From: a virus
IMG/VR virus record: IMGVR_UViG_3300022891_000002
Coordinates: 64,001 to 128,000 of that record
Length of the DNA: 64,000 nt
Strand: one strand, 5' to 3'
Shown here: positions 1 to 64,000 of the stretch, in pieces
Layout of the letters: every line of letters starts with the position of its first letter
How positions within the stretch are numbered: the first letter of the stretch is position 1
The notes under the pieces: generated by a model
The model's database searches: none
Seen by the model: the letters and a program-made list of their open reading frames with translations, nothing else
What the model was told of the DNA's origin: nothing
Position numbers and translations under genes: made by a program

Positions 1-2823
1 CAATCTATTCAGAAGCAATTAGCAACTTACAAGTTAGGTAGCAAAGAGAGATTAAATTTAGAAGCAGCTTTAACTCAAGAGATTACTAAGTTACAAAAGA
101 TTCAGTTTGGTAACAAGAAAGAGAAGCTAGAATCCCAACTTGAAGATGCAAAAAATAAATTAGATAAGCAGATTGCATTAAAAGAAGCTGCTCTAGTAGA
201 TGGTGCAACTGAAAACGAACTTAAGATAGTAGAAGCTGCAAAAATAAAAGAGACACAGCTTACTATTGACTCTCTTAAAAAGCAGATAAATCTTTATAAA
301 GTTGGTAGTAAAGAACGTCTTGCATTAGAAGTAAATCTACAAAAAGAAATCAACAATCTTAGGAAACAAACTTTAGATAAAGAAAAGAATTTAATTCAAA
401 CTAATTTAGAGTTCAAGAAAACTCGAATTGATTTGGACAATATTGAGCAAGAGAAGAAACTTCTGAGAGGAGATACGGATAGAGAAAGTTTTGAAGATAA
501 GTTAACTGCTTCATCTCAAAGAGTAAATCTATTACAACAAGATGCGTTTACCAAACAACTTAAACTCTATCAAAAAGGAAGTAGAGAATATTTAGATATT
601 TTGAAAAATCTTTCCCAGCTTCAAGTAGATTACCAAAAGTCAGTAGTAGACAAAGCTATTCGTGATATTGACAGAATTACTAAAGCTCAGAACAACTCAA
701 TAGAAGCTCAGAAAATATTTATTACTCGTCAACTTAGTTCTAGTGATAACTTAACTAAGGAACTTCAAGAGCAAATTAAACTTGAGGATTCTCGAAGTTC
801 AGTAGTTAAAGCTACAGCGGACTATCAAGTTGGTTTATTAGAACTAGCTAAAAGGTCAACTGGAGATGTAGAGAAAAGAGCTAAAATTGATGTTCAAATA
901 GCTGAATTAAAACAAAAGTCTCTATTAGAAGCTCAAGAGTTAGAAATTAATTCTATTAAGAACAACGCAATTATTAATGAAGCTGCCTTGGAAAGAGAAC
1001 GAATCCAAATCAGCCTTAATAGATTAGAGCTTGATAGAAGTAAGTTACAGACTGAAGCAGAACTAAGGAAAGCTAAGTTAAATAAGTTAGATTCAGCAGC
1101 AATAGAAGCTCTCCAGTTACAGCTAGACTCTATTAATGACCAATATGACGCTCTTGGTAGAAGTGAAAATCTTATTTCTACTCAAATTGCTAATCAAGCT
1201 GAAATTAGTCAAAATCAAATTAGAGTCATTAAGCAACAGCAAGATTTAGCTCAAAAGAATAGTGCGTTAGACGTTGAACAAGCTAAACAAGGTCTTATCA
1301 TTGCAGGTTACGAGAAACAGCTCTCACAACTTAAGATGAAAGGAACGTTAATAGAAGCCAATGCAAATAAAGAAAAAGTTATTGGTGACTTGCTAACTAA
1401 AGCTTACGACACTCAGATTGCTCTATTAAATAGTAGAAAGGAATTAATGGACTCTACTCTTGGCTCTATTGATACTTTGTACGGAATTGAGCAGTCAATG
1501 GCTAAATCTGACTTAACTAAAGACAAGTTAGCTAGAGAACAGGCTAAAGATAAACTGACTTTCCTAGAACTTCAACAAAGAATGGAGAATGAAAGTTTTA
1601 ATCTAGAAAAAGCTAAGAATAAGATTGTAAGAGAGAGACAAAAAGTAGAGCTAACTATTGCAGAAATTAATGCTAAACAAGCTCTTGCAATGTCCAAAGC
1701 AGAAGAAGCTAGAACTAACGCTAGAAAAGATGCTACTGATGAAGAGAAATTAGCATCTCGATTAGCCGTTGAATCTGCGGAACAAGGAATTTTAGCAGCT
1801 AAAGCAAATAAGGAACTAGCTATTGAAGTATCTAAAATAGAAGAACAATCCGAGAAGAATAAAGAACTAATTAATGCTCGGAACCAAAGAAATCAAAGAC
1901 TACAAGCAGAAATGGCAGTTGCACAAACTACTACTAATACCGCTGATGATAGTCAAGTAAGAGGCAAAGCTCAGAGATTCAGAGAGTTAGATGAAAGAAG
2001 TATAGGAGATAATAATTTAACTTCTAATACTCAATCACAAGTAGAGAAGATACTTAAAGAATTTAGTGAGTCTATGAGGTCACGTAAGCCGATTGAGGAA
2101 ATATCTACTACTAACCTTACTAACCCTCTAAGTACAGATACTCAGCCCAAGAATAATATCTCACCTACTAACATCCTAGGTATTGGTGGACTAGGTAGAG
2201 GTGTTACAACAAGTTCAGGTACTAATAGAGATAATGATAAGACTAAGAAAGATAGTAAGGACAGTACAGCTAGTTCTATATCTAATTTAAGTAAGTCTAT
2301 TGATAAAGCAGAGAAGTCTATTACTAAAAAATTAGGATTAGATACTCAATCACTTATAAAGACTTTCAACATTAATAGTAAGACACTTAATAAACTAATA
2401 GAGGTAAGTGTAAAGAACATAGGTAAGAATATTACTACTGCTACTAATACTATTACTGGCACAACCCTTAAAGGTAATAAAGTAATTAAACCACCTAAGC
2501 CAAAGAAAGGACAAATCGTACCTGACTCACTTAGAACTATTAGAGAAGCTATTACTAACTTTAAGTTGTCAGTAGACAAGTCTAATGTAGCTAAAAAGAA
2601 AGAAGCTGATATTAGATATAAAGAAGAACAGAAAGATAATGATAAGTTACAGAAGTCAATTGAACAACTAATAGATAAGATTGAGGAACATATTGAGAAA
2701 GGTGGTAACGTAAACATTACTTCTCCTATATCTGTCACTGGTGGAGGAGATAAGAACACAGGTATAGAGATTAACAAGCACTTATTTGGATTAGCTGAGA
2801 AGATTAGAAGGAGGCAAAACTAA
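1..2823 (+). CDS. Tail tape measure protein, C-terminal part (5' end lies outside the window)
   Basis: Frame 1 is open from base 1 (QSIQKQLATYKLGSKERL...) into the 433..2823 ORF. Long E/K/Q/A/L-rich coiled coil with the motif LY(K/Q)xGS(K/R)E recurring at nt ~28, ~295 and ~568 (about 90 aa apart). Tail-like genes follow. Confidence 0.75.
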   Translation, partial: QSIQKQLATYKLGSKERLNLEAALTQEITKLQKIQFGNKKEKLESQLEDAKNKLDKQIALKEAALVDGATENELKIVEAAKIKETQLTIDSLKKQINLYKVGSKERLALEVNLQKEINNLRKQTLDKEKNLIQTNLEFKKTRIDLDNIEQEKKLLRGDTDRESFEDKLTASSQRVNLLQQDAFTKQLKLYQKGSREYLDILKNLSQLQVDYQKSVVDKAIRDIDRITKAQNNSIEAQKIFITRQLSSSDNLTKELQEQIKLEDSRSSVVKATADYQVGLLELAKRSTGDVEKRAKIDVQIAELKQKSLLEAQELEINSIKNNAIINEAALERERIQISLNRLELDRSKLQTEAELRKAKLNKLDSAAIEALQLQLDSINDQYDALGRSENLISTQIANQAEISQNQIRVIKQQQDLAQKNSALDVEQAKQGLIIAGYEKQLSQLKMKGTLIEANANKEKVIGDLLTKAYDTQIALLNSRKELMDSTLGSIDTLYGIEQSMAKSDLTKDKLAREQAKDKLTFLELQQRMENESFNLEKAKNKIVRERQKVELTIAEINAKQALAMSKAEEARTNARKDATDEEKLASRLAVESAEQGILAAKANKELAIEVSKIEEQSEKNKELINARNQRNQRLQAEMAVAQTTTNTADDSQVRGKAQRFRELDERSIGDNNLTSNTQSQVEKILKEFSESMRSRKPIEEISTTNLTNPLSTDTQPKNNISPTNILGIGGLGRGVTTSSGTNRDNDKTKKDSKDSTASSISNLSKSIDKAEKSITKKLGLDTQSLIKTFNINSKTLNKLIEVSVKNIGKNITTATNTITGTTLKGNKVIKPPKPKKGQIVPDSLRTIREAITNFKLSVDKSNVAKKKEADIRYKEEQKDNDKLQKSIEQLIDKIEEHIEKGGNVNITSPISVTGGGDKNTGIEINKHLFGLAEKIRRRQN

Positions 2824-3413
2824 TGGCAACTTTTCAAGATATAGATGACCCAGTAATACTAGGACAACACGGTAGAGAAGATGATTTAACTAAGTGTTTT
2901 CCTTTTACTCGGAAGTTATGTTTCTTAAACGAGAAAAATTTATTAGAAGGTACCGAGATAGGTAAAGAAGTTCTATATACTATCAGAGGTAAATCTTATA
3001 TCTGTCTATTTCTTGAACCTAATGCGTATCAAGTAATTATTGAAGGGGAAGCTACTCGAATGGCACCTACTGGTTCAGGTTCTTATGTTAAATATTCCTT
3101 AATTAGGAAAGGATTTACTGCTCAATTTGATTATACACTTACTGACGTTATGGTTTCTATAGACAAAATAGCTAAAGATGCGATTAAAGAGAAGAAGTTT
3201 GTAGAAGTAATAGATTATGTAAGACCTGAAACCGAGAATTATGATATTGGCTACACAATCCGAAAAGGACTAATCTACTTACCTCTACAATATACTGGAC
3301 AAATGAGTGGGGAGAAAACAGTTGATAATATAACTAAACCTACTACTCGGCCTATTCTTACCCCTGAAGGATTTACTCTTACTTTTACTGAGAATTCTTA
3401 TCGGATGGGTTAG
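2823..3413 (+). CDS. Putative tail protein (distal-tail position)
   Basis: TAATG-coupled to the tape measure gene; 196 aa, beta-rich; assigned by synteny only. Confidence 0.45.
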   Translation: MATFQDIDDPVILGQHGREDDLTKCFPFTRKLCFLNEKNLLEGTEIGKEVLYTIRGKSYICLFLEPNAYQVIIEGEATRMAPTGSGSYVKYSLIRKGFTAQFDYTLTDVMVSIDKIAKDAIKEKKFVEVIDYVRPETENYDIGYTIRKGLIYLPLQYTGQMSGEKTVDNITKPTTRPILTPEGFTLTFTENSYRMG

Positions 3414-3708
3414 AAAACATTTCCATATCAAAAGGAGAAGGGCCAATACCGTTATAGTAATCTTGTAAAGCAAAAGAGTAATATATAGCTTTACCTATTT
3501 CTTCATCGGTTAGAGATTTATTTACCCACTCATTAAACTTCTCTTCTCCCCATTTAGCTTTTAACTTAGAATAGAGTCGGGTTTTTATTTCTTTACATTC
3601 CTTTTCATAATCGAAAGGTATCATAGGAGAGTTTTCTATCTCTTTTATATAGCTATGAAGATTTTCTAACGGGTTACTGTTATTAAAATCTTTCCATTTA
3701 TTAACCAT
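3385..3708 (-). CDS. Hypothetical protein
   Basis: 107-aa ORF; its 3' end overlaps the convergent tail gene. Confidence 0.55.
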   Translation of the reverse strand: MVNKWKDFNNSNPLENLHSYIKEIENSPMIPFDYEKECKEIKTRLYSKLKAKWGEEKFNEWVNKSLTDEEIGKAIYYSFALQDYYNGIGPSPFDMEMFSNPSDKNSQ

Positions 3709-3713
3709 ATTAC

Positions 3714-4016
3714 TTACTCTTCTCTAATTAAAATCACTTTAGTTTCATCTTCAATAGGTTCAGGAAAATTAGGATAGTACCACTCATCACTTACTAACTT
3801 AAACCTACTTTTACAGTTAGAACAAGTACAGAACTCTCTTTTTCCCGTAAAGTATGTCTGTAAACTACCATACTCTTCTAGCTCAATATACTTTCCCTTA
3901 CAAATAGGACATTCTTCTAAATAATTATCCGTTGTTTCATTACATAAATCACAACAATAGTCTGAGTCTATTACAACATCTAAAACTTTCTTGACTATTA
4001 ATCTATTACCTGTCAT
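3714..4016 (-). CDS. Cys-rich putative Zn-binding protein (paralog of 46567..47085)
   Basis: DSDYCCDLCNE..CPICK..CSNCKSRFKLVS..WY matches DSDICCDVCNE..CPICK..CEECKSYFKLVS..WY. Confidence 0.65.
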   Translation of the reverse strand: MTGNRLIVKKVLDVVIDSDYCCDLCNETTDNYLEECPICKGKYIELEEYGSLQTYFTGKREFCTCSNCKSRFKLVSDEWYYPNFPEPIEDETKVILIREE

Positions 4017-4175
4017 CTACTTACCTTCCTTCAATCGTTTAGTTTCATAATGCCTTAAGAACTTAGTCAACATCTCTTTAAGTTTAGGTAAAGCTATATC
4101 GGAGTAATCAAACACAATTTCGTTAAATAACTCATCACACTCATTTCTTAATTCGTCTTTTTCTTGTTCAGTCAT
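4017..4175 (-). CDS. Small hypothetical protein (52 aa, not in ORF track)
   Basis: Translated by hand: MTEQEKDELRNECDELFNEIVFDYSDIALPKLKEMLTKFLRHYETKRLKEGK; fills the gap between coupled neighbours. Confidence 0.55.
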   Translation of the reverse strand: MTEQEKDELRNECDELFNEIVFDYSDIALPKLKEMLTKFLRHYETKRLKEGK

Positions 4176-5627
4176 ATCTCTTTAACTTGTTATACTTAGC
4201 TTTTACTGATATTAGATAAGATACTACTTCTTTCATTGACTCCGGATGAAAGTTTAGTAGCTCCCATAGTAAAGTATGTATGTTATCTATTTCTTCTGCT
4301 TCTTTACTTGTGACCTCCTTATATAGTCTTGAGTATAGGAAGTCATTAGTAGATGTTCCTTTCTTAGTCATAACCTCCTTGACTTAAGCTCTAAGGCTAT
4401 TCTTTCTTGTAGATATATAATATCACTAAGAATATTAGTAAGCTTATCTCTTATAGCAGGTAATCTCTCATCTACTATAATCTGCAATGTTCTATAGTCT
4501 TTCTCTTCTTCTACTGACTTCTCTAACTGTTCTAACTCATAGGTATATTGTTTATGCTCAGCTCTTAATATCTCTAGTTGTTGTTCATTAGTAGTCATAG
4601 TTAATTCCCTAAGTTTAGTGCTAAGCTAGATACTTCATCAATACTTCTAGGATACTTAGTTAGTAACTTACCTAATAACTCAAAACATTTAGTTACTCTA
4701 CTTGTATAACTATCTTCATTACTCAAGGTCATAATATTTATTTATATCCACTACATCTTTTGGATTCTGTAAACTATCTTGTAGTTTTATTACTTTAACT
4801 AAAGTTCTATCTACGTGTCTACTCATTAAAAGCTGCCAATTTCTAATCTTTACCAGTTCCATCTTTAACTCATATACATTACTAGGACTATCTACTATAT
4901 ACAAGTTATCTATATTCTCTATATTTTTCTTAAGTGAGTTAATATACTCCTCTAATTTAACTAAATACTCGTAAGCTATAGATTCAGATATACTACTCAT
5001 TCCCCTTCACCTTCCTTACTTGTTTCTTTTCTCTTGAGTATAATACCTTTAAATAGTTTATTACCTCATTTAATATATCTGAGTAGATGTCTCTCCCACC
5101 CAATAAGTCTACTAACTCATGAGCTACTTCTCTCTTCTCAATATTAGTTCTCATCCTTATAAATGCAAACCAATCAGTATAGTCATCTGCACAAGAGACT
5201 ACTAATCTTCCATCAGGTAACTTCTTATATCTAGGTTCCTGCTTCATCTTCTTCATCTAAATTATTCTCTAATTGGTAAATAAAGTCTAGTAATACTTCA
5301 TAAAGGTTCTTATAGAAGTAAGGTAGAGAATTACAGTAATCTTGCTCTATAGCTTCTATAAGTTCTAAACATTTAACTCTATTGCTCATTTTCTCTCTCC
5401 ATTACTTCCTGAATACTAAAGAAAACAGCGTTAGTCATTCCATATAAAGCAGCAGTGTATTTTTGCATTAACTTAATTCTTTCCATTAGCTCTTTTGGGT
5501 TACTACTTCCGTTACTCATATTACTAGCTATTAGTTGTATATAAGTAGCAGTTTTGTAGAAGTCAGTAAGATAATGCTGGATTAATAACTCTACGTGACT
5601 CTCGTTAGTCATCTTCTTTCTCCTCAT
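4168..5627 (-). CDS. Run of small translationally coupled hypothetical genes (4168..4371, 4368..4598, 4719..5000, 4993..5256, 5379..5627)
   Basis: Overlapping start and stop codons, helical low-complexity products, no recognisable motif. Confidence 0.5.
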
Positions 5628-5892
5628 CTAGTACATAAGATAAAGGTTTCTTACGTCCTTTATACTGAGCTTTCACAGTAAATGTTCGTTTCTTTTTAGG
5701 AAACATAAATGTCCAGATATCTAACACATTTACTTCCGAGGACTCATCTTCACAATTCCATAACCTAAGTTCCTCATTAGATAGAGGTTCAAAGAAAGCA
5801 TCTGCTAACTTACTTTGTAATAGACCTAGAGTACCTGGTCTATTACTAATAAACTTATCTATTAAGTCCAATTCTTTTTGTGTTAGTCTCAT
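5605..5892 (-). CDS. Small protein with a DUF2281/VapB-like antitoxin segment
   Basis: RPGTLGLLQSKLADAFFEPLSNEELRLW resembles the R-x-G...DxFxEPL.EEL..W tail of cyanobacterial antitoxins. Confidence 0.45.
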   Translation of the reverse strand: MRLTQKELDLIDKFISNRPGTLGLLQSKLADAFFEPLSNEELRLWNCEDESSEVNVLDIWTFMFPKKKRTFTVKAQYKGRKKPLSYVLDEEKEDD

Positions 5893-5916
5893 AGAAGGTC
5901 TTTTCCTTATTTACTT

Positions 5917-6324
5917 ATGTTCAAGATAACTCGTAACTCTACTACTTCCAACACTATTCTCGAAGGCGAGGTCTACTCGACTATATCTCCATCATCTATA
6001 TCAGTACCTTGCTTTCAATTAACTAACAGCCTTCCTACTCTAACTAACTTTACTCCTATGTTTCAACTAGAACATATGAATGAAGTAGCTGAGACAGTAG
6101 ATGACTTTGTATTTAGTCTCAGTACAGTACCTTCTCAGTATCAAGTAGTAGAACTAGATATCTTATCTACTAATCTCATAGAAGACCTAGATAACTTGTA
6201 CTTTAATGGTGGTAAGTATCAGAACTTATTGTCCTTAGATGAGTTTAGTTTCGTTACTAATGTAGATGATTCGTTAGTACCTGAAGTAGACTCCTTACCT
6301 ATAGAAGAAAGAGAAAGCACTTAA
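5917..6324 (+). CDS. Hypothetical acidic protein, probably virion-associated
   Basis: 135-aa + strand ORF between tail genes. Confidence 0.45.
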   Translation: MFKITRNSTTSNTILEGEVYSTISPSSISVPCFQLTNSLPTLTNFTPMFQLEHMNEVAETVDDFVFSLSTVPSQYQVVELDILSTNLIEDLDNLYFNGGKYQNLLSLDEFSFVTNVDDSLVPEVDSLPIEEREST

Positions 6325-6710
6325 ACATCTAATACAAGGAGTTGTTCGTGATAATCTAAAGTATCATCTGACATATAACTTACATTCCTATCTGTTAAAG
6401 GATGTTGCACTAAATACTGTTTACTTTTTCTGAGTATTTCTATTACTCCTTCATAAGTTATCTCATCATAGAGCATCCAAGTTCTGAACTTAGCTTCTTG
6501 AGTAATATCTATTAGACTTTTAAGGTCTATAGGTAATCTCTTAGCTATATAACTAGCAGCTTCATACGCAACACTTATGCTAATAGATTGGTCTAACTTA
6601 TCTACCCACCAACTAGGTAAACCTATAGCTCTTATAAACTCTTTTGAAAAACCTAACTTCTCTAACTTGCTATATAACTCAGTCATCGTTAATTTGTCAT
6701 TTACCTTCAT
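6321..6710 (-). CDS. Protein resembling the N-terminus of cyanobacterial ImmA/IrrE-family proteins
   Basis: LYSKLEKLGFSKEFIRAIGLPSWW...YIAKRLPIDLKSL; no HExxH protease motif is present. Confidence 0.4.
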   Translation of the reverse strand: MKVNDKLTMTELYSKLEKLGFSKEFIRAIGLPSWWVDKLDQSISISVAYEAASYIAKRLPIDLKSLIDITQEAKFRTWMLYDEITYEGVIEILRKSKQYLVQHPLTDRNVSYMSDDTLDYHEQLLVLDV

Positions 6711-6716
6711 ATTACT

Positions 6717-9407
6717 ATGTCTCCTAAGTCACCTTTAAACAGTATAATTACTTCTACTAATCAATTACCTCCTGAACAAGTAACTAAACTAGCTACAAGT
6801 CCAGGTACATTTCTCTTCAACCCTGTTACTCAGAAAGTTCTTCTCTGTTGTAAGGTAAATACTAAGATTACTCAAGACCCATTACCTCTTAAGATACTTA
6901 AAAATAAAGAGATATTCATAAGTAATCAAATTGAACTACCTGACTTCATAGTAGAACATAAGTTAGTTGGTGGCTTTACCATTAGTAGAAGTTTTGAGAG
7001 TCATCCAACTATATCTTTCAAACTAATGTGTAGTAGAGATGAGATAGATGAGGTACGTGAGAAGTTTAGAGATAGATTTGATATTAAGTATATCTTCTAT
7101 GGAATTCCCTTTAGACTGACTAACTATTCAGAAGTTATTGGGGAAAGAGTTGTCTATCCAGAAGGACATTACGATATAGACTTATCCTTTACAGGTTGGT
7201 ATGAGAAGTTAATCAATCAACCTTTGTTTGTTAAAAATAGAGGTACAAGTAACACAACTAATAAACCTTTTGAAGCTCCTGAATGTAGATTAGATGGAAA
7301 TAGTAAAGCAAATAGTGAGCTGGCTAACTCACTCAACAAACCAGATGAATTAGTAGTACCTCTTAGTTCTTATGCAAGTAGGTTAGGTTTTAGTTACTTA
7401 GGTTATGACTTCTTATGTAACTATCAGAAACCTGTATCTCCTGACCTAACTACTACTTTTGCTAGTGAGTTAGATAGTAGAAAGAGAACTAAAGGTCTTT
7501 ATGTACTTTACTCATCTGATGAAGGTATTAAAACTATTAGTTGGGCAACACCTTCTAAATTTAAGGTAAGAGAAGATAGAATAGTTCCTCCTGTTAGTTA
7601 TTCAGATAATATGAGTGAGTTAGGATATAAACCTTCTGAACTCTCATGGAATAAGTCAGATGAAGAACCTTTAGATACTAATGAAGAAGATACTTATCAG
7701 AATACTATTCCTCAATGGCTACAACTAAATATTAGAGTAAAAAAATCTATTAGTGACCCGGATAATGCAAGTTCACCTCCTAACGAGGAAGGATTACTTA
7801 AGACAGTTGACCTTAACTATGATGCTTCAGGAAAGATAAAAGTTAAGACTACTACTAAGAGAGAAGGCACAACTATCATTTGGGAGAAGATAGAGACTTG
7901 GGGATTCATGTACTTATCTAAGGATATTGTTATCACTAGAGACGGAGAAAGTATATTAGAAGCTTCTCCTAGTAACTATTGGGGACTAACTGAATCTCAA
8001 GAAACTACTTACATATTTGATTCCGCTACTGGCTACTACTTAGGTAACTCAATAACCGGATGGAAAATGTGTAGATATAAGCAGGAGTCTTCTACTGAAA
8101 CAGCTAAGTTAGAACAAGAGAAACAAGCAATAGCCGACCCATTAAGTAAACTCTTTGAATCAGATGAAGTAGTTAGAGGTGAAAAGTTATATGAGTTAAA
8201 CCAAGTAATAGATTGTTATAGATTTAGAGCTATTCCGATTAGTGGGGGAACTCAGTTTATACTACGCCAAAATAGAGACTACTACCAAGACGCTAATAAC
8301 TCATCTCCTAACATTCCTTATCAAGTTTGTACTAATGATGGAAAGTTAATTACTAAATATATGCGTGACCCGACTTGGGTAGAACCAATGTATGTAGGAG
8401 AAGAATACACTTTCTACTCTTGTTACTCTAGAACAGAAGACCCAGCAAACTTAGCACTTAGAAGAGAATTTAGAGACTCACCCCCTGAAACTGTTACTGA
8501 TAATCCTATTTATAATCCACCTTTAACTACTGGTAGAGAGATGGAGATATATAAAAAAGTCTTTATTCATAGAAGTAAATCTACTATTCAAGAGGAAGGA
8601 TTAGGTTTTACTTCTACTGGTTCATCAGTTAAAGATAATTTTATAGGAGATGGTAAAGATGGAATAGAAGAGAAATACGAGACTCACATTACTGAACGTT
8701 CGGCTCAAGATAGTAACTTTAGAAATGCTTCTACTAACATCCGAATAGAAGATGGAAGTGGTAGACCTCCAGAAGCGACAAGGAAACAACTACCTTTTGT
8801 ACCTAAAACTGAGGAGAGCTTAAAGGAGAACTCAGATGTTTACTACACAATGACCGAAACTAAACGTAAAGATGCCGTACAATCGCAACCTAAAGATACT
8901 TACAGACATCTATTAATTACTCAAGGTTATAACGTTAATGACCCAATACAAGGTTCTGTCTCTTACAATACTAAACACAAATCCGAAGCATTCTTAGGTG
9001 CAATTACTGATTTAGAGATAGATGATATGAATAATAATTGTTCTATTTCTTTAACTACTCTATTTAGACCTGAAATGATAGAAGGTAGTAAAGTTACTTT
9101 TAACTATTCTTGGGATGCTTGGAAGTGTCGAATTATAAGTAATAGTAGTAGTGTAAATATTGTAGGTTATCAAGAACTAGAAGATGGTACATTACTTACT
9201 CAGGTTACTGGTTCTACTTCTCTTAGTTTAGGTATAGATAGTAGTTTGGGTAGCTTAACCTCATTAACTAAAGTCAAACTACCTAGAGAAAACGTTGAAC
9301 CTATCAAGACTAACAATCCTAATGAAGCATATATATTTGATATGTACACAAGAGGAAAAGAGTTAGGTAAGATAGCTTATGGGTTTGGAAGTAGATATTC
9401 AGGATAG
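6717..9407 (+). CDS. Large tail/baseplate-hub-like structural protein (896 aa)
   Basis: Beta-rich; C-terminal segment SISLTTLFRPEMIEGSKVTF...CRIISNSSSV resembles hub/Tal proteins; lies downstream of the tape measure gene. Confidence 0.5.
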   Translation: MSPKSPLNSIITSTNQLPPEQVTKLATSPGTFLFNPVTQKVLLCCKVNTKITQDPLPLKILKNKEIFISNQIELPDFIVEHKLVGGFTISRSFESHPTISFKLMCSRDEIDEVREKFRDRFDIKYIFYGIPFRLTNYSEVIGERVVYPEGHYDIDLSFTGWYEKLINQPLFVKNRGTSNTTNKPFEAPECRLDGNSKANSELANSLNKPDELVVPLSSYASRLGFSYLGYDFLCNYQKPVSPDLTTTFASELDSRKRTKGLYVLYSSDEGIKTISWATPSKFKVREDRIVPPVSYSDNMSELGYKPSELSWNKSDEEPLDTNEEDTYQNTIPQWLQLNIRVKKSISDPDNASSPPNEEGLLKTVDLNYDASGKIKVKTTTKREGTTIIWEKIETWGFMYLSKDIVITRDGESILEASPSNYWGLTESQETTYIFDSATGYYLGNSITGWKMCRYKQESSTETAKLEQEKQAIADPLSKLFESDEVVRGEKLYELNQVIDCYRFRAIPISGGTQFILRQNRDYYQDANNSSPNIPYQVCTNDGKLITKYMRDPTWVEPMYVGEEYTFYSCYSRTEDPANLALRREFRDSPPETVTDNPIYNPPLTTGREMEIYKKVFIHRSKSTIQEEGLGFTSTGSSVKDNFIGDGKDGIEEKYETHITERSAQDSNFRNASTNIRIEDGSGRPPEATRKQLPFVPKTEESLKENSDVYYTMTETKRKDAVQSQPKDTYRHLLITQGYNVNDPIQGSVSYNTKHKSEAFLGAITDLEIDDMNNNCSISLTTLFRPEMIEGSKVTFNYSWDAWKCRIISNSSSVNIVGYQELEDGTLLTQVTGSTSLSLGIDSSLGSLTSLTKVKLPRENVEPIKTNNPNEAYIFDMYTRGKELGKIAYGFGSRYSG

Positions 9408-9775
9408 CAATCTACGTACATAGTTTTATTTTCCTCATTCCATCTACTACCTACCTCTCTTACATAGTAGTATTTGGATTTAAGTAACTTAATAGGTTGA
9501 GTATAGACTGCAAATTTATCTGCTAAGTAGAAACAATCAAACATTTTATTTATGCATTCTTCTATATCGGAGTTATCCACTTCCCACCAAACAACACTAT
9601 TATCACCAAAATAATCAATTCTATCAAAGCTATAGTATTTGGAATAACCAGATTTGTGTAATAGATAAAAAGTTATTCTAGTAACTTTTTCATCAGGATA
9701 GTCTGCTAATTCTATATTAATATCGGGTTTTTCTTCAGATAGATACCTTTGCTTGCCATGAATAGTTATTTTCAT
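9377..9775 (-). CDS. Hypothetical protein (N-terminus paralogous to 32744..33082)
   Basis: MKITIHGKQRYL vs MKITIWGKQYPL. Confidence 0.5.
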   Translation of the reverse strand: MKITIHGKQRYLSEEKPDINIELADYPDEKVTRITFYLLHKSGYSKYYSFDRIDYFGDNSVVWWEVDNSDIEECINKMFDCFYLADKFAVYTQPIKLLKSKYYYVREVGSRWNEENKTMYVDCYPEYLLPNP

Positions 9776-10000
9776 TTACTTTATCTCAAATAAGTTGTTA
9801 TCTATATACCTAATTAACTTATCTTTTGCTTCATCTACTGAATTAGCTACTACATTAAAATAAATCTTACTGTTAGGAGTGTTCTTACCTACTAAACCGT
9901 AGTAATTTTTAATAGCTAGAGTAAGATGATTTTTACTAGCTGTTGTCATCTCAGAGATTTCTATTCTGTAACCTTTATGTATTAAAGATAATATTCCCAT
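9776..10000 (-). CDS. HicB-like domain protein
   Basis: HKGYRIEI...YYGLV...FNVVANSVDEAKDKLIRYID. Confidence 0.45.
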   Translation of the reverse strand: MGILSLIHKGYRIEISEMTTASKNHLTLAIKNYYGLVGKNTPNSKIYFNVVANSVDEAKDKLIRYIDNNLFEIK

Positions 10001-10389
10001 TACAGCTCCTCTTCAGATAAATAAACCTCTACTACTTCACCATTACAATCATTAGCTTCATAAAACACTTGACCATATTGTTTCATAGCTTTACAAATAG
10101 TTAAAATGATTTCTTCTGCCATTCCCCAATAATTAACACTCCAGATGATTTTAGAATCTCCGTATTCTTTATAGTCACTACTATCAAAAGAAACACCTAG
10201 TATTCTAGATTCGTTGTTGACTTTAAAATAGATGTGAAAAGACCTAAAGATAGGATTACACTTAATATCGGGAAAGCTACTTGTCTTATCTAGAAAAATC
10301 ATTTCTCCAGTAGAATACTTCTTAACCAATTCAGTTAAAGTCTCTTCCATTGTACTTAAGACAGCAAAGATATCTTTCTTCTCTGTCAA
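10000..10389 (-). CDS. Hypothetical protein
   Basis: 129-aa ORF coupled to its neighbours. Confidence 0.5.
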   Translation of the reverse strand: MTEKKDIFAVLSTMEETLTELVKKYSTGEMIFLDKTSSFPDIKCNPIFRSFHIYFKVNNESRILGVSFDSSDYKEYGDSKIIWSVNYWGMAEEIILTICKAMKQYGQVFYEANDCNGEVVEVYLSEEEL

Positions 10390-10416
10390 TACAAATCCGG
10401 TTGTTGAAACTCCCCT

Positions 10417-10953
10417 CTATTTAACCTCTACTGTTTTATCTGTTTTCTTGATTAACTGTCTAAAGTCGTGAGGAAATATAATATCTTTACTGTTCCAAAA
10501 TCCTAACTTAGCTCTGTTACTTAAAGCCGTTTGTTTAATAATGTTTAGTAGAATATCTAACTCTCTGTCGCTATACTCATATCTTTCAGTAGGCAAATAG
10601 TAACTAACAGCCATTCCTAGCTTACATAGCTCTACTTGAATATTAGTTTTTAGAGATACTTTCTCGACGTAACAATCCACTATCCATCTACCATAAATAT
10701 CTAGAAGTACAGGAATGATTATTATAGGTTTGTTGGCTAGTAAGTTGATAAGAGCAGTTTTAGCTAAATCCCCATAACTCCAATGTTCTAATATTTTAGG
10801 TTCTGTACTATTCTGGAATTTCTTCCTGACTTCAGGGGCATCTATCCACTGCAATCTAGCTTTAAAAGTCTCTCCTTCAAAGTTTAGTTCTAAAGTATCT
10901 CCATCTAATACAGATACTAAGTTACATTTATGTTGATTTCCTGGTTTTAGCAT
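10417..10953 (-). CDS. Thermonuclease (SNase family)
   Basis: VLDGDTL, RLQWIDAPE, DIYGRW, ELCKLGMA and KLGFW motifs. Confidence 0.88.
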   Translation of the reverse strand: MLKPGNQHKCNLVSVLDGDTLELNFEGETFKARLQWIDAPEVRKKFQNSTEPKILEHWSYGDLAKTALINLLANKPIIIIPVLLDIYGRWIVDCYVEKVSLKTNIQVELCKLGMAVSYYLPTERYEYSDRELDILLNIIKQTALSNRAKLGFWNSKDIIFPHDFRQLIKKTDKTVEVK

Positions 10954-10954
10954 T

Positions 10955-11521
10955 TTAAGGTATCAATCCATTTATTCTCATTAACTGTCTCATTAAGAAC
11001 TGAGCTTTTCTATCTGTAATTCCTGCTCGACTAAGCCCAATATTAATTTCTCCTGGTGCGCCTAAAAATGTATCTCGTAAATCTCTACTATTAGTAGCAA
11101 AATCTTTAGCTTTTTGAGTAGCATCTTTAATCTCAGGCTCCATTACTCTTGCTACTCTTTTAGCTAATTCTCTTCTACTTAATTTTCTATAATCAACTCC
11201 TTCTTTAGTCATTAATTCGTCAAAGTTATCGTGAATCCTGCTTAACCTCTCAGAGTAACCTTTTGGATTAGTAGATTGTAGATTACCTGACCTAACCTCA
11301 TTTAATAAAGTTCTTATAATCTTGGGTTTAACTACACGAGCATAAATAAGTTGTTCTGTACCTCTAGACAGCCCTCTTGCAGTAACTCTAATTGCACCTC
11401 TTCTACCAGATATAGCTTGAAGTGCTTTTTCCCACTCTTCAGCTTTTACTTGAATTCCTAACTTCTCTGCTTCTGGGTCTTTAGCTACTTTGTTTATCTG
11501 TGCGATAGCATTACCCATCAA
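10955..11521 (-). CDS. Basic hypothetical protein; probably the C-terminal half of a frameshifted gene with 11644..12351
   Basis: Its frame stays open upstream to 11662, spanning the A9 run that ends the upstream ORF. Confidence 0.55.
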   Translation of the reverse strand: MMGNAIAQINKVAKDPEAEKLGIQVKAEEWEKALQAISGRRGAIRVTARGLSRGTEQLIYARVVKPKIIRTLLNEVRSGNLQSTNPKGYSERLSRIHDNFDELMTKEGVDYRKLSRRELAKRVARVMEPEIKDATQKAKDFATNSRDLRDTFLGAPGEINIGLSRAGITDRKAQFLMRQLMRINGLIP

Positions 11522-11643
11522 ACTCTTTCTTTCTGTTACTGAAGCAATAGCCAGCTCTTGTATTTTTTCTCTATCTTGAATAGCAGCTTTAGTTCTATCT
11601 ATTAGTAGAAGGTTACGTCTAGAAGGAGAAGGTACGATATCAT

Positions 11644-12351
11644 CTAGTTTTTTTTTACGGTTTCATCTGAAATAGCTTTCTCTCTCTTGAGTCTATCTTT
11701 TACTTTTCTAGTTGCTTTATCTAATTTACCTTCTGAATTATCTACTAACCTGACAATAGAGGTTCTCTCTGGAGGTCTACCTAAACTTCCTTTCTTAGCT
11801 GGAGCTAATAGGGCTTTTTCAACTTGTAATATAGTCTGCATTTCTACTGGAAGAGATTGGTATGCTTTTTGTGCGTTACTTACTTGAATCACTTTATCCT
11901 CTGCATTTCTAGTTTTTCTTTGTGGTTTTTGTAATAAACTTCTTTCTTGTGGTTTTTTAGCAGGAGTTAGTAACTTGTTTCCTTCAGACTTCTTAGTAAC
12001 TAACTGACTCTCCTTTTGTATTTTAGTTAATATAGGAGTTTCCCAAGGGTCACTTATTAAGTTTTGAGATTTCTTACCTTGAGTTAATAGTTTAGTGTCT
12101 GGAACTTTAGTAGATTTTACATTAACTACCATATCACTAGCTTTCTTACCAAATGAAGGTAACTTAAGACCTTTCTTTTTAGCTAGTAACCCTGCTCCTA
12201 CTAATAAACCTGCCCCTCCTACTGCCAAAGCTATTTTCTTACTTCTGTTCTCATCTTTCTTACGGAAGAAGTCATCTACTCGTATTACTTTAAATCCACT
12301 CTTTCCTTTACTTACTCGGTTATGTCCTTTTACTCTATTCTTTCCAAACAT
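11644..12351 (-). CDS. Lys-rich protein with one hydrophobic helix
   Basis: Basic N-terminus RVKGHNRVSKGKSGFKVIRV, then IALAVGGAGLLVGAGLLA; ends in A AAA AAC TAG. Confidence 0.6.
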   Translation of the reverse strand: MFGKNRVKGHNRVSKGKSGFKVIRVDDFFRKKDENRSKKIALAVGGAGLLVGAGLLAKKKGLKLPSFGKKASDMVVNVKSTKVPDTKLLTQGKKSQNLISDPWETPILTKIQKESQLVTKKSEGNKLLTPAKKPQERSLLQKPQRKTRNAEDKVIQVSNAQKAYQSLPVEMQTILQVEKALLAPAKKGSLGRPPERTSIVRLVDNSEGKLDKATRKVKDRLKREKAISDETVKKN

Positions 12352-12389
12352 ATAAGATACAATTAGTTAGACACTATCAGTATATCAAA

Positions 12390-12542
12390 ATGGAAGAACA
12401 ATTAATAAGTAAGATACTTGAGATATTAAAGAAAGATAAGATAACTATTAAAGGTAACGTTCTAACTATTGGAGGTAAAGAGATTAAGCTATCTAAAGGT
12501 GGAAGTCAGAAGATTACTACTAGAATTACTCAACTAAGATAG
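12390..12542 (+). CDS. 50-aa ORF resembling the N-terminus of the 18524..21499 protein (not in ORF track)
   Basis: MEEQLISKILEILKKD...SQKITTRITQLR vs MNDDQVVFKILKLLENN...AEQITERIIQLR. Confidence 0.5.
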   Translation: MEEQLISKILEILKKDKITIKGNVLTIGGKEIKLSKGGSQKITTRITQLR

Positions 12543-12550
12543 GAGATATC

Positions 12551-15055
12551 ATGGCAGTTACTTATGCAAATAGTAGAATAGTTCTTCCCAGTAGTTGTTG
12601 GTCAATTGTTCCTTCTACTGGTGGTTCCCTATCTGCTACTAATCTCTACTTCTCACTTCAGACAGAAAATAGAATAGGTAGAAACTTACAATTAGTATCC
12701 TCTTTAGTAAGTATAGCTACTAACAACAAAGTAACTATAACGATTAACTCTCAAGCCAAATTACCAACTGAGGAGATATTTAGTTATGTAATTGGGGTTT
12801 CTACTTCTTCTGTTCCAAATACGTTTAGTCAAATAGCTAAAATTCCAGTAACATCATCTACTACTTTTCCATTAGTTTTAGTTATCAGTCGAGATATATT
12901 CTTAAAAACTGGTTATATAACGTCAGATAATCCTAGCGATACTCCTTCTGCGGATTTACTTCATGGAATGCGAATTGGGTATAACGGAACTGGATTAGTT
13001 TATGAATATGACAGTTTAGATTCAACTTCAGCAGTAGATAATCAAGAAACTCTTTTAGCAAGCACTGGTAAGCGATTTAAGGCTAGAGGAGGTTTCTCCA
13101 CTTATATATCCTCAGTTTATGACGTAGACGGTTCTAGGCTCGATTTAAGAGAAGAAAATGATATCAATCCTATTCTTAATAGTTACGGGGCAGATGGAGG
13201 AGATTCTGGCTTTATTAGGCTATGGGTTGACAATGCTAGTGGAAGTGTAGCAGTTGGAACTAGAATTACTCTAACTGTTAAACTAAATGAAAACGTAAAG
13301 ACTAACTTATTTGATAGGAAGATTCGCTATATATTTGAAGGAATAGTAGATTTAAATACTTGTGTTCTTAGGAATACTTTAAGAGATGGAATTACACCTT
13401 TTGAGAAGCTAGGTATTCCATTAGTCTTTAACTCTAATAACCCTAACTTTGCGTTAGAAGAAGATTTACTAATTGGGGAAGCTTTATCTTTTAGTTTCTA
13501 TTTAAATTTTTTAGGAGCAGAACTCAATGACTTTATCCCAGAAGGTTCTATTATTTCTATTTACCCTTCTTTTGTTTCTAATATAGGTAGCTATGTAGCA
13601 GGAGGAGAGATAATAGGTGACTGTATCTTTAGTGAAGGTGGTAGACGTAGAGTATTGCCTTCTACTACTAATACAGGTCTTGAAGTGATGTCCGGTAGTG
13701 GACTAATTAAGAACTATACTTTTCCTCTATTACCTAAAACTACTATCTTAGGATTAATACCTAATACTGCTAATCAAAAAGTTTTTATCAATAACTTAGG
13801 TAACTGCTTTTTAGCTCCTACTAACCTACCTAACTCATCTGCTATTAGAGCTATTGTATCTACTACTTCTGGTCAGACCTCTGTTACTAGCTGGAGTAGT
13901 TATGTACCTATTACTCAAAATAGTAACTTTACACTTACCTTAACTTTACCTACCTTAGTCAGAAGTAATTATCCAGATGTAATTGCTAATAATTCTACTA
14001 CTTTCATTATTGGTAAATATGTAATATATGTACAAAAACAGTCTAACTCTGAGGTGAGAAGATTTGAAGTAAACTATAACAGTAATACTTCTAACAACAC
14101 TTTCTCTATCAACTTACTAGATTGGAATAGTGGAGTAGTTGTAAGTAGTGTACCTTCTACGACTAACTTAAGTAATGAGTTTAATCTATATGACTTACCT
14201 TATTTTGTTATTAGTAGTGGATTAGGAAGTGGATTTAGTATAGGTAGTTATAGATTTAGTATTGCTTATGCCTACGATGGAAATCAAGTAACGTCTATTA
14301 GTCATGATATTGCTAAAGGATGTATAGTAGAGCTTGATATGCCCTTATCTCAGGCACTTAATAATATGAAGTACCTAGGTGAGCCTTTATTTAAGGAACA
14401 ACTAACATTACTAGATACTACTTATATACCTGACGGACAAAGAAGGTCGTTAAAAGGAACTAATAATGAGTATCTAGACTTAATATTTTATAAGTATCAG
14501 ACTGGAGCAGGAGATAATGTTACTAGCTTTAAACCCGGAACTTTACCTTCTAGCTCTCCTGGTATTTGGAAAGAAAAAGAAAGTGGTCTTAATCTAGACC
14601 AAGTAAGTGCTTATGTTTACTCTACTATCTTTCCTAATATCTCTACTTTAAATTCCTATATTAAATCAGTAGACGAAAGTATGATTCCTCTTATATTAGC
14701 TTTAGGAGGTGGAGGAAACAGTAGTAATCAAGGAACATCTATTAGCAGTGGAAATACCGGAAGTAGTAGCTTATCTCCTTTAGTAGTTAGTGGTAGTTCT
14801 ATTAATCCAGATATTAATGTAGCGACTAATTATGTCTTTAATACAACTGGAACAATTAGTAATATAAATAACCCAACTAATATTATGGACGGAGGTAGAT
14901 TTAATATACAGACTAATAATACTGGAATATACAACTTTGGCAATCAGTATAAGTTAGCTGAGAATTATACCAGTGTGTTCTTAGAAGGTAGAGCAGACAT
15001 TAGAGCAGTTGACCGTGGTACACTTGTAGATATAATGATTTTTAGTACGTGGTGA
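12551..15055 (+). CDS. Tail structural protein (834 aa)
   Basis: AGGAG RBS; S/T/N/G-rich beta protein; first gene of a + strand tail cluster. Confidence 0.55.
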   Translation: MAVTYANSRIVLPSSCWSIVPSTGGSLSATNLYFSLQTENRIGRNLQLVSSLVSIATNNKVTITINSQAKLPTEEIFSYVIGVSTSSVPNTFSQIAKIPVTSSTTFPLVLVISRDIFLKTGYITSDNPSDTPSADLLHGMRIGYNGTGLVYEYDSLDSTSAVDNQETLLASTGKRFKARGGFSTYISSVYDVDGSRLDLREENDINPILNSYGADGGDSGFIRLWVDNASGSVAVGTRITLTVKLNENVKTNLFDRKIRYIFEGIVDLNTCVLRNTLRDGITPFEKLGIPLVFNSNNPNFALEEDLLIGEALSFSFYLNFLGAELNDFIPEGSIISIYPSFVSNIGSYVAGGEIIGDCIFSEGGRRRVLPSTTNTGLEVMSGSGLIKNYTFPLLPKTTILGLIPNTANQKVFINNLGNCFLAPTNLPNSSAIRAIVSTTSGQTSVTSWSSYVPITQNSNFTLTLTLPTLVRSNYPDVIANNSTTFIIGKYVIYVQKQSNSEVRRFEVNYNSNTSNNTFSINLLDWNSGVVVSSVPSTTNLSNEFNLYDLPYFVISSGLGSGFSIGSYRFSIAYAYDGNQVTSISHDIAKGCIVELDMPLSQALNNMKYLGEPLFKEQLTLLDTTYIPDGQRRSLKGTNNEYLDLIFYKYQTGAGDNVTSFKPGTLPSSSPGIWKEKESGLNLDQVSAYVYSTIFPNISTLNSYIKSVDESMIPLILALGGGGNSSNQGTSISSGNTGSSSLSPLVVSGSSINPDINVATNYVFNTTGTISNINNPTNIMDGGRFNIQTNNTGIYNFGNQYKLAENYTSVFLEGRADIRAVDRGTLVDIMIFSTW

Positions 15056-15252
15056 AAATAAATATGCAAATTGACCAACAGGAATATACTCAGAAATTAG
15101 CAGAAACTTATTATAGACAATCCATTAGTTTTTATACTGAATTAATTGACTTACAAGTTAAACTAGACTTTGCAGAAAAAAAGATACAAGAATTAAAGTC
15201 TAAGTTATTAGAACAAGAGGTAGTAGATGTCGATACGACCACTAATACTTAA
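15049..15252 (+). CDS. Small coiled-coil protein (possible fibre chaperone); likely start ATG 15064
   Basis: Heptad-like LIDLQVKLDFAEKKIQELKSKL; sits directly before the fibre gene. Confidence 0.45.
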   Translation: MVKINMQIDQQEYTQKLAETYYRQSISFYTELIDLQVKLDFAEKKIQELKSKLLEQEVVDVDTTTNT

Positions 15253-16480
15253 AGATGGAGTATACACAATACCTAGAAGCTCTACAGATACCAATAACAT
15301 TGTAGATTCATTAGGAGTAGTAGATACAAGTAGAAATCAAACTATTGGAGGTGTAAAAACTTTTAGTAGTCCTTTTGTGCTATCTTCTACTACCGGAACT
15401 TCTATAGGAACTATTTGGAGAAACGTAGATACTTTAGAATATAAAGACAGCACTAATACTACCAAGATTATTCTTAATAGTGCAGGTAATCTATCCAATC
15501 TCTCCAATAAACAAATAGCTTTAAATAACTTAGTAGGTACTCAGACTGCTAATAAAGTTCTTAGAAGTGATGGCACTAATATTACTCTTTCTTCTATTGC
15601 TTTAGATACCGATGTTACTAATGTCTTACCTATAACCAGTGGGGGAACAGGCAGTAATAGTCAAAACTTTGTAGATATAAGCACAAATCAGAACATAGCA
15701 GGAAATAAATATTTCAATAGATTAATTAATATAGGAGTTAATTCTTCATTAACTATAAGTCAGTATACTAATTCTGATATTCAAACATTTAATAGTGCTA
15801 ATGCTTTAAATATTTTAAGTGGTAGTTTTACTGCTTCTGCTAATTTAGCGGCTACGTTACCAATCTATTTAACTGATGTAGAAATTAACTCAGCTAATAC
15901 TAATACGTTAGGTCTTACAATTGGACATCAATACCGAATTAGAAATTTTGGTACTGGATTAGTTAGTAACTTACAAGGTGGTAGATTTACAGCTCTCAAT
16001 AGTGGAACAGGAAATGTAAGTGTTTTAGATGGAGGTTATTTTTTAAGTAGACAGGAAGGGACTGGTTCTACTACTACGGTAACAGGAGGTAACTTTCTAG
16101 CTCAGATTACAGTAGGAACTGCAAATGCAATCAATGGTGTATATGTAACTGTCTCTAGTTCTGCTGCCACTACTTTAACAACTGCAAGAGGGATTTATGT
16201 TACTGCTTCTTCATCTAACACTACTCCAGCTACTGACTGTATAGGAATAGATATTGCTAGTATTACGGGAACTGCAACTAACAAATATGCAATTAGAACA
16301 GGTACTGGTAGAGTGGTTATAGGAGATACTACTGCTACTACTTCTACTACTACGGGTTCCTTAGTTACAGGAGGAGGTATTGCTGCTGGAGGAGGGATTA
16401 GCGCTAATCTACCTACTTCTTCTGCGGGTCTATTAGCTGGTGCAATGTGGAGAAGTGGAAACGACGTTAAAATAGTATAA
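15227..16480 (+). CDS. Tail fibre / receptor-binding protein
   Basis: Fibre repeats QTIGGVKTFSS and QNIAGNKYF, LPITSGGTG, a G/T/S-rich beta-helix-like region, TTATTSTTTGSLVTGGGI and a C-terminal LPTSSAGL..GAMW. Confidence 0.75.
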   Translation: MSIRPLILKDGVYTIPRSSTDTNNIVDSLGVVDTSRNQTIGGVKTFSSPFVLSSTTGTSIGTIWRNVDTLEYKDSTNTTKIILNSAGNLSNLSNKQIALNNLVGTQTANKVLRSDGTNITLSSIALDTDVTNVLPITSGGTGSNSQNFVDISTNQNIAGNKYFNRLINIGVNSSLTISQYTNSDIQTFNSANALNILSGSFTASANLAATLPIYLTDVEINSANTNTLGLTIGHQYRIRNFGTGLVSNLQGGRFTALNSGTGNVSVLDGGYFLSRQEGTGSTTTVTGGNFLAQITVGTANAINGVYVTVSSSAATTLTTARGIYVTASSSNTTPATDCIGIDIASITGTATNKYAIRTGTGRVVIGDTTATTSTTTGSLVTGGGIAAGGGISANLPTSSAGLLAGAMWRSGNDVKIV

Positions 16481-16484
16481 AACA

Positions 16485-16775
16485 ATGCCAATAAATATAA
16501 CTGACCCAGAAACAAATATTACTGAATCTCATGCTTCTGAACGTTTAGAAATTAATCTATCCGTAGCTAATGAAATAGTAGAAAATATGCAAATGATTAT
16601 TTACTTTAACATTCGGACTTTACTAGAAGATGTTGAGGTAGCTCCTAAATACTGGGATGGTCAAAAACCTTTAATACTTAGCTGTAAAGACAATCCTGAA
16701 CTAACAGAAGCTATGAAAACAATTCAAAAACATATAGGTTTAGAAAGATATAAACAGCTTACAAAAGAGGGATAA
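16485..16775 (+). CDS. Hypothetical protein, tail module
   Basis: Follows the fibre gene directly. Confidence 0.5.
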   Translation: MPINITDPETNITESHASERLEINLSVANEIVENMQMIIYFNIRTLLEDVEVAPKYWDGQKPLILSCKDNPELTEAMKTIQKHIGLERYKQLTKEG

Positions 16776-17159
16776 ATGCCAACTCTATTAAAAACAGAAA
16801 CACAAACTCTCAATGTAGCACCGACTACCTTATTCCAAGCAACTCCTACAACTACCTTTATCATTGCTAAAGTTCTACTAAAAAATGAAAAATCTGAAGC
16901 TGCTAAAGTTACTGTTAAACTAAATAACTTAGAAATAGTTAAAGATTTTAATTTACCTATTTTTAATCAAGAACCTTTAGAGTTAAATTCTATTTCTAAA
17001 TTGAAACTTGAAGGCACAGATATCTTAGAAATAACTATTATTCCTAGTTCTATGTCAGGTTCAGTGGCTTTTGGTTTAATTGGTGGTTATCCTTGGTACA
17101 CAACAGTCGAACCAAATGCAGCTACAATAATAATGACTTATGTTAAACAAACTATTTAA
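16776..17159 (+). CDS. Putative small tail protein
   Basis: TTLFQATPTTTFIIAKVLLKN...KLKLEGTDIL, a beta-sandwich pattern common in virion accessory proteins. Confidence 0.45.
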   Translation: MPTLLKTETQTLNVAPTTLFQATPTTTFIIAKVLLKNEKSEAAKVTVKLNNLEIVKDFNLPIFNQEPLELNSISKLKLEGTDILEITIIPSSMSGSVAFGLIGGYPWYTTVEPNAATIIMTYVKQTI

Positions 17160-17168
17160 AAATATATT

Positions 17169-17744
17169 ATGGCTTATCAAGTAACTCAAGGTTCAGGTAC
17201 GTGGATAGCAGGAGAAACTTATGTAGATTCTGGAACTGGACTAACTTATCATGTTCCGGTTATTACTAATAAAACTCTTTCTGTTGTAGGAACAAATACG
17301 GGTGGTATAGGAACTACCGCTTATGCAGCTAATCAAGTAATGGGAACTTCTCAATTCACTTTCCCAGGAGTAGCACTTAAAGCTGGTCTTGGAGGTGTAA
17401 TTCAAAATGCTTCTCTTTACTGTGCTGTTGTATCTACAGGTCAATATATAATTAGACTATTTGATAAACCACTAACTACTTCTACTTTTACAGATAGACA
17501 AGCCTACTCATTGTTTAATATACCTGATAGTGAAGCTCAATCTTTTGTAGGAGATATTGAATTCTCTTTTCCTCTTGCTTCTGCTAATAATACTCTTTAT
17601 TCAGTAACAGGAGTAGGAATGAGTTTTACTACGGATTCTGCTGGTTCACCTAATTTATATGGAGTTCTATTATCTAGAAATGCTCATACTTTAGCTGGAG
17701 CTACTGGGCAAGATATCAGAATTAATTTAGAAATTCTCTTATAA
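17169..17744 (+). CDS. Putative virion protein
   Basis: G/T/S-rich 191-aa ORF in the tail cluster. Confidence 0.45.
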   Translation: MAYQVTQGSGTWIAGETYVDSGTGLTYHVPVITNKTLSVVGTNTGGIGTTAYAANQVMGTSQFTFPGVALKAGLGGVIQNASLYCAVVSTGQYIIRLFDKPLTTSTFTDRQAYSLFNIPDSEAQSFVGDIEFSFPLASANNTLYSVTGVGMSFTTDSAGSPNLYGVLLSRNAHTLAGATGQDIRINLEILL

Positions 17745-17747
17745 AAA

Positions 17748-18251
17748 ATGAAAATAACTACTTTATCTAAAATAACTCCTTTAGTAGAAATGTCTTCTCC
17801 TACTCTACTTCAATGTAGAACTGGAGAATGTGGCGGATGTCCCAATAATACAGGTAAATTAATTTGGGTTCCTAGAAAGAATAGTGCGGATAGTACCTTT
17901 ACTGAGACTTTTAAATTTCAATATAACTTCTTTGATAAGAGTGCAGAAGGTTCGAGTCCTGTCAAGTATAATATTACCGATGGAAACACTACTATTAATG
18001 GGACAAGTGCAAGTTATAGTAATAGACCTGACAAAGCTTGGGCAGTAGCAAATAACGCAATTATGTCAAATCCTACATTAACACCTTCTTTAATGAGTGG
18101 AACGGCTTTTCTTACTCATAGTTTTCTTTTCAATGGAGGTGGTGGTTGGTTATTTTTTAGACAACCTAATCCAGCAATTAGTAATGTTCATGATGCTTTA
18201 TGTTTTGAGTATAATCATGAAAAGAAACTAATTACCTTCCGTTCATTCTGA
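17748..18251 (+). CDS. Hypothetical protein, tail cluster
   Basis: 167 aa with CRTGECGGC. Confidence 0.45.
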   Translation: MKITTLSKITPLVEMSSPTLLQCRTGECGGCPNNTGKLIWVPRKNSADSTFTETFKFQYNFFDKSAEGSSPVKYNITDGNTTINGTSASYSNRPDKAWAVANNAIMSNPTLTPSLMSGTAFLTHSFLFNGGGGWLFFRQPNPAISNVHDALCFEYNHEKKLITFRSF

Positions 18252-18518
18252 TAAACTATCCCAAATATCTACTTTTCTTTGTAAATTTATGAGGAGTTGG
18301 ACAGGTATTCCTAGCTTATTCTCTATCTCTTTTACCCAATAATAAGTAATAGGTCTTTCTCCTTTTAGGATTTCATCTAGCTCTAAGTTATAAAGATACA
18401 AATCTCTAATATTAATTCCTCTATCTTCTAGGATATCTATTACAATAGAGCCAGGATGTAGAGGTCTTATTTTTCTTTGCATTACATTAAATACAAAATT
18501 TACAGACATATTAAACAC
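18243..18518 (-). CDS. higA: HigA/VapI-family HTH antitoxin-like protein (orphan)
   Basis: RPLHPGSIV..ILEDRGI...LDEILKGERPIT...LGIPVQLLINLQ; no HigB gene adjacent. Confidence 0.75.
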   Translation of the reverse strand: MFNMSVNFVFNVMQRKIRPLHPGSIVIDILEDRGINIRDLYLYNLELDEILKGERPITYYWVKEIENKLGIPVQLLINLQRKVDIWDSLSE

Positions 18519-18523
18519 TTCCT

Positions 18524-21499
18524 ATGAATGATGACCAAGTAGTTTTCAAAATCCTGAAGTTACTAGAAAATAATACTGCTTTTATTGGTTACGCAATAAA
18601 CGGTGGAATTGGAACAAAGATAAATGTCCGAAATACTGAAACAGGGAAAACTATTCAAGCTTTATCTATTAATGTAGATTCTAGTGGAGAAGTTTTAGTA
18701 GTTAAAGATTCTAATGATGGTAAATATAAAGCAGTTACTTTTAAATCTGCTGAACAAATTACGGAGAGAATTATACAGCTAAGAAAGACTAAGCCAATAG
18801 ATGATAAGAAAACTATCGAATACACCGACTCAGATATTGAAGTTTTTTATTTATTTGTGAAATTGATAGATACAGGTTCTCCATATCCTACTCAATTACA
18901 ATCTACTTGGATAAGAAAAGGTAGCTCTTGTACTCAGTTTGTAGGTGCTTATGAGAGATGTAATTATGCTGCTAAAGACACTATTAATGGGGTAGATTAT
19001 ACAGGATTGCCTTATGAACCTTATTTTTCACTTACAGATTGTCTTAATAATGACTTAAGTAGAGATGCCCGAACACCTCATGGTGGTAGAGATGAACAAG
19101 GTATGGGAGCGGGTACTGTAGTTTACAGCTCACGAGTTACAGCCGATGAAGAACAAAGAATAAAAGGCGCATTACTATCTCATGATGGCGAGTTCGGTAC
19201 AACTTTTGCGGATAGATTTGGTTACGCTAGTATTTTAGATTGTTCTGGGGCAATGTATATTGAGGGTTGGCAATATTCTAATAGTTTAAAAACTGGAGAA
19301 CCTTACTTACATTGTGACTTTGGTTTTTTGCCGGGTTTTTCCAATGAGTGTACCTTAGAAATGCAGATAGCAGGATATTGTGATTCAAGAGGTTATATTA
19401 ATAGTAAAACTCCTCCACCTGGAACACCTGGAGTAGGAAGTATCGATAATAGCTGGGCATACGAATATGGTTGGATAAATCTACCTTATAGTTTTATGTA
19501 TAAAAGACATTTTCAACCTCTTTATGTAGACGGAGACTTCGCCAGAGGTACTTTCTTGATTCTAGAAATTAATCCTTTAACTCAAACACCTCTCATTCCT
19601 GAAGGTTTATTTCCCTGGATTTCTGGTTGTCCACCTGTTCCTAACGGCCCGTATAATGGCAGTGGGGGTAATAGGTTTCCTCAAGGCCCACCTCCACCTA
19701 AAAGACGTGATATGAAACTATCTACTCATAAAGCCGAAATCTGGCTAGGTAGTAGTAAAAAAGAAGAAGCTATTAAATTGTATGAGTTAGGTGCTAGCGA
19801 TTTATTTTCTGGAATGTACAATGCTTTTATTCTAAGAGCTAATGAAACTCAAGTAGATATAAATAGTAGACTAGGAAGAAGCACCAGTCTTACTCAAGAA
19901 GAACAGTTACGTCATGATAAATTCTATGAAAATTGTAATAAAAATATAATTGACTTACGAATTGACCCTAGAGTCTGGGTATTTATAATAGACAACATTC
20001 CTAACTCAGATTTTGGTGTTAGACCTGCTGTAGACATTGATATTCCTGCTACAGACCCTAAAAATATCAATTTACAACAAATGATAAATAATCTATATAA
20101 CAGAACTATTAATCTGACTATTGTAGATAAAAAAACTCAAATTGTACATTTAAAACTAGGTCTAACTCCTAAAAATACGTTGAGCAATACAGATTGTAAA
20201 GGTGTATCTAATACTAGCAATCCAACTCCTGCAAACGATTTAATTTCTAGTCAAAGCTGGGAGTATCAAAAAACAGTAACAATAAAGATTACAGACTGGG
20301 AAATAGAAAGTATTAGTAATAACTTGGATACTAGCTCCCTACCTACTGAAACATGGAACAAACAATACATAGAAAAAAAATATTTTACTTCTTTTGGTAG
20401 AAGCTGGTCTACTTTTGGAACAGGATTAGGAGGTGGACTATTCAAAACAGACCGTGATTTTGCTAATGATATTCTTTTACAGTCAGATAGCAGTATATTT
20501 CTAACTAATTTAACATCAGGTAATAACTATGAACAGTACAATTACAGCCAATCTAAATCTCCTACAGAAAATAATCTAGACCTTAGACTCTTTCCAAATA
20601 GTTGTTTTCTCATAGCTAAACCTAATTCATCTGCTGACGCGAATAGGTTAGTTCTTAAGTCTACTAATAGTTGGTGGGCTTTATGGGATAGAAGCATCTT
20701 GGACAGTAAAAATAAACGTTTAAGCTCTATAGTAGGTTACGATGTCAACTATTATCAAATAATTACAAGTTACGGTTTAAGTCCTAATTTGACATATACA
20801 GGTACTAATAATATTAGACAAATAAGTAATGAAAGCTATTTTGAATATCTAACTACTCGACCTAAAAAATACGTACCTTCCAATATTAGAAGCATACGGA
20901 ATAAATTAATACCTACTGCTGATAATGACGCTGCGACTCTACTTACTAGAAATAGTATATTAAATAGTTACGGATTAAACCACTTTTATGTCTATGTAAA
21001 TAATAATTGGTCTAAATACGCAACTAACAGATTAGATGGAATATCTCTCCCTTTTATTGGAGAATCTTCTCTTTTTTACTCTTTAGGCACTTACTACGAC
21101 ACTAGAGAAAATCTATTATTAGCAGATAAGTTCTTCTCTTCTCCGTCTGAAAGAATAAGCACTCGTCAATGGTTTAACAGATTATGGGGACAATTTATTT
21201 TTGATGGTTCTATTAAAGTAGATGTGGATTCTTATAAAAAAGTTGAATTTCAACATCCAAACAATCCTGCACAATACATAAAATATACTGTCTCGTCTCA
21301 AAACAGTAATAGTGAGTATAATTTTATACTAGGTACTCCTCAACAAGAATTAGAAACCGTTCTTACACCTGGAGTTCTAGACGTAACAAAACAAGTTCCC
21401 ATCAAAAAACCTACTAATGTAGAACTAGACCCAAACATGAGCTTCCTCGTATACCTGTATCCGTTCGTGGAAGTTAAGAAAAAGACTAAGGAAATCTAG
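18524..21499 (+). CDS. Large putative virion/tail protein (991 aa)
   Basis: Long + strand ORF ending the tail cluster; Cys/Gly/Pro-rich central region. Confidence 0.5.
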   Translation: MNDDQVVFKILKLLENNTAFIGYAINGGIGTKINVRNTETGKTIQALSINVDSSGEVLVVKDSNDGKYKAVTFKSAEQITERIIQLRKTKPIDDKKTIEYTDSDIEVFYLFVKLIDTGSPYPTQLQSTWIRKGSSCTQFVGAYERCNYAAKDTINGVDYTGLPYEPYFSLTDCLNNDLSRDARTPHGGRDEQGMGAGTVVYSSRVTADEEQRIKGALLSHDGEFGTTFADRFGYASILDCSGAMYIEGWQYSNSLKTGEPYLHCDFGFLPGFSNECTLEMQIAGYCDSRGYINSKTPPPGTPGVGSIDNSWAYEYGWINLPYSFMYKRHFQPLYVDGDFARGTFLILEINPLTQTPLIPEGLFPWISGCPPVPNGPYNGSGGNRFPQGPPPPKRRDMKLSTHKAEIWLGSSKKEEAIKLYELGASDLFSGMYNAFILRANETQVDINSRLGRSTSLTQEEQLRHDKFYENCNKNIIDLRIDPRVWVFIIDNIPNSDFGVRPAVDIDIPATDPKNINLQQMINNLYNRTINLTIVDKKTQIVHLKLGLTPKNTLSNTDCKGVSNTSNPTPANDLISSQSWEYQKTVTIKITDWEIESISNNLDTSSLPTETWNKQYIEKKYFTSFGRSWSTFGTGLGGGLFKTDRDFANDILLQSDSSIFLTNLTSGNNYEQYNYSQSKSPTENNLDLRLFPNSCFLIAKPNSSADANRLVLKSTNSWWALWDRSILDSKNKRLSSIVGYDVNYYQIITSYGLSPNLTYTGTNNIRQISNESYFEYLTTRPKKYVPSNIRSIRNKLIPTADNDAATLLTRNSILNSYGLNHFYVYVNNNWSKYATNRLDGISLPFIGESSLFYSLGTYYDTRENLLLADKFFSSPSERISTRQWFNRLWGQFIFDGSIKVDVDSYKKVEFQHPNNPAQYIKYTVSSQNSNSEYNFILGTPQQELETVLTPGVLDVTKQVPIKKPTNVELDPNMSFLVYLYPFVEVKKKTKEI

Positions 21500-21511
21500 T
21501 CTCAAGTATAA

Positions 21512-21582
21512 AGCGAATAAAGAGACTCGAACTCTTGACTTCTAGTTGGAAGCTAGAAATATTACCACTATACTATATTCGC
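21512..21582 (-). tRNA. tRNA-Gly(TCC)
   Basis: Minus strand GCGAATA TA GTAT AGTGGTA ATAT T TCTAG CTTCCAA CTAGA AGTC AAGAG TTCGAGT CTCTT TATTCGC T: canonical cloverleaf, CCA not encoded. Confidence 0.92.
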
Positions 21583-21583
21583 T

Positions 21584-21661
21584 TGGTGTCAGATTATGGA
21601 ATCGAACCACATTAATGTCTCCTTATGGTTGGAGATGAGTAACCGTTTCTCTATTTCTGAC
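21584..21661 (-). tRNA. Atypical tRNA (Met/Ile2 CAT-like) with an 8-nt anticodon loop and encoded CCA
   Basis: Minus strand GTCAGAA A TA GAGA AACGGTT ACTC A TCTCC AACCATAA GGAGA CATTAA TGTGG TTCGATT CCATA ATCTGAC A CCA. Confidence 0.7.
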
Positions 21662-21667
21662 TAATCT

Positions 21668-21697
21668 ACGCTAGCACAAACTAATTAATCTTGTCAA
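21668..21697 (-). promoter_or_regulatory. Putative sigma70-type promoter for the tRNA pair
   Basis: TTGACA, 18-bp spacer ending in TGC, then TAGCGT; lies 7 bp upstream of the first tRNA. Confidence 0.5.
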
Positions 21698-22503
21698 TCA
21701 TTATTTTGAATATACATCTGCTTAGCTAACTCATTTATTGCAGGAACTACTTTGTCCATGTTCATAGAATAAAGATTAGCACAAGAAAAAGAGTTAAGTT
21801 CTATTACTCCTATCCCTTTATTACTCATACCAATATCAACTGTAAAAGCTCTATCCGGAATTAAAACACTATTAGAGAAACTACGTAACGCATTTTCTAA
21901 TAGAAGTTTAGCTCCTTGGTACATTCCACTTTTAGGAGTATCCGAATATCTGATATAATCAACTATCTTTCTATCTACTACTAGAAATCTATACTCATCT
22001 TTTATATTTTTTTTACTAGCTTGAATTATTACTCTACTCTCTTCTAATCTCAACTTCTCTAACTCAGATTTAGTAAATAGTCCACCAGTAAAAATTTTAT
22101 CTCCTTCATTAGGTCGGAAAAAGAACTTCTTAGTAGTATCTCCTTCTCTACAATGTCTTTTTAAGATAGAAGGTAGAGTTATTGTCCAATCTTTATTTAG
22201 TAGATAGCCATTCCAACTAGGATAGTAGTTAAGACAATCAAAATTCTTAAGTGTACAAATAGCACCTGGGTCTAAAGGGTATTGATTAATTTCTTTAGCT
22301 AGTCTGAGACTTCCTATAAATATAGTAGCTACTTCATAATCTACTAAACCTCCAAACTTATCGTTATAGTCATAGGACATTACTTCTTGGTAAGTAGTTT
22401 CTTTATAATAGATATCTTTTTCTTTTAGGTACTCTACTAATCTATCTGTGTAGCTCAAGATATTTCTTTCAATTATCCACCTAACTTCTAGTTCTTTAGT
22501 CAT
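21694..22503 (-). CDS. ATP-grasp protein (R2K/DUF4343-like)
   Basis: FFRPNEGDKIFTGGLF, EYRFLVVDRKIV, AFTVDIG and VIELNSFSCANLY motifs; likely start MTKELEV. Confidence 0.75.
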   Translation of the reverse strand: MTKELEVRWIIERNILSYTDRLVEYLKEKDIYYKETTYQEVMSYDYNDKFGGLVDYEVATIFIGSLRLAKEINQYPLDPGAICTLKNFDCLNYYPSWNGYLLNKDWTITLPSILKRHCREGDTTKKFFFRPNEGDKIFTGGLFTKSELEKLRLEESRVIIQASKKNIKDEYRFLVVDRKIVDYIRYSDTPKSGMYQGAKLLLENALRSFSNSVLIPDRAFTVDIGMSNKGIGVIELNSFSCANLYSMNMDKVVPAINELAKQMYIQNND

Positions 22504-22946
22504 AGTACCATTCCTCATACCAAGCATGATTATTTCCTTTTCTCCAACCTAACTCTTCTAATTTTTTTAAATCCTCATTATCAAAATCTTTAGAGTCAGC
22601 AGAAAGACTAATAATATAAGTAGGTACATAAAAAGTTTCAGTTTCTATACTCATCTCTGCTGTACAATCATATCTCATAAATATAGCTATACCTTTAAGT
22701 AAGTTAGCTAGGTTAGTACATTGAGGTTCTTGTATATTAATCACTATTTTCCTCCTCTACTAACTCAGTATTTATTGAAATAATGGTATAAGACTCTTTC
22801 ATGTTTTCTATAGCATTACTAAGTTTTGAGATACCATTAATTACAAACTTTTGAGTGTACTTATAGTTATACTGCTCATTTGAACCTTTACGTCTAAAAA
22901 CTATAACAACTTCATACTTCATGACTACTATGCTCCTTCTCTTCAC
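22496..22946 (-). CDS. Two small hypothetical proteins (22496..22744, 22737..22946)
   Basis: Coupled small ORFs. Confidence 0.45.
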
Positions 22947-23421
22947 TTCTAATAGTTGATAAAATTTTTATGTCTAAGTCATAGACCTTATTTTGAGTAA
23001 CATAACTAAGACACTTAACTAACCATAATAAGACTGAGTAATATAGATAAGCAATCTTTTCTCCTTTAGTTACATAGCTTAGAAGCTCTTTAGTAGAGTA
23101 ACTAGATGCTGACCTACCTCTAAAGATTAAGTAGAATAGTATATTTCTCTTACTTACCTGTATATTAGTCTTAGTAACCTTACTATCTACTACTACTTTC
23201 TCTATTAGATACTTAGTAGGTATACTCCAACCTCTCTTATTCCTCAAAGCGAGGTTCCGACGAGCTAATAAACTAAACAACATTTTACTATGCTTCTTCT
23301 CATCTACTGACATCTGATAGAAGTAAGAAGAATACTCATCACCTCTCTTACTCACCTTTCTATAGAAGTTGGATAAGGAGTATTCATAAATAGCTAATTT
23401 ATAATAGATATGACTTAACAA
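22912..23421 (-). CDS. Ferritin-like (rubrerythrin-type) four-helix protein
   Basis: Two E...ExxH halves: YE..LSNFY...DEKKH and GEKIAYLYY...EEKEH. Confidence 0.55.
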   Translation of the reverse strand: MLSHIYYKLAIYEYSLSNFYRKVSKRGDEYSSYFYQMSVDEKKHSKMLFSLLARRNLALRNKRGWSIPTKYLIEKVVVDSKVTKTNIQVSKRNILFYLIFRGRSASSYSTKELLSYVTKGEKIAYLYYSVLLWLVKCLSYVTQNKVYDLDIKILSTIRSEEKEHSSHEV

Positions 23422-25132
23422 GAGTTTTTAACTTAGATACTACAACTCTCATTATAAAGCTGTAATCTAAGTCTTTTATATGTTCTAACTTAAGGTTCTT
23501 AGTAGAGAAGTAATACAAGTAGAGTCTAGTAAATACTCTCTTAAACCTTCTTGTCTCTACTACATAACTATCTAACACCTTTTTTCCATTATTTACTTGA
23601 AGTTCCTTATTAGTAGATAGTGAGTTAGGTAGTTGTCTGTACGTAACTAAATACTCCTTAGTACATTTGAATGTTGCTACCTTAGCTAGTTGAATAAGGA
23701 AATCCCAATCTTCACATCCGTTATACTCAACATTAAACCTAATATTATGTTCTTCTATTACTGAAGCTTTAACAAAGATATTAGAACCACAAGTAAGGAA
23801 GTTATACTCTAATGCGTCTTCATAAACATCTCCATTACAAATCTTACTATGATTCTTAGTTATTTCCCCATCTTTATCTATTAAAACTCTAGAATATACA
23901 CAATCTATATAAGGATATTTTTTAAATGTAGCCACTGACTTTTCTACTAATGTTGAATCCCATACATCATCTGCATCACAGAAGGAGACAATATCATAAG
24001 GAAAAGGTAGACCTCTATTTCTAGCTTCTGAAACACCAAAATGGTTTTGAGTAAATACACTAATTTTATATTTACTACTCTCATCTAATGAATTAATGTA
24101 CTTATCTACTACTTCTAGACTACTATCTGTACTCCCATCATCTACTATCATTATGTATATCTTCTGATATGTCTGATTAAGTAATGAAGATAGTGTCGCT
24201 TCTATGTACCTCTCCTTGTTATAAAGCGGAACTACTATAGTAACTAAAGGACTTTTCTCTACTTCTATTATTTGTTTTTTAGTAACTAAGTCATATACAT
24301 TAGTCTTCTTACTTGACTCACTAAAATAATTACTTATGTACTTTATCTCTTCCTTATGGTCATTAACTAAACTATTTACATTACTAAGTCTCTCTTTATT
24401 AACTACATCTACTTCTTTAAATAAGTTACTATGTTGTTCTTCTTCTAATACTTGAGGTAATACTTTAGTTAGGTTACTTACTCTATTAACTAACAGACCT
24501 CGAATATCTGAATCACTTAGGTCAAGATGTAGCTCATTAACTAAGAAATTGTATAATGTAAAGTAAGCATCTTCAGTTAAACCTCTATAAGTTACGTGGA
24601 AATGGTAAGGTATAATTATGTTCTGATGATACCAACTAATTTTAACTAACTCATCTGAAATATCTTTTCCATATACGTGTCTTTTTACTAAAGAGAGATT
24701 TGGTTCATGAGTCTTAGTAATTAAATTATGATATATATTTACTAATGATTCTTCATACTTCTCACAAGCTCCTAATATATCTTCTACCTCTAATACGTCT
24801 TTAGCTCTTAATATAGATAGAACTGTAGGAACTGGCGGGCGAGTAACATAGATAACATGAATATCTCTCTTACATACCTTCCTCAGTTGCTCTATTATGT
24901 CTAAGTAATGTACGTGTTCAGGAGTTTTTTCTATTACTATCTCTTCTTGTATTGAATCAAAGATATTAGCTAAATATTCAATAAGGTCAGTAGGTGAGAA
25001 ATTAAAAGGATTAGTTAGGCATTTAGTTTCATAAAGTATTTTAGTATTTTTCAATCCACATAGGTAGCTTAGTAGAAGTGTAGTACCTGACCTTGGTGAA
25101 CCCAAAATGAATATTAGTTTCTTATTATTCAT
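23399..25132 (-). CDS. Sulfotransferase-glycosyltransferase family 2 fusion
   Basis: N-terminal PAPS loop IFILGSPRSGTTLL and EKTP; C-terminal GT2 motifs VVPLYN, VDDGSTD, ARNRG, FCDADD and EDWDF. Confidence 0.85.
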   Translation of the reverse strand: MNNKKLIFILGSPRSGTTLLLSYLCGLKNTKILYETKCLTNPFNFSPTDLIEYLANIFDSIQEEIVIEKTPEHVHYLDIIEQLRKVCKRDIHVIYVTRPPVPTVLSILRAKDVLEVEDILGACEKYEESLVNIYHNLITKTHEPNLSLVKRHVYGKDISDELVKISWYHQNIIIPYHFHVTYRGLTEDAYFTLYNFLVNELHLDLSDSDIRGLLVNRVSNLTKVLPQVLEEEQHSNLFKEVDVVNKERLSNVNSLVNDHKEEIKYISNYFSESSKKTNVYDLVTKKQIIEVEKSPLVTIVVPLYNKERYIEATLSSLLNQTYQKIYIMIVDDGSTDSSLEVVDKYINSLDESSKYKISVFTQNHFGVSEARNRGLPFPYDIVSFCDADDVWDSTLVEKSVATFKKYPYIDCVYSRVLIDKDGEITKNHSKICNGDVYEDALEYNFLTCGSNIFVKASVIEEHNIRFNVEYNGCEDWDFLIQLAKVATFKCTKEYLVTYRQLPNSLSTNKELQVNNGKKVLDSYVVETRRFKRVFTRLYLYYFSTKNLKLEHIKDLDYSFIMRVVVSKLKTLVKSYLL

Positions 25133-25763
25133 ATACTTTACTTAGAATTTGGTACTTACCTATTAAGACATTAACGTTACCTACACAAGTAGTTATAGAG
25201 TCACCTACTCCTATAAGCTCTTTATTAGTAACTCTTTTCTTGAGTAATGCTAGTCGTTGCTCAACTTCTTCTATTTCAGATAATAAAGTCTCTTGAACAA
25301 TACCAAACTCTTCTTGTCTTTTCATAAGTAGTACCTTGTCATTGGTGAATAACCTTCTCTAGCTCTGTCACTAAACCAAAAAGTAGTTGTTAGAGAGTCA
25401 TCGTCTATCTCTTCTTCTCTGTACCAAACATACTCTACTTTATCTATATCTACTGTAGTTAACAAGAACCTCTCCTCTTCATCATTCCTTAAGTAGATAC
25501 TTCCTTCCTCAATATCTTCCTTTATATGTTCACTAACTGCATCTACAAACTCTTCTTTATCCACATGACCATCTGAGTAATAACCACAAATACTCTACAT
25601 CTTCTGTACCAGTAATAGATAACTCTTGATTCTTTTCCTCTCTTAGTCTTTGTAAACCAAGGTAGGTATAGATTAAAAACAACTCTTTGTTAATAAATCC
25701 CTCGACATATATATAATCTACCTTTTTGGTTATATCATCTTCTATCACATAAAAAGTATTCAT
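25125..25763 (-). CDS. Three small hypothetical proteins (25125..25325, 25322..25564, 25557..25763)
   Basis: Coupled small ORFs. Confidence 0.45.
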
Positions 25764-26152
25764 AAGAAGTTCTTGTAATTTACACTGAAAAACTGACCTA
25801 ATGTTTTTGCTTGAGCTTTTGATATCTCTCTCTTACCATTGAGAACCTCAGATACTACCCCTTTACTACCAATAATTCCTACTAAATCTTTCTGTTTGTA
25901 ATCGTGTAAATCCATACAACCTTTTAAGAATTCAAGAGGTTCTAATTCAGGAACAGGATAATGTTCAGTTTCATACTTTTCAATCAAGATACATAGTAGT
26001 TCATAGATAGCAATTTCTTCTGAAGTTTTCTCTTTATCGAAAAAATATGGCTCTACTAATTTTACATATTTATCTAACTCTTCCTCTGACTCAATAGGCT
26101 TGATAATAATTTCAGAAAATAGTCTGATATATTCTTCTTGGTTGAAAGTCAT
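25760..26152 (-). CDS. higA: HigA-type HTH antitoxin (cyanobacterial-like, orphan)
   Basis: MTFNQEEY..L....KPIESEEE...LLCILIEKYE..HYP...KQKDLVGIIGSKGVVSEVLNGKREISKAQAKTLGQFF. Confidence 0.85.
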   Translation of the reverse strand: MTFNQEEYIRLFSEIIIKPIESEEELDKYVKLVEPYFFDKEKTSEEIAIYELLCILIEKYETEHYPVPELEPLEFLKGCMDLHDYKQKDLVGIIGSKGVVSEVLNGKREISKAQAKTLGQFFSVNYKNFL

Positions 26153-26170
26153 GTGATTAATCTCCTCAAG

Positions 26171-26238
26171 TTTCTACTTTTTTAGAAATATAAGCTATAA
26201 TGTTAGTATGTCCAAATAAAAAAGGTGTCTCGAATTTA
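26171..26238 (+). promoter_or_regulatory. Promoter/leader of helicase-like copy 1, homologous to that of copy 2
   Basis: TTCTACTTTTTT with TATAAT starting 24 bp later, then AAAGGT-GTCT-CGAATTTA. Copy 2 has TGCTACTTTTT with TATACT 24 bp later, then AAAGGT-ACA-CGAATTTA. Confidence 0.55.
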
Positions 26239-27917
26239 TGTACTACTCAGACAAATACTCGGAAATTCCAAACGGAATAGTTAATAAAGCAGCTACAGGT
26301 ATAGGTTTAACCAGTTTTGCCTTAGAAAATGAAGTTCCGACCGTAGTTGTTACTCCCACAGTAGCAATGATTAAAAATAAGGTTTCCCAGTATCCAAACA
26401 ATAGAAGATTAGATTCAGTAATAGGACTTTACCAAGGAGTTTCTTTAAATAGCATTAAAGACTATATAGGAAAAACTACTGTCCCAAAGATAATGGTTAC
26501 TTATGACAGTTTTTATAAAGTAGCTCCTTTAATAGATAGTAGTTACCAAATAATTGTGGATGAGTTTTCTGAACTGCTAGACGCATATAACTACAGAAAT
26601 AAAGCAATATCCAAGCTATTAATTGAAATTCAGAAATTTAATAGAGTCTCTTATGTATCAGCTACTCCAACTAAAACAGAATATTTACCTCCTCAGTTAA
26701 AAGAACTACCTTATACTACTTTAATCTGGGATGATTTAACCAAAATCAATATTGACTTATTACATAAGAAGCGTCCTATTCAAACTGTTAGAGCTTTAAT
26801 TAATAAATATAAAAGTGGTTTAGTAGAGATTAATGGAATAAAGAGTGAAGCAGGCTATTTCTTTGTTAACAGCGTTCGGATGATTAAAGAAATATGTGAG
26901 AAAGCCGAACTACTAAACTCGGAAGTAAGAATTATTTGTGCGGATACAGATAAGAATAAACGGACATTAGGAGACTATGATATCTCTACTTCTCTTGACC
27001 CAGAGACTATGTTCACGTTTATTACTTCCTGTAGTTTTAAAGGATTAGATTTCTACAGTGAACGAGGAGTAGTCTTTGTAGTATCTAATAATACTAATAC
27101 TCATACATTAGTAACTATAGACACTGACATTATCCAAATAGCAGGTAGAATAAGAAATCCAACAAATCCCTTTAGAAACTATCTATGTCATATCTTCAAT
27201 ATCAATCCTTTAAGTCTAACAAGAGAAGAGTTCGTAAGAGTAACTGAAGAAAAGATAAAGCAAAGTAATACTCTACTACAAGGATATAGTAAGCTTACTG
27301 ATGAAGAAAGAGCCTTATTTCTATCTACTCAAAACTTAGAAAACTTCTATATTTCTGTTACAGAAGACGGAGTTCCTTACTATGATGAGATGTTGTACTT
27401 ATTAGATAAACGCAGATACGAAGATATAGCCCAAGTCTATAAAGATGGTTTATCTGTCAATAGTTATTACTCCTCTCTAGATAAAGTTGATATCTTACCT
27501 TCTACTAAACTAGACATTGATTACCTAGTTAATAACTCTTTTTATTCTCTTTGCAAAACTGCTGTTGAAGGGAAAGGTGATTTAGAAGTTATCTACGAAC
27601 AATTTCCTTTAATTAAAGAGGCTATAGAAAAGCTAGGAGTAGAAAGAGTTAAATGTTTAGGATTTAATAATACTAAAATACAACATGAAATCGACGACTA
27701 CAATAAGAAAGACTCTGTTAGAACAGTTGTACTAAAAGAAATAGAAAGAGATAGGTTCTATAGTTGTAAAGATATAAAGATAGCTCTTGGATATATTTAT
27801 ACTCGCTTAGGGGTACGTGCAACTGCTAAAGCTACGGACATCTTAGAATACTGTAACGCTAAACTTTGTTGTAAAAAAATAAATGATAAATCTGTGAAAG
27901 GTTATCTTGTAGAGTAA
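26238..27917 (+). CDS. Divergent SF2 helicase-like protein, copy 1 (origin-binding-helicase-like, basic wHTH-like C-terminus)
   Basis: Motif I NKAATGIGLT (no canonical Lys), II IIVDEFS, III VSATP, V TSCSFKGLDF, VI QIAGRIR; paralog of 38852..40639. Confidence 0.75.
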   Translation: MYYSDKYSEIPNGIVNKAATGIGLTSFALENEVPTVVVTPTVAMIKNKVSQYPNNRRLDSVIGLYQGVSLNSIKDYIGKTTVPKIMVTYDSFYKVAPLIDSSYQIIVDEFSELLDAYNYRNKAISKLLIEIQKFNRVSYVSATPTKTEYLPPQLKELPYTTLIWDDLTKINIDLLHKKRPIQTVRALINKYKSGLVEINGIKSEAGYFFVNSVRMIKEICEKAELLNSEVRIICADTDKNKRTLGDYDISTSLDPETMFTFITSCSFKGLDFYSERGVVFVVSNNTNTHTLVTIDTDIIQIAGRIRNPTNPFRNYLCHIFNINPLSLTREEFVRVTEEKIKQSNTLLQGYSKLTDEERALFLSTQNLENFYISVTEDGVPYYDEMLYLLDKRRYEDIAQVYKDGLSVNSYYSSLDKVDILPSTKLDIDYLVNNSFYSLCKTAVEGKGDLEVIYEQFPLIKEAIEKLGVERVKCLGFNNTKIQHEIDDYNKKDSVRTVVLKEIERDRFYSCKDIKIALGYIYTRLGVRATAKATDILEYCNAKLCCKKINDKSVKGYLVE

Positions 27918-27924
27918 GGTTACT

Positions 27925-27948
27925 GGGAGTTTTAGGACTCCCTTTCTT
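27925..27948 (+). terminator. Intrinsic terminator-like hairpin
   Basis: GGGAGT-TTTAGG-ACTCCC-TTTCTT, 8 bp after the stop codon. Confidence 0.6.
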
Positions 27949-28004
27949 ATCTACTTCTTTGGTATGTTAAAGTTTACAAAGGAGAAATAAACTATCAACT
28001 AATA

Positions 28005-29309
28005 ATGAAAACAAAACTACAACCTACCAGACAATTTGAAGAACAGTTATACACAACTAATCATTCCTCTAAGATATCTAAGTTATCTGACTCTACTATT
28101 CAAGAAATTAGTTGGGAAGGTAAGTATACTGTAGATGACTTAATCCACTTCATTCACAAAGACCCAATAGCAAAAGCTTGCGTAGATGTAAAATGTTTGA
28201 GAGCTGCTAATACATTCGGTACTTATCAACATAGTAAACCAGATATTACGGACTTCATGCAAGATATGTTCGGTAATATGAGAGATACATTAAAGAAAAG
28301 TGTAGCTGAATTATCTATTGCTCCTGCTCTTGGTTTTTCTGTAGCTGAAATCAATTTCAAGATGGATAAAGAAGGATATTTAAAACTAGAAAGTATCTAT
28401 CCATTAAGTTTAGAGAGAGTCAAATTTAAGGGTTCAAAAGGATATATTGAGTGGGTTCTTTATAATGACAGACATAAATCTAACATTCATATCCCATACA
28501 AGAAAGTCATTCATGTAACCAACTCTGCTGCTACTACATTCAACGACCCATTTGGAAATGCTGAGGCTGGACTGGCTTATCCATTTTGGAAGGCTAAAGT
28601 AGCTATTTTTGGAGACATGATTATTTCTACTAGAAACTTAGCTACTGGTATTTTAGTGGGAAGAGTTGATAGTGCTGCTACTATTAATGCTACAGTGACA
28701 GATGCTTATGGTAACACTCTAATGGGAAGAGACGGTCAACCTCTTCGGAAAAATGCAGCTCAAGTAATGTATGACAAGTTAAGTAATGTAGAAAACAACA
28801 CAATTATTGTTACCGATAAAGCTAATGAGATTACCGCTCTTAATGTTCCTGATGGTAGTCAGTCATGGGATATCTCTCTTAATAGATTTGATAAACTAAT
28901 TCATAGAGCATTTGGAGTTCCTCAATTAATCTTTGAAGAAGGTAGCGGTTCAATTGGAGTAGCAACACTATCAGTAAAACAATCTACTTTACTTGATGCG
29001 AATATAGAAGTTGTAGTAAATCAAATTCAAGACCAAATCATTGAGAAAATCTGTAAACCAATAATTATTAACAACTTTGGTAAACAGAAAGATTACGGTA
29101 AATTTACTATTGATTCTTCTTCCGACCCAGGAGTAGAAATGCAGCAATTGCAAAACATATTTACTGCGGTATCAATGGGAATTCTATCAGCAGATGACCC
29201 TGTAATAAATAATAGAATTAGAGGAATACTAGGACTTCCATTACAAACTGAACAAGAGATAGAAGAAGCAAAAGCTCTGAAGCAAATAGAACAACAAAGC
29301 CAAATTTAA
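28005..29309 (+). CDS. Portal protein (DUF935/Mu gp29-like)
   Basis: 434 aa; ALGFSVAEINF, HIPYKKVIH, DPFGN...AYPFWKAK, EKICKPIIINNFG and IRGILGLP; AAGGAG upstream. Confidence 0.7.
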   Translation: MKTKLQPTRQFEEQLYTTNHSSKISKLSDSTIQEISWEGKYTVDDLIHFIHKDPIAKACVDVKCLRAANTFGTYQHSKPDITDFMQDMFGNMRDTLKKSVAELSIAPALGFSVAEINFKMDKEGYLKLESIYPLSLERVKFKGSKGYIEWVLYNDRHKSNIHIPYKKVIHVTNSAATTFNDPFGNAEAGLAYPFWKAKVAIFGDMIISTRNLATGILVGRVDSAATINATVTDAYGNTLMGRDGQPLRKNAAQVMYDKLSNVENNTIIVTDKANEITALNVPDGSQSWDISLNRFDKLIHRAFGVPQLIFEEGSGSIGVATLSVKQSTLLDANIEVVVNQIQDQIIEKICKPIIINNFGKQKDYGKFTIDSSSDPGVEMQQLQNIFTAVSMGILSADDPVINNRIRGILGLPLQTEQEIEEAKALKQIEQQSQI

Positions 29310-29349
29310 ACGACTAACAGGAGTTAATGCCACCAGCTATGTAGTTTTA

Positions 29350-30181
29350 TTAGTAAGGTTCACCCGGATATTTATATTCTCTTACTTGAAGAAATAAATT
29401 TTTAGCATCTTCCAAAGGTTTCTCTAATTCTTTTAACTGCTTTTCAAATTCATCTGTCTTGTCACAAAATGTTACACAATCATCGAGAGCATCTTCTAAC
29501 TTATCTAGTTCATCATATTTAGAAAATACTAAATCTAATAATAATTCAAATTGTTCCTTGGTTAAATCTAGTTCTACTTTCATTCTTCCTTTTCTTCTGG
29601 AGATTTTTCAGTATCTTTATCTTTAGGAGATAGCCGTTCCATCTCATCTAAATATCCTCTAAGTACGTGAGGGGGAAATTTGTAAGCATTAGCTATTATA
29701 TCCTCATCAGAAATATAGACGATATTCTCTGAACTATCTGAATTATTTTCTTTATTTTTATCATTTGTCATATTAATTACTCTTCTTCTACTAAAGTATA
29801 TGACTCACAACCACATTCAGGACACTCAATAGTATCTGCATCAAACATCCAATCATCATAATAATCTCCCTCCTTATCGCAGATATTACATTTAACTTGT
29901 TGACTAATATATTGAAAAGGATAAAGACCACTAATACATCTTTTATCTAACGCGTTTAACAATTCTGAAACAGTAGAAGTAGAAACATTTAGAGAATAGA
30001 GATTCTTACCTTTCTCAAAATATATGTCTACTTCAGAATGTTTACCTAATACTTCACCAAAGAAAACTGTTCTTTTATCTAGGAACTTATCTATTTCTTC
30101 CTCAGTAGCAATAAATAACCCTTCAACATCTCCCATTCTTCCGTAATCTTCTGAGAATTTCCACAATTCTAGTTGAGTCAT
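29350..30181 (-). CDS. Hypothetical proteins (29350..29583, 29580..29771, 29777..30181; the last has a C-terminal Zn ribbon)
   Basis: The 29777 ORF has DYGRMGDVEGLFIAT...FGEVLGKHSEV, a recurrent phage motif, and CxxC...CPECG. Confidence 0.5.
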
Positions 30182-30193
30182 ATTAGTTCCTTC

Positions 30194-30445
30194 CTAATTT
30201 GCTAATGATTCTAACCAAGCTTGAACTTCATCTCTACTTATTTTTCTTAAGACTCTTTCTTTAGATTCAGGTACGTATTTTATGTACGAGACTGCATCTT
30301 TTATTGCTGCTTGTAGTTCTATTTGAAATTCTGGATTACCTCTTTCTACTTCTTCTAGTTTTCTATTAATCTCAACCTCATCATTTAGGTTAGTTACACC
30401 GATACTTAGTAAATAGTCTTCCCACTCTTTATCTTTGTTATTCAT
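30194..30445 (-). CDS. Small protein ending in an antitoxin-like motif
   Basis: C-terminal ISRDEVQAWLESL resembles the tail of CopG/ParD-like antitoxins. Confidence 0.35.
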   Translation of the reverse strand: MNNKDKEWEDYLLSIGVTNLNDEVEINRKLEEVERGNPEFQIELQAAIKDAVSYIKYVPESKERVLRKISRDEVQAWLESLAN

Positions 30446-31245
30446 GGTTTTAGCTTCTTGTAATTGTTGTTCTTAACTAACTCATAAACTCCAAATTTCT
30501 CAAGAACTAATCTATCTAGTAGATGTATATCATAAGCATCTTCAAAGTTAAACAGACACTTAGATATAATTGGACACTCCATCATGAAACAATCCCTAAT
30601 AGCTTCACATACTAATCTAGTTTCTTTTTGAGCGGTTTCATGCAGTCTTTGATTGAGAGTAGTAATCCATTCTCTTAAAGTCCCATTGAAAATAATTTTA
30701 GTAGTTGCACATTCCGGAAGTAACATTCTAGAAGTTTCGCGACTTACTCCACTAGCTAAGCACTTTTCATAAGTAGATTTAATTTGACTAAGTATACTTC
30801 TACTTTCTTCTGTAGCCTCAGCTAAAATACGATTTTTTTCTTCATCAAACCAATTATCGTCTGATTGATAGGTAATAGTAGCTAACACTTCTTCACTACT
30901 TTGTCTATTATTTTTACATTGTTTTCTAAATTCTACCTCTTCAAAACTGGCTATCTCTGCATATCTTTGACTTAATTCCTGTGGACGTAGTGACCAATGC
31001 CGTAACAACTGTCTACCTACAGCTCTACTTGTAACAATCTCAATCCCTAAGTTAGTAGTTGTAAATACACTCCAATGTCCTTCTGAAATACAATGTCTTA
31101 ATAACTTATGTGGCTCATTAAATAACTCATTAATTTCTCTACTAGAGCTGAGTCTTGCTATTCCTACAGTTATCTCATCTAAAGATTTACCTTCGTACTC
31201 TGTCCCTTTATAACCTTCTGTCTTAGTTATTAATCTTACTTGCAT
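30442..31245 (-). CDS. thyX: FAD-dependent thymidylate synthase
   Basis: GHWSVF, TSRAVGRQLLRHWSLRPQELSQRY (RHx7S), RETSRMLLP and AQKETR motifs. Confidence 0.92.
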   Translation of the reverse strand: MQVRLITKTEGYKGTEYEGKSLDEITVGIARLSSSREINELFNEPHKLLRHCISEGHWSVFTTTNLGIEIVTSRAVGRQLLRHWSLRPQELSQRYAEIASFEEVEFRKQCKNNRQSSEEVLATITYQSDDNWFDEEKNRILAEATEESRSILSQIKSTYEKCLASGVSRETSRMLLPECATTKIIFNGTLREWITTLNQRLHETAQKETRLVCEAIRDCFMMECPIISKCLFNFEDAYDIHLLDRLVLEKFGVYELVKNNNYKKLKP

Positions 31246-31257
31246 TAGTTTAGCTCC

Positions 31258-32016
31258 TTATAGGTCATACATTCTTTCCTCTACTATTTGGTAACAATCA
31301 TCGTAATATCTAGCTTCTCTTTCATCTAGCATCGGATTATATTGATTCCAACATTCATCTTCTTTTCTTTCTCTTTCTACTTCACGTAACTCTTCTCGAT
31401 ACTCAGCTAGTTGTATTGCCCACTCTTCTAATAGCTCTCTTTTTCTTAAAGAACTGTGTCTAGGTAATTCATCATTTTCAAGGTTAACTTCATCACCGTA
31501 AAGATTTTCAAGATATTCCCATAGCAGAGGAATGAAGTATTTAGTAGAAGTCTTACTATATAACAGCTCCTTAAATCGAGGAAACTCTTTCTCATACATC
31601 TTATAGAGCTTGTCATTATTATCAATGCTAAACTCTGTATTTACTATTCTGTCAGCTAATTTAATAACTAAAGCTGCTTCATTATCTTTTATCTTAGGAG
31701 CAGTCTTTTCTAATATTTCTTTACGATTAGTTCCTTTCTCATTTGTAACTGCTAAAACTAAATCTGCTACTTTTTTACCAAATTGAATTAATAGAGTCTC
31801 ATAAGTAGTCTCTGTATCTTCAATGGAGTCATGCAGCCAACTAGCAGCTAAAATAGTTTCATCAGCAATTCCAAAATCTAGTAGAGTTAGGTATACTTCT
31901 TTTAGATGAACATAGTAGTCGAGTCTTTGAGGAGACCCGTCTTCGGAAGGTAGCTCCCCGTAGAACTGATTTCTATGAACTAATTTTGCGAATTCTTCAG
32001 CTCTTTTGACTAACAT
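31258..32016 (-). CDS. HD-domain small alarmone hydrolase (SpoT/Mesh1-like)
   Basis: AEEFAKLVHRNQ...YYVHL..V...AASWLHDSIEDT...FGKKVADLV..VT...IKLADRIVN. Confidence 0.82.
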   Translation of the reverse strand: MLVKRAEEFAKLVHRNQFYGELPSEDGSPQRLDYYVHLKEVYLTLLDFGIADETILAASWLHDSIEDTETTYETLLIQFGKKVADLVLAVTNEKGTNRKEILEKTAPKIKDNEAALVIKLADRIVNTEFSIDNNDKLYKMYEKEFPRFKELLYSKTSTKYFIPLLWEYLENLYGDEVNLENDELPRHSSLRKRELLEEWAIQLAEYREELREVERERKEDECWNQYNPMLDEREARYYDDCYQIVEERMYDL

Positions 32017-32025
32017 AATTCCTCT

Positions 32026-32325
32026 TTAAGGTAATGAATATAAATCAGATAAAAGAGAATCCAATCTTACTTTAGTGTCTTCTACCTGAAACTCTAAATA
32101 TTTTCTAAACTTCTCTAGAAAGTTATCTACCTCTTCTTTCATTTTAGCTATTAAAGGTTCTTCTCCAATTTCCCAAGTAATGACTTTGTTGTAGTAATGG
32201 TGATTAGTCCACCAAATATACTTGTCAAACTTTTTATGATAGATAGTACCTACCCAATTTTCACTCTCAAATTTACTTTCACAAGTAGATAGATAGAATC
32301 CTTTATATAAAAAAGTCTTCCTCAT
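32026..32325 (-). CDS. HicB-like domain protein
   Basis: FLYKGFYL...WVGTI...LIAKMKEEVDNFL. Confidence 0.45.
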   Translation of the reverse strand: MRKTFLYKGFYLSTCESKFESENWVGTIYHKKFDKYIWWTNHHYYNKVITWEIGEEPLIAKMKEEVDNFLEKFRKYLEFQVEDTKVRLDSLLSDLYSLP

Positions 32326-32747
32326 TAGTCCTCTCCTAAGTTACTATCATTCATCCAATTAAGACAACTAATAACTACATCCCCATGACACTTCTCATTC
32401 TCCTTACACCAACAAGCTAGTTTAAGAGGGTACTTATCTAGTTCTTGCTTAGACTTAACATTTCTTAATAACTCATTAAGTTCTTCTTTAGCTTCTGTGT
32501 TGTTTTGTACTTGCTCCCACAACCACCTTCTATACTTCTCTACTACTTCTTCTCTTGTACCATCTTTGTTAATATAAAATGGATTAGCTAATAGGCTTCC
32601 TAGTAATTCTGGATAACCTTTAGCTTTGATAGCTCTACCAATGTAAATAATATCTGGATAGTCTTTGGGTTCTAATGATAACTTAGTCAGATAACTTTTT
32701 ACTGATGGTTTCTTTATACAGACTCTTTTTATGTCTAGTTTATTCAT
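32325..32747 (-). CDS. DUF4326-domain protein
   Basis: IYIGR...LANPF....GTREEVVEKYRRW...LACWC....CHGDV. Confidence 0.85.
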   Translation of the reverse strand: MNKLDIKRVCIKKPSVKSYLTKLSLEPKDYPDIIYIGRAIKAKGYPELLGSLLANPFYINKDGTREEVVEKYRRWLWEQVQNNTEAKEELNELLRNVKSKQELDKYPLKLACWCKENEKCHGDVVISCLNWMNDSNLGED

Positions 32748-33082
32748 TTTACTATCTCCATTTCACTACTTATCCATCTATTGCTAGCATTTACAACATT
32801 TCTATCCCTAAAGAAAAGAGTAAACGATTCAGCTTTCTCAAAATTATCAAATAAAAACTGTAAATCTTCTGTATCTCCTTGGTCTGGACGAATCTTAAGT
32901 CCATAATCTGAATATTCAAATCTCACACTAAAGAAGAACCCGTTAATATAGAAACCCATACTAACTAAATCGCTATCTTTAGCTTTATTTCTTTCCATAG
33001 TTTCAATACCAGGAAAGCTTAGATGTAAATCTTTAGTATCTAGCCTTAAAGGATATTGCTTACCCCAGATAGTTATTTTCAT
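32744..33082 (-). CDS. Hypothetical protein
   Basis: N-terminus shared with 9377..9775. Confidence 0.5.
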   Translation of the reverse strand: MKITIWGKQYPLRLDTKDLHLSFPGIETMERNKAKDSDLVSMGFYINGFFFSVRFEYSDYGLKIRPDQGDTEDLQFLFDNFEKAESFTLFFRDRNVVNASNRWISSEMEIVK

Positions 33083-33405
33083 AATCTACTAATTTGAATA
33101 TTTAAAATAGTGTTTCTAGATTCAATTTTTTCTATTTTCTCTACTAACTCAGGTAAACTTTCTAATAGATTTTCTACTGAATATTGCTCACCATCTGTAC
33201 AAGGATATTCTTCTCCAGATTCCCAAGATAAGTAGATAGAATATTTCATCTTTTCTACTTCTTCACGAAACTTCTTTGTTAATAACTCAAAACTATCTTC
33301 CCGTACACTAATACCTAATTCTCTACAAATACCCCAATACTTATTATTTGGTTGAGCATAACATTCTAATTCATAACCTCTAAAAGTATAAATATTATCT
33401 GTCAT
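33079..33405 (-). CDS. HicB-like domain protein
   Basis: YTFRGYELE...YWGICRELG....DSFELLTKKFREEVE; likely start MTDNIY after AGGAG. Confidence 0.5.
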   Translation of the reverse strand: MTDNIYTFRGYELECYAQPNNKYWGICRELGISVREDSFELLTKKFREEVEKMKYSIYLSWESGEEYPCTDGEQYSVENLLESLPELVEKIEKIESRNTILNIQISRL

Positions 33406-33498
33406 AGTTAAGTCTCCTAAACACAACAAAGAGAGCTAAGAAGAACTGCCTCCTTTCAGTCATCTTTCCAACTCTCTGCTACTTCTATTACCGGATTA

Positions 33499-34449
33499 TT
33501 ATTCTTTACCAGTTAATTTAAGATAAAGATTATATTGAGCTTCTAATCTATCTACATAACTTTCTAATGATTTCTTTAAATCTCCCCAACTATTTTCTAC
33601 AAATGGAGTGGGATTATCAACTCCTCTAAGAATTCCTTTACAATATACTGGGTCATCCATTAATTCCAGGACTATTTCTTTATAAATCCAAGTCTCTTTT
33701 TCTTTCTTCAACTCTTCTAATTGAGCAGATATTCTAGCTTGTAGTTGTTCTAACTCTTGAATCTTCTCTTGTTTAGGAGTTAACATCTTTCTTTGTACTT
33801 TTTCTTTCTCTTTTACCACTCTTTCTATTCTGCTATCACAAAGCTGCTGTATTTCTCTTGTACTACTTGCAATACATTTAAAGATAGAATTCTTATGGAA
33901 CTGAACACTCCCAAAGAAACTATTACTATTAGCTCTCTCTCCTTTAATTATTACTTTGTAACCCTGATACTCATAATCTTTTTTAATTATTACTTTGTAA
34001 CCCTGATACTCATAATCTTTCCAATCTACCCAATCAGTACAATACTCATCTACAAATCTCTGAAACTTTGAGACTACTTTATCGTAATGAATACTTTCAA
34101 AACTTTTATTGTATGGTTTAAATTCTCCTATTTCTCCTATATAAAAAACTTTCTTATCTCTAGCTCTTTCTCTAGCGGTAAGAAACATTCTTTCCCCTTT
34201 ATAAGTAATTATACTGGTAGTACCTCTCCAAGCTCTTTTAATATCTTCATAAGTTAGGTCTTTCATATTCTTCTCCATTAGTTTATCTACATTAGACCTA
34301 AAATATTTTAGAATCTTCTCAATATCTGAGTTACCTGAATAATACTCTTGACCATTAACAGTGTAGTTAGCGGTATAATAGTTCTCTTTCTTCTTCGTAA
34401 CTGTTATAAAATGATTTTTGTACTTAAAGACTTTACCGAACTCTCTCAT
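33499..34449 (-). CDS. Protein with about four tandem HicB-like domains
   Basis: FKYKNH..FRSNVD; TYKGE..YIGEI..FQRFVDEY; EYQGYKV..FFGSV; IYKEI..CKG..LESYVD. Confidence 0.5.
   Translation of the reverse strand: MREFGKVFKYKNHFITVTKKKENYYTANYTVNGQEYYSGNSDIEKILKYFRSNVDKLMEKNMKDLTYEDIKRAWRGTTSIITYKGERMFLTARERARDKKVFYIGEIGEFKPYNKSFESIHYDKVVSKFQRFVDEYCTDWVDWKDYEYQGYKVIIKKDYEYQGYKVIIKGERANSNSFFGSVQFHKNSIFKCIASSTREIQQLCDSRIERVVKEKEKVQRKMLTPKQEKIQELEQLQARISAQLEELKKEKETWIYKEIVLELMDDPVYCKGILRGVDNPTPFVENSWGDLKKSLESYVDRLEAQYNLYLKLTGKE
33943..34020. repeat. Perfect 39-bp tandem duplication (in frame, KDYEYQGYKVIIK twice)
   Basis: TTTAATTATTACTTTGTAACCCTGATACTCATAATCTTT at 33943-33981 and 33982-34020. Confidence 0.95.
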
Positions 34450-34451
34450 AG

Positions 34452-35216
34452 CTACATCTCACTAGACAACTTCAATATCTGCTCAATAGAACTTCTATAC
34501 TCCTCTTTCATAGGTAAATCCTCATTTACCTTTAACCTTCTCCTAGTAGTCAAGACTTCTTCTTTAGTTAACGGGTTATAACCAGTCTTCTCATAAGTTT
34601 CCCAATAGATTCCAGTACCTCTTCTCTGCCAAGTAGGAACCTCATTGAAATTAATCCCATTCTCAAATAGAAGTTCATTCTTAAACTCTCTAGTCTTCTC
34701 ATCTAATATATTTGTAGCTTTTCTAGCTGAATGACCTGAACTTCTTAAAGTCCAGTAGCTATAACCATTTAACGCACATCTTGTAGCATCAGCTTGTCTC
34801 CATAAGAAATAGTCAACTACTTGAGATTTATTAACTAAAGAAATAAGTCTACTATCAAAACTAATTATTGAACCAGATAGATTAGTAAAAGTAGAACTAG
34901 CAATACTAGCAGAGATAGACACTAACTTCTCTACACTTCTATTAAATAAATCCCAATCTGTAGGAAATAAAATAGATATCTCATCACTTTCTGTGTAACC
35001 GTAAATTCCACCTAACTCAGTAACTAATGCTTTAGTAGTCTCAACCATCCAAGAGTGAAACGTTAAATCAAAAGGTTTATCAAATTTAGAGTTGTAGGTA
35101 AAATTAGAAAATGAACGTCCATCTACTCTAATTACTGTATAAGTCTCAGGAAGTAATTTAAGATTGTGGAAATACTCTAATGAACGCATTTTAGCTTCAA
35201 AAACATCATTATTCAT
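34452..35216 (-). CDS. thg1: tRNA(His) guanylyltransferase / Thg1-like 3'-5' polymerase
   Basis: VIRVDGRSFS, KPFD, GYTESDEIS, KLVSISAS, FDSR, YFLWRQADA and GINFN..P.WQRRG motifs. Confidence 0.9.
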   Translation of the reverse strand: MNNDVFEAKMRSLEYFHNLKLLPETYTVIRVDGRSFSNFTYNSKFDKPFDLTFHSWMVETTKALVTELGGIYGYTESDEISILFPTDWDLFNRSVEKLVSISASIASSTFTNLSGSIISFDSRLISLVNKSQVVDYFLWRQADATRCALNGYSYWTLRSSGHSARKATNILDEKTREFKNELLFENGINFNEVPTWQRRGTGIYWETYEKTGYNPLTKEEVLTTRRRLKVNEDLPMKEEYRSSIEQILKLSSEM

Positions 35217-35762
35217 TTAGCTCTCCTTTTTATACAACAAATCTCTCAACTCACTAAAATAAGGAACTAACGCTTCTATTCCTTCTCTTACAACTACCTT
35301 AATAACTTCAGCTTGACAGAAAGGAAAATAACCTGCAAAGGGGTCTTCAAAATCATCAAAATCTTTAGCATAAACTAATTTCTGAGGATTTTCTTTTAAG
35401 TGTTTATACCACAACATTACGTAATACTGAATTCCATAATCGTCTATTACAAAACTATTACCTTGTTCGTTAGACTTAACTGGTAGATTTAACTTTCCTA
35501 TTTGCCAACTTACCTGTCTTATTCTCAGTTTTTCACAACTTTTAACATCTCTCCAACTAGAAGGGGCATCACAAGTATCAAATCTCTTTGCACATTGATA
35601 ATGGTTCTCGATTGAATCTTTCTTGCCAAACGCAGTTACATAACAAAAGAAGGGACTGAACTCTTTATTTCCTTTAGAGTGACATTGAAGAATCCTCTTA
35701 CCCTCTTCAACTCTAAATTCACCTTCAAATACTTTCTTGTACATATTAATTCTCTCTAGCAA
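35217..35762 (-). CDS. Putative NADAR-related (DarG1-like) protein
   Basis: LQCHSKGNKEFSPF...SIENHYQCAKRF...YYVMLW..HL..NP...FEDPF....CQAEVI resembles DarT1-associated NADAR antitoxins. Confidence 0.4.
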   Translation of the reverse strand: MLERINMYKKVFEGEFRVEEGKRILQCHSKGNKEFSPFFCYVTAFGKKDSIENHYQCAKRFDTCDAPSSWRDVKSCEKLRIRQVSWQIGKLNLPVKSNEQGNSFVIDDYGIQYYVMLWYKHLKENPQKLVYAKDFDDFEDPFAGYFPFCQAEVIKVVVREGIEALVPYFSELRDLLYKKES

Positions 35763-36165
35763 AATGGTCGTAATATACTAACTCATCTTCTTCATTTAGA
35801 AAACCGTAAACACAATACTCCTCATTAAAATCAGAGGTACTTGTAACTTCTCTTATTTCACTTAAATTACCAGGAACAAAAGGATAGAAACTTCCCCATT
35901 TCTTGTGATAAAACTTTCTACTATAAATTGGTCGAGTATTAGTCGTATCACTAAGTATTCGTTCTGGCCTATTAAAAGTTATATCGTCGTTCTCATTAAT
36001 GACATAGCCAACAGCAACTTTTATAGGTCGGTAAACTCCAAACTCAATATTGTCTTTATAAACTGGTCTAAGTATCTCTTTTCTTGACGGAACTCTTTCT
36101 ACTACTGGTTCTTCTGATTCTGGTTCACTTTTAGTTCCAAAGAAATAGCCACGAAACATTCCCAT
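35746..36165 (-). CDS. Hypothetical protein (family with 42233..42526 and 44951..45586)
   Basis: Twice-repeated VG(Y/F)L(N/D)xxxxxx(F/Y) motif. Confidence 0.55.
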   Translation of the reverse strand: MGMFRGYFFGTKSEPESEEPVVERVPSRKEILRPVYKDNIEFGVYRPIKVAVGYVINENDDITFNRPERILSDTTNTRPIYSRKFYHKKWGSFYPFVPGNLSEIREVTSTSDFNEEYCVYGFLNEEDELVYYDHFAREN

Positions 36166-36180
36166 AATAATTCTCCTAAA

Positions 36181-36345
36181 CTAACTACCAATCAAATCAT
36201 TTACTTGTTCCCGAAAACTCTTCTCTAATCCATCCTTACTCTTACTAGATATATAAATTCCTAACTTTTCACATTCTCCATCATATTGTTCAGACATTGA
36301 GTTATAAGTAATAACTAATTCGTACCCTTTATAGCTGTAATACAT
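36181..36345 (-). CDS. Minimal HicB-like protein (54 aa, not in ORF track)
   Basis: MYYSYKGYELVITYNSMSEQYDGECEKLGIYISSKSKDGLEKSFREQVNDLIGS. Confidence 0.6.
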   Translation of the reverse strand: MYYSYKGYELVITYNSMSEQYDGECEKLGIYISSKSKDGLEKSFREQVNDLIGS

Positions 36346-36352
36346 TTTTATG

Positions 36353-36508
36353 CTAACTAACAGAGTTTACGTATCTAACAAAATCTCTCTTCAACTCATC
36401 CTCATAATCAAAGTTATTACTATAATTCAATTCTCTACAAGTACCGTAATAGATACAGTTATCTTTGAAATAAACTAACTCGTACTTTAGATAGAAATAA
36501 CTATTCAT
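36353..36508 (-). CDS. Minimal HicB-like protein (51 aa, not in ORF track)
   Basis: MNSYFYLKYELVYFKDNCIYYGTCRELNYSNNFDYEDELKRDFVRYVNSVS; GAGGAG RBS. Confidence 0.55.
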   Translation of the reverse strand: MNSYFYLKYELVYFKDNCIYYGTCRELNYSNNFDYEDELKRDFVRYVNSVS

Positions 36509-36525
36509 TGTTTTTCTCCTCTCCT

Positions 36526-37065
36526 CTAATATAAATAAAATACAGGATTCATTAAATTATAGTTTTCGTAATCTGTACCTAATATATCTAACAACTTTTG
36601 AGGTACTTCATCTCCAAATAAACTCCTAGACGTAAAACAAGACTTCTCATCTCTACTAAAGAAATACTCTAAACCTTTATTCAAAATCATTTTCTCGCAG
36701 AAATAATACCAGTTAAGAGAATATATCTCAATTAGGAAACGTAGAAGCTCGTTAATTTTGTATTTACTGATATTAAGTTCATTTAACTGAATAGACTCAA
36801 CAATCTCTTTACTGTTAGATAAACAAACTACAGCAGGATAAATATAAGAAGAATCTAATTTGTACAACTTATACTCAATAGCAGTAGATAAATAATTAGG
36901 GATAGATTTATAAGTTTGCTGGTTTCTATTAGCTAACCAATGATTGCTCTTTAAATCTACTAAATATTCAGTTCCATTTTCAGACCGAACATTTGGTGAG
37001 GTAATACTGATAGCAGGTAAACCAAACCTACCTTCTTTAGTGTCAAATATAGTGTCTTGATTCAT
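36526..37065 (-). CDS. Hypothetical protein, paralog of the C-terminal domain of 37989..38699
   Basis: Shared IFDT..LP..SI..GTEY.VD..S..WL...TAIE.KL...SRDEKS.F....LFGD...VPQKLLDIL..D...NP.FYLY. Confidence 0.65.
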   Translation of the reverse strand: MNQDTIFDTKEGRFGLPAISITSPNVRSENGTEYLVDLKSNHWLANRNQQTYKSIPNYLSTAIEYKLYKLDSSYIYPAVVCLSNSKEIVESIQLNELNISKYKINELLRFLIEIYSLNWYYFCEKMILNKGLEYFFSRDEKSCFTSRSLFGDEVPQKLLDILGTDYENYNLMNPVFYLY

Positions 37066-37070
37066 TTTGT

Positions 37071-37352
37071 TTACTCCTCATCTAATAAATAGAATTCAAT
37101 ATAAGTTCCATCCGTAAAGATAAATCTATTCTTCCCCTCTACTTTTTCATTACTCTTAATTATTTTACCTAAATAAGATTGAGATAAATTTAACTGCTCA
37201 CTAACTGGAAAATAATAAGGATAAAGATTGTTACCTTTAGCAAACATTAATAGTAGATAGTAAGGAGTTCCATAACCACTATCTACAAGTAAGTCTGATA
37301 CTAAGCCATACTCAATCTTGAATAATCTAGCTCCATTTAATTTATCCGTCAT
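37071..37352 (-). CDS. Hypothetical protein
   Basis: 93-aa coupled ORF. Confidence 0.5.
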   Translation of the reverse strand: MTDKLNGARLFKIEYGLVSDLLVDSGYGTPYYLLLMFAKGNNLYPYYFPVSEQLNLSQSYLGKIIKSNEKVEGKNRFIFTDGTYIEFYLLDEE

Positions 37353-37657
37353 TTGATTCTCCCTCGATATTGATTATGTAACCTATCCAACACTTCAATA
37401 ACTTCCGGTAAAGCTTCTGGATAATAACGAAGCATAGAGTTGAACAAATCTTGAGCTAGTATCTCTTGACCATATTGAATCTGTTCTTTTTCTTTTATAG
37501 CATTATCAACTAATTTTTTAAAATCTTTCTTTAGATAATCTGTGTCTGAACTCGTATCTTCATACCCTAATTCTTCACATTTTCCACTGTAATAATAGCC
37601 ATGAAATTCTACAACTAGAAGGTAGCCTTTATATAAGAAATTATTATTCTCTTCCAT
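37349..37657 (-). CDS. HicB-like domain protein
   Basis: FLYKGYLLVVE...YYSGKCEELG...LKKDFKKLVD. Confidence 0.55.
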   Translation of the reverse strand: MEENNNFLYKGYLLVVEFHGYYYSGKCEELGYEDTSSDTDYLKKDFKKLVDNAIKEKEQIQYGQEILAQDLFNSMLRYYPEALPEVIEVLDRLHNQYRGRIK

Positions 37658-37671
37658 TTTGATTTTCCTCT

Positions 37672-37884
37672 TTATTTGTTAACTGACTGATAAAAATTCT
37701 CATCCCAAGAAGACAATAATTCTGCTGTATCTTCATCGTCAAATACTTGAATTAGTGCATCTACAGCATTTGATATTTTCTCTACTCTATCTGATGAATT
37801 TAATCCCCTATCACAATCTCCTCTAAGAGCAATACTTTTACCAACACATTCCATGATTTTTCTTTCACGACGAGTTAATAACAT
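37672..37884 (-). CDS. Hypothetical protein
   Basis: 70 aa, AAGGAG RBS. Confidence 0.5.
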   Translation of the reverse strand: MLLTRRERKIMECVGKSIALRGDCDRGLNSSDRVEKISNAVDALIQVFDDEDTAELLSSWDENFYQSVNK

Positions 37885-37916
37885 TGTTTTCTCCTTATTA
37901 ATTAGTAGAAATAGAA

Positions 37917-37976
37917 TGTAGACATTTCTTGAAATCTGTGGACTATATTTAGTACAAATTTTAGAAAAAGTCTACA
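37917..37976. repeat. 60-bp intergenic imperfect palindrome
   Basis: TGTAGACATTTCTTGAAAT...ATTTTAGAAAAAGTCTACA; same 60-bp span as the sites flanking the helicase-like gene. Confidence 0.65.
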
Positions 37977-37988
37977 CTCCACTATTGT

Positions 37989-38699
37989 TTAATACAAGTA
38001 GAATAGTGGATTAGCACACATATAATTACCAAAATCTGTATCTAAAATATCTAGTAACTTTTGTGGCACCACATCTTCCTCTCTAGCACAATACGTGTCC
38101 CCAAATAAATCCTCTGTTTCAAATTTAGATTTCTCATCTCTACTAAGTAGATAGGCTAACCCTTTAGTATTTATTATTGCTATACAAAAATCAATCCACA
38201 TTTCAGGATTAATTTCCAGCAGTTGACGTAACACTTTATTTACTACTTCTCTCGTTGCTTTTAGTTCTGACTGTTGGATAGATTCAATTATCTTAGTGTC
38301 AAAAGTAGTATAAGAAGAAATACTGTACGCACCTAACTTAAACAATTTACTCTCTATAGCAGTAGCTAAATGCTTTGGTACATCTTTATTACAATTACGT
38401 CCCCACTGTAACCAATAACGACTTTCTACATCTACTACATACTCTGTTCCCTTAATACTCACAACAGGTAAACTAAGAAACTTTTTATGAGTATCAAATA
38501 TATCTGCTCCTAATTCTTCTATTCTTTCGTCTACTAATTGTTCAAATTTCTTTTTTAGGTTAGATACGGTATCTGTAGTGAAATTATACTTGTACTGGTC
38601 TACTTTTACTAACTCAACAATTTCCCCTACTAGACAATTTCTATCTAAATCAGTTGTTATTTTAAGAGTAAAACCTTCGTATCTTAGTGTATCAGTCAT
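37989..38699 (-). CDS. HicB-like N-terminal domain fused to a domain paralogous to 36526..37065
   Basis: LRYEGFTLKITTDLDRNCLVGEIV...FTTDTVSNLKKKFEQLVDE, the closest match here to the HicB consensus. Confidence 0.6.
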   Translation of the reverse strand: MTDTLRYEGFTLKITTDLDRNCLVGEIVELVKVDQYKYNFTTDTVSNLKKKFEQLVDERIEELGADIFDTHKKFLSLPVVSIKGTEYVVDVESRYWLQWGRNCNKDVPKHLATAIESKLFKLGAYSISSYTTFDTKIIESIQQSELKATREVVNKVLRQLLEINPEMWIDFCIAIINTKGLAYLLSRDEKSKFETEDLFGDTYCAREEDVVPQKLLDILDTDFGNYMCANPLFYLY

Positions 38700-38717
38700 A
38701 AATTTTGTTTCCTTTTT

Positions 38718-38779
38718 ACTGTTACTTTTTTATTATCAGCTAAATCCACTAAGCCCACAGATTAATAAAAATTACCGCA
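38718..38779. repeat. Left bipartite site (arm B - spacer - arm A) flanking helicase-like copy 2
   Basis: ACTGTTACTTTTTTATTA...ATAAAAATTACCGCA; inverted copy at 40641-40702. Confidence 0.85.
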
Positions 38780-38791
38780 AATTATCTAGAG

Positions 38792-38846
38792 TTGCTACTT
38801 TTTAAATAATTTGTGATATACTATAAAGGTACACGAATTTACCGCA
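38792..38846 (+). promoter_or_regulatory. Promoter of helicase-like copy 2 overlapped by extra arm B and arm A half-sites
   Basis: TTGCTA...TGA-TATACT (extended -10); arm B TGCTACTTTTT at 38793 and arm A TTTACCGCA at 38838-38846. Confidence 0.55.
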
Positions 38847-38851
38847 ACTCA

Positions 38852-40639
38852 ATGATTATTATCGACGCACCTCCTAATTCCCGTTATTGTTCAGAATTTA
38901 TGACTGAACTGCCTAAAGGGATAATTGACAAACATGAAACTGGTGTAGGAGCATCAGTATTAGCTCTTGAAGACCAAAATCCGTACATCTTAGCAGTTCC
39001 TACTATTGAGATTATCAGAAACAAAGTAGAGCAATATCCTAACTATAGAAGAGAAGAAAAGATATTTGGTTTTTATGGTGGAGTTAAAGAAAGAGATTTA
39101 CTTTTCTATGCGAACTCTACTAAAATCCCAAAGATAATGGTTACTTATGATAGTTTTGATAGAGTTTCTAAATTGCTATCTAGTGATAAAGATAAATATA
39201 GAGTTCTAGTAGATGAGTTCTCTGACTTATTAGATGCTTACTCTTATAGAGATGCAGCAATTGACAGGTTACTTAATGCGGTTAAAGATTTTGATTATGT
39301 AACTTATATCTCGGCTACTCCTATTAAGTCTGAATACTACCCAGAATGTTTGAAGGGATTGGATGAGTATCAGATTAACTGGGGAGAATATACAAAAGTC
39401 AAAGTAGAAAGGAAGAAGACTAATAAACCTTACCAGTTAGCTTGTAATATTATTGAGGCGTATAAAGCTGCTGGGGATGAAGGTATTAAAATGCCTAACG
39501 GTCAGTATAGTAAGTCCGCTTATTTCTTTGTTAACTCCGTAAATTCAATTCTAAATATAATAGAAGCTGCGGATTTACGTCCTAGTGAAGTTCGAGTTAT
39601 TTGTGCTAATAACAAAGTTAACCAAAGCAAGATGGACTTATTTCAAATAGAAAAAGCACTTGACCCAGAGAAGAAATTCAACTTTATAACTTCTACGGCT
39701 TTTAAAGGATGTGACTTCTACTCCGAAACTGGAGTTATCTATGTAGTTAGCAATACTCAGAATAAGAACACTTTAATTTCTATTGACACTGATATCAGAC
39801 AAATAGCTGGTAGAATTAGAACTCTTAGTAATCCTTTTAGGAAGGAAATTTATCATCTTTACAATACTGACTCTAGCTTATTATCTCAGGAAGAGTTTGA
39901 CGAATTAATTAAAACCAAGGTAGAGCAAACTACTAATCTACTATCTCTCTACCACAAAGGTAATGAATCTGAGCAGAAAGCTTTCTTAATAGATTGGGAG
40001 AGTAATACTAAATATGGTTACTCAGATGATAACTATATTAGTAAAAGTATTGATGGTGAACTCTACTTCAATCACTATATGATGCTCAATGATAAGAGAA
40101 GATGGGAAATATCTAGTAACGTCTACAGAGATGGATTAAGTGTTAGAGAAGCTTATGTAGAAGCCGGATTTGAATTAGTAGCTAATGACCAGGACTTCGT
40201 TAACGTTCAAAATGAAAACAGTTTTATTCATAGACTAAGTAGTAAGTCTTTCAAATCTAATTGTTTGAGCTATATTGATAATGAAAACGAGAGGGTCTAC
40301 TTAGGAGATAGATTCCCTCTCATCAAAGAAAGTTATGAACAACTAGGAGCTGAGAGAATGAAAGCTGTCAACTATCTACCGGACAGACTTAAGAACGAGC
40401 TTAAGTTTAAGAACGTAGATATTCAACAGTGTATCAAATCTGAGCTAAGAAGACTACTAGCTGTAGGAGAGGTTTACACACTATCTCACCTAAAGACTGT
40501 AATTAACGATGTCTATACACGACTACACTTAAGCAAAAAAGGTAAAGCTAGTGATGTTACCCAGTATTGCTCTACTAGAACTAAGAGTATTCGGATAGAT
40601 GGAAAGACAGTTAAAGTAATGGAGATTTTAGAAGAATAA
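38852..40639 (+). CDS. Divergent SF2 helicase-like protein, copy 2
   Basis: DKHETGVGAS, VLVDEFS, ISATP, FFVNSV, TSTAFKGCDF and QIAGRIR motifs; basic C-terminus LKTVINDVYTRL....KGKASDV; likely start ATG 38852 (MIIIDAPP). Confidence 0.78.
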   Translation: MIIIDAPPNSRYCSEFMTELPKGIIDKHETGVGASVLALEDQNPYILAVPTIEIIRNKVEQYPNYRREEKIFGFYGGVKERDLLFYANSTKIPKIMVTYDSFDRVSKLLSSDKDKYRVLVDEFSDLLDAYSYRDAAIDRLLNAVKDFDYVTYISATPIKSEYYPECLKGLDEYQINWGEYTKVKVERKKTNKPYQLACNIIEAYKAAGDEGIKMPNGQYSKSAYFFVNSVNSILNIIEAADLRPSEVRVICANNKVNQSKMDLFQIEKALDPEKKFNFITSTAFKGCDFYSETGVIYVVSNTQNKNTLISIDTDIRQIAGRIRTLSNPFRKEIYHLYNTDSSLLSQEEFDELIKTKVEQTTNLLSLYHKGNESEQKAFLIDWESNTKYGYSDDNYISKSIDGELYFNHYMMLNDKRRWEISSNVYRDGLSVREAYVEAGFELVANDQDFVNVQNENSFIHRLSSKSFKSNCLSYIDNENERVYLGDRFPLIKESYEQLGAERMKAVNYLPDRLKNELKFKNVDIQQCIKSELRRLLAVGEVYTLSHLKTVINDVYTRLHLSKKGKASDVTQYCSTRTKSIRIDGKTVKVMEILEE

Positions 40640-40640
40640 C

Positions 40641-40702
40641 TGCGGTAATTTTTATAAACGTCTATGACTCGTATGCCCAGAGATTAATAAAAAAGTAGCA
40701 GT
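40641..40702. repeat. Right bipartite site (arm A' - spacer - arm B'), starting 2 bp after the stop codon
   Basis: TGCGGTAATTTTTAT...TAATAAAAAAGTAGCAGT is the inverted copy of 38718-38779. Confidence 0.85.
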
Positions 40703-40804
40703 TAGGAGTGATAGGTTATTATTCAAGATATGTTTAGATGTTTCTAAATTTAACTCAAATAATAGTCTACCACTCTCTATAAGTTGATTAGAAATTAGAA
40801 GTTT

Positions 40805-41182
40805 TTAAATCTTATATCCTGAGAAGAAATGTCCTTTTACTTCATCAGGACTGCTTAGATAAAATGCGTTTTTGTAGAGATTATAGATATTATTAATTTT
40901 CATATCTATGGTAACTGCATCATAATCATTAGCATCTATCTCTTCTCTTAGTATTTCTAGCTGTCTTTCATATTGAACCATTAATGGATTGTTTATAAGC
41001 TTAAAGTGTTTTCTATTTTCTCTCCTTATGTCTAGATGTTTCTTGAATTGACTTTGTAATCTTTCTACAGAAGTATCTTTCTTGAAGAAATAGACGTTTG
41101 AACAAATACCATAAACAAATCCATTTGCTTCAGTTACAGTCATAAAGATATCGTCATCTTCGATTAGAGATTCAACTGTCAT
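40805..41182 (-). CDS. HicB-like domain protein (divergent)
   Basis: FMTVTEANGFVYGICS...DTSVERLQSQFKKHLD. Confidence 0.45.
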   Translation of the reverse strand: MTVESLIEDDDIFMTVTEANGFVYGICSNVYFFKKDTSVERLQSQFKKHLDIRRENRKHFKLINNPLMVQYERQLEILREEIDANDYDAVTIDMKINNIYNLYKNAFYLSSPDEVKGHFFSGYKI

Positions 41183-41267
41183 AATTCTTCCTCTAGTTAA
41201 GATTTTGTATCAGGTATCTACAAGGGTATAGGCTACAAGAATGAGATTGTTTCTACATTGATTTATT

Positions 41268-41287
41268 AGGGAGAAACTAATCTCCCT
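41268..41287. terminator. Intergenic hairpin
   Basis: AGGGAGA-AACTAA-TCTCCCT. Confidence 0.45.
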
Positions 41288-41300
41288 TTCTATTATCTAC

Positions 41301-41669
41301 TTATTCTTTCTTACTGGTTGATTCAAAATACTCTCGTCTAATATCTGCTTCACTTAAATCTAATAAATCACCGAATAACTCATGAATACTTTTAAGTTCT
41401 TGTGCCGTTCTACTAGCAGAAAAAGTAACAGAATCAAAAGATAAAGCTCTTAAATACGAGTAATATGTATGAAGTATTTTATCTTTGTAGGTTATTCTAG
41501 AATCTACTTCTTTCTTAAACTTGTTAAAAAGATTGTCTACATTAGTACCTTTAAAGACATAAGTAGGTGAAAATTCTGGACAAGTGCTTTCATAATAAGT
41601 AATACCGTCATCTTCTGCTAATGTAGCTACTCTTAATAGATAGCCTTTGTACTTCAATTCGTCTGACAT
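41301..41669 (-). CDS. HicB-like domain protein
   Basis: LKYKGYLLRV...YYESTCPEF...FKGTNVDNLFNKFKKEVD. Confidence 0.55.
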   Translation of the reverse strand: MSDELKYKGYLLRVATLAEDDGITYYESTCPEFSPTYVFKGTNVDNLFNKFKKEVDSRITYKDKILHTYYSYLRALSFDSVTFSASRTAQELKSIHELFGDLLDLSEADIRREYFESTSKKE

Positions 41670-41727
41670 AATTTTGTTATCTGTTTTGATTTAGTTTGCT
41701 GAAATGTAGACGCACCCTATTATTTAT

Positions 41728-42216
41728 CTACTCCTCAACTACTTTCTCATAAACCTTTACTACTTTAACTTCTTCTCTACAAGTCAATAAATAACAAGTT
41801 TCGGTAATATCAGGTTTCCAATCTCCAGTATCATATTTACCTCCTCCAAAGTAATAAGTAAATCCTATAAAGTAATCAGATAGACCAGTTATAGGAATAG
41901 CTAATTCTTTACTTGGATATTCGTAATCGTCGTCTCTAGTACCTGTTTCTGCTCCTATATCCACTAGGTCAGACTTCATATCCGAGATAGTGTCAGATAG
42001 AAATCCAGTATCATATATTTCGTGATATAGGTTTTCACAGAATTCCTCATCAAAGTCAATACTTATTATTTTCTGGATGTCTACTTCTAGAGATTTGATA
42101 TCTTCTTCTAAGTTAGTATGGAATCTAATATAATCTTTATATCTATCTCTTCTTTTTATTTCTTCCCAGACTTTAAGTAGAATCTCTCTGTACAAATAGG
42201 AGGTAGCTTTCTTCAT
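41728..42216 (-). CDS. Conserved phage hypothetical protein
   Basis: SKELA......IGFTYYFGGGKY....W......L.C.EE.KVV.VY.KV motif. Confidence 0.55.
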   Translation of the reverse strand: MKKATSYLYREILLKVWEEIKRRDRYKDYIRFHTNLEEDIKSLEVDIQKIISIDFDEEFCENLYHEIYDTGFLSDTISDMKSDLVDIGAETGTRDDDYEYPSKELAIPITGLSDYFIGFTYYFGGGKYDTGDWKPDITETCYLLTCREEVKVVKVYEKVVEE

Positions 42217-42232
42217 TATTCTTTCTCCTTAG

Positions 42233-42816
42233 TTATAGATACTGGTCATAAAATACAATATCATCATTAAGGTCAATATAACCAATAGAACAGTTTAATC
42301 CATCAACAATAGTAGTAATCTCTTTAACTTCTTTAACTTCGGATAACCAACGATAACTACATTCACCATAATCCCCATTAGTATAGAAACAGATATCGTA
42401 GAGATTTACATGAGTCACTCTATTTTTAAGAGGTTTGTGGAATATTACTTCGTTGTTAGAGTTCAATATTCCAACTTCTACGAATTTATCAGTACCATCC
42501 GGGGACTTAAATACTTTTTCGGTCATTCTTTCTCTCCAATACCTTCTTCTTTCTTAACTCGTCAGAGACTCGTTCCGAGAAACTTGAAACCTAATAACAA
42601 CTGTAAAAGCTCGTTAGCAGATTCAGGAGTATTCTTTAGTATTTTTTGAACTAGGAAGATACAGGGTTCTACAGTCCTCTTCTCTTCTACTCCTTGGACA
42701 AATCTATCTTCTATTTGTTGAACATAAATAGAATCTGCATAATCTTTAATTTCTGGTTGATTGAGTATTTCTGCTATTGAGTTAAGTGATTCTTGTAACT
42801 GTTCTTCGTTAGTCAT
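42233..42816 (-). CDS. Two hypothetical proteins (42233..42526, 42562..42816)
   Basis: The first belongs to the VGYLN repeat family. Confidence 0.5.
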
Positions 42817-42993
42817 TTCTTTCTATTTACTATTTCTTTTCTAGCTTCAGTAGCAATTATTTTTACAGAAACCCACTTATCTATTAAAGTGTCATCTCCG
42901 TAGTGTCCCAATGCTTCTAAGATAGAAACAGCATCCTTTTCGTCTATCTCTTTAAGAAACTTTTTACCTATCATTTCTTCTATACTCATTTAT

Positions 42994-43215
42994 TTAATCC
43001 CGAAATGCTAAAGCTTCATTCCTAACTTCTTCCTCATATTCTCTATCTACAACTTTTATAAACTCATCTATAGCAGGTGAGTAGCTACCATAATATCCAC
43101 AAAAATTAAAACATAGATTTTTACAAGTACCTTTGATGAAAGATATCCCGTTAAGCTTTGGATGAATTTCTACTTCTAATTTGTAACCTAAATACTCAAC
43201 AATTAGCTTTTTCAT
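42994..43215 (-). CDS. HicB-like domain protein
   Basis: EYLGYKLEVE...IKGTCKNL...IDEFIKVVD. Confidence 0.5.
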   Translation of the reverse strand: MKKLIVEYLGYKLEVEIHPKLNGISFIKGTCKNLCFNFCGYYGSYSPAIDEFIKVVDREYEEEVRNEALAFRD

Positions 43216-43385
43216 TTCTTTTTCCTCTCAATGTTCCAGATTAAGAAAATAACAGGTAATAACAATAAAGCTGCAACAATAGGTAAGTCGAGCCATTCGT
43301 TACCCGTTAGTGAGTGATAAGTAGTTAGTTCAATCTCATCATGTTTTGAATGAAAATCTGCTCAGTGCCAATAGATAGGATTCAT
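43212..43385 (-). pseudogene. Small membrane-protein gene with an in-frame TGA at codon 8
   Basis: MNPIYWH*ADFHSKHDEIELTTYHSLTGNEWLDLPIVAALLLLPVIFLIWNIERKKK; TAATG- and ATGA-coupled to both neighbours. Confidence 0.5.
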
Positions 43386-43621
43386 TATCTACTCATCCAA
43401 AATAAATAACTGTTACTTTCACTTTCTCTTCGGTCATCTTCTTTCTTCCATAATCGGATATATTCATTAACTAATCTTCTAAATTCAGGTATTACATAGT
43501 CATATCCTTTTGAAGTATTAACTGCGTAACAGATTTTATCACAGTTAGCTACTATACGAGTTCCTGCTTCTTGATGTACCTCTTCTAGTTCTAAGATGTA
43601 GTTTTTATATTCTAGTTTCAT
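43385..43621 (-). CDS. HicB-like domain protein
   Basis: LEYKNYILELE...IVANCDKI...IPEFRRLVNEY. Confidence 0.5.
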   Translation of the reverse strand: MKLEYKNYILELEEVHQEAGTRIVANCDKICYAVNTSKGYDYVIPEFRRLVNEYIRLWKKEDDRRESESNSYLFWMSR

Positions 43622-43808
43622 TGTCTTCTCCTATAATTCCCACTTCTTTTTCATATTCTTCTTTACTCAACCATTCACTAGCTAAATCGTTCAGTAGTTC
43701 TTTAGCTAGATTTTCTAGTAACCAAGCTCTTTCTTTTAAAGGTTTCTTTTGAGCTTCTTCTAGTCGTCTTTTATATGTGTAATAGAAATCACTGTTAATA
43801 CTCATCAT
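43605..43808 (-). CDS. Hypothetical protein
   Basis: Coupled 67-aa ORF. Confidence 0.45.
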   Translation of the reverse strand: MMSINSDFYYTYKRRLEEAQKKPLKERAWLLENLAKELLNDLASEWLSKEEYEKEVGIIGEDNETRI

Positions 43809-44277
43809 CTATTTCTCCTATCATTTTATTAAGATAAATTACTTCCTTCTTCCATTTTTCTACTTCAGCTTGTAGTTGTATATTTTCTTCTGCTAACTGA
43901 TTTTGATATTTATAGTTAATCTGGTTATCTACTTGTCTTTCTAATTCTGTTAGTAGATGAGTAAGGGAATCGGATTCCAATCCTATAACATCTATTTCGT
44001 CATTAAGCAATATATCCCCTACTAAAGTATTTCTCTCTGCGTCTAACCAAACTTTGAACTTGTAATCTCTATAATCAACCCAAAGAATATGGTTTTCTAT
44101 TTCAGATAACAGCTTTTCTTCTTTTTTAATAGAAAGTAGTAAGTCAGCAACTAATTCTTGGATTGTTTCTATTACAGGATACTCATTACAAACCCTATCC
44201 CAACCATCATCATTAGTAATAGACTTGAAGTTTTTAACAATACTGCGATAACGTTGCATTTGCTTTTTACTATTCAT
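43795..44277 (-). CDS. Protein with an internal HicB-like domain
   Basis: DYRDYKFKVWLDAERNTLVGDI....IDVIGLESDSLTHLLTELERQVD. Confidence 0.55.
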   Translation of the reverse strand: MNSKKQMQRYRSIVKNFKSITNDDGWDRVCNEYPVIETIQELVADLLLSIKKEEKLLSEIENHILWVDYRDYKFKVWLDAERNTLVGDILLNDEIDVIGLESDSLTHLLTELERQVDNQINYKYQNQLAEENIQLQAEVEKWKKEVIYLNKMIGEIDDEY

Positions 44278-45586
44278 TTCCTTCTCCGGATAAATCTAAA
44301 TCATCTAATCTAACGAACTCTGAATTATCTTGTTTTGCCACTTCTACAGATACTTCAAATGCTTCATGGTCAGGTAAATTTAATTCTTGAGTTGCAAAGT
44401 CGTAAGATGCTAAGTCAAACTCTGTTAAGTTAAGATTATTTGGGTCAGTCATAATTTTTCTCATCTTCTATTAATAGAAAATATTTAGAGCATAGTCATA
44501 CTTATCTAACTCAATCTTTGTTTCTATGAATTGAGATAAATAATCTACTTGTTCTTGAGTAGTTATTTCTGCTCCATCTTCACCAAATATTAATCCTACT
44601 TCTTTTAGTTTTTTCTCGGTTATAGAGTTAGGTAATGCTTCTTCTCCTAATCTATCTTGATAGTCTTCTTCTTCACTAATTTTGTTATACCAATTTAAGA
44701 CTATTTCTTTAGTAAATTTCTCACTAAATGTATATTTATTCTCTTCTTCTTTTTGCTCAATATAATCAAGCATTTGTTGAGCGATTCTATCTAGTTTCCT
44801 TATCGCTGTTCCACATTCAGGATGAAATGATAATCCTTTACCATCAATATAGTCTCTAATTTCTTCTAACTGTTCACTAAATTCTTGATAAGTCATTGTT
44901 TTTCTCCCTATTAGAGAGCTTAGTTACTTTACTCTCATATAAACTACTAATTACTCTTTGTTAGCTATTTGGTTGTAGTAAATAAGTTCACCATCATCAT
45001 TCAAATAACCTATTACTGAATAAGGGACTTTAGGAGAACTACTATAAGTAGAAGGAGAATATTGAATGGTGTTTTGACTAATTACCTCATTAATCTCTTT
45101 AGTATCTTTACCGTTATGAGAGTTAGTGATTGGTACATACTCCTCACAACTTCTGTATCCTCTAACCATGAAACCTGGAAGATATCTAACTAATGTATCT
45201 GGCTTTTCTCCTAAGAGGAGGTCTGCCGACTCTACAAATTCTGTATCTGGTTCGTTTTCAGAACGAGTCTCAGACGAGTTAAATACCATGTTGTCATTTA
45301 AATCTAAGTAACCTACTTGAACTAAAGCATTTTTAGTAGAAGAGCTATCTTTGTAGTAGCAAGAAGTTACATACTTGTATACTCCTCTTGTTTTCATTAG
45401 GATTTCTTTTTCCATTTTCTTTTCCTCAGTTTTGTTCAAAATAGATACAAGTCCTTCCTTCTCTTCTTGTTCTTTAATATGACTCAACATTTCTTTTGCT
45501 AGTTTCCAAAGTCCTTCTATATTACAATGGCTACTCCAATCTTCTTCTTGCCTTAGTATCTCACGTTCAAAATGTTTATAAGTCAT
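44270..45586 (-). CDS. Hypothetical proteins (44270..44464, 44471..44896, 44951..45586)
   Basis: The 44471 and 44951 ORFs share the N-terminus MTY..F......A..ML..I.++EE; 44951 also carries the VGYLD/VIGYLN repeats. Confidence 0.5.
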
Positions 45587-45717
45587 TTGTTCTCTCCTTT
45601 AGTTAACAAGCCTATCGTAATAAATCACTTCTACTATTCCTGCTTTATGCTCTACATAACCAATAACTCCTTTTCTTACCTGAAGTAATTGCTTAGATAT
45701 ATCTGGCATGGTTTCTC

Positions 45718-46296
45718 CTATTCGTAAATAGTTCTAAATGTAAGATTAATTCTCGGTTCTACTTTCCTAGATGTCTTAAGAATTGAGTGTTGCCAATAAT
45801 GTTGAGTTTCTCCTCTCATGACTAATAAACTTCCAGATGTAAGAGAGATAGATTCTTTATAGTCTAAGTATTTGTGCTTTAATTTGAAGTCTCTAGTAGC
45901 ACCAAAACTAATAGAAGCAATTACAGGATTTCTACCTAACTCTTTTTCATCGTCAGAATGCCAAGAAACAAAATCTTGACCATCTCGATAGAGATTTAGT
46001 AGAACACTATTAAACGGATGAACCACTCTTTCTTCTACCGCAGATTTTAGAGATAAAAGAGTTGGAGTCCAAGCATTTGGTTCTAATCTAAGTCCTGAAT
46101 AAGTGTAAGGTGCGTCCCCATACCAAGCTGTTAACCTAGGAATTTGTACTTCTCTTCCTGAAAAGTTGAGAGTTTTAGTTTCCCATTTGATGTCTTTTAG
46201 TAGTTTAGTGTAGAAGTAGTGACTATCAAACTCATCAAAGAAGTTAGGATAATAAGTAATATCCGAGTTGGGCAAGTCATAAGTTATAGTGTTCAT
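45718..46296 (-). CDS. alkB: AlkB-family 2OG-Fe(II) dioxygenase (ALKBH2/3-like)
   Basis: PRLTAWYGD, YTYSG, FNSVLLNLYRDG.D..SWHSDDE, SISFGA.R.F, GSLLVM...Q..WQH and RINLTFR motifs. Confidence 0.92.
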   Translation of the reverse strand: MNTITYDLPNSDITYYPNFFDEFDSHYFYTKLLKDIKWETKTLNFSGREVQIPRLTAWYGDAPYTYSGLRLEPNAWTPTLLSLKSAVEERVVHPFNSVLLNLYRDGQDFVSWHSDDEKELGRNPVIASISFGATRDFKLKHKYLDYKESISLTSGSLLVMRGETQHYWQHSILKTSRKVEPRINLTFRTIYE

Positions 46297-46353
46297 AAGA
46301 AGAAAGACTCCCTATTATTAGTAGAGAGCCTTATAAGTTGGGTAGGGAGTTAG

Positions 46354-46563
46354 TTAGAAGTTGAAAGGATTATCTTTCTCTTCATTTTTAAGTTTTGCTA
46401 GCGCTTCTTGATATTCTTTAGATTCTCTTACTTTAGCTACCATCTCTTCCATAGCTTCATTTTCTGTGAGATATACTGTTTTCTTTACTATTTCTACCTC
46501 AGGAGTTCTAGCAAAGATGTTTAACTTAAGAAATGCTCGGACAATAGATTCTCTTACGCTCAT
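46354..46563 (-). CDS. Hypothetical protein
   Basis: 69 aa; C-terminus weakly Phd/AbrB-antitoxin-like (EYQEALAKL). Confidence 0.4.
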   Translation of the reverse strand: MSVRESIVRAFLKLNIFARTPEVEIVKKTVYLTENEAMEEMVAKVRESKEYQEALAKLKNEEKDNPFNF

Positions 46564-46566
46564 GAG

Positions 46567-47085
46567 TTATTCTCCTATTTTGAGTTTAGATATAAAACTA
46601 TAGTAGTTTGCTTTATCTACATCATCTCTTACACCGTTTTCTGCTTCTTCCTCTTCTTTACTTATTTGAACTACTCTAGGGTCTTCAGGATATCCATACC
46701 AACCTCCAGATACTAATTTAAAGTAACTCTTACATTCCTCACATTGAATAGTAATAGCTTCCCAACCCGATTCTACTAAACTAGAACTTTCATATATTCC
46801 TACGTTTTCAGTTTTACAGATAGGACAAATTTCTAGTTGATTGCTTATTATTTCGTTGCAAACATCACAGCAAATGTCAGAATCTAACTCTACTTCATAA
46901 ACTTTTCTTACTTGCCAGGTACTAAGAGTCTCTCTATACTGAGCTTTCATTAGTAACTTTTCTTCTTTAGTTTTCTCTCTGTATTTCTCATCTATCTCTT
47001 TTTGTCTTTCAATTTGGTTAAACTCCCACTTCTGCATTATGTCAAAGATATTATCTGGAAGTATACCCATAACTATTCTCCTCAT
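46567..47085 (-). CDS. Cys-rich putative Zn-binding protein (paralog of 3714..4016)
   Basis: CCDVCNE, CPICK and CEECK motifs. Confidence 0.6.
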   Translation of the reverse strand: MRRIVMGILPDNIFDIMQKWEFNQIERQKEIDEKYREKTKEEKLLMKAQYRETLSTWQVRKVYEVELDSDICCDVCNEIISNQLEICPICKTENVGIYESSSLVESGWEAITIQCEECKSYFKLVSGGWYGYPEDPRVVQISKEEEEAENGVRDDVDKANYYSFISKLKIGE

Positions 47086-47609
47086 TAATCGTAAGTCACA
47101 TCTCTAGCTTGTTTATATGTAGGTCTTAGCTCTTTTAAACCACTACTTCCCCACCCTTTATCACCTCTGTCTTTATTTGGCAAGTCTTCTACTAGATTGA
47201 AGTTAATATCTGCTCGACTAGCTACTTGAATTTGAGCTACTCTGTCTCCAACTTCATAAGGAGGTAACTCAGGAACTACATGATAAAAGACAATTGAGTA
47301 TTCTCCAGTATATCCTTCATCTCCCGTTCCAATCCCGTTAGATAGAACTAATCCCGTTTTGGAGATAGAACTACGTGAACGAATTTGTAGCTCTGTATTT
47401 GGAGGAAGGTCAAGAGCAAAACCTAAGTGATATTTATATCCGTAAAGTTTATTACCTAGATAAACTCCTTTTTCTTTTATTATCGGAAATAATAACTCTT
47501 CTCTTCCAACAGCTACAACATCGTAACAAGAGTCAGATGGATTAGCTTTTGTGGGGACTTTAGCATTTGGATGTAGAAGTTTGATGCCTACTTGATGTGT
47601 TTGTGTCAT
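47085..47609 (-). CDS. dut: dUTPase (trimeric)
   Basis: DSCYDV, RSRSS, GTGDEGYTGE, GDRVAQ and RGDKGWGSSG (motifs 1-5). Confidence 0.92.
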   Translation of the reverse strand: MTQTHQVGIKLLHPNAKVPTKANPSDSCYDVVAVGREELLFPIIKEKGVYLGNKLYGYKYHLGFALDLPPNTELQIRSRSSISKTGLVLSNGIGTGDEGYTGEYSIVFYHVVPELPPYEVGDRVAQIQVASRADINFNLVEDLPNKDRGDKGWGSSGLKELRPTYKQARDVTYD

Positions 47610-47612
47610 ATT

Positions 47613-48056
47613 TTATTTTAATGAGTTTAACCAATTCTCACGTAATTGAATAGACGTAAGTAAATCCTCTAAATCAATTTGAATGTCTAACTCTTCCCAT
47701 TGAATTGCCCTGTCACCTAAGAGACTTACTTTTTCTATTTGTTCTTCAGTTTTACCTTTTAAACATTTAAACTCACTAATTTCTACAGTAAACCCGGTAA
47801 AGTGTTTTTGACCTGAGACTCTATATTCTTTCTCTAATTCAAAGAGTAAGTTTAGACTTTTAGTAGATTTCCAATACTCTACTTCAAAGATTTTCCAATA
47901 TATTTCTTTGTGCTTTTCCTTAGCTACTTTGATTTGGTCTTGTAGTTCTTGGTTATTCAGCCAAAAAGTATCATCTAACTCAGGAATATCAGACGTATCA
48001 ATGGCAGATTCTGGAATATTCTCTAATTCTTCAAGTCGTTTGCGCGAGATAGTCAT
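47613..48056 (-). CDS. Chimeric antitoxin-like protein: BrnA-like N-terminus plus DUF2442-like C-terminus
   Basis: MTISRKRLEELENIPESAIDTSDIPELDDTFW and LKGKTEEQIEKVSLLGDRAIQWEELDIQIDLEDLL. Confidence 0.55.
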   Translation of the reverse strand: MTISRKRLEELENIPESAIDTSDIPELDDTFWLNNQELQDQIKVAKEKHKEIYWKIFEVEYWKSTKSLNLLFELEKEYRVSGQKHFTGFTVEISEFKCLKGKTEEQIEKVSLLGDRAIQWEELDIQIDLEDLLTSIQLRENWLNSLK

Positions 48057-49262
48057 CTACTCAACTCCAATATAAAGATAATCCACAAAACTAAGATAAT
48101 AACAAAAGCTACAACTGTTATTAGTGTTTCTGTCATACTAATCTCTCATTGTCTAACTCTATAAAATCCGGATACTTCTTCCAATTATCTTTGTGAATTC
48201 CGTAAGCTTTATCTATGTTTATTACTGCTCCTTCATAGTCCGCACTTATCATCAAGTTATAACCGGAACAAAAAGATAGAACTACTAAGAAAATAGAAGC
48301 AGTAGAAGTAGTAATCACATAAGAACTACTATCCTCTACTAAGAACTTCTCTAATTGTTTCCTTACTTGATATTCAGAATGAGGTAAGCTATCTCTCTTG
48401 TAAGAAAATACAACTATCTTGTTCATAATCTAGGAGTCTGTTCGTGTAAAATATAAAGCCAACTTTCATCACATCTATATACCTGAGCTAAAGTAGGTAT
48501 TAACCAACAGTAGTTACCTTGATTATTTTCCATTTCTTCCACTTGTTCAAAAGTTAGAGCTATTCCATGAATGTCTCTTAAGACTTTTATCAAATCACCA
48601 ATACTCATACAATGCTGAGTTCTAGCTTGGAAGATGATATTACCGAAATAGATTGGTTGTTGCATTTAAATTACCTCTAAGAGAACTTTAAGAGAAACTA
48701 TGATTACCGTTATTACTATTCCGAAAAATCCAGCTATCAAGAAAGGGGAGATGTCATAGTCAACTTTAGATATCCAATCAATGACAAAAGCAAAGAGAAT
48801 ACTATAAATAGATAAAGCTAGAATTCCTGTGACTATTAATTCAAGAGATGTCATCTTCACTCACTAATAGAGAAATCATAAAACCGATTGAAACTGCATA
48901 AAGAGTAGCAGTAAATCCAAAGAAAGCTAGGTCTATTGCGTTCATACAATTAATAGAAATAGAAGATAAGCAAAACTTATAATATAGACAAAACAGATAA
49001 GTCCGATAAATAAAAGCATTAGCTACCTTCAATAATCTCAATTAACTTAAGAATTCCAAAGATAAGAAAAAAGAAAAATCCAACCCAATAAAAGAAAGCC
49101 ATAATTTTACTCCAAATTTAATAAATAATACCCAACAAATAGTCCTAGAAAAAACGAGAAAATAATAACTACTGCAATTTCAAAAGGAAGGATTATCAAT
49201 AAAGCAGCCATTACAAAACCTGTTAACAATCCCGGAATAGAGATGTACCAGTTGTTTCTCAT
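48053..49262 (-). CDS. Cluster of very small hydrophobic membrane peptides (48053..48136, 48666..48860, 48841..48945, 48942..49019, 49019..49102, 49107..49262)
   Basis: Translated by hand, for example MAFFYWVGFFFFLIFGILKLIEIIEGS, MLLFIGLICFVYIISFAYLLFLLIV and MTETLITVVAFVIILVLWIIFILELSR; TAATG/ATGA coupling. Confidence 0.55.
48133..48426 (-). CDS. Hypothetical protein (paralog of 49465..49806)
   Basis: MNK.V.F.YKRDSLPHSEYQV shared. Confidence 0.6.
   Translation of the reverse strand: MNKIVVFSYKRDSLPHSEYQVRKQLEKFLVEDSSSYVITTSTASIFLVVLSFCSGYNLMISADYEGAVINIDKAYGIHKDNWKKYPDFIELDNERLV
48423..48665 (-). CDS. XRE-like HTH protein
   Basis: FGNIIFQAR...MSIGDL...LTFEQVEEMEN...IPTLAQVY. Confidence 0.5.
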   Translation of the reverse strand: MQQPIYFGNIIFQARTQHCMSIGDLIKVLRDIHGIALTFEQVEEMENNQGNYCWLIPTLAQVYRCDESWLYILHEQTPRL

Positions 49263-50107
49263 ACTTTCTCCTTGAAGACTTCACTACAGTAAACCCAGTC
49301 TTCTACTGTATCCCCAGCTACATCAAAAGTATTGCTACCGTGATATGAGTACCATCGTTTATCCCAGACATCATAGTAAACTACTTCATGCCATCGTGAT
49401 AACCCTAATTCAGATATTCTACTGATAATAGCTAGTACAGGTTCAAACTCTTCTGGTGGTTGTTTCATTTCAAAACCCAAGTATAGTTCTTAAGGTCATC
49501 TTCAGAAGTCAAAAATAAGATTTCAAACGCTTTGTCTTCAATTTCAAAATCAAAACAGTTAGACCAATCGTTCATTTCCATACTTTTATCTAGTTTTAAT
49601 TCCAAATCTTCGTAGTAAGTAACTAGAGATAATCTATGAAGACGACAGAAAGCTCTAACTATGCTAAAGATTACCGCAGTTGAAGTAGATATCTTATATT
49701 CTTTTCTGTCTTCATCTTCTAGAAACTTATTAAAAGATTGTACTACTTGATATTCAGAATGAGGTAAACTATCTCTTTTATAGTAGAAATAAACTGTTTT
49801 GTTCATAACTTATTCTCCTAGTTATATAAGAGGAGCTTATAAGAAACCCCTCTTAGTTATTGTTTACTTATAAATCCATCAAACTCTCATCTAATTCATC
49901 AGTATCTATTCGGATTTTTGCTACCTCTTCTAGAAAGTTAGCTAAACATACACCTTCACTACCGAAATTATCTTTTGATTCTAGCCATTCATTTTTAGTA
50001 GAATCTAAAAGATATCTCCAAGTATAAGTGTAGTATCCGTAAACATCTCTAGTGCTAATAATCTTAAATACTTCTGTCTCCATTATCTTTTCTCCGGCAG
50101 TAAGCAA
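49259..50107 (-). CDS. Hypothetical proteins (49259..49480, 49465..49806, 49868..50107)
   Basis: Coupled small ORFs. Confidence 0.5.
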
Positions 50108-50836
50108 TCAGTAATAAGAAGGAAGATTTTGATTATCTAACTCAAAAAAGGCAGGCATTACGTAATTGGCTGTGTCTGATAATTCAGAGGCAACTCCTTG
50201 ATATAGCAATGTGTCGCTAGATTTCAACCACACATCAGGAAAACCGAACTTACCAGGAGAATTTAGAGTTTCTACAATCCACTCTACAGTACGTTTACGT
50301 AAACTATCAAGCGATTTAGAATAGCTATATCCTAAGTCCGCAGCAATTTGTCTGTTAGTAGAGACGTGAATATTTTCATCGTTAGAAATATCACGACTAA
50401 CTAATCTTAAACCTGCGTCACCAAATTTACGGAGGATAGGAAGGATTACAAAAAATACACTATTCTCAATCACCCAAGCTTTTACTACTGGGTGGTCAGG
50501 ATGGTCAATCCATTCTTTAGTTATAATACTCGCTTCATTCTCCATATTCTCATCTGTCAACTGATATACAGAATGAGCCATATTTAAGACTTCATCGTGA
50601 CGAAATTCATCTTCAATATTAGATTGCAATAGTTTAATAGCATCCTCGGATAGTCTTGACATCTCACGTTTACATCCTAATAGAATCCAATCTCCTACAG
50701 GAATTTCTAATGTTCGTAACGCGATTGCACGTCCAATAGTTTCTTCTGACCCTTCCATTACGGGAGATGGTTTACCGACGTTAGGTGTCCAAGGCTTCTT
50801 TTTAGCCAATAATTCAGAATAGAATGTATTTGTCAT
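50108..50836 (-). CDS. nrdB: Ribonucleotide reductase small subunit (short cyanophage type)
   Basis: Ferritin-like di-metal ligands LEIPV, DEFRH, IENSVFF and DENIH; adjacent to the large subunit gene. Confidence 0.8.
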   Translation of the reverse strand: MTNTFYSELLAKKKPWTPNVGKPSPVMEGSEETIGRAIALRTLEIPVGDWILLGCKREMSRLSEDAIKLLQSNIEDEFRHDEVLNMAHSVYQLTDENMENEASIITKEWIDHPDHPVVKAWVIENSVFFVILPILRKFGDAGLRLVSRDISNDENIHVSTNRQIAADLGYSYSKSLDSLRKRTVEWIVETLNSPGKFGFPDVWLKSSDTLLYQGVASELSDTANYVMPAFFELDNQNLPSYY

Positions 50837-50863
50837 TATTTTATATTTTATAGTTAGTTAGCG

Positions 50864-52240
50864 TTATTCAGCACAAGAAGTACATAACCCATCAAGGTTA
50901 CACGACTCTACAGCAGTTGAAATATTATCCTCTGTGATTACACGACTCTTATCTAGAAAATCTTGCTCAATAGGTAAACGATAGTAAGTAGTTTTAAGTG
51001 GAGATGCCAACCAATCTGCAATGAAATCTTTATCTACTGTACAAGTGTTCCAAATGTTGAAACTAATCGCATGAGCCAAACCTGTTCTATCCATCATACT
51101 TTGCCATGCTTTCATCAATCGATATTGAACATCCCAACCAACCTCTCTTGCTGTTTCACCTTTAGGGTTATGTTCATAATTTGTAACTCCAAAAGTACCG
51201 CTATCCCGGTCAACTATATTGTTAATTGGAGGGCTAATTTCTGGAGCAGTAGTAAACATCTCTCTGTCACGGTTACGATAAGCCACAGAGGCAGTAGGAG
51301 CAATTGTAAAAGCACGTTGCATCCCATGTTTACACGCTACAATCTTAGCTTTATCAAACCCCTCTAATAAAGCATCTACAATAGCAACAGCATTAGATGA
51401 TAGGGAAGTAGATGAATTTTCAATATTGTATACTCTATTTTCTAACGCATCTACAAACTCTGAATATTTAACTTCTTCAATAGCGAGCAAATTAGCTAAT
51501 CCTAACACTCCTAAACCCACTTGCTTATCCTCGTTAGGTGATAAATATAATCCTTGTTTATCCACACCAGTTTGAGGATGTAACTCACATAGAAATTTCA
51601 TTCCATCTTCAAAAGCCTGGGCAATTTCATCAATCTTACACTTACCTAAATTAGTGTGGGAAAGTAGGCAAGAAGCTCTAGACGAAATTATTATTTCCAT
51701 GCACACGTTAGAGTAGAGACGATTACCGTCTTTATCCCATTGTTTCTTAGCTAACCATACTGACCCGTCTCTAACTTTCTGAATAATAAGGTCAATATGA
51801 GGTGATTCTAATAAATTTTCATCTACATACAGAGATTTCTTAGCCCAAGGTAAATCTTTAGGAGTAGCATTTAAAAAATCAACTAGGTCACTGTGATTGT
51901 AATCGAGATATACAACAACAGCCCCATTCTTATAGATACCTCCACGTCTTAGAATCTCGTTGAGTTGGCTATAGATTTGAGCAAAACTAACTGCACCACT
52001 CGCAACCAAACCTTTGCTATTAGTCGTACCTTTTGAACGTATATTAGACAAGTTAATTGCCACACCAGCACCATATCTTAGAGCGCCACTGGTAAATAAC
52101 CAACTTTGTTCAATCCCGTCTTTCCCTTCCATACTATCTTGCACATCAAACACGGTACAGGATACTGGAAGCCTGCCATCTGGGTTTTTCATCCAATCAG
52201 ATACGCGACCTGTAACAGCAATATTTTTAGGTTTTTTCAT
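50864..52240 (-). CDS. nrdA: Ribonucleotide reductase large subunit (minimal cyanophage type)
   Basis: PVSC, GAGV, SNVCMEI (NxCxE), CLL, GLGVLG, IAPTAS and TTYY motifs, with a C-terminal CxxC. Confidence 0.88.
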   Translation of the reverse strand: MKKPKNIAVTGRVSDWMKNPDGRLPVSCTVFDVQDSMEGKDGIEQSWLFTSGALRYGAGVAINLSNIRSKGTTNSKGLVASGAVSFAQIYSQLNEILRRGGIYKNGAVVVYLDYNHSDLVDFLNATPKDLPWAKKSLYVDENLLESPHIDLIIQKVRDGSVWLAKKQWDKDGNRLYSNVCMEIIISSRASCLLSHTNLGKCKIDEIAQAFEDGMKFLCELHPQTGVDKQGLYLSPNEDKQVGLGVLGLANLLAIEEVKYSEFVDALENRVYNIENSSTSLSSNAVAIVDALLEGFDKAKIVACKHGMQRAFTIAPTASVAYRNRDREMFTTAPEISPPINNIVDRDSGTFGVTNYEHNPKGETAREVGWDVQYRLMKAWQSMMDRTGLAHAISFNIWNTCTVDKDFIADWLASPLKTTYYRLPIEQDFLDKSRVITEDNISTAVESCNLDGLCTSCAE

Positions 52241-52244
52241 AATT

Positions 52245-52823
52245 CTATTTCTCTTCTTTAATTGGTAAGTAAGTATTTACAATCCCGGCAGTAAAATCAG
52301 TCAAACCTAGCTGTATCAATTTCTCTTTTACATAACTTCTATCAATTTTTTTATACTTAACCGACACTAACTCGTTTTGTTCAAATTCATACAAAGCTTC
52401 AAGAACTAACCAGATTCCTTCATATTGACCAGAGAAGAAAGCAATTGTAGCACTATCCATTTAGTTAACCTCTCAGCTCACTAATAAATCGTTTGTATCT
52501 AAATAGTCTTGTACTAAATCTAGAATCTTGGAAGCTAAAGGTAATTTCCCCTGTACATAAGATTCATCACCTTTATAGGGATTATTAGTAATAAGCTCAT
52601 TAGCTATTAGTAAAGCTATTTTCTTTTTTAACTCCTCTTTAGTTATCTTGTAGTAGTTATTAATGATTGGTTCGACATACTCAGTAAGTTCTAATTCAGT
52701 TAATTTATCAATTACGTACTTTTTAGTTGGATAGACAGTAAACCCATCTTTCTCACTAAGTTGTTGCAATACTTCCATTACACCTTCTACTTTGGCAGAT
52801 TCATAGTTACTCATCTCATTCAC
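52245..52823 (-). CDS. Two related hypothetical proteins (52245..52460, 52473..52823)
   Basis: Both contain EG...VL..L.E....YV..KL..L.LT. Confidence 0.5.
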
Positions 52824-52924
52824 CTACACTGGTTTTGATATTTTAACGTTCTTATATTAGTAGATTACGACTGATAAGCTATTCATTATTCTCTAAGTCT
52901 TTCTATTAGGTTTGTTTATGACGA

Positions 52925-55075
52925 TTATTTCTCATTCCAATTTTTACAAGTTAGTTTGTTAGGGTCAAAACATACATCTACCGGAATTGACTTAATCCAG
53001 TATCTCAATTCAGTATGTAAACAATTCATTACTGCACTATTAATCTCAAATGAATATTCAGATAAACCAATCCAGTTAAGTTCATCGTGGCAGTTATTAC
53101 AAAATCTAGCTTTCCAATGAGGATTATTAAAGAACTCTATCTCTGCTTTACCTTGAGCAAATTTAAGAATATCTGCTTCTCCACAGAGCCAAATTAGAGA
53201 AATAGAATCTGTATAAGGAACTTCATAAGTAGTATAGGTTTTACCTGTTTTAGTTGTAAAAGTCTTCTCTTGCTTTTTTAAATGTACCGTTCTATTAGTA
53301 AAAGTCTTACATTTACCGTAATGCCCTGAAGTAGGTTGACCATTAGCATTAAAGAAAGGGAATTCTATATTATACTTGTTACACTCTTTAACATAGTTTT
53401 GGATAAATTCGTAGAGTACATTATAAGTTTTTCTATAAGCTTGCTGAATTAATTTACATTGTTCTTCACTTACTTCTACCCCATTCTTTCTAAAGCTTGT
53501 TTGTATAGTTTTAGCTCCTGCCTGATTGAGACCTGAGTAATTAGCTTCCTTCCCGAACTTCCTGTACTTAGATATTAGTGGGTCAGGATTATCTTGTTTA
53601 TATAAAGTTACTGCTTCGTCATACCCAAAATTGTGACCATCATAAATAGCAATAGAGTTACCCATAATAATATGAGCATCTTTACCATTACCATAAATCT
53701 CTAATAATGTGGGGTCTTTAGATAATTCAGTACAGATTCTATAGTGACTCTGACTTAAATCCATAATTCCCAAAAAATAACCTTCTGGGGCTTTAAAGAA
53801 TGTTCTAAAGTCAGGTAATCCTTCTTCTTTAAAAAAACTTGGTGTTTTAGCTGGGTTCTGAAGTTGAGCGCCAATGTTAATAGCTTTCTTACTTCCCTTA
53901 GAATTTTTGTATTTTAAAGTACCATTACAACTTGACCTACCTGAACCTGAAGGAGTCATTTGTCTATAATTAGTACGAACAGAATAGAAGTCTTCCTCAG
54001 GATTCTTCCAAGCTACATCTCTTATACCTTCTGCATATTGAATAAGAACGTTCAAAGTCCTCATCCTTAGTAGAGCTTTAGCTTCTGGATACTTAACTCT
54101 TTTTAGTGCTTCTACGTCTAATGACTGTAATTTAAGCTCCGGCCATTTCTCATTAAAAGCTTGTCTTAGTAACTCTACTTGTCCCCAATTTACATCTGGA
54201 AAACTAACTGTGATAATCTCTTTATATTCTTCTAACTTTTTCCTATACTCAAAAACATTCTTTTCTAATAAATCCTTATCAATAGGAAAACCAAATACTT
54301 CCATTTCAATAAAAGCAGGAAGTACAAGAGATTCTGCCATTACGGAGTAATATAAGTCTTCTCTTATAACTAACTCCTGAATATATGGAAATAATTGTAG
54401 AGGTAAGATTGAGTCATTTCCTGAATAATTATACTTAGCATTTGAAATTCTCCATCCCCAATCTTCTTTCTGTTCACTCTTATCTATTTCAAATTTAGTG
54501 TTGAAAAGAATGTTTACTCGTTCAGTAATAGCTTTAAGAGAGTGAGATAATAAACATCTATCTTCTCTATTTTTAGATTTATTACCAGGGATTACTTCTA
54601 CTCCTGCCCAAATTACTTGCGAACATAACATTAAATCTCTACAGCACAGTATTTTAATACCTAAATGGTAGAGTAGAAAGTTACCATCAAACTTTAGATT
54701 AACCCCTACTACCGGGACTTTTAGATTCTCACATCTCTCTTTAAATACTTGGTAGAATCTACTAGCAAAAAACTCTTTCTTCTTTTCATCTATATTATCT
54801 AAGTTTCCACCTAAATCATATATTAGTGCATAATATTGACCATCTACCTTGATTCCTACTGAGATAAGTCTTATTAACCCAAACTTAAAATATAATGCGC
54901 TATATTCTTCGTCACCATGAGTTTCTAAGTCAGTAGAGAATATCTTAGCAACTGAGAACTTATCTACCCATTCATTCCATACTTTATCTTCTACTTTGCC
55001 ATGAACAATTATATTTGGCTCAAGAGGAACATCTTTTGCTAGTATATCTGACCACTTTAACTGTAGAGTTTTCAT
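52925..55075 (-). CDS. polA: DNA polymerase family A with 3'-5' exonuclease (divergent)
   Basis: ExoI DLET, ExoII NLKFD, ExoIII YSGND; SGRSS...LQN; motif A DLSQSHYRI; motif B RKFGKEANYSGLNQ; motif C CHDEL. Confidence 0.9.
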   Translation of the reverse strand: MKTLQLKWSDILAKDVPLEPNIIVHGKVEDKVWNEWVDKFSVAKIFSTDLETHGDEEYSALYFKFGLIRLISVGIKVDGQYYALIYDLGGNLDNIDEKKKEFFASRFYQVFKERCENLKVPVVGVNLKFDGNFLLYHLGIKILCCRDLMLCSQVIWAGVEVIPGNKSKNREDRCLLSHSLKAITERVNILFNTKFEIDKSEQKEDWGWRISNAKYNYSGNDSILPLQLFPYIQELVIREDLYYSVMAESLVLPAFIEMEVFGFPIDKDLLEKNVFEYRKKLEEYKEIITVSFPDVNWGQVELLRQAFNEKWPELKLQSLDVEALKRVKYPEAKALLRMRTLNVLIQYAEGIRDVAWKNPEEDFYSVRTNYRQMTPSGSGRSSCNGTLKYKNSKGSKKAINIGAQLQNPAKTPSFFKEEGLPDFRTFFKAPEGYFLGIMDLSQSHYRICTELSKDPTLLEIYGNGKDAHIIMGNSIAIYDGHNFGYDEAVTLYKQDNPDPLISKYRKFGKEANYSGLNQAGAKTIQTSFRKNGVEVSEEQCKLIQQAYRKTYNVLYEFIQNYVKECNKYNIEFPFFNANGQPTSGHYGKCKTFTNRTVHLKKQEKTFTTKTGKTYTTYEVPYTDSISLIWLCGEADILKFAQGKAEIEFFNNPHWKARFCNNCHDELNWIGLSEYSFEINSAVMNCLHTELRYWIKSIPVDVCFDPNKLTCKNWNEK

Positions 55076-55349
55076 ATGTATACCTATCTACTGTTTTCCA
55101 GAAATCTTTTGCATAAGAATAAGGAGACTCACCTACTACAAATATGTCCATACTTTCTCCGTTTAAATAGATACACCCTGAGTAAGGAGCATCGCAATCA
55201 TCACCATACTGACTCTCTACTTTACAGACAAATCCCGCGTAATGTAAATCTTGGTTACAAAAATCTCTTTGCCATCTTATTAGCTCATCTATACCTACTA
55301 AGTTACTTAAATACTCTCGAATATCTTTGTGTTCTAAATTATTACTCAT
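55020..55349 (-). CDS. Protein with a HicB-like domain
   Basis: LHYAGFVCKVE...YSGCI...FVVGESPYSYAKDFWKTVDRY. Confidence 0.5.
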   Translation of the reverse strand: MSNNLEHKDIREYLSNLVGIDELIRWQRDFCNQDLHYAGFVCKVESQYGDDCDAPYSGCIYLNGESMDIFVVGESPYSYAKDFWKTVDRYTYENSTVKVVRYTSKRCSS

Positions 55350-55399
55350 CTTACTTCTCCTTATATGTTAAACTTTATTAGTTCCAATCAATTAGTTAC

Positions 55400-55654
55400 A
55401 TGACTCCTAAATTTTTGACCAAGTTAGAAGACTTATTTAGCTACCATCCTCCTAAGACTGATGAAGAAAGAGAACAACATAACGTAGTCAACCAAGCATC
55501 TATTGAATACGCAAAGTCACTAGCTCAAGTAGTAAAAAATCCTGCTGAGCTAACTACTATCCTTAGAGAAATTCAAAAGGTACGTATGTTAGCCAATGCT
55601 TCTGTATGTTACGAACGAGTAGGTATTAATTATCGAGACTTGTTCTCTGAGTAA
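55400..55654 (+). CDS. Acb2/Tad1-like helical hairpin protein (candidate immune-signal sponge)
   Basis: LEDLFSYHPPK..E...H..V......AKSL.......ELTTILREIQKVRMLANASV; an isolated + strand gene. Confidence 0.6.
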   Translation: MTPKFLTKLEDLFSYHPPKTDEEREQHNVVNQASIEYAKSLAQVVKNPAELTTILREIQKVRMLANASVCYERVGINYRDLFSE

Positions 55655-55670
55655 GGTTAGTAAGAGAAGG

Positions 55671-55709
55671 CCTCTAGAGTTTATTAGTAGTTCTAGAGGA
55701 TTCTTCTTT
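55671..55709. terminator. Hairpin between convergent genes
   Basis: CCTCTAGA-13 nt-TCTAGAGG followed by ATTCTTCTTT. Confidence 0.5.
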
Positions 55710-55715
55710 ATCTAC

Positions 55716-56129
55716 TTACTTCAGGAACTCTTCTTCTATAATGTCTGCTATTTGTTCAAAAGATAATTTAAATCTATCATTGAGACTAATCAATGATACC
55801 TGCTCTCTATCTATATAAGACATACCTACTTTCTCCATCTGATACATAGGTAACTTAGAATTAGTAGTTTTTATCAGAACATTATTACAGTCAATACCTA
55901 GATAACCTAACATTGAGTTAGGAAGTACGCCACTACTACCACTAAACATATAACACTCTTTATCTGTAGGCTCCAGATTCCAATCAATACCTAAGTCTTT
56001 CTTACTAATATCACAAAAGACTCCTAAGCAACAAAACTCATCATTTATATTCCTAAGTGCTTTTCTTCCTTGCTTGTATTTACCACTTCTTAAAGCATCT
56101 ACACATTTCTGAATCCTTTCTCTATTCAT
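55716..56129 (-). CDS. Conserved phage hypothetical protein
   Basis: VDALRSGKYKQG..AL.....FCCLGVFCD...LND...SFEQIADIIE. Confidence 0.6.
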   Translation of the reverse strand: MNRERIQKCVDALRSGKYKQGRKALRNINDEFCCLGVFCDISKKDLGIDWNLEPTDKECYMFSGSSGVLPNSMLGYLGIDCNNVLIKTTNSKLPMYQMEKVGMSYIDREQVSLISLNDRFKLSFEQIADIIEEEFLK

Positions 56130-57035
56130 TGTCTTGTCCTCCCTCAGAACAATCAAACCAACTAATTAGATAAGACACACTTTCAGGTGTTAGTTTATAA
56201 CCTAAGATTTCTTCTCTGCTATCAAACCATGCACCTCTAATACTACTTCCCCAAGTCAAATACTGAATAAGGAACTGAACATAAACAATGTAAGTGTATT
56301 GCAACTCTTCATCATCAGGAAAAAGATAGTTTTGATTTGGCTTAGTAGGTACATCTTTCTTGTTATGGAAGTAATGAATACTCTTGATAATGTCCAATAT
56401 GTATTCCCCAATCTCTAAACTAAAGTCATCACAGTAAGTAGTTAAGTCTAAAACCTCATCAACTAGGAAAATTAGTCTTTTTTCCCTTTCTGTATATTCA
56501 TCAGGTTTAGATAAGCCCCAAACATAAAGGAAGTCTTCGTAACTATCTTTATGAGTAATATTCATTGATTGTCACACATCCATCTATATAACTCCGTAAC
56601 TCTTTCAATAGCTAGCTCTAAATCCGGGTCATTTTTATATCTCATTTCACTAATATGAGCAGATACTCCGTTTCTATACTGCATTCTTTTATAATCATCC
56701 ATTAGATACAAGTACATAAACTTAGCAATATTATCTAAAACATTAACACTGAAGAAATTAGCTAATGAAGTTAGTGATTCATAAAAGACTATCTGAACTT
56801 GCATCCACATAATCTCAAAATGTTCTTTCATAGTTATCTCCTTGTAAGTAGTTGTCCAATTGTAAAACTCAATCCACAAGTCAGCTAACTCAAAATCAAA
56901 ATCTATTCTCAACTCACGAATTCTTAAAGCTGCATTATTTCTAGCTTCTAATCTTTCTGATTCACACATCCCTTTATAAGCCGTCTTCATCAGCCAAAGA
57001 GATATAGACTTAGCAATCTTATCTAGTAAAGTCAT
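56122..57035 (-). CDS. Hypothetical proteins (56122..56565, 56562..57035)
   Basis: The 56562 ORF has an internal duplication (LDKIAK...W / LDNIAK...W). Confidence 0.5.
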
Positions 57036-57548
57036 TATTCAACATTAAACGCATCATATTCGTCAATCCATTCACAGGCAAACTTAATTATCTCCTCTAC
57101 TGAGAGATGAATGTCTATTACTTGATTAACTGACCTACCATACTTATAAATCCCAACATCATAGATACCTTCTTGTCTTGGGGTTACGTAGATTTCGTAC
57201 TCTTTGTACTGTACTAATTCCTCTTTTCTATTATCTTTGACTCCAAAAGCACATTTAACAATATTACCTAAAGCATTTTCTAAGTATTTATTTAAGTAAT
57301 TCATGTTCATCTACCCAAGTACGTCCTAACATCTCTACTATATCTCTAGTATCGTCGTCATCACCTACCCCTCTACATACTTCTTTTCCATCTTTATTGA
57401 CTTGCATAAAATAATATTTCTTCCCTGAAGTTCTCCACATAGCAGTTGTACATATCTCATAATCTTTGTAGATAAAACATTGAGGTCTATCTTCGTGGTT
57501 ATTTTCTGAAATAAACTGTTTTACTCTTCTCAACCAAACTTCTAACAT
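57035..57548 (-). CDS. Two divergent HicB-like domain proteins (57035..57310, 57288..57548)
   Basis: QYKEYEIYV...WIDEY and IYKDYEICT...WVDEH. Confidence 0.4.
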
Positions 57549-57608
57549 GAGTAACTCCTATTCTTAGTAGAAGTGGGCATAATCAAGTACACCCACTAAT
57601 AAAATAAA

Positions 57609-58403
57609 CTATTGTGCTTTTCTTGCTTTCTGTGCTTCTATAGCTGCTTCAATCTCTTTCTTGAGGTCATTAGCTACTTTGTTTAGCATTAGAATAGAGC
57701 TACCAAAGTTAACTATTTTCTTATCTACTTCTCTTCCAAGTCTAGTAGAACTTTTAATAATCTCATCTATCTTCTTGAACTTATCGCTTTCTGTAGTAGA
57801 ACCTTTACCTACATCTTCCCTAGTAAATATCCTTAGAGCTAGACCTGTATTAAGAGCAATTACCTTAACAGCAGCTCTCATACAGCTATCATTGATGTCT
57901 CTAATATCTGGATTGTAAACTGCATCATTAGTGTTACTCATTACCGGGAATAACATAGAAGGAGTTCTAAGTCCTGTAACTACATCTACTAAGTAAGGCA
58001 TAACTGCTACACCTCTATTGTCATAGTAGAGTTGGTCACTATACTCAGCAATCTCTTTCTTAAGACTCTTCTCTTTCTTCCAATCTTTCTCTTCTTTTAA
58101 GAGTTCTTGCTTTTCTACTATTAATTGTTCAAACCTGTCTTTAGCTTCCTTTTTAAGATTGTTCTCTAGTTTAAATGTAAGTAATCCACTACTATTTCTT
58201 TCAAATTCTACTACTAGATTAGGAAAATAACGCATTAGAAGATTCTTAGCAGCGCTCCAACTTAGATATTCTAGCTCTCCTTGACCAGGTTTAACGTAGA
58301 TGTGGTAAGCATAGTCGTAGTTATCGTAAGCAGCTATAAACTCTTCTTTTGAAATACTTAGATATACTGGTGTGGTTTGACTCATTTCATTCATCTTGTT
58401 CAT
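57609..58403 (-). CDS. Sak3/DUF1071-like single-strand annealing protein
   Basis: LEYLSWSAA...FP...LFPVM..N.AVYNPD..DIN.S.MRAAVK.IA..TGL.L.IF..ED. Confidence 0.75.
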   Translation of the reverse strand: MNKMNEMSQTTPVYLSISKEEFIAAYDNYDYAYHIYVKPGQGELEYLSWSAAKNLLMRYFPNLVVEFERNSSGLLTFKLENNLKKEAKDRFEQLIVEKQELLKEEKDWKKEKSLKKEIAEYSDQLYYDNRGVAVMPYLVDVVTGLRTPSMLFPVMSNTNDAVYNPDIRDINDSCMRAAVKVIALNTGLALRIFTREDVGKGSTTESDKFKKIDEIIKSSTRLGREVDKKIVNFGSSILMLNKVANDLKKEIEAAIEAQKARKAQ

Positions 58404-58431
58404 GATTTATATTATTTCCTAATGTCAACTT

Positions 58432-59847
58432 TTAAGATAGTGATTTTAAACGGTCTTGTTCTTCAACTGGTAGAAGTCTAAACACAACTTCTTTATCTCT
58501 AACAGACATTCCTTTAAATGCTTCAAATACTTCTTTCTTAGTAGTAGCAGTTTGTACTTGAACTGAGATATCCTGAAGTCTTAAATCTAACTCTTCTGCT
58601 TTGCCTAAGATACCTAAGTCTCCGTAGAGTTCTAGGATATAGTTCGGGATATAGTAGAAGTTTTTACCTTTACTTCTGTTACTCTCTAAAAAAGAACTCT
58701 CAAGTAGTCTATCTAAAGCTAACTCTAACTTTTCTAGACTTTCTACTGATAGTTGTTCTGCTATTTCCTCAATAGATAAACCTAAGTCTATTACTCCTTC
58801 TCTATTCTCTTCTTGCTTTAGTAATGTGATAATCTTAACTTCTAATGTGGTTAGGTCAGGTGTTACTCCTTCTTCTTCTAGTAACTTAAGTTCTTTTTTA
58901 AAATCAACTACAAAACTTGCACCTGTACCATCTCTAGGAGTAGTCTTTATTACCAATGATTTCTTAGAGTATTTCTCACCCTCATAGTAAGTAACATCCC
59001 AAAGCATATTAGCATTACCATCAAGAGCAGATGTACCTGATGACTTACCTCCTTTGTTATGGTGATGTAGAAGTATAATAGCTATATTCTGCCCGTTAGC
59101 GTAATCTTGTAGAAGTCCAGAGGGATTAGCCCAATCTGCACTATTTTCAGATACACTAGCAGACCTCATAGCAGCTCTTAACGTATCTACTACTATCAAA
59201 TCTACTTTATGTTTCTTAGAGAACTTCCTGACATCTCTCTTTATTTGGTCAATACCTTTAGCAATGTTAATCTGTCTAACAATGATTATCTTATCGTTTT
59301 CTATTAAGTCACGTACATCAGGATTATCATCATCATCAAATCTATTACTGAGGAATCTATTTCTTACTATAGTCATAGGTTCTTCAGCCTGATATACTAT
59401 AGTAATCCCACATCTCCTAGTAGGAAGACCTAAAAACTCCTTAGTAATGTAAATAGATTTAAGTAACGCATATATAAGTCTACTTTTACCTTGTTTAGCA
59501 GGCGCTCTTATTATAGTTACTCCAGTAGGAACTAACCTAGGAACGATAGAACCAGTTAACTCACTGTTCTTAAAGTTGATTACTTCCTTAATTGTGTAAT
59601 ACTTTTTAACGTCTAAAGTAGTGTTCCTTCTACTAAGATAGTGTCTAGTAACTGTTTGAACATCCTTTACACCTAAATTAACCCCATATATCTTGTGTAT
59701 CTTATCTAATGCGTATTCTAAATCAACTTCATCAAGAATATCTTCTTCCGCTCGTAGATGTAAATTATCTAATGCTTGAAGATACTGTTCTTTTATCTCA
59801 CTTATCTTGATATCGACTTGTATCTCTGAACTCATCTTCAAATACAC
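58432..59847 (-). CDS. AAA (RepA/SF4-like) replicative helicase
   Basis: Walker A APAKQGKS, YQAEE, Walker B LIVVDTL, LLHHHNK and GTSALDG motifs. Confidence 0.82.
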   Translation of the reverse strand: MYLKMSSEIQVDIKISEIKEQYLQALDNLHLRAEEDILDEVDLEYALDKIHKIYGVNLGVKDVQTVTRHYLSRRNTTLDVKKYYTIKEVINFKNSELTGSIVPRLVPTGVTIIRAPAKQGKSRLIYALLKSIYITKEFLGLPTRRCGITIVYQAEEPMTIVRNRFLSNRFDDDDNPDVRDLIENDKIIIVRQINIAKGIDQIKRDVRKFSKKHKVDLIVVDTLRAAMRSASVSENSADWANPSGLLQDYANGQNIAIILLHHHNKGGKSSGTSALDGNANMLWDVTYYEGEKYSKKSLVIKTTPRDGTGASFVVDFKKELKLLEEEGVTPDLTTLEVKIITLLKQEENREGVIDLGLSIEEIAEQLSVESLEKLELALDRLLESSFLESNRSKGKNFYYIPNYILELYGDLGILGKAEELDLRLQDISVQVQTATTKKEVFEAFKGMSVRDKEVVFRLLPVEEQDRLKSLS

Positions 59848-60832
59848 TCACTAGGTTACTATCAGGAAACTCAGTTATAAAATCTGCCACATCATAACCT
59901 CTCTTAAAATCTAGTCCGCACCCTATGGGCTGTAACAGTTTAGTTCTTAAATCAAATATCTTACATGGTAGTCTCATTTCCCATACTGCTTTCTGAAATA
60001 TTAATGCTTTCTGCATTCCTTTAGCGTCTAAGTCAGGTAAGTAAAGGAACTGAAGAACATTAGGTATCTTACTTCTACTAACCTCTATGACTTCTTGTAT
60101 TTTAGTAATAGATGTTGTGTAACTACCTAATAGACTCATTGCTTCTATACCTTTGTAGTTTAGGTACTCAACACATTTCTCCCCCTCAGCCACTATTATT
60201 AGTTCACTTACTAATGTTCTTTGGTTAGTAAATATAGGAAATATTCCTTCACCTATACCATTAACCCATTGATAGTTAAACACTAATATAGAAACTACTA
60301 AGTAGATACCTAGTTGAATAGACAGAGAAATTATAAGAAATTTTATGGATACACCTTCATTAAGTAACCTACCTGTCTGAGGTATAACTACTTTCTTACC
60401 ATTAGACTTAAGACGATTAATTCTCTTAGTTCTTTGGTTAGTAGAGTATTGGTATAGAACTATTCCATCTAAGTCTTGGTATTTATTGTTGAGGTCATTT
60501 AGTAAAGAGGGATTAGCTACTATACTTAGCTTTAAGTTACTTAGGTTAGGTACTGACTCTACTACTTTAGGAACTTGTTTTGCTTTAGGTACATAAGTAA
60601 TTCCTGAGTCTTGGTATATAAAAGCAGTTATCCTTTTAGTATCGCAGGTACATTTATAGTTCTTATAGTAAGAAGTTACCTTATTTATCTTAAGCCCTTT
60701 ACTTCCACATAACGGACATATATACTCCATCCATGAAGGGTACTCTTTAACAAGTTCCAGACGTTGCTCAAATAGTTCTATTACATCCACATATAACCTC
60801 CTTGGTAGTAGAGATAGTGAAGTAAGCTCCAT
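59798..60832 (-). CDS. DNA primase (Zn finger plus TOPRIM)
   Basis: CPLC..CTC; VAEGEKC; LPDLDAKG; GYDVADF; adjacent to the helicase gene. Confidence 0.78.
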   Translation of the reverse strand: MELTSLSLLPRRLYVDVIELFEQRLELVKEYPSWMEYICPLCGSKGLKINKVTSYYKNYKCTCDTKRITAFIYQDSGITYVPKAKQVPKVVESVPNLSNLKLSIVANPSLLNDLNNKYQDLDGIVLYQYSTNQRTKRINRLKSNGKKVVIPQTGRLLNEGVSIKFLIISLSIQLGIYLVVSILVFNYQWVNGIGEGIFPIFTNQRTLVSELIIVAEGEKCVEYLNYKGIEAMSLLGSYTTSITKIQEVIEVSRSKIPNVLQFLYLPDLDAKGMQKALIFQKAVWEMRLPCKIFDLRTKLLQPIGCGLDFKRGYDVADFITEFPDSNLVSVFEDEFRDTSRYQDK

Positions 60833-60875
60833 AGGTCAAAGATAACTTACAGAGCTTAGTAGATTATTTAATTAC

Positions 60876-62167
60876 TTATGTTTCTAACGAGACAATATAA
60901 GAAATACTTAAGCCTTTGTCTTCTTGCTCTTTCTTCCATTTATAGAAGTCTTTTAAAGAACATTCCGTAAACTTTTCACCCCATTCATCTTTATTTAATG
61001 TATAGCCTTCTTTTTCCTCTAATCTTTCCTCAATCCACTTAGCTGTAGGTGTTAAATAGGTTTCTTCCCAATAGTTATGCTCCTCATCTAGTAATTCTAT
61101 GTTTCCCTCAATATGGAGAATTACAGGGTAAACCTCTCTACAGTAAAACCAGTCCTTTTCTAAAGACCTTCTAGTGTAGTAATAGACATTATTCCACCAA
61201 CTCCTTTTAGAAAAACTAGAATCAAATACTGCACTTCCAAAGAAATACTTAGAATTTGAAAAGAATTGTTTAGTAGAGGTTTTAATTGCTTCCCAAAGGT
61301 AGAGTCTTAGTAGATTAGGAAAATGTGAGTATTTATCGTCAGCCCCTGTTTTTAAGTAGAAATCAATAAAAGGAGGGAACTCAGGAGTGTTGTATAATCT
61401 TAGTCTATTTCTATCTTTAGGCTCTCCCCAGAAATCATGGGGCATATAACTTACAGGAGTTACCCAAAAACCTTCACCATCAAAGTTTCTAAGTTTAACT
61501 TGAGTAGATATAACGTCTTTCATTTTTATGTCTCCAGTGATGTAATATAATAAACTTCATAACCTTTATCTATTTGTTCTTGTCTCCACTTCCAGAACTT
61601 CTCTTCAGCTACTTTATCTTCTTCCTCATCAAACGTCCAAACATGAAATCTTTCTTTTAGTCTCTCTTCTATATATAAAGAACTTGGAGGTAAGTAACCT
61701 ATATAAGAGTCATCTCCCCAACTAATGTACTTGTCTACATTTGACCAATCTACTTCTATATTTCCTTCAAGATGTAGAGTATGGGAAAAAACATCTGCTG
61801 CATAAAACCAACTATGAGTTAGTTCTCTATCTACTAGATATTTATCCCACCATTCCCAAGTTCTATTAGGAAACCAAGAATCAAAAACATTTGAACCCGT
61901 AAAACTTTGAATGTTATCTAAAAAGATGTCTACAGGAACTCTCGCTGCTTTAACTAATTTACAAAATCTAAAACACCAGAGTTGTAAATAGTGATATTTC
62001 TTAGTATACCCATCATGTTTTAACGCCCAAGGAATTCTTGGTAAAAACTCGATAGTATTGTATCTACGGAACTTACTATCTTTGTTGTGGTATTGATAAC
62101 TTACAGGAGTAATATAAAAAGCTTCTCCACCATGTAGTTTAACTTCTAGAGATATGATGTCTTCCAT
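60876..62167 (-). CDS. Tandem paralogous Trp/Tyr-rich hypothetical proteins (60876..61523, 61526..62167)
   Basis: Both have D.IS..VKL..GE.F..TPVSY...R.YNT.EF...GS.VFDS...LH.EGNIE...IEERL...F.KW..EQ.DKG....SLET. Confidence 0.65.
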
Positions 62168-62168
62168 A

Positions 62169-63041
62169 TTAAAATAAGACCTCTTCTACTACTAATTCTT
62201 CTTGCTTCTTCAACTCAATTCTGTCAGGTAGAAAGTTGTGTGTAGCTATTCTTGGATAGCCTCTCTCATCCTCAAATATTCCTAACTCTTCTTTTAGCTT
62301 TGTCCAATTAACCTTTCTTTTTGAGTAATACCCTTCAAGTAACTGTTTATATAATCCCCAGTATTTACCTAACTTTTCAGGTGAGAGATAGTAATAAGTA
62401 GTCATCTTAGGAGAAACTACTACAAGTAACGCTTTATTAGCTCTCCAAGTAAGTAGAGTAGAGAAATTAAAAGCTGCGGTATAAGCTGCTAATTGAAGGC
62501 AATAGCTTATAAGATGTTCTGGTTTCTTTGCTTTTGTAGGGTTTTTGTAATCTATTATAAATAATTCTTCTGGATTTTTGAATACTTGCTTGCTTGTCTT
62601 ATAGTAAACAAAGTCAGTAGTTTTAAGGACAGATACGTTATCTAATTTACCTCCAAAACCTATTTCTGTTTCTGGGTCTAAATAAGCAACTTTAGTTTCT
62701 AAATAAGGAGGACGATTAATAGTTACTTCTAATAAACTGTTATAACCTTGTAGATATTTAGTATCTTCATCACTAAACTTTTCTACAGTTTGAGTAAATT
62801 TAGCTCTATCAGTATGGTAATAGTAAAGAGCTTGATGTATCCGAGTACCCCTCATTCTGGCAGAAGAAGAAGTTTTATCAGCTTTTAGTGGATTCCGGTT
62901 CTTCCAATCATCTAGAAACTTCTTGTCTTCGTGATAAGCAACCACCTGAGTAACACTAGGACACTTAACTCCTTCTTCTTTACCGTTAGGAGTAATTTTG
63001 TAATATCTCTCGAACTGCGTCTTTACTAACTCAATTTTCAT
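62169..63041 (-). CDS. PD-(D/E)XK exonuclease
   Basis: PSVT, RGTRIH, E..V, GKLD, IIDYK and QLAAY motifs. Confidence 0.8.
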   Translation of the reverse strand: MKIELVKTQFERYYKITPNGKEEGVKCPSVTQVVAYHEDKKFLDDWKNRNPLKADKTSSSARMRGTRIHQALYYYHTDRAKFTQTVEKFSDEDTKYLQGYNSLLEVTINRPPYLETKVAYLDPETEIGFGGKLDNVSVLKTTDFVYYKTSKQVFKNPEELFIIDYKNPTKAKKPEHLISYCLQLAAYTAAFNFSTLLTWRANKALLVVVSPKMTTYYYLSPEKLGKYWGLYKQLLEGYYSKRKVNWTKLKEELGIFEDERGYPRIATHNFLPDRIELKKQEELVVEEVLF

Positions 63042-63741
63042 GTTTTCATTTTATTATTCTCCTTCCTCATTGTACTTCTTGTTCTATCTAGTACAGAGTC
63101 TTTGCCTAAAAATCGCTCTTCTATATAGTGAATTAAGTCTTCTATTACTCGTCTCTCATCTACACACAAGTCGAGAGCAATATCTAAAATGTTGGATTCT
63201 TCTGTGGTATTAAAGCTACCTACAAAATCAGTACATGGGAAATCAAGCTTTCGTAAAGTGTCTCTCAGCAATATAGGATTAAGTTTTCTTTGAGGATGTT
63301 TAAGGTCAAAGTCTACTCTTAAACTATTTCCGTTTCTGTGGTTAGGAATTAGGTAAATAGTTAGAGGTTTTGAATATTCAGTAATATTTTTCATTTCTTA
63401 TTTATGTACATTAAGGAAACTTCGGTATATCCAATAGCTGTAAAAGTTCGGAACAGGTTTAAGACATACTCGTTAGGTGTTTTACTTTCATAAGCAAAAT
63501 ACTCCATCATACAAATTACTACCCAATGAGGTATCTCTGAATTGTCAGTTAAAGAGTGCATTTCAAAACCAGAAGCAAGAAGTTTCTTACAAAGCGCTCT
63601 AGACCTAAACAAAAGCTTAGTAGAAATACCTAATAAATTGGAAACTTCAGATAGAGGGATAGTTACTCTACCTTCAGAATCTACCTTACTCTTTGTGAGT
63701 ACACCTTTTAACTTATCTAGAACTTCTGTATTCTTAAGCAT
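63038..63741 (-). CDS. Hypothetical proteins (63038..63394; 63391..63741, possibly DNA-binding)
   Basis: The 63391 ORF has IPLSEVSNLLGIS and IP......MEYFAYE, resembling cyanobacterial antirepressor-like proteins. Confidence 0.45.
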
Positions 63742-63760
63742 CTTTCGTACCTTAATTACT

Positions 63761-63804
63761 AAAACAACAAAATAGAGCCAGCTACCCTAGAGCAACTGAC
63801 CCTA
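63761..63804 (-). terminator. Intrinsic terminator-like hairpin
   Basis: Minus strand TAGGGTCAGTTGCT-CTAG-GGTAGCTGGCTCTA (with G-U pairs) followed by TTTTGTTGTTTT. Confidence 0.5.
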
Positions 63805-63826
63805 AAACCTAACTAACTATAAACTC

Positions 63827-64000
63827 TTAAGAAAGTAGTTCTAGTTCTTCACCTTCTACTCCCAAAGGCATCTGTTTCATTCGTTCATCCATTTTCTTAT
63901 CTTGAGAAGGAGGAATCAACTCATCAGGAGGAAAGAAAGACTCAGGAGAATCTATAATGTCTTCCACTGTTTCTTCTGTTTGAGGTTTGGCATCTCCTTT
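63827..64000 (-). CDS. 3' end of a gene running off the window (acidic, Pro-rich tail; possibly an ssDNA-binding protein)
   Basis: KGDAKPQTEETVEDIIDSPESFFPPDELIPPSQDKKMDERMKQMPLGVEGEELELLS*. Confidence 0.45.
   Translation of the reverse strand, partial: KGDAKPQTEETVEDIIDSPESFFPPDELIPPSQDKKMDERMKQMPLGVEGEELELLS

Follow-up and report, generated by a model that had tools for sequence, protein, structure and literature searches.

What does a phage do with more than a dozen antitoxin-like domains, none of which is accompanied by a toxin? In the 64,000-nt stretch of DNA analyzed here (the window), the motif Y(K/R)GY...G.C.EL...L...F...VD.Y recurs at a frequency far above chance, and a sequence-only reading had assigned it to about 15 genes and to the N-terminal half of HicB antitoxins. 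Phage defence is now considered the main role of toxin-antitoxin modules, and defence islands commonly contain HicA loci; to our knowledge, next to nothing has been reported on how a phage handles many such toxins at once. The source is an uncultured phage, represented by a 150-kb record that is ~49% complete according to CheckV. We regard the record as that of a phage because Portal_Mu occurs in syntenic loci and because its portal and PolA proteins match phage records, both being distantly similar to counterparts in phages of filamentous cyanobacteria. Neighbouring genes include several of nucleic-acid metabolism, namely Thg1, HD_4, ThyX, AlkB-like, and dUTPase.

Membership of the family was determined by a leave-one-out HMM procedure, in which each copy in turn was left out of the profile and sought among the ORFs of all six frames of the window. 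Nine copies (33079, 33499 [residues 77-139], 36181, 36353, 37349, 37989, 41301, 42994, and 43385) were recovered as one family, with E values of 7e-4 to 6e-12. A wider profile, built from the window copies together with relatives from a library of 1.8 billion proteins, additionally detected 43795 (4e-6), 9776 (1.5e-3), and 40805 (4.5e-3), further weak repeats inside 33499, and an extra copy beyond the window at genome positions 150059-150358 (9.5e-9). The robust set comprises 13 copies of a ~55-aa HicB-N-like domain in 10 genes between 33079 and 44277, with a maximum of four copies per gene (ORF 33499). Judging from these alignments, 9776 and 40805 are probably family members, and 32026 and 55020 are possible ones, for which alignment over the whole motif is weak (32026, hhalign pairwise E 0.0015 over 59 columns and HMM E 0.15; 55020, hhalign pairwise E 0.006 over 54 columns and HMM E about 1). 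Most of the genes originally listed were thereby retained; 57035, of which only 23 columns align, and 57288, for which alignment is absent, were rejected. The genes, all on the minus strand, and one internal repeat are as follows.

9776..10000, minus strand: probable distant member of 74 aa, away from the main cluster (hhalign E 0.008, 55 columns).
32026..32325, minus strand: possible member in which a big insertion separates the strands from the helix.
33079..33429, minus strand: one HicB-N-like domain (~33238-33402) plus an unrelated C-terminal tail (leave-one-out E 3e-7; ortholog P0054, 57% identical).
33499..34449, minus strand: 316-aa protein of four tandem HicB-N-like units, at about 34261-34434, 34042-34218, 33805-34032, and 33511-33693 (HMM domains).
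33943..34020, within ORF 33499: perfect in-frame tandem duplication (39 bp x2) in unit 3 (TRF 100% match, score 156).
36181..36345, minus strand: bare 54-aa HicB-N-like protein (leave-one-out E 1e-9; AF2 model; L005 ortholog 78% identical, dN/dS 0.51).
36353..36508, minus strand: bare 51-aa HicB-N-like protein (leave-one-out E 2e-4; L005 ortholog 82% identical, dN/dS 0.28).
36526..37065, minus strand: stand-alone form of the C-terminal module of 37989 (BLASTP 45% identity, E 1e-43, against residues 67-236 of 37989).
37349..37657, minus strand: N-terminal HicB-N-like domain (37490-37651) plus a conserved 40-aa tail (leave-one-out E 6e-12; L006 ortholog 73% identical, dN/dS 0.10).
37989..38699, minus strand: N-terminal HicB-N-like domain (38514-38699) plus a 170-aa module (phrog_9151 E 2e-5; leave-one-out E 4e-6).
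40805..41182, minus strand: probable diverged member, alignable over the latter half of the domain only (hhalign E 0.05).
41301..41669, minus strand: N-terminal HicB-N-like domain (41487-41669) plus a conserved C-terminal tail (leave-one-out E 3e-11; phrog_9151 E 8e-3).
42994..43215, minus strand: near-bare HicB-N-like protein of 73 aa (leave-one-out E 2e-5).
43385..43621, minus strand: near-bare HicB-N-like protein of 78 aa (leave-one-out E 3e-8; L005 ortholog 95% identical, dN/dS 0.29).
43795..44277, minus strand: 160-aa protein with a mid-protein domain (~43915-44079) followed by a coiled-coil tail (phrog_9151 E 0.016; L005 ortholog 50% identical).
55020..55349, minus strand: possible member, statistically insecure, with the visible motif Y.GF..KVE...Y.G.I...F...VD.Y.

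The estimate of about four tandem copies in ORF 33499 was borne out both by alignment with eight orthologs and by an AF2 model (mean pLDDT 74.5), which displays four sheet-plus-helix units, with a long coiled-coil helix (residues 197-250) separating units 3 and 4. The 39-bp duplication in this ORF is missing from all eight aligned orthologs. Likewise, 36181 and 36353, previously unannotated, are genuine genes, as indicated by the identities and dN/dS values of their L005 orthologs, and for 41301 both the domain and the tail could be aligned with P0035. A promoter and terminator scan of the 31-45.6 kb region returned fewer sites than in shuffled sequences.

We searched 1.8e9 proteins with a profile made from the nine window copies alone, which yielded 102 matches. 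The weaker matches (E 1e-5 to 1e-3) were canonical bacterial HicB antitoxins of the PF05534 (RHH) type, in which PF05534/RHH spans residues ~54-104, directly after the matched N-domain. More specifically, the gene for one of these proteins (P0048) shares 4 bp with a gene that scores as HicA_toxin above the Pfam cut-off; another (P0039) lies on a short contig where no hicA is visible. Multi-domain matches of bacterial appearance were also obtained (P0041 and P0047), the gene context of P0047 being uninformative. In addition, the phrog_9151 family ('HicB-like antitoxin') matches 37989, 41301, and 43795. Pfam, NCBIfam, and PDB sequence searches with the copies and their profile gave nothing significant, because PF05534 models the linker and RHH half only and not because the copies are unrelated to HicB; genes of this type are annotated as hypothetical since the HicB N-domain of this subfamily is unmodelled in Pfam and NCBIfam. 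A homologous-protein search with 37989 returned a self-match only. The phage copies and canonical HicBs share Y-K-G-Y, G, and F...VD.Y, with an i, i+4, i+7 spacing along the helix; we infer that the residues so spaced belong to the hydrophobic core, and they are therefore uninformative as to whether a HicA-contact surface has been retained. The copy beyond the window appears transitional, as its sequence retains the canonical linker (DYLEFCQELNKEP) and ends at the very point at which the RHH would be expected to start; it is 47% identical to a database protein (P0100).

The AF2 model of 36181 (pLDDT 95.8) consists of four strands followed by a helix (strands at residues 8-15, 20-25, and 30-34; helix at 37-52), such that the three-strands-then-helix arrangement of the partial RNase H-like N-terminal HicB fold is present in the predicted structure. 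Foldseek superimposed it on the HicB N-domain of B. pseudomallei (6g1c; TM 0.72, rmsd 1.3 A over 46 residues) and on 2yzt (TM 0.71), and VIA comparison gave Z 5-6.2 against 2yzt, 1wv8 (TTHA1013), 6g1c, and 6g1n, and 4.6-4.7 against 6u0i and 3k6q. Structural scores are middling for so small a domain. The best VIA match was MMOD, an unrelated inhibitor subunit (Z 6.7), and similar scores were obtained for dsRBDs, release-factor domains, and an anti-CRISPR N-domain; the fold is therefore a common binding module. Profile matches and predicted structure together identify the ~55-aa module as the N-terminal, HicA-binding-type domain of HicB antitoxins of the YKGY type, in which the C-terminal half is PF05534 (RHH), in keeping with the homology first proposed.

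HicB antitoxins are recognized by an adjacent, usually overlapping hicA gene and by a DNA-binding half, and the phage copies have neither; the latter is not strictly required, as Classes 1 and 2 lack it. The absence of HicA, noted earlier for the window, extends to the entire 150,360-bp record (PF07927, no match at E<=10), and PF07927 was also missing from the gene lists of the 21-kb syntenic stretches of two related contigs, L005 and L006. As also noted earlier, the C-terminal DNA-binding domain is lacking: the copies gave no match to PF05534, RHH, or HTH, and the proteins either terminate after the helix or run into unrelated tails. The phage carries an antitoxin homolog without a cognate toxin, which is the hallmark of an orphan antitoxin. 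Co-folding of the 37989 N-domain with the HicA adjacent to P0048 (L007), whose N-terminus is cut by the contig end, gave a score of 0.00 in a run without controls, which weighs on neither side of the binding question.

The closest relative of every copy is an ortholog in a related uncultured phage contig (32-96% identity), compared with 25-39% identity to the best paralog in the same genome, and dN/dS between orthologs ranges from 0.10 to 0.59. The copies therefore constitute an old, maintained, sub-functionalised family rather than recent junk. Recent junk duplication was ruled out, given that the copies are mutually 25-39% identical and that each has its own ortholog. The proposed survey of related phages revealed the same arrays, with at least 12 domains within 21 kb in the syntenic L005 and up to five copies per protein. 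Among 50,697 GenBank phages, neither megablast of the region nor tblastn of a five-domain ortholog (P0011) produced a match.

We tentatively favor, at somewhat below even odds, the explanation that the copies act as orphan-antitoxin counter-defence against host HicA-type toxins, as suggested by homology and by analogy. HicA is inhibited when helix alpha1 of the HicB N-domain packs against its sheet, with no need for the DNA-binding domain, HicBs devoid of that domain exist, and HicA loci are found in defence islands (Gerdes 2024, PMC10865869); orphan antitoxin homologs also serve phages against DarTG (PMC11825919). The copies would be made in the infected cell, each one there binding and blocking its own target among the host HicA-type RNase toxins, or close structural relatives of these, that toxin-antitoxin defence sets free. 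Proteins with several units in tandem (four in ORF 33499 and up to five in orthologs) might operate as multivalent sponges, with the variable tails contributing other functions. A stronger version, which we consider rather doubtful, is that a large-phage lineage maintains, as a heritable stock, a dozen or more toxin-binding modules that diversified from a single captured HicB, each tuned to a different HicA-type abortive-infection toxin and some serving as multivalent sponges; if true, this would be a viral 'antitoxin library' mirroring the expansion of hicAB loci in the host itself.

Several observations count against orphan-antitoxin counter-defence, among them the middling structural scores, the commonness of the fold, and the probable core location of the conserved residues. 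The phage-type copies are far closer to one another (E 1e-10 to 1e-22) than to any bacterial HicB (1e-5 or worse), several are fused to unrelated modules, and we know of no antitoxin with an architecture of long tandem arrays. The closeness of the copies to one another fits re-targeting too, a possible though less favored explanation: the HicB N-domain, captured once, would have radiated as a general small protein-binding module against non-HicA host targets, be they defence effectors of other kinds or targets in host takeover, with tails and fused modules doing the work and the domain docking or oligomerising. Such a radiation of its own, far from bacterial HicBs, is accompanied by a fused module that is also encoded alone (the 37989 tail, at 36526-37065), by 41301-type tails common to other phages, and by coiled coils in 33499 and 43795. 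Similar folds inhibit unrelated proteins (MMOD, the AcrIF24 N-domain, and T7 Gp1.2), and many solitary 55-70-aa phage proteins share the fold. On the other hand, 36181, 36353, 42994, and 43385 are bare or near-bare, which means that in these four proteins function must reside in the domain itself; moreover, HicA is the sole experimentally known partner of this domain class, and the 47%-identical copy beyond the window is still near canonical HicB.

It is improbable that the domain instead binds phage or host RNA through its partial RNase H/dsRBD-like fold and tunes expression or RNA stability during infection. Structural neighbours do include the dsRBDs of Loquacious, Staufen, HYL1, and Dicer, as well as 3kwr, a 'putative RNA-binding protein', but their Z scores (4.3-5.2) are within chance fold resemblance; the setting among nucleic-acid metabolism genes is compatible with such a role, yet RNA binding by HicB N-domains is not known, and the dsRBD fold of the HicAB pair is that of HicA. 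Least probable of all is that the copies are remnants of complete phage-borne hicAB addiction or superinfection-exclusion modules, serving the phage's own toxins or decaying, with the toxins lost or located in the unsequenced half that the ~49% completeness of the record would allow for, because toxin-antitoxin partners are normally adjacent and, for 10 or more genes, no hicA lies alongside, whether in this record or in the 21-kb stretches of L005 and L006, and because purifying selection and retention as orthologs show that the copies are not decaying.

Should orphan-antitoxin counter-defence be correct, conserved, multi-copy HicB domains free of toxin and regulator would represent a new design, namely, a repertoire rather than a single inhibitor, and the family would be an immediate source of small (50-60 aa) natural binders to try against HicA toxins. 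If the targets are not HicA, the family would still illustrate how a phage can adapt an antitoxin domain as a scaffold for binding in general.

Our literature searches found no paper on such a HicB-domain expansion, which agrees with the sequence-only reading's statement that it knew of no description, but HicBs lacking the DNA-binding domain and two-domain HicBs (both with HicA), as well as counter-defence by orphan antitoxins, are already on record. Stand-alone TTHA1013/UPF0150 proteins (1wv8, 2yzt, and 2dsy) are likewise solitary and small and have the same fold (Z 4.8-6.2), whereas they are bacterial and single-copy, with no sequence relation to the phage copies detected in searches. Small HicBs of Classes 1 and 2 are of the UPF0150/PF15919 sequence type and are not known to belong to the YKGY type. 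They too present a bare 60-100-aa HicB fold without a DNA-binding domain and occur in cyanophage, as in the hicAB of Planktothrix phage PaV-LD, but are always paired with hicA, often overlapping it, and single-copy (Gerdes 2024, PMC10865869). Class 7 HicB, with two DUF1902 domains, similarly has more than one HicB-fold unit per polypeptide (Gerdes 2024, PMC10865869). In contrast to the phage arrays, it has two units, is hicA-paired and bacterial, and belongs to another sequence family. Among phage-encoded antidotes, T4 Dmd acts against RnlA/LsoA. Orphan antitoxin-like proteins, such as the DarG-like NADAR enzymes that oppose DarTG1 (PMC11825919) and the chimallivirus DarG2-like protein (PMC13309987), resemble the present copies in being the antidote half without the toxin in a virulent-type phage, yet these are single genes with demonstrated activity, whereas we describe a large, diversified family of another antitoxin class known from sequence. 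Also closely comparable are the YKGY-type HicBs with PF05534 RHH (COG4226-like; Class 4 hicAB, Gerdes 2024, PMC10865869), with which the phage copies share a homologous ~55-aa N-domain, the YKGY...G...F..VD.Y signature, a strand-strand-strand-helix order and, in one copy, the canonical linker. Unlike these antitoxins, the phage proteins are without the RHH half and an adjacent hicA, and they are encoded by at least 10 genes per genome rather than one, some of them containing as many as 4-5 domains and some being fused to unrelated tails.

Eight clear N-terminal copies could be aligned on the motif described in the sequence-only reading, and iterative searches of the six-frame ORFs of the window with an HMM of these eight added the second unit of ORF 33499, giving nine copies. 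In leave-one-out searches, all nine were recovered by the remaining eight (E-values from 7e-4 to 6e-12) and ranked directly below them, a recovery far beyond chance, so that the profile describes one coherent family. A wider profile, comprising the window copies and relatives from a public protein library, added 43795 (4e-6), 9776 (1.5e-3), and 40805 (4.5e-3), weak extra repeats within ORF 33499, and one copy beyond the window:

Genome positions 150059-150358 (L009:5059-5358, the locus at the end of the phage's own record), minus strand: further HicB-N-like copy outside the window, wider-profile E-value 9.5e-9

The roughly 15 motif genes of the sequence-only reading thus resolve into 10 robust genes (13 domains), two probable genes, and two possible ones (32026 and 55020, which align weakly over the full motif); membership of 57035 and 57288 was unsupported in the profile alignment, and both were rejected.

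Pfam and NCBIfam searches of the individual copies returned no match for any of them, and phrog_9151 ("HicB-like antitoxin") matched 37989 (2e-5), 41301, and 43795. We regard as decisive for the identity of the domain an exhaustive search of the nine-copy profile against 1.8 billion proteins, which matched 102 cluster representatives. The top matches were phage-type proteins carrying one to six copies without the DNA-binding part, and the weaker ones (1e-5 to 1e-3) were classical antitoxins (e.g., library proteins P0039, P0048, P0063, P0076, and P0096), in which PF05534, the "HicB family" ribbon-helix-helix (RHH) half, spans residues ~54-104, straight after the matched N-domain. Thus, the Pfam model covers only the C-terminal half of this HicB subfamily, and this accounts for the blank annotations of the copies. 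Moreover, the P0048 gene overlaps by 4 bp a gene scoring as HicA_toxin above Pfam's threshold, indicating that the bacterial relatives are genuine hicAB antitoxins. Retrieval of PF05534-bearing antitoxins by the window profile, along with the phrog matches, bears out the HicB N-domain homology proposed from the motif.

The fold is consistent with this assignment. The AF2 model of 36181, a bare domain of 54 aa, has a pLDDT of 95.8 and shows a short N-terminal strand followed by three strands and a helix. Foldseek matched it to the Burkholderia pseudomallei HicB N-domain 6g1c (TM 0.72, rmsd 1.3 Å over 46 residues) and to 2yzt (TM 0.71). A second, Foldseek-independent structure search returned 2yzt, TTHA1013 (1wv8), 6g1c, 6g1n, Escherichia coli HicB3 (6u0i), and the antitoxin 3k6q with Z-scores of 4.6-6.2, which are middling and are also reached by unrelated small inhibitors and dsRBDs. 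The fold likeness is therefore corroborating and does not by itself settle the identity. The conserved residues follow the i, i+4, i+7 pattern that we would expect for core positions and cannot tell whether the HicA-contact surface is kept.

As the sequence-only reading had supposed, no RHH or HTH domain was found in any copy. HicA likewise gave no match at E ≤ 10, and this holds beyond the window for the entire 150,360-bp record (49% complete according to CheckV); the same search was positive in 13 of 14 control genomes. Since the fold and homology are those of a HicB antitoxin and two of its usual operational marks, a neighbouring hicA gene and the DNA-binding domain, are absent, we class the copies as HicB N-domain homologs rather than as antitoxins of TA modules. 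The record-end copy, whose N-terminus is cut off by the end of the record, lies much nearer to bacterial HicB than the other copies do. It shares 47% identity with database protein P0100, in which both the YKGY motif and the linker are canonical. The copy itself retains the canonical linker DYLEFCQELNKEP and ends exactly where the RHH strand of canonical proteins starts. It looks like a truncated form that could have been the starting point of the family's radiation.

Paralogs in the window share 25-39% identity, and each copy has a nearer ortholog in other uncultured phage contigs (32-96% identity); a tree of copies and relatives agrees in placing orthologs nearer than paralogs. By these comparisons, the copies are old. 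Ortholog pairs gave dN/dS values of 0.10-0.59, indicative of purifying selection, relaxed in part, on these genes, among them 36181 and 36353, which had so far lacked annotation. Contigs of this kind come from the samples JGI 3300018916, ENA ERZ27334432, SRR30832913, and ERR3719143. The expansion recurs in other phage contigs: the syntenic contig L005 (146.5 kb, sharing Thg1, HD_4, ThyX, Portal_Mu, and a GT2 sulfotransferase) carries 12 or more domains within 21 kb, L006 resembles it, and the unrelated-looking L003 (151 kb) encodes a four-domain protein and one further copy. Nothing similar was found in any GenBank phage.

The family is also modular. The tail of 41301 reappears in family members of other phages, and the tail of 37989, a 170-aa module (window 37989-38480, minus strand), also stands alone at 36526-37065 (minus strand; 45% identity). 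The ESM-Atlas look-alikes of this module are AlwI/FokI-type restriction endonuclease cleavage domains (score 0.90), only a weak lead to such a function. For ORF 33499, alignment with eight orthologs gave four units and a coiled coil, and the AF2 model (mean pLDDT 74.5) gave four sheet-and-helix units (residues 6-63, 78-136, 140-~215, and 253-313), in agreement with the four tandem copies first estimated; a fifth unit is present in orthologs P0011, P0016, and P0053. A perfect 39-bp in-frame tandem duplication (two copies, window 33943-34020) doubles 13 residues (KDYEYQGYKVIIK) in the third domain. It is missing in all eight orthologs and is thus either of very recent origin or an assembly artefact.

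The window, which spans bases 64001-128000 of the IMG/VR record, has a GC content of ~32%. Between 30 and 48 kb, nearly every gene is encoded on the minus strand, and numerous small ORFs without known family alternate with recognisable nucleic-acid enzyme genes, among the annotated neighbours being:

Window 31258: HD_4 hydrolase
Window 32325: DUF4326
Window 34452: Thg1
Window 45718: AlkB-like oxygenase
Window 47085: dUTPase

ThyX (PF02511) was detected in the syntenic loci. The portal gene matched solely Pseudanabaena phages (24-26% identity) and PolA matched Nodularia phages best (25%), so the phage is at most distantly related to phages of filamentous cyanobacteria. The sole plus-strand gene within the array (window 38813-40639) encodes a 608-aa protein without a Pfam match, and genes of 605 aa and 597 aa occupy the same inverted position in L005 and L006. 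L006 also carries a UvrD-type helicase split by a Hint/homing-endonuclease (intein) domain (L006:5738-8386), and in L005 HD_4 and ThyX flank a GIY-YIG/NUMOD gene, which the window lacks. The array region also holds a second, small family of paralogs (window 35746-36165, 42233-42526, and 44951-45586, all minus strand); it has no matching Pfam family and shares the C-terminal motif (I/V)GY(L/I)(D)LNDD(I/L)V(F/Y)Y, which occurs twice in ORF 44951. DUF2442 is usually partnered with DUF4160 in TA-like pairs. The DUF2442 gene at window 47613-48056 (minus strand; 28.8 bits versus a Pfam threshold of 23.9) has no DUF4160 partner here and is thus a second toxin-less antitoxin-like gene close to the array.

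The copies are a genuine and conserved gene family of an unusual kind, and what is concluded here about their structure and evolution is almost certain. With respect to function, the main rival explanation is that the HicB N-domain was re-targeted as a general binding scaffold. In its favour, the phage-type copies lie far from bacterial HicBs, some are fused to unrelated modules, and the same fold occurs in many unrelated inhibitors. The most economical reading is orphan antitoxin-like inhibition of host HicA-type toxins, and we infer that diversification would fit the copies to many toxins and that tandem arrays may act as multivalent sponges. Such a counter-defence function is plausible, if tentative. 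Our literature search found no account of phages with toxin-less HicB domains in multiple copies or in tandem. In HicAB pairs, the helix of the HicB N-domain packs against the HicA sheet and thereby inhibits the toxin, for which the DNA-binding domain is not needed; HicBs lacking that domain are known, and hicA loci are grouped in defence islands (Gerdes 2024, PMC10865869). Orphan antitoxin homologs with which phages overcome TA defences are represented by DarG-like proteins (PMC11825919, PMC13309987).

Follow-up and report, generated by a model that had tools for sequence, protein, structure and literature searches.

A gene for an SF2/winged-helix protein without the Walker A lysine between inverted 60-bp units: a candidate autonomous phage cassette with putative sites for its own product

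The question raised by the locus described here is why a single phage gene should be bracketed by two elaborate, mirrored 60-bp sites. The gene, P0001, lies in the stretch of DNA that we analysed (the window, 64,000 nt) and is the sole + strand gene among its - strand neighbours, as the initial annotation had pointed out. That annotation read the two sites as attL/attR-like integration products and offered, as an alternative, that the encoded protein binds them in the manner of an origin-binding helicase. Both sites are present where it had placed them (Table 1). From comparison of the sequences we favour the reading that the locus is an autonomous cassette, the terminal sites of which would bind the cassette's own product, with autoregulation plus an origin-like or end-pairing role; we put the probability of this reading at roughly 0.4.

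Table 1. Coordinates of the cassette, its parts and the two loci compared with it (window positions unless stated otherwise).
Feature	Position	Strand	Description
Source window	64,001-128,000 of IMGVR_UViG_3300022891_000002		64,000 nt; whole genome 150,360 bp
Whole cassette	38720-40700		gene and three copies of the 60-bp unit
Unit U1 (left site)	38720-38779 (aligned 38718-38782)	+	outer arm 38720-38735; core 38753-38771; half-site A1 38772-38780
Unit U2	38791-38849	+	outer-type arm 38793-38803; half-site A2 38839-38847
U2 extended -10 promoter	TG 38814-38815; hexamer 38817-38822
Gene P0001	38852-40639	+	595 aa; SF2 two-RecA core, helical linker, C-terminal winged helix
Unit U3 (right site)	40641-40700 (aligned 40639-40702)	-	inner half-site A' 40641-40648; core 40675-40693; outer arm 40685-40700
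Paralog 2 cassette	26154-27962	+	gene 26238-27917 (P0079, 39% identical); own promoter and terminator
Empty site	12352-12389	.	intergenic; L037 has a 2.1-kb cassette of this type inserted here

Alignment of the pieces gave one order for the 60-bp unit, namely outer arm, spacer and inner arm. U1 and U2 are direct copies upstream of the gene, and U3, after the stop codon, repeats the promoter-bearing U2 in inverted orientation. The inner arms (38762-38779 and 40641-40658) are 94% complementary over 18 nt, 15 nt of which form the exact inverted repeat reported initially, and the outer arms (38718-38735 and 40685-40702) are likewise inverted, with 94% complementarity over 18 nt. The extra half-sites that had been seen over the promoter are real and lie at 38793 and 38839. 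The central 45 nt of both sites also align in direct orientation (73%), including the core with 18 of 19 matches. While this similarity is genuine, it is not a recombination core as had been supposed: the 60-bp unit is quasi-palindromic, and the "direct core" is one half of its internal palindrome, retained beside the inner arm in U1 and beside the outer arm in U3. The arms within one unit are ~52 bp apart with a non-AT centre, and the predicted fold of U3 is an extended hairpin (z -2.65 as DNA). The start codon had been assigned to a GTG at 38813 and was corrected to the ATG at 38852. A1 is situated between the divergently transcribed genes, ~55 bp upstream of where transcription of the P0001 gene is inferred to start, A2 occupies the position expected for a ribosome-binding site and A' starts 2 nt past the stop codon.

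The 60-bp sites are not chance matches. The inner-arm 8-mer occurs four times in the window versus 0.34 expected, a number reached in none of 100 shuffles, and five times in the whole genome, with three of the five at the cassette locus. Both genomic copies of the core 14-mer are found there as well. Of the genome's 163 ORFs with 100 aa or more, none has a longer inverted repeat between its upstream and downstream flanks than the P0001 gene and one paralog (15 nt each). The unit motifs are confined to the cassette locus, the remaining occurrences in the genome being inside ORFs. The outer-arm 11-mer has five genomic occurrences, three of them at the cassette locus, and the outer arm was rejected as a genome-wide promoter class on this count; outer-type arms are also present at the promoters of other paralogs. 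Standard sigma-70 promoters were rejected as an explanation for the units, since their -35/-10 spacings (20-24 nt) are unsuitable. A sigma-70 consensus scan returned fewer sites than shuffled sequences and its list lacked the conserved extended -10, the form of which in front of the P0001 gene is not a general promoter in the genome. A terminator-like site is located at 41268-41287, outside the cassette.

Formally, the two sites have the geometry expected if a 1.9-kb circle had integrated site-specifically at an outer-core-outer target: the left site reads outer-core-inner, the right one inner'-core-outer', and the direct 18/19 core is between the arms. In addition, bacterial homologs are found next to tyrosine integrases: in three Pseudanabaena contexts, the homolog adjoins such an integrase at the edge of an island, a place where one would also expect a replication or maintenance gene. 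However, U2 and the internal palindrome account for the apparent exchange of arms. Neither PF00589 (Phage_integrase) nor PF00239 (Resolvase) matched anywhere in the 150,360-bp genome, in searches in which the controls did match, and the earlier statement that no recombinase is recognisable thereby holds for the genome as a whole, for tyrosine as well as serine enzymes. The predicted empty outer-core-outer site is missing, as the empty site in the window contains no unit, arm or outer-core-outer sequence, and comparison with the related locus L035 revealed that the outer arms travel with the cassette. We know of no core site resembling the 30-bp spacer between the arms. What had been taken for attL and attR are copies of one unit present three times, and classical integration did not produce the cassette; an origin of the sites by site-specific integration is highly improbable.

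P0001 did not match any Pfam, PHROG or PDB sequence, and neither these resources nor fold comparison indicated a nuclease, DDE, HUH or recombinase domain. In the AF2 model (pLDDT 86.6), an SF2 two-RecA core spans approximately residues 1-440 and a winged helix residues ~520-595. The core superimposes on Prp2 (VIA Z 19.0, rmsd 4.0, 298 residues aligned) and on eIF4A and DbpA (Z 18-18.6), and Foldseek returned more than 500 matches to SF2 proteins; the solved folds nearest to the core are RNA helicases. Motifs II (DExx; invariant D121 and E122), III (SAT; S154, A155 and T156) and VI (QxxGRxxR; Q317, G320, R321 and R323) are present. The Walker A signature GK[ST] is absent: all 25 aligned members have a loop of the form TG-x-G-x-[TS]-S with a variable residue other than lysine at the lysine position, seven residues after an invariant K27. 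The lack of this lysine, reported before for P0001, is correct for this protein but is a trait of the family and not its own peculiarity. The absence of the lysine across the family casts doubt on helicase or unwinding activity.

The C-terminal domain, previously described as wHTH-like, was modelled as a winged helix (pLDDT 87.6) and its top matches are all winged helices. The best is the RFX DNA-binding domain (Z 6.3, rmsd 2.6, 66 residues aligned), and the P4 origin-binding domain 1ka8 reached Z 4.6; since these scores are modest, they support the fold class only and not a family. A homodimer model of the C-terminal region passed with an ipSAE of 0.51 versus 0.00 for the best control, a mark reached by 20 of 30 solved homodimers and by one of 23 solved monomers. 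The runs agreed in 100% of the contacts and the partner had a pLDDT of 82. The model supports a putative pairing of P0001 through its C-terminal region. P0001 is probably a DNA-binding protein.

Megablast against the phage collection gave no DNA match, tblastn found only six distant records with uninformative annotation, and a metagenome scan yielded two near-identical loci as the sole close relatives. The family has one to five copies per genome in five related phage records, with C-terminal fragments adjoining full family genes, and the paralogs within the genome of the window are only 30-39% identical. The cassette occurs in at least three genome contexts, i.e., the window position (common to L001, L002 and L036), that in L037 and that in L033/L034; L005 provides a fourth for a 56% identical ortholog. 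Homology to L035 covers exactly 38724-40700, with both breaks at the outer arms. L037 has a cassette of 74% identity, which is flanked by orthologs of the window genes 11644-12351 and 12551-15055 and the left junction of which is the first base of its outer arm. Because the whole unit is found at different genome positions in related phages, we regard it as a self-contained, exchangeable cassette, in agreement with the discrete mobile unit proposed at the outset. Relatives did not provide an empty allele of the 38.7-kb position, and L033 was rejected as a second clean filled/empty pair owing to its rearranged flanks. When L005 was compared with G000 at 55.6 kb, a 13-nt direct repeat was found to flank the insert, with related sequence at the empty site; this region also holds other inserted DNA. 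The stretch with paralog 2 is replaced by an unrelated 127-aa - strand gene in the close relative G001, the left break being near an outer-type arm. Paralog 2 has no long exact flank repeat.

These distributions would fit a selfish, transposon-like cassette, the units being terminal inverted repeats and P0001, alone or with phage enzymes, promoting the moving or copying of its own gene from site to site and from genome to genome. The varied contexts, the exact extent of the L035 homology, the L037 junction, the presence and absence of paralog 2 between close relatives, the multiple copies and fragments, and an inverted repeat that abuts the ORF at both ends in the manner of an insertion sequence all point in this direction. 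Against it, P0001 has no recognisable domain of a mobilizing enzyme, and paralogs as divergent as those in the genome give no sign of recent transposition. A target-site duplication was not clearly found at the L037 junctions, where there is only weak AT-rich similarity. Moreover, neighbouring small genes likewise come and go in cassette regions, such that turnover is not specific to the P0001 gene, and L001, L002 and L036 retain the cassette's region and orientation. We therefore consider a transposon-like element unlikely.

Across the family, exact flank repeats of at least 12 nt were found for 6 of 27 family genes versus 1 of 184 neighbouring genes (Fisher p = 1.7e-5). One check proposed at the outset was whether homologs carry flanking sites that co-vary with the C-terminal domain; a long exact repeat is limited to about one quarter of the family genes. 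In L015, a 26-nt repeat obeys the same mirrored-unit rule. The L016 repeat comprises 31 exact bases and covers the promoter, the mirrored copy having TATAGG versus TATAAT upstream, and the leader is mirrored too, directly after the stop codon. The extended -10 is kept in all seven aligned orthologs, and reading of the sequences revealed no Shine-Dalgarno motif at their leaders. Most of nine orthologs have a half-site at -64 to -92, another at -8 to -16 and an inverted one +2 to +10 past the stop codon; the last is at +30 in L005 and was not found in L033 or L036. The half-site motif itself varies (CCGCAA, CTACAA, TAACAC and TGTCAA) with retention of the geometry, and the Pseudanabaena island homologs (44% identity) also have an inverted before-start/after-stop pair. 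No other part of the protein diverges as much as the C-terminal domain. Between P0005 and P0001, identity amounts to 73-100% across the first seven 50-column blocks, with 94-100% in four of them, but to only 57-62% in the C-terminus, and the half-site motif of P0005 differs. Thus the inner half-site alters between orthologs together with the winged-helix domain, a co-variation that is statistically weak because it follows clade structure apart from one mosaic. As A1, upstream of the promoter and outside the mRNA, co-varies with A2, recognition at the DNA level is suggested. Together with the predicted domain architecture, this co-variation of motif and C-terminal domain indirectly supports the earlier proposal that P0001 binds its arms like an origin-binding helicase.

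An alternative is that the half-sites before the start and after the stop codon pair with each other in the mRNA, or that the 3' unit forms a hairpin, and that either would control translation, processing or stability of the message, on which the RNA-helicase-like protein itself would perhaps act. The complementarity persists from phage orthologs to cyanobacterial island homologs with differing sequences, and the single DNA mismatch in L003 would still pair, as G-U, in RNA of the + strand. The 3' units of three orthologs fold as RNA hairpins (z -2.4 to -3.3), and both the leader that lacks a Shine-Dalgarno motif and the likeness of the core fold to solved RNA helicases would fit. However, U1 and the promoter-proximal parts of the L015 and L016 repeats are upstream of the transcription start and hence not in the sense mRNA, and these parts are mirrored anyway, with 31 exact bases in L016. 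The two upstream half-sites of L001 are altered together while the downstream one is unaltered. RNAalifold found no consensus structure for the 3' units (on a poor MAFFT alignment) and an Rfam search over 38400-41400 gave no match. An RNA-level element appears distinctly improbable to us.

Alternatively, the units may be passive module boundaries, that is, promoter/operator or hairpin elements that offer short homologies for general recombination as PeSLs do in T4-type phages, the function of the protein being unrelated. PeSL cassettes are known to mediate gene shuffling of this kind in T4-type phages and to form mini-circles (PMC2839356, PMC4122927). Each unit is promoter-like, with a real extended -10 in U2 and a weakened mirrored copy in U3, other paralogs have outer-type arms at their promoters, and indel or replacement breakpoints fall at or near units. 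On the other hand, the unit motifs are restricted to the cassette locus instead of recurring across many intergenic regions, the gene-flanking copies are inverted and not direct, the inner motif tracks the C-terminal domain of the protein, and the empty site in the window offers no related element for recombination. Passive boundaries are in our view also unlikely.

We return to the favoured reading, a cassette with putative sites for its own product. P0001, in this reading a protein that binds DNA sequence-specifically, probably as a dimer formed via the winged-helix region, would bind the inner half-sites. Two of these, at about -55 and +15, lie on either side of the gene's own extended -10 promoter, the +15 copy overlying the translation start region, and their occupation would lead to autoregulation. 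Binding at the inverted third half-site, directly behind the gene, would pair the gene ends in a loop. The layout is that of an initiator gene with its origin and operator, comparable to P4 alpha and ori/crr, SaPI Rep and ori, and UL9 and oriS, and the unit would serve as a portable module with an origin-like or end-pairing role. The outer arms would delimit the segment that phage genomes exchange, presumably via general recombination of the phage and with no dedicated recombinase. Site binding by P0001, autoregulation, looping and any origin function are what we infer from this arrangement. The arms of one unit are too far apart for a simple winged-helix dimer without DNA bending, and GC skew tracks gene strand only, with no origin signal. 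A bolder version, in which the lysine-less SF2/winged-helix protein recognises its own palindromic ends as a portable origin or end-pairing site and amplifies or moves the cassette, would define a new recombinase-free selfish cassette of large phages and of cyanobacterial and Bacteroidota islands; we see this as a long shot.

At least 185 family members are detectable; Pfam and PHROG have no model for them, and none of their relatives has a solved structure. The family joins a motor-like core devoid of the catalytic lysine and a variable winged helix with palindromic sites at both gene ends. If P0001 binds these sites, the family would constitute a natural set of matched protein/site pairs with differing specificities, a possible route to replication origins or gene-level autoregulation in an uncultured group of phages of 130-150 kb, and a concrete case in which to ask by what means a single-gene module passes between phage genomes with no recombinase. 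The locus also illustrates that a nested palindrome is able to imitate attL/attR geometry.

Several known systems share features with the cassette. Like insertion sequences, it consists of a single gene with inverted repeats abutting the ORF and a promoter inside the left repeat, its ends are specific for each family member and its positions differ among related genomes; as in a mobile unit with terminal inverted repeats, homology blocks end at the arms. It differs in that no transposase fold was recognised and no target duplication was found, in the lack of identical copies within the genome and in the third, direct end copy upstream. With PeSLs it has in common that small regulatory elements border variable genes and that indels and replacements between close relatives break there. 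However, PeSLs are generic direct repeats common to many genes and act by homologous recombination, whereas the cassette units are specific to their gene, stand in inverted orientation and co-vary with its protein, and the same element is not found at many intergenic sites of the genome.

In UL9, as predicted for P0001, an SF2 core precedes a C-terminal domain for sequence-specific DNA binding, and the inverted recognition boxes of UL9 are inside a palindromic site between divergent promoters. UL9 has been reported to tether and loop DNA (PMC13458718). The origin-binding protein of HSV-1 (9hgi) was at Foldseek rank 5 (TMq 0.41, rmsd 19), with RNA helicases scoring equally well or better, and the C-terminal domain alone gave generic winged-helix matches only. 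UL9 differs from P0001 in the lack of sequence similarity and in its canonical Walker A motif, and the wide, non-AT arm spacing sets the cassette apart, as does the fact that the sites of the P0001 family flank their own, multicopy genes. For the alpha protein of satellite phage P4, with ori and crr, and for SaPI Rep, with an adjacent ori, the gene of the initiator is placed next to or between cis sites bearing repeats specific to it. These initiators are primase/SF3 or other helicases with an intact Walker A, and they act on iteron arrays, whereas 60-bp palindromic units are mirrored at both gene ends here. The likeness resides in the cis sites beside the gene, in a C-terminal winged helix as the specificity module (represented by 1ka8), in Rep-ori pairs that vary jointly between elements and in genes that adjoin integrases in islands.

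Both 60-bp sites that the initial annotation had placed around a helicase-like gene were found as described, and they are not explained by chance. Their inner arms are exactly complementary over 15 bases, the outer arms match at 17/18 positions and direct alignment of the central 45 nt of both sites gives 73%. The inner 8-mer and the outer 11-mer each occur five times in the genome, three times at the cassette locus (38720-40700), and both occurrences of the core 14-mer lie there; inner-motif copies elsewhere in the genome fall within ORFs. The enclosed gene is the sole + strand gene between - strand genes with ends at 38699 and 40805. A bidirectional terminator-like hairpin is present at 41268-41287. 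Loci L002, L035 and L036 have a similar hairpin within ~30 bp after the cassette; in the window and L001 an extra small - strand gene (40805-41182) lies between the two. The source contig is viral, 150,360 bp long and of 33% G+C, and its ends overlap as repeats (1-110 and 150250-150360, with a 1-nt difference within a T-run). The overlap points to an assembly that is circular or terminally redundant, though the record lists it as linear and 49% complete.

When pieces from the window and two orthologous loci were aligned, the sites resolved into three copies of one unit, each ordered as outer arm, T-run, spacer, A-run and inner half-site, the spacer of U2 being shorter by 6 nt. U2 includes an extended -10 promoter, kept in 7/7 close orthologs, with its TG at 38814 and its hexamer at 38817-38822. 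Its inner half-site (38839-38847) occupies the expected position of a ribosome-binding site, and a Shine-Dalgarno sequence is absent there in all orthologs. U3 in reverse is similar to U2 up to and including the -10 region, whose hexamer is weakened. Within the unit there is, in addition, a palindrome; U1 retains the half beside the inner arm and U3 the half at the outer arm, and the inversion of U3 makes these halves look like a direct repeat. The palindrome and the inversion of U3 thus account for the apparent exchange of arms around a direct core, and no recombination event is needed.

Positions of the family gene, the surrounding units (window numbering) and the Pseudanabaena homolog-integrase pairs (locus numbering)
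Feature	Position	Strand or orientation	Remarks
P0001 gene	ATG 38852 to stop 40639	+	595 aa
U1	38718-38782	direct	from alignment of unit copies
U2	38791-38849	direct	from alignment of unit copies
U3	40639-40702	inverted	from alignment of unit copies; starts 2 nt past stop
Pseudanabaena homolog + tyrosine integrase	L007 6238-9749		
Pseudanabaena homolog + tyrosine integrase	L044 6607-9746		
Pseudanabaena homolog + tyrosine integrase	L045 3509-6647		

L001 (from a 95% relative), L002 and L036 carry the cassette in the region and orientation that it has in the window. The 74% identical L037 copy is flanked by orthologs of window genes 11644-12351 and 12551-15055 (82% protein identity for the second), and its left junction coincides with the outer arm's first base. 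In L033 and L034 the cassette stands upstream of the 18524-21499 ortholog, and L005 has a 56% ortholog between orthologs of 54876-55628 and 55902-56658 of the whole genome (G000). In the nucleotide comparison with L035, the homologous stretch of the window is 38724-40700, exactly the cassette. From these junctions and the differing positions we conclude that the cassette changes place and is exchanged, and that the outer arms are part of the moving unit. In the closely related G001 (the 95% relative), the cassette of a second paralog (P0079; 26154-27962), promoter and terminator included, gives way to an unrelated gene. The second G001 copy (L013) lies in the region syntenic to the third family member (G000 19462-21219, outside the window; L038 5463-7219; 30% identical) and is only 30% identical to it, so a family gene has been replaced at this locus. 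Three side observations concern these regions. The G001 replacement is a 127-aa gene on the - strand, and P0079 stands directly upstream of a portal-like gene (28005-29309). An unlisted 50-aa + strand ORF (12390-12542), conserved in L037 (4186-4338), directly precedes the 834-aa gene. In L005 the family gene has a 13-nt direct repeat on either side (5810-5825 and 7855-7870), and at the empty position in G000 a related sequence (55690-55705) comes after a terminator; the repeat could mark a recombination point or be fortuitous in AT-rich DNA.

The proposal of a single-gene mobile element thus stands as far as the differing place and the accompanying outer arms are concerned, but the target and the enzymology of site-specific integration are absent. 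Small neighbour genes turn over too, and hence cassette turnover alone does not establish self-promoted movement; a transposon-like selfish cassette seems rather unlikely to us, and passive recombination modules are likewise an unlikely account. The window counterpart of the L037 insertion (12352-12389) contains no unit, and the lack of a recognisable recombinase noted initially extends, for tyrosine and serine types, to the whole genome. With target and enzymology missing and the core explained by the palindrome, we reject the reading of the sites as attL/attR integration products; true att sites are highly improbable.

P0001 matched no Pfam, PHROG or PDB sequence, and almost all of its at least 185 relatives are without a name. 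The family alignment contains invariant DE, SAT and QxxGRxxR motifs and a motif I that lacks the lysine throughout, with an invariant lysine 7 residues upstream. A two-RecA SF2 core is seen in the AF2 model (pLDDT 86.6); it matched Prp2 with Z 19.0 and rmsd 4.0 over 298 aligned residues, eIF4A and DbpA giving similar values. Modelled separately (pLDDT 87.6), the C-terminal 158 residues form a helical bundle and a winged helix, for which the RFX DNA-binding domain was the best match (Z 6.3, rmsd 2.6, 66 aligned) and the P4 origin-binding domain gave Z 4.6; these matches support the predicted winged-helix fold class and no finer family assignment. The predicted fold and the motifs agree with the initial description of an SF2-like ATPase without the Walker A lysine and with a wHTH-like C-terminus. 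A two-copy model of the C-terminal region passed the control test with an ipSAE of 0.51 against 0.00 for the best control, a value attained by 20/30 solved homodimers and 1/23 monomers. Contact agreement across runs was 100% and partner pLDDT 82, supporting predicted dimerisation via this region.

The arrangement is shared by nine orthologs: half-sites fall at about -64 to -92 and -8 to -16 and, in most, an inverted copy occurs just after the stop; this copy was not found in two of the nine loci (L033, L036). The half-site motif varies by group (CCGCAA; CTACAA; TAACAC or a related form; TGTCAA), and divergence within the protein is greatest in the C-terminal domain. Over the first 350 alignment columns, the homolog P0005 and the window protein are 73-100% identical (94-100% in 4/7 blocks), against only 57-62% at the C-terminus; the sites of P0005 belong to the CTACAA type. 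The upstream half-site, which lies outside the mRNA, co-changes with that in the leader, and in L001 both upstream copies are altered and the downstream copy is not. The 3' units of orthologs fold into extended hairpins despite differing central sequences. Pairing of leader and trailer at the RNA level is quite improbable as the explanation of the arms; the sequence comparisons favour putative recognition of the half-sites by the encoded protein at the DNA level.

The genome has three paralogs (30-39% identity), and two of them exceed all others of the 163 genome ORFs in the length of their upstream/downstream inverted repeat. In the fetched loci, exact flank repeats of at least 12 nt accompany 6/27 family genes versus 1/184 neighbouring genes (p = 1.7e-5). 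The repeat covers the promoter in L015 (26 nt) and L016 (31 nt), and in L016 the leader is mirrored too, directly past the stop. At P2-type loci inverted arms bracket promoter units on both gene sides, and Pseudanabaena island homologs have a motif directly before the start and its complement directly after the stop. The motif groups and P0005 agree with a co-variation of homolog flanks with the C-terminal domain, but phylogeny confounds the comparison. A related 130-kb contig encodes five full family copies and three C-terminal-only pieces, one of them 95 nt after a full gene and another convergent with one. Winged-helix-only ORFs or fragments were seen in genomes G002 (121090-121527, 45073-45780, 88972-89166) and G003 (53482-53925; L003 1968-2570), some of these stand-alone ORFs or fragments directly adjoining full-length family genes; they may act as DNA-binding-only competitors or be left over from recombination.

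The best supported reading, to which we give a probability of about 0.4, is the alternative already raised in the initial annotation, in which the gene's own product, an origin-binding-like protein, uses the arms as its sites. Binding there would serve an origin or end-pairing role, or plain autoregulation. Beside an integrase in integrative elements, a replication or maintenance gene is expected. In three Pseudanabaena contexts the homolog immediately adjoins a tyrosine integrase at the island edge, and one island (L046) contains a type I restriction-modification system with HEPN/nucleotidyltransferase pairs. We place the arrangement beside known kinds, namely initiator-with-cognate-site modules and single-gene cassettes, here with an uncharacterised protein family.
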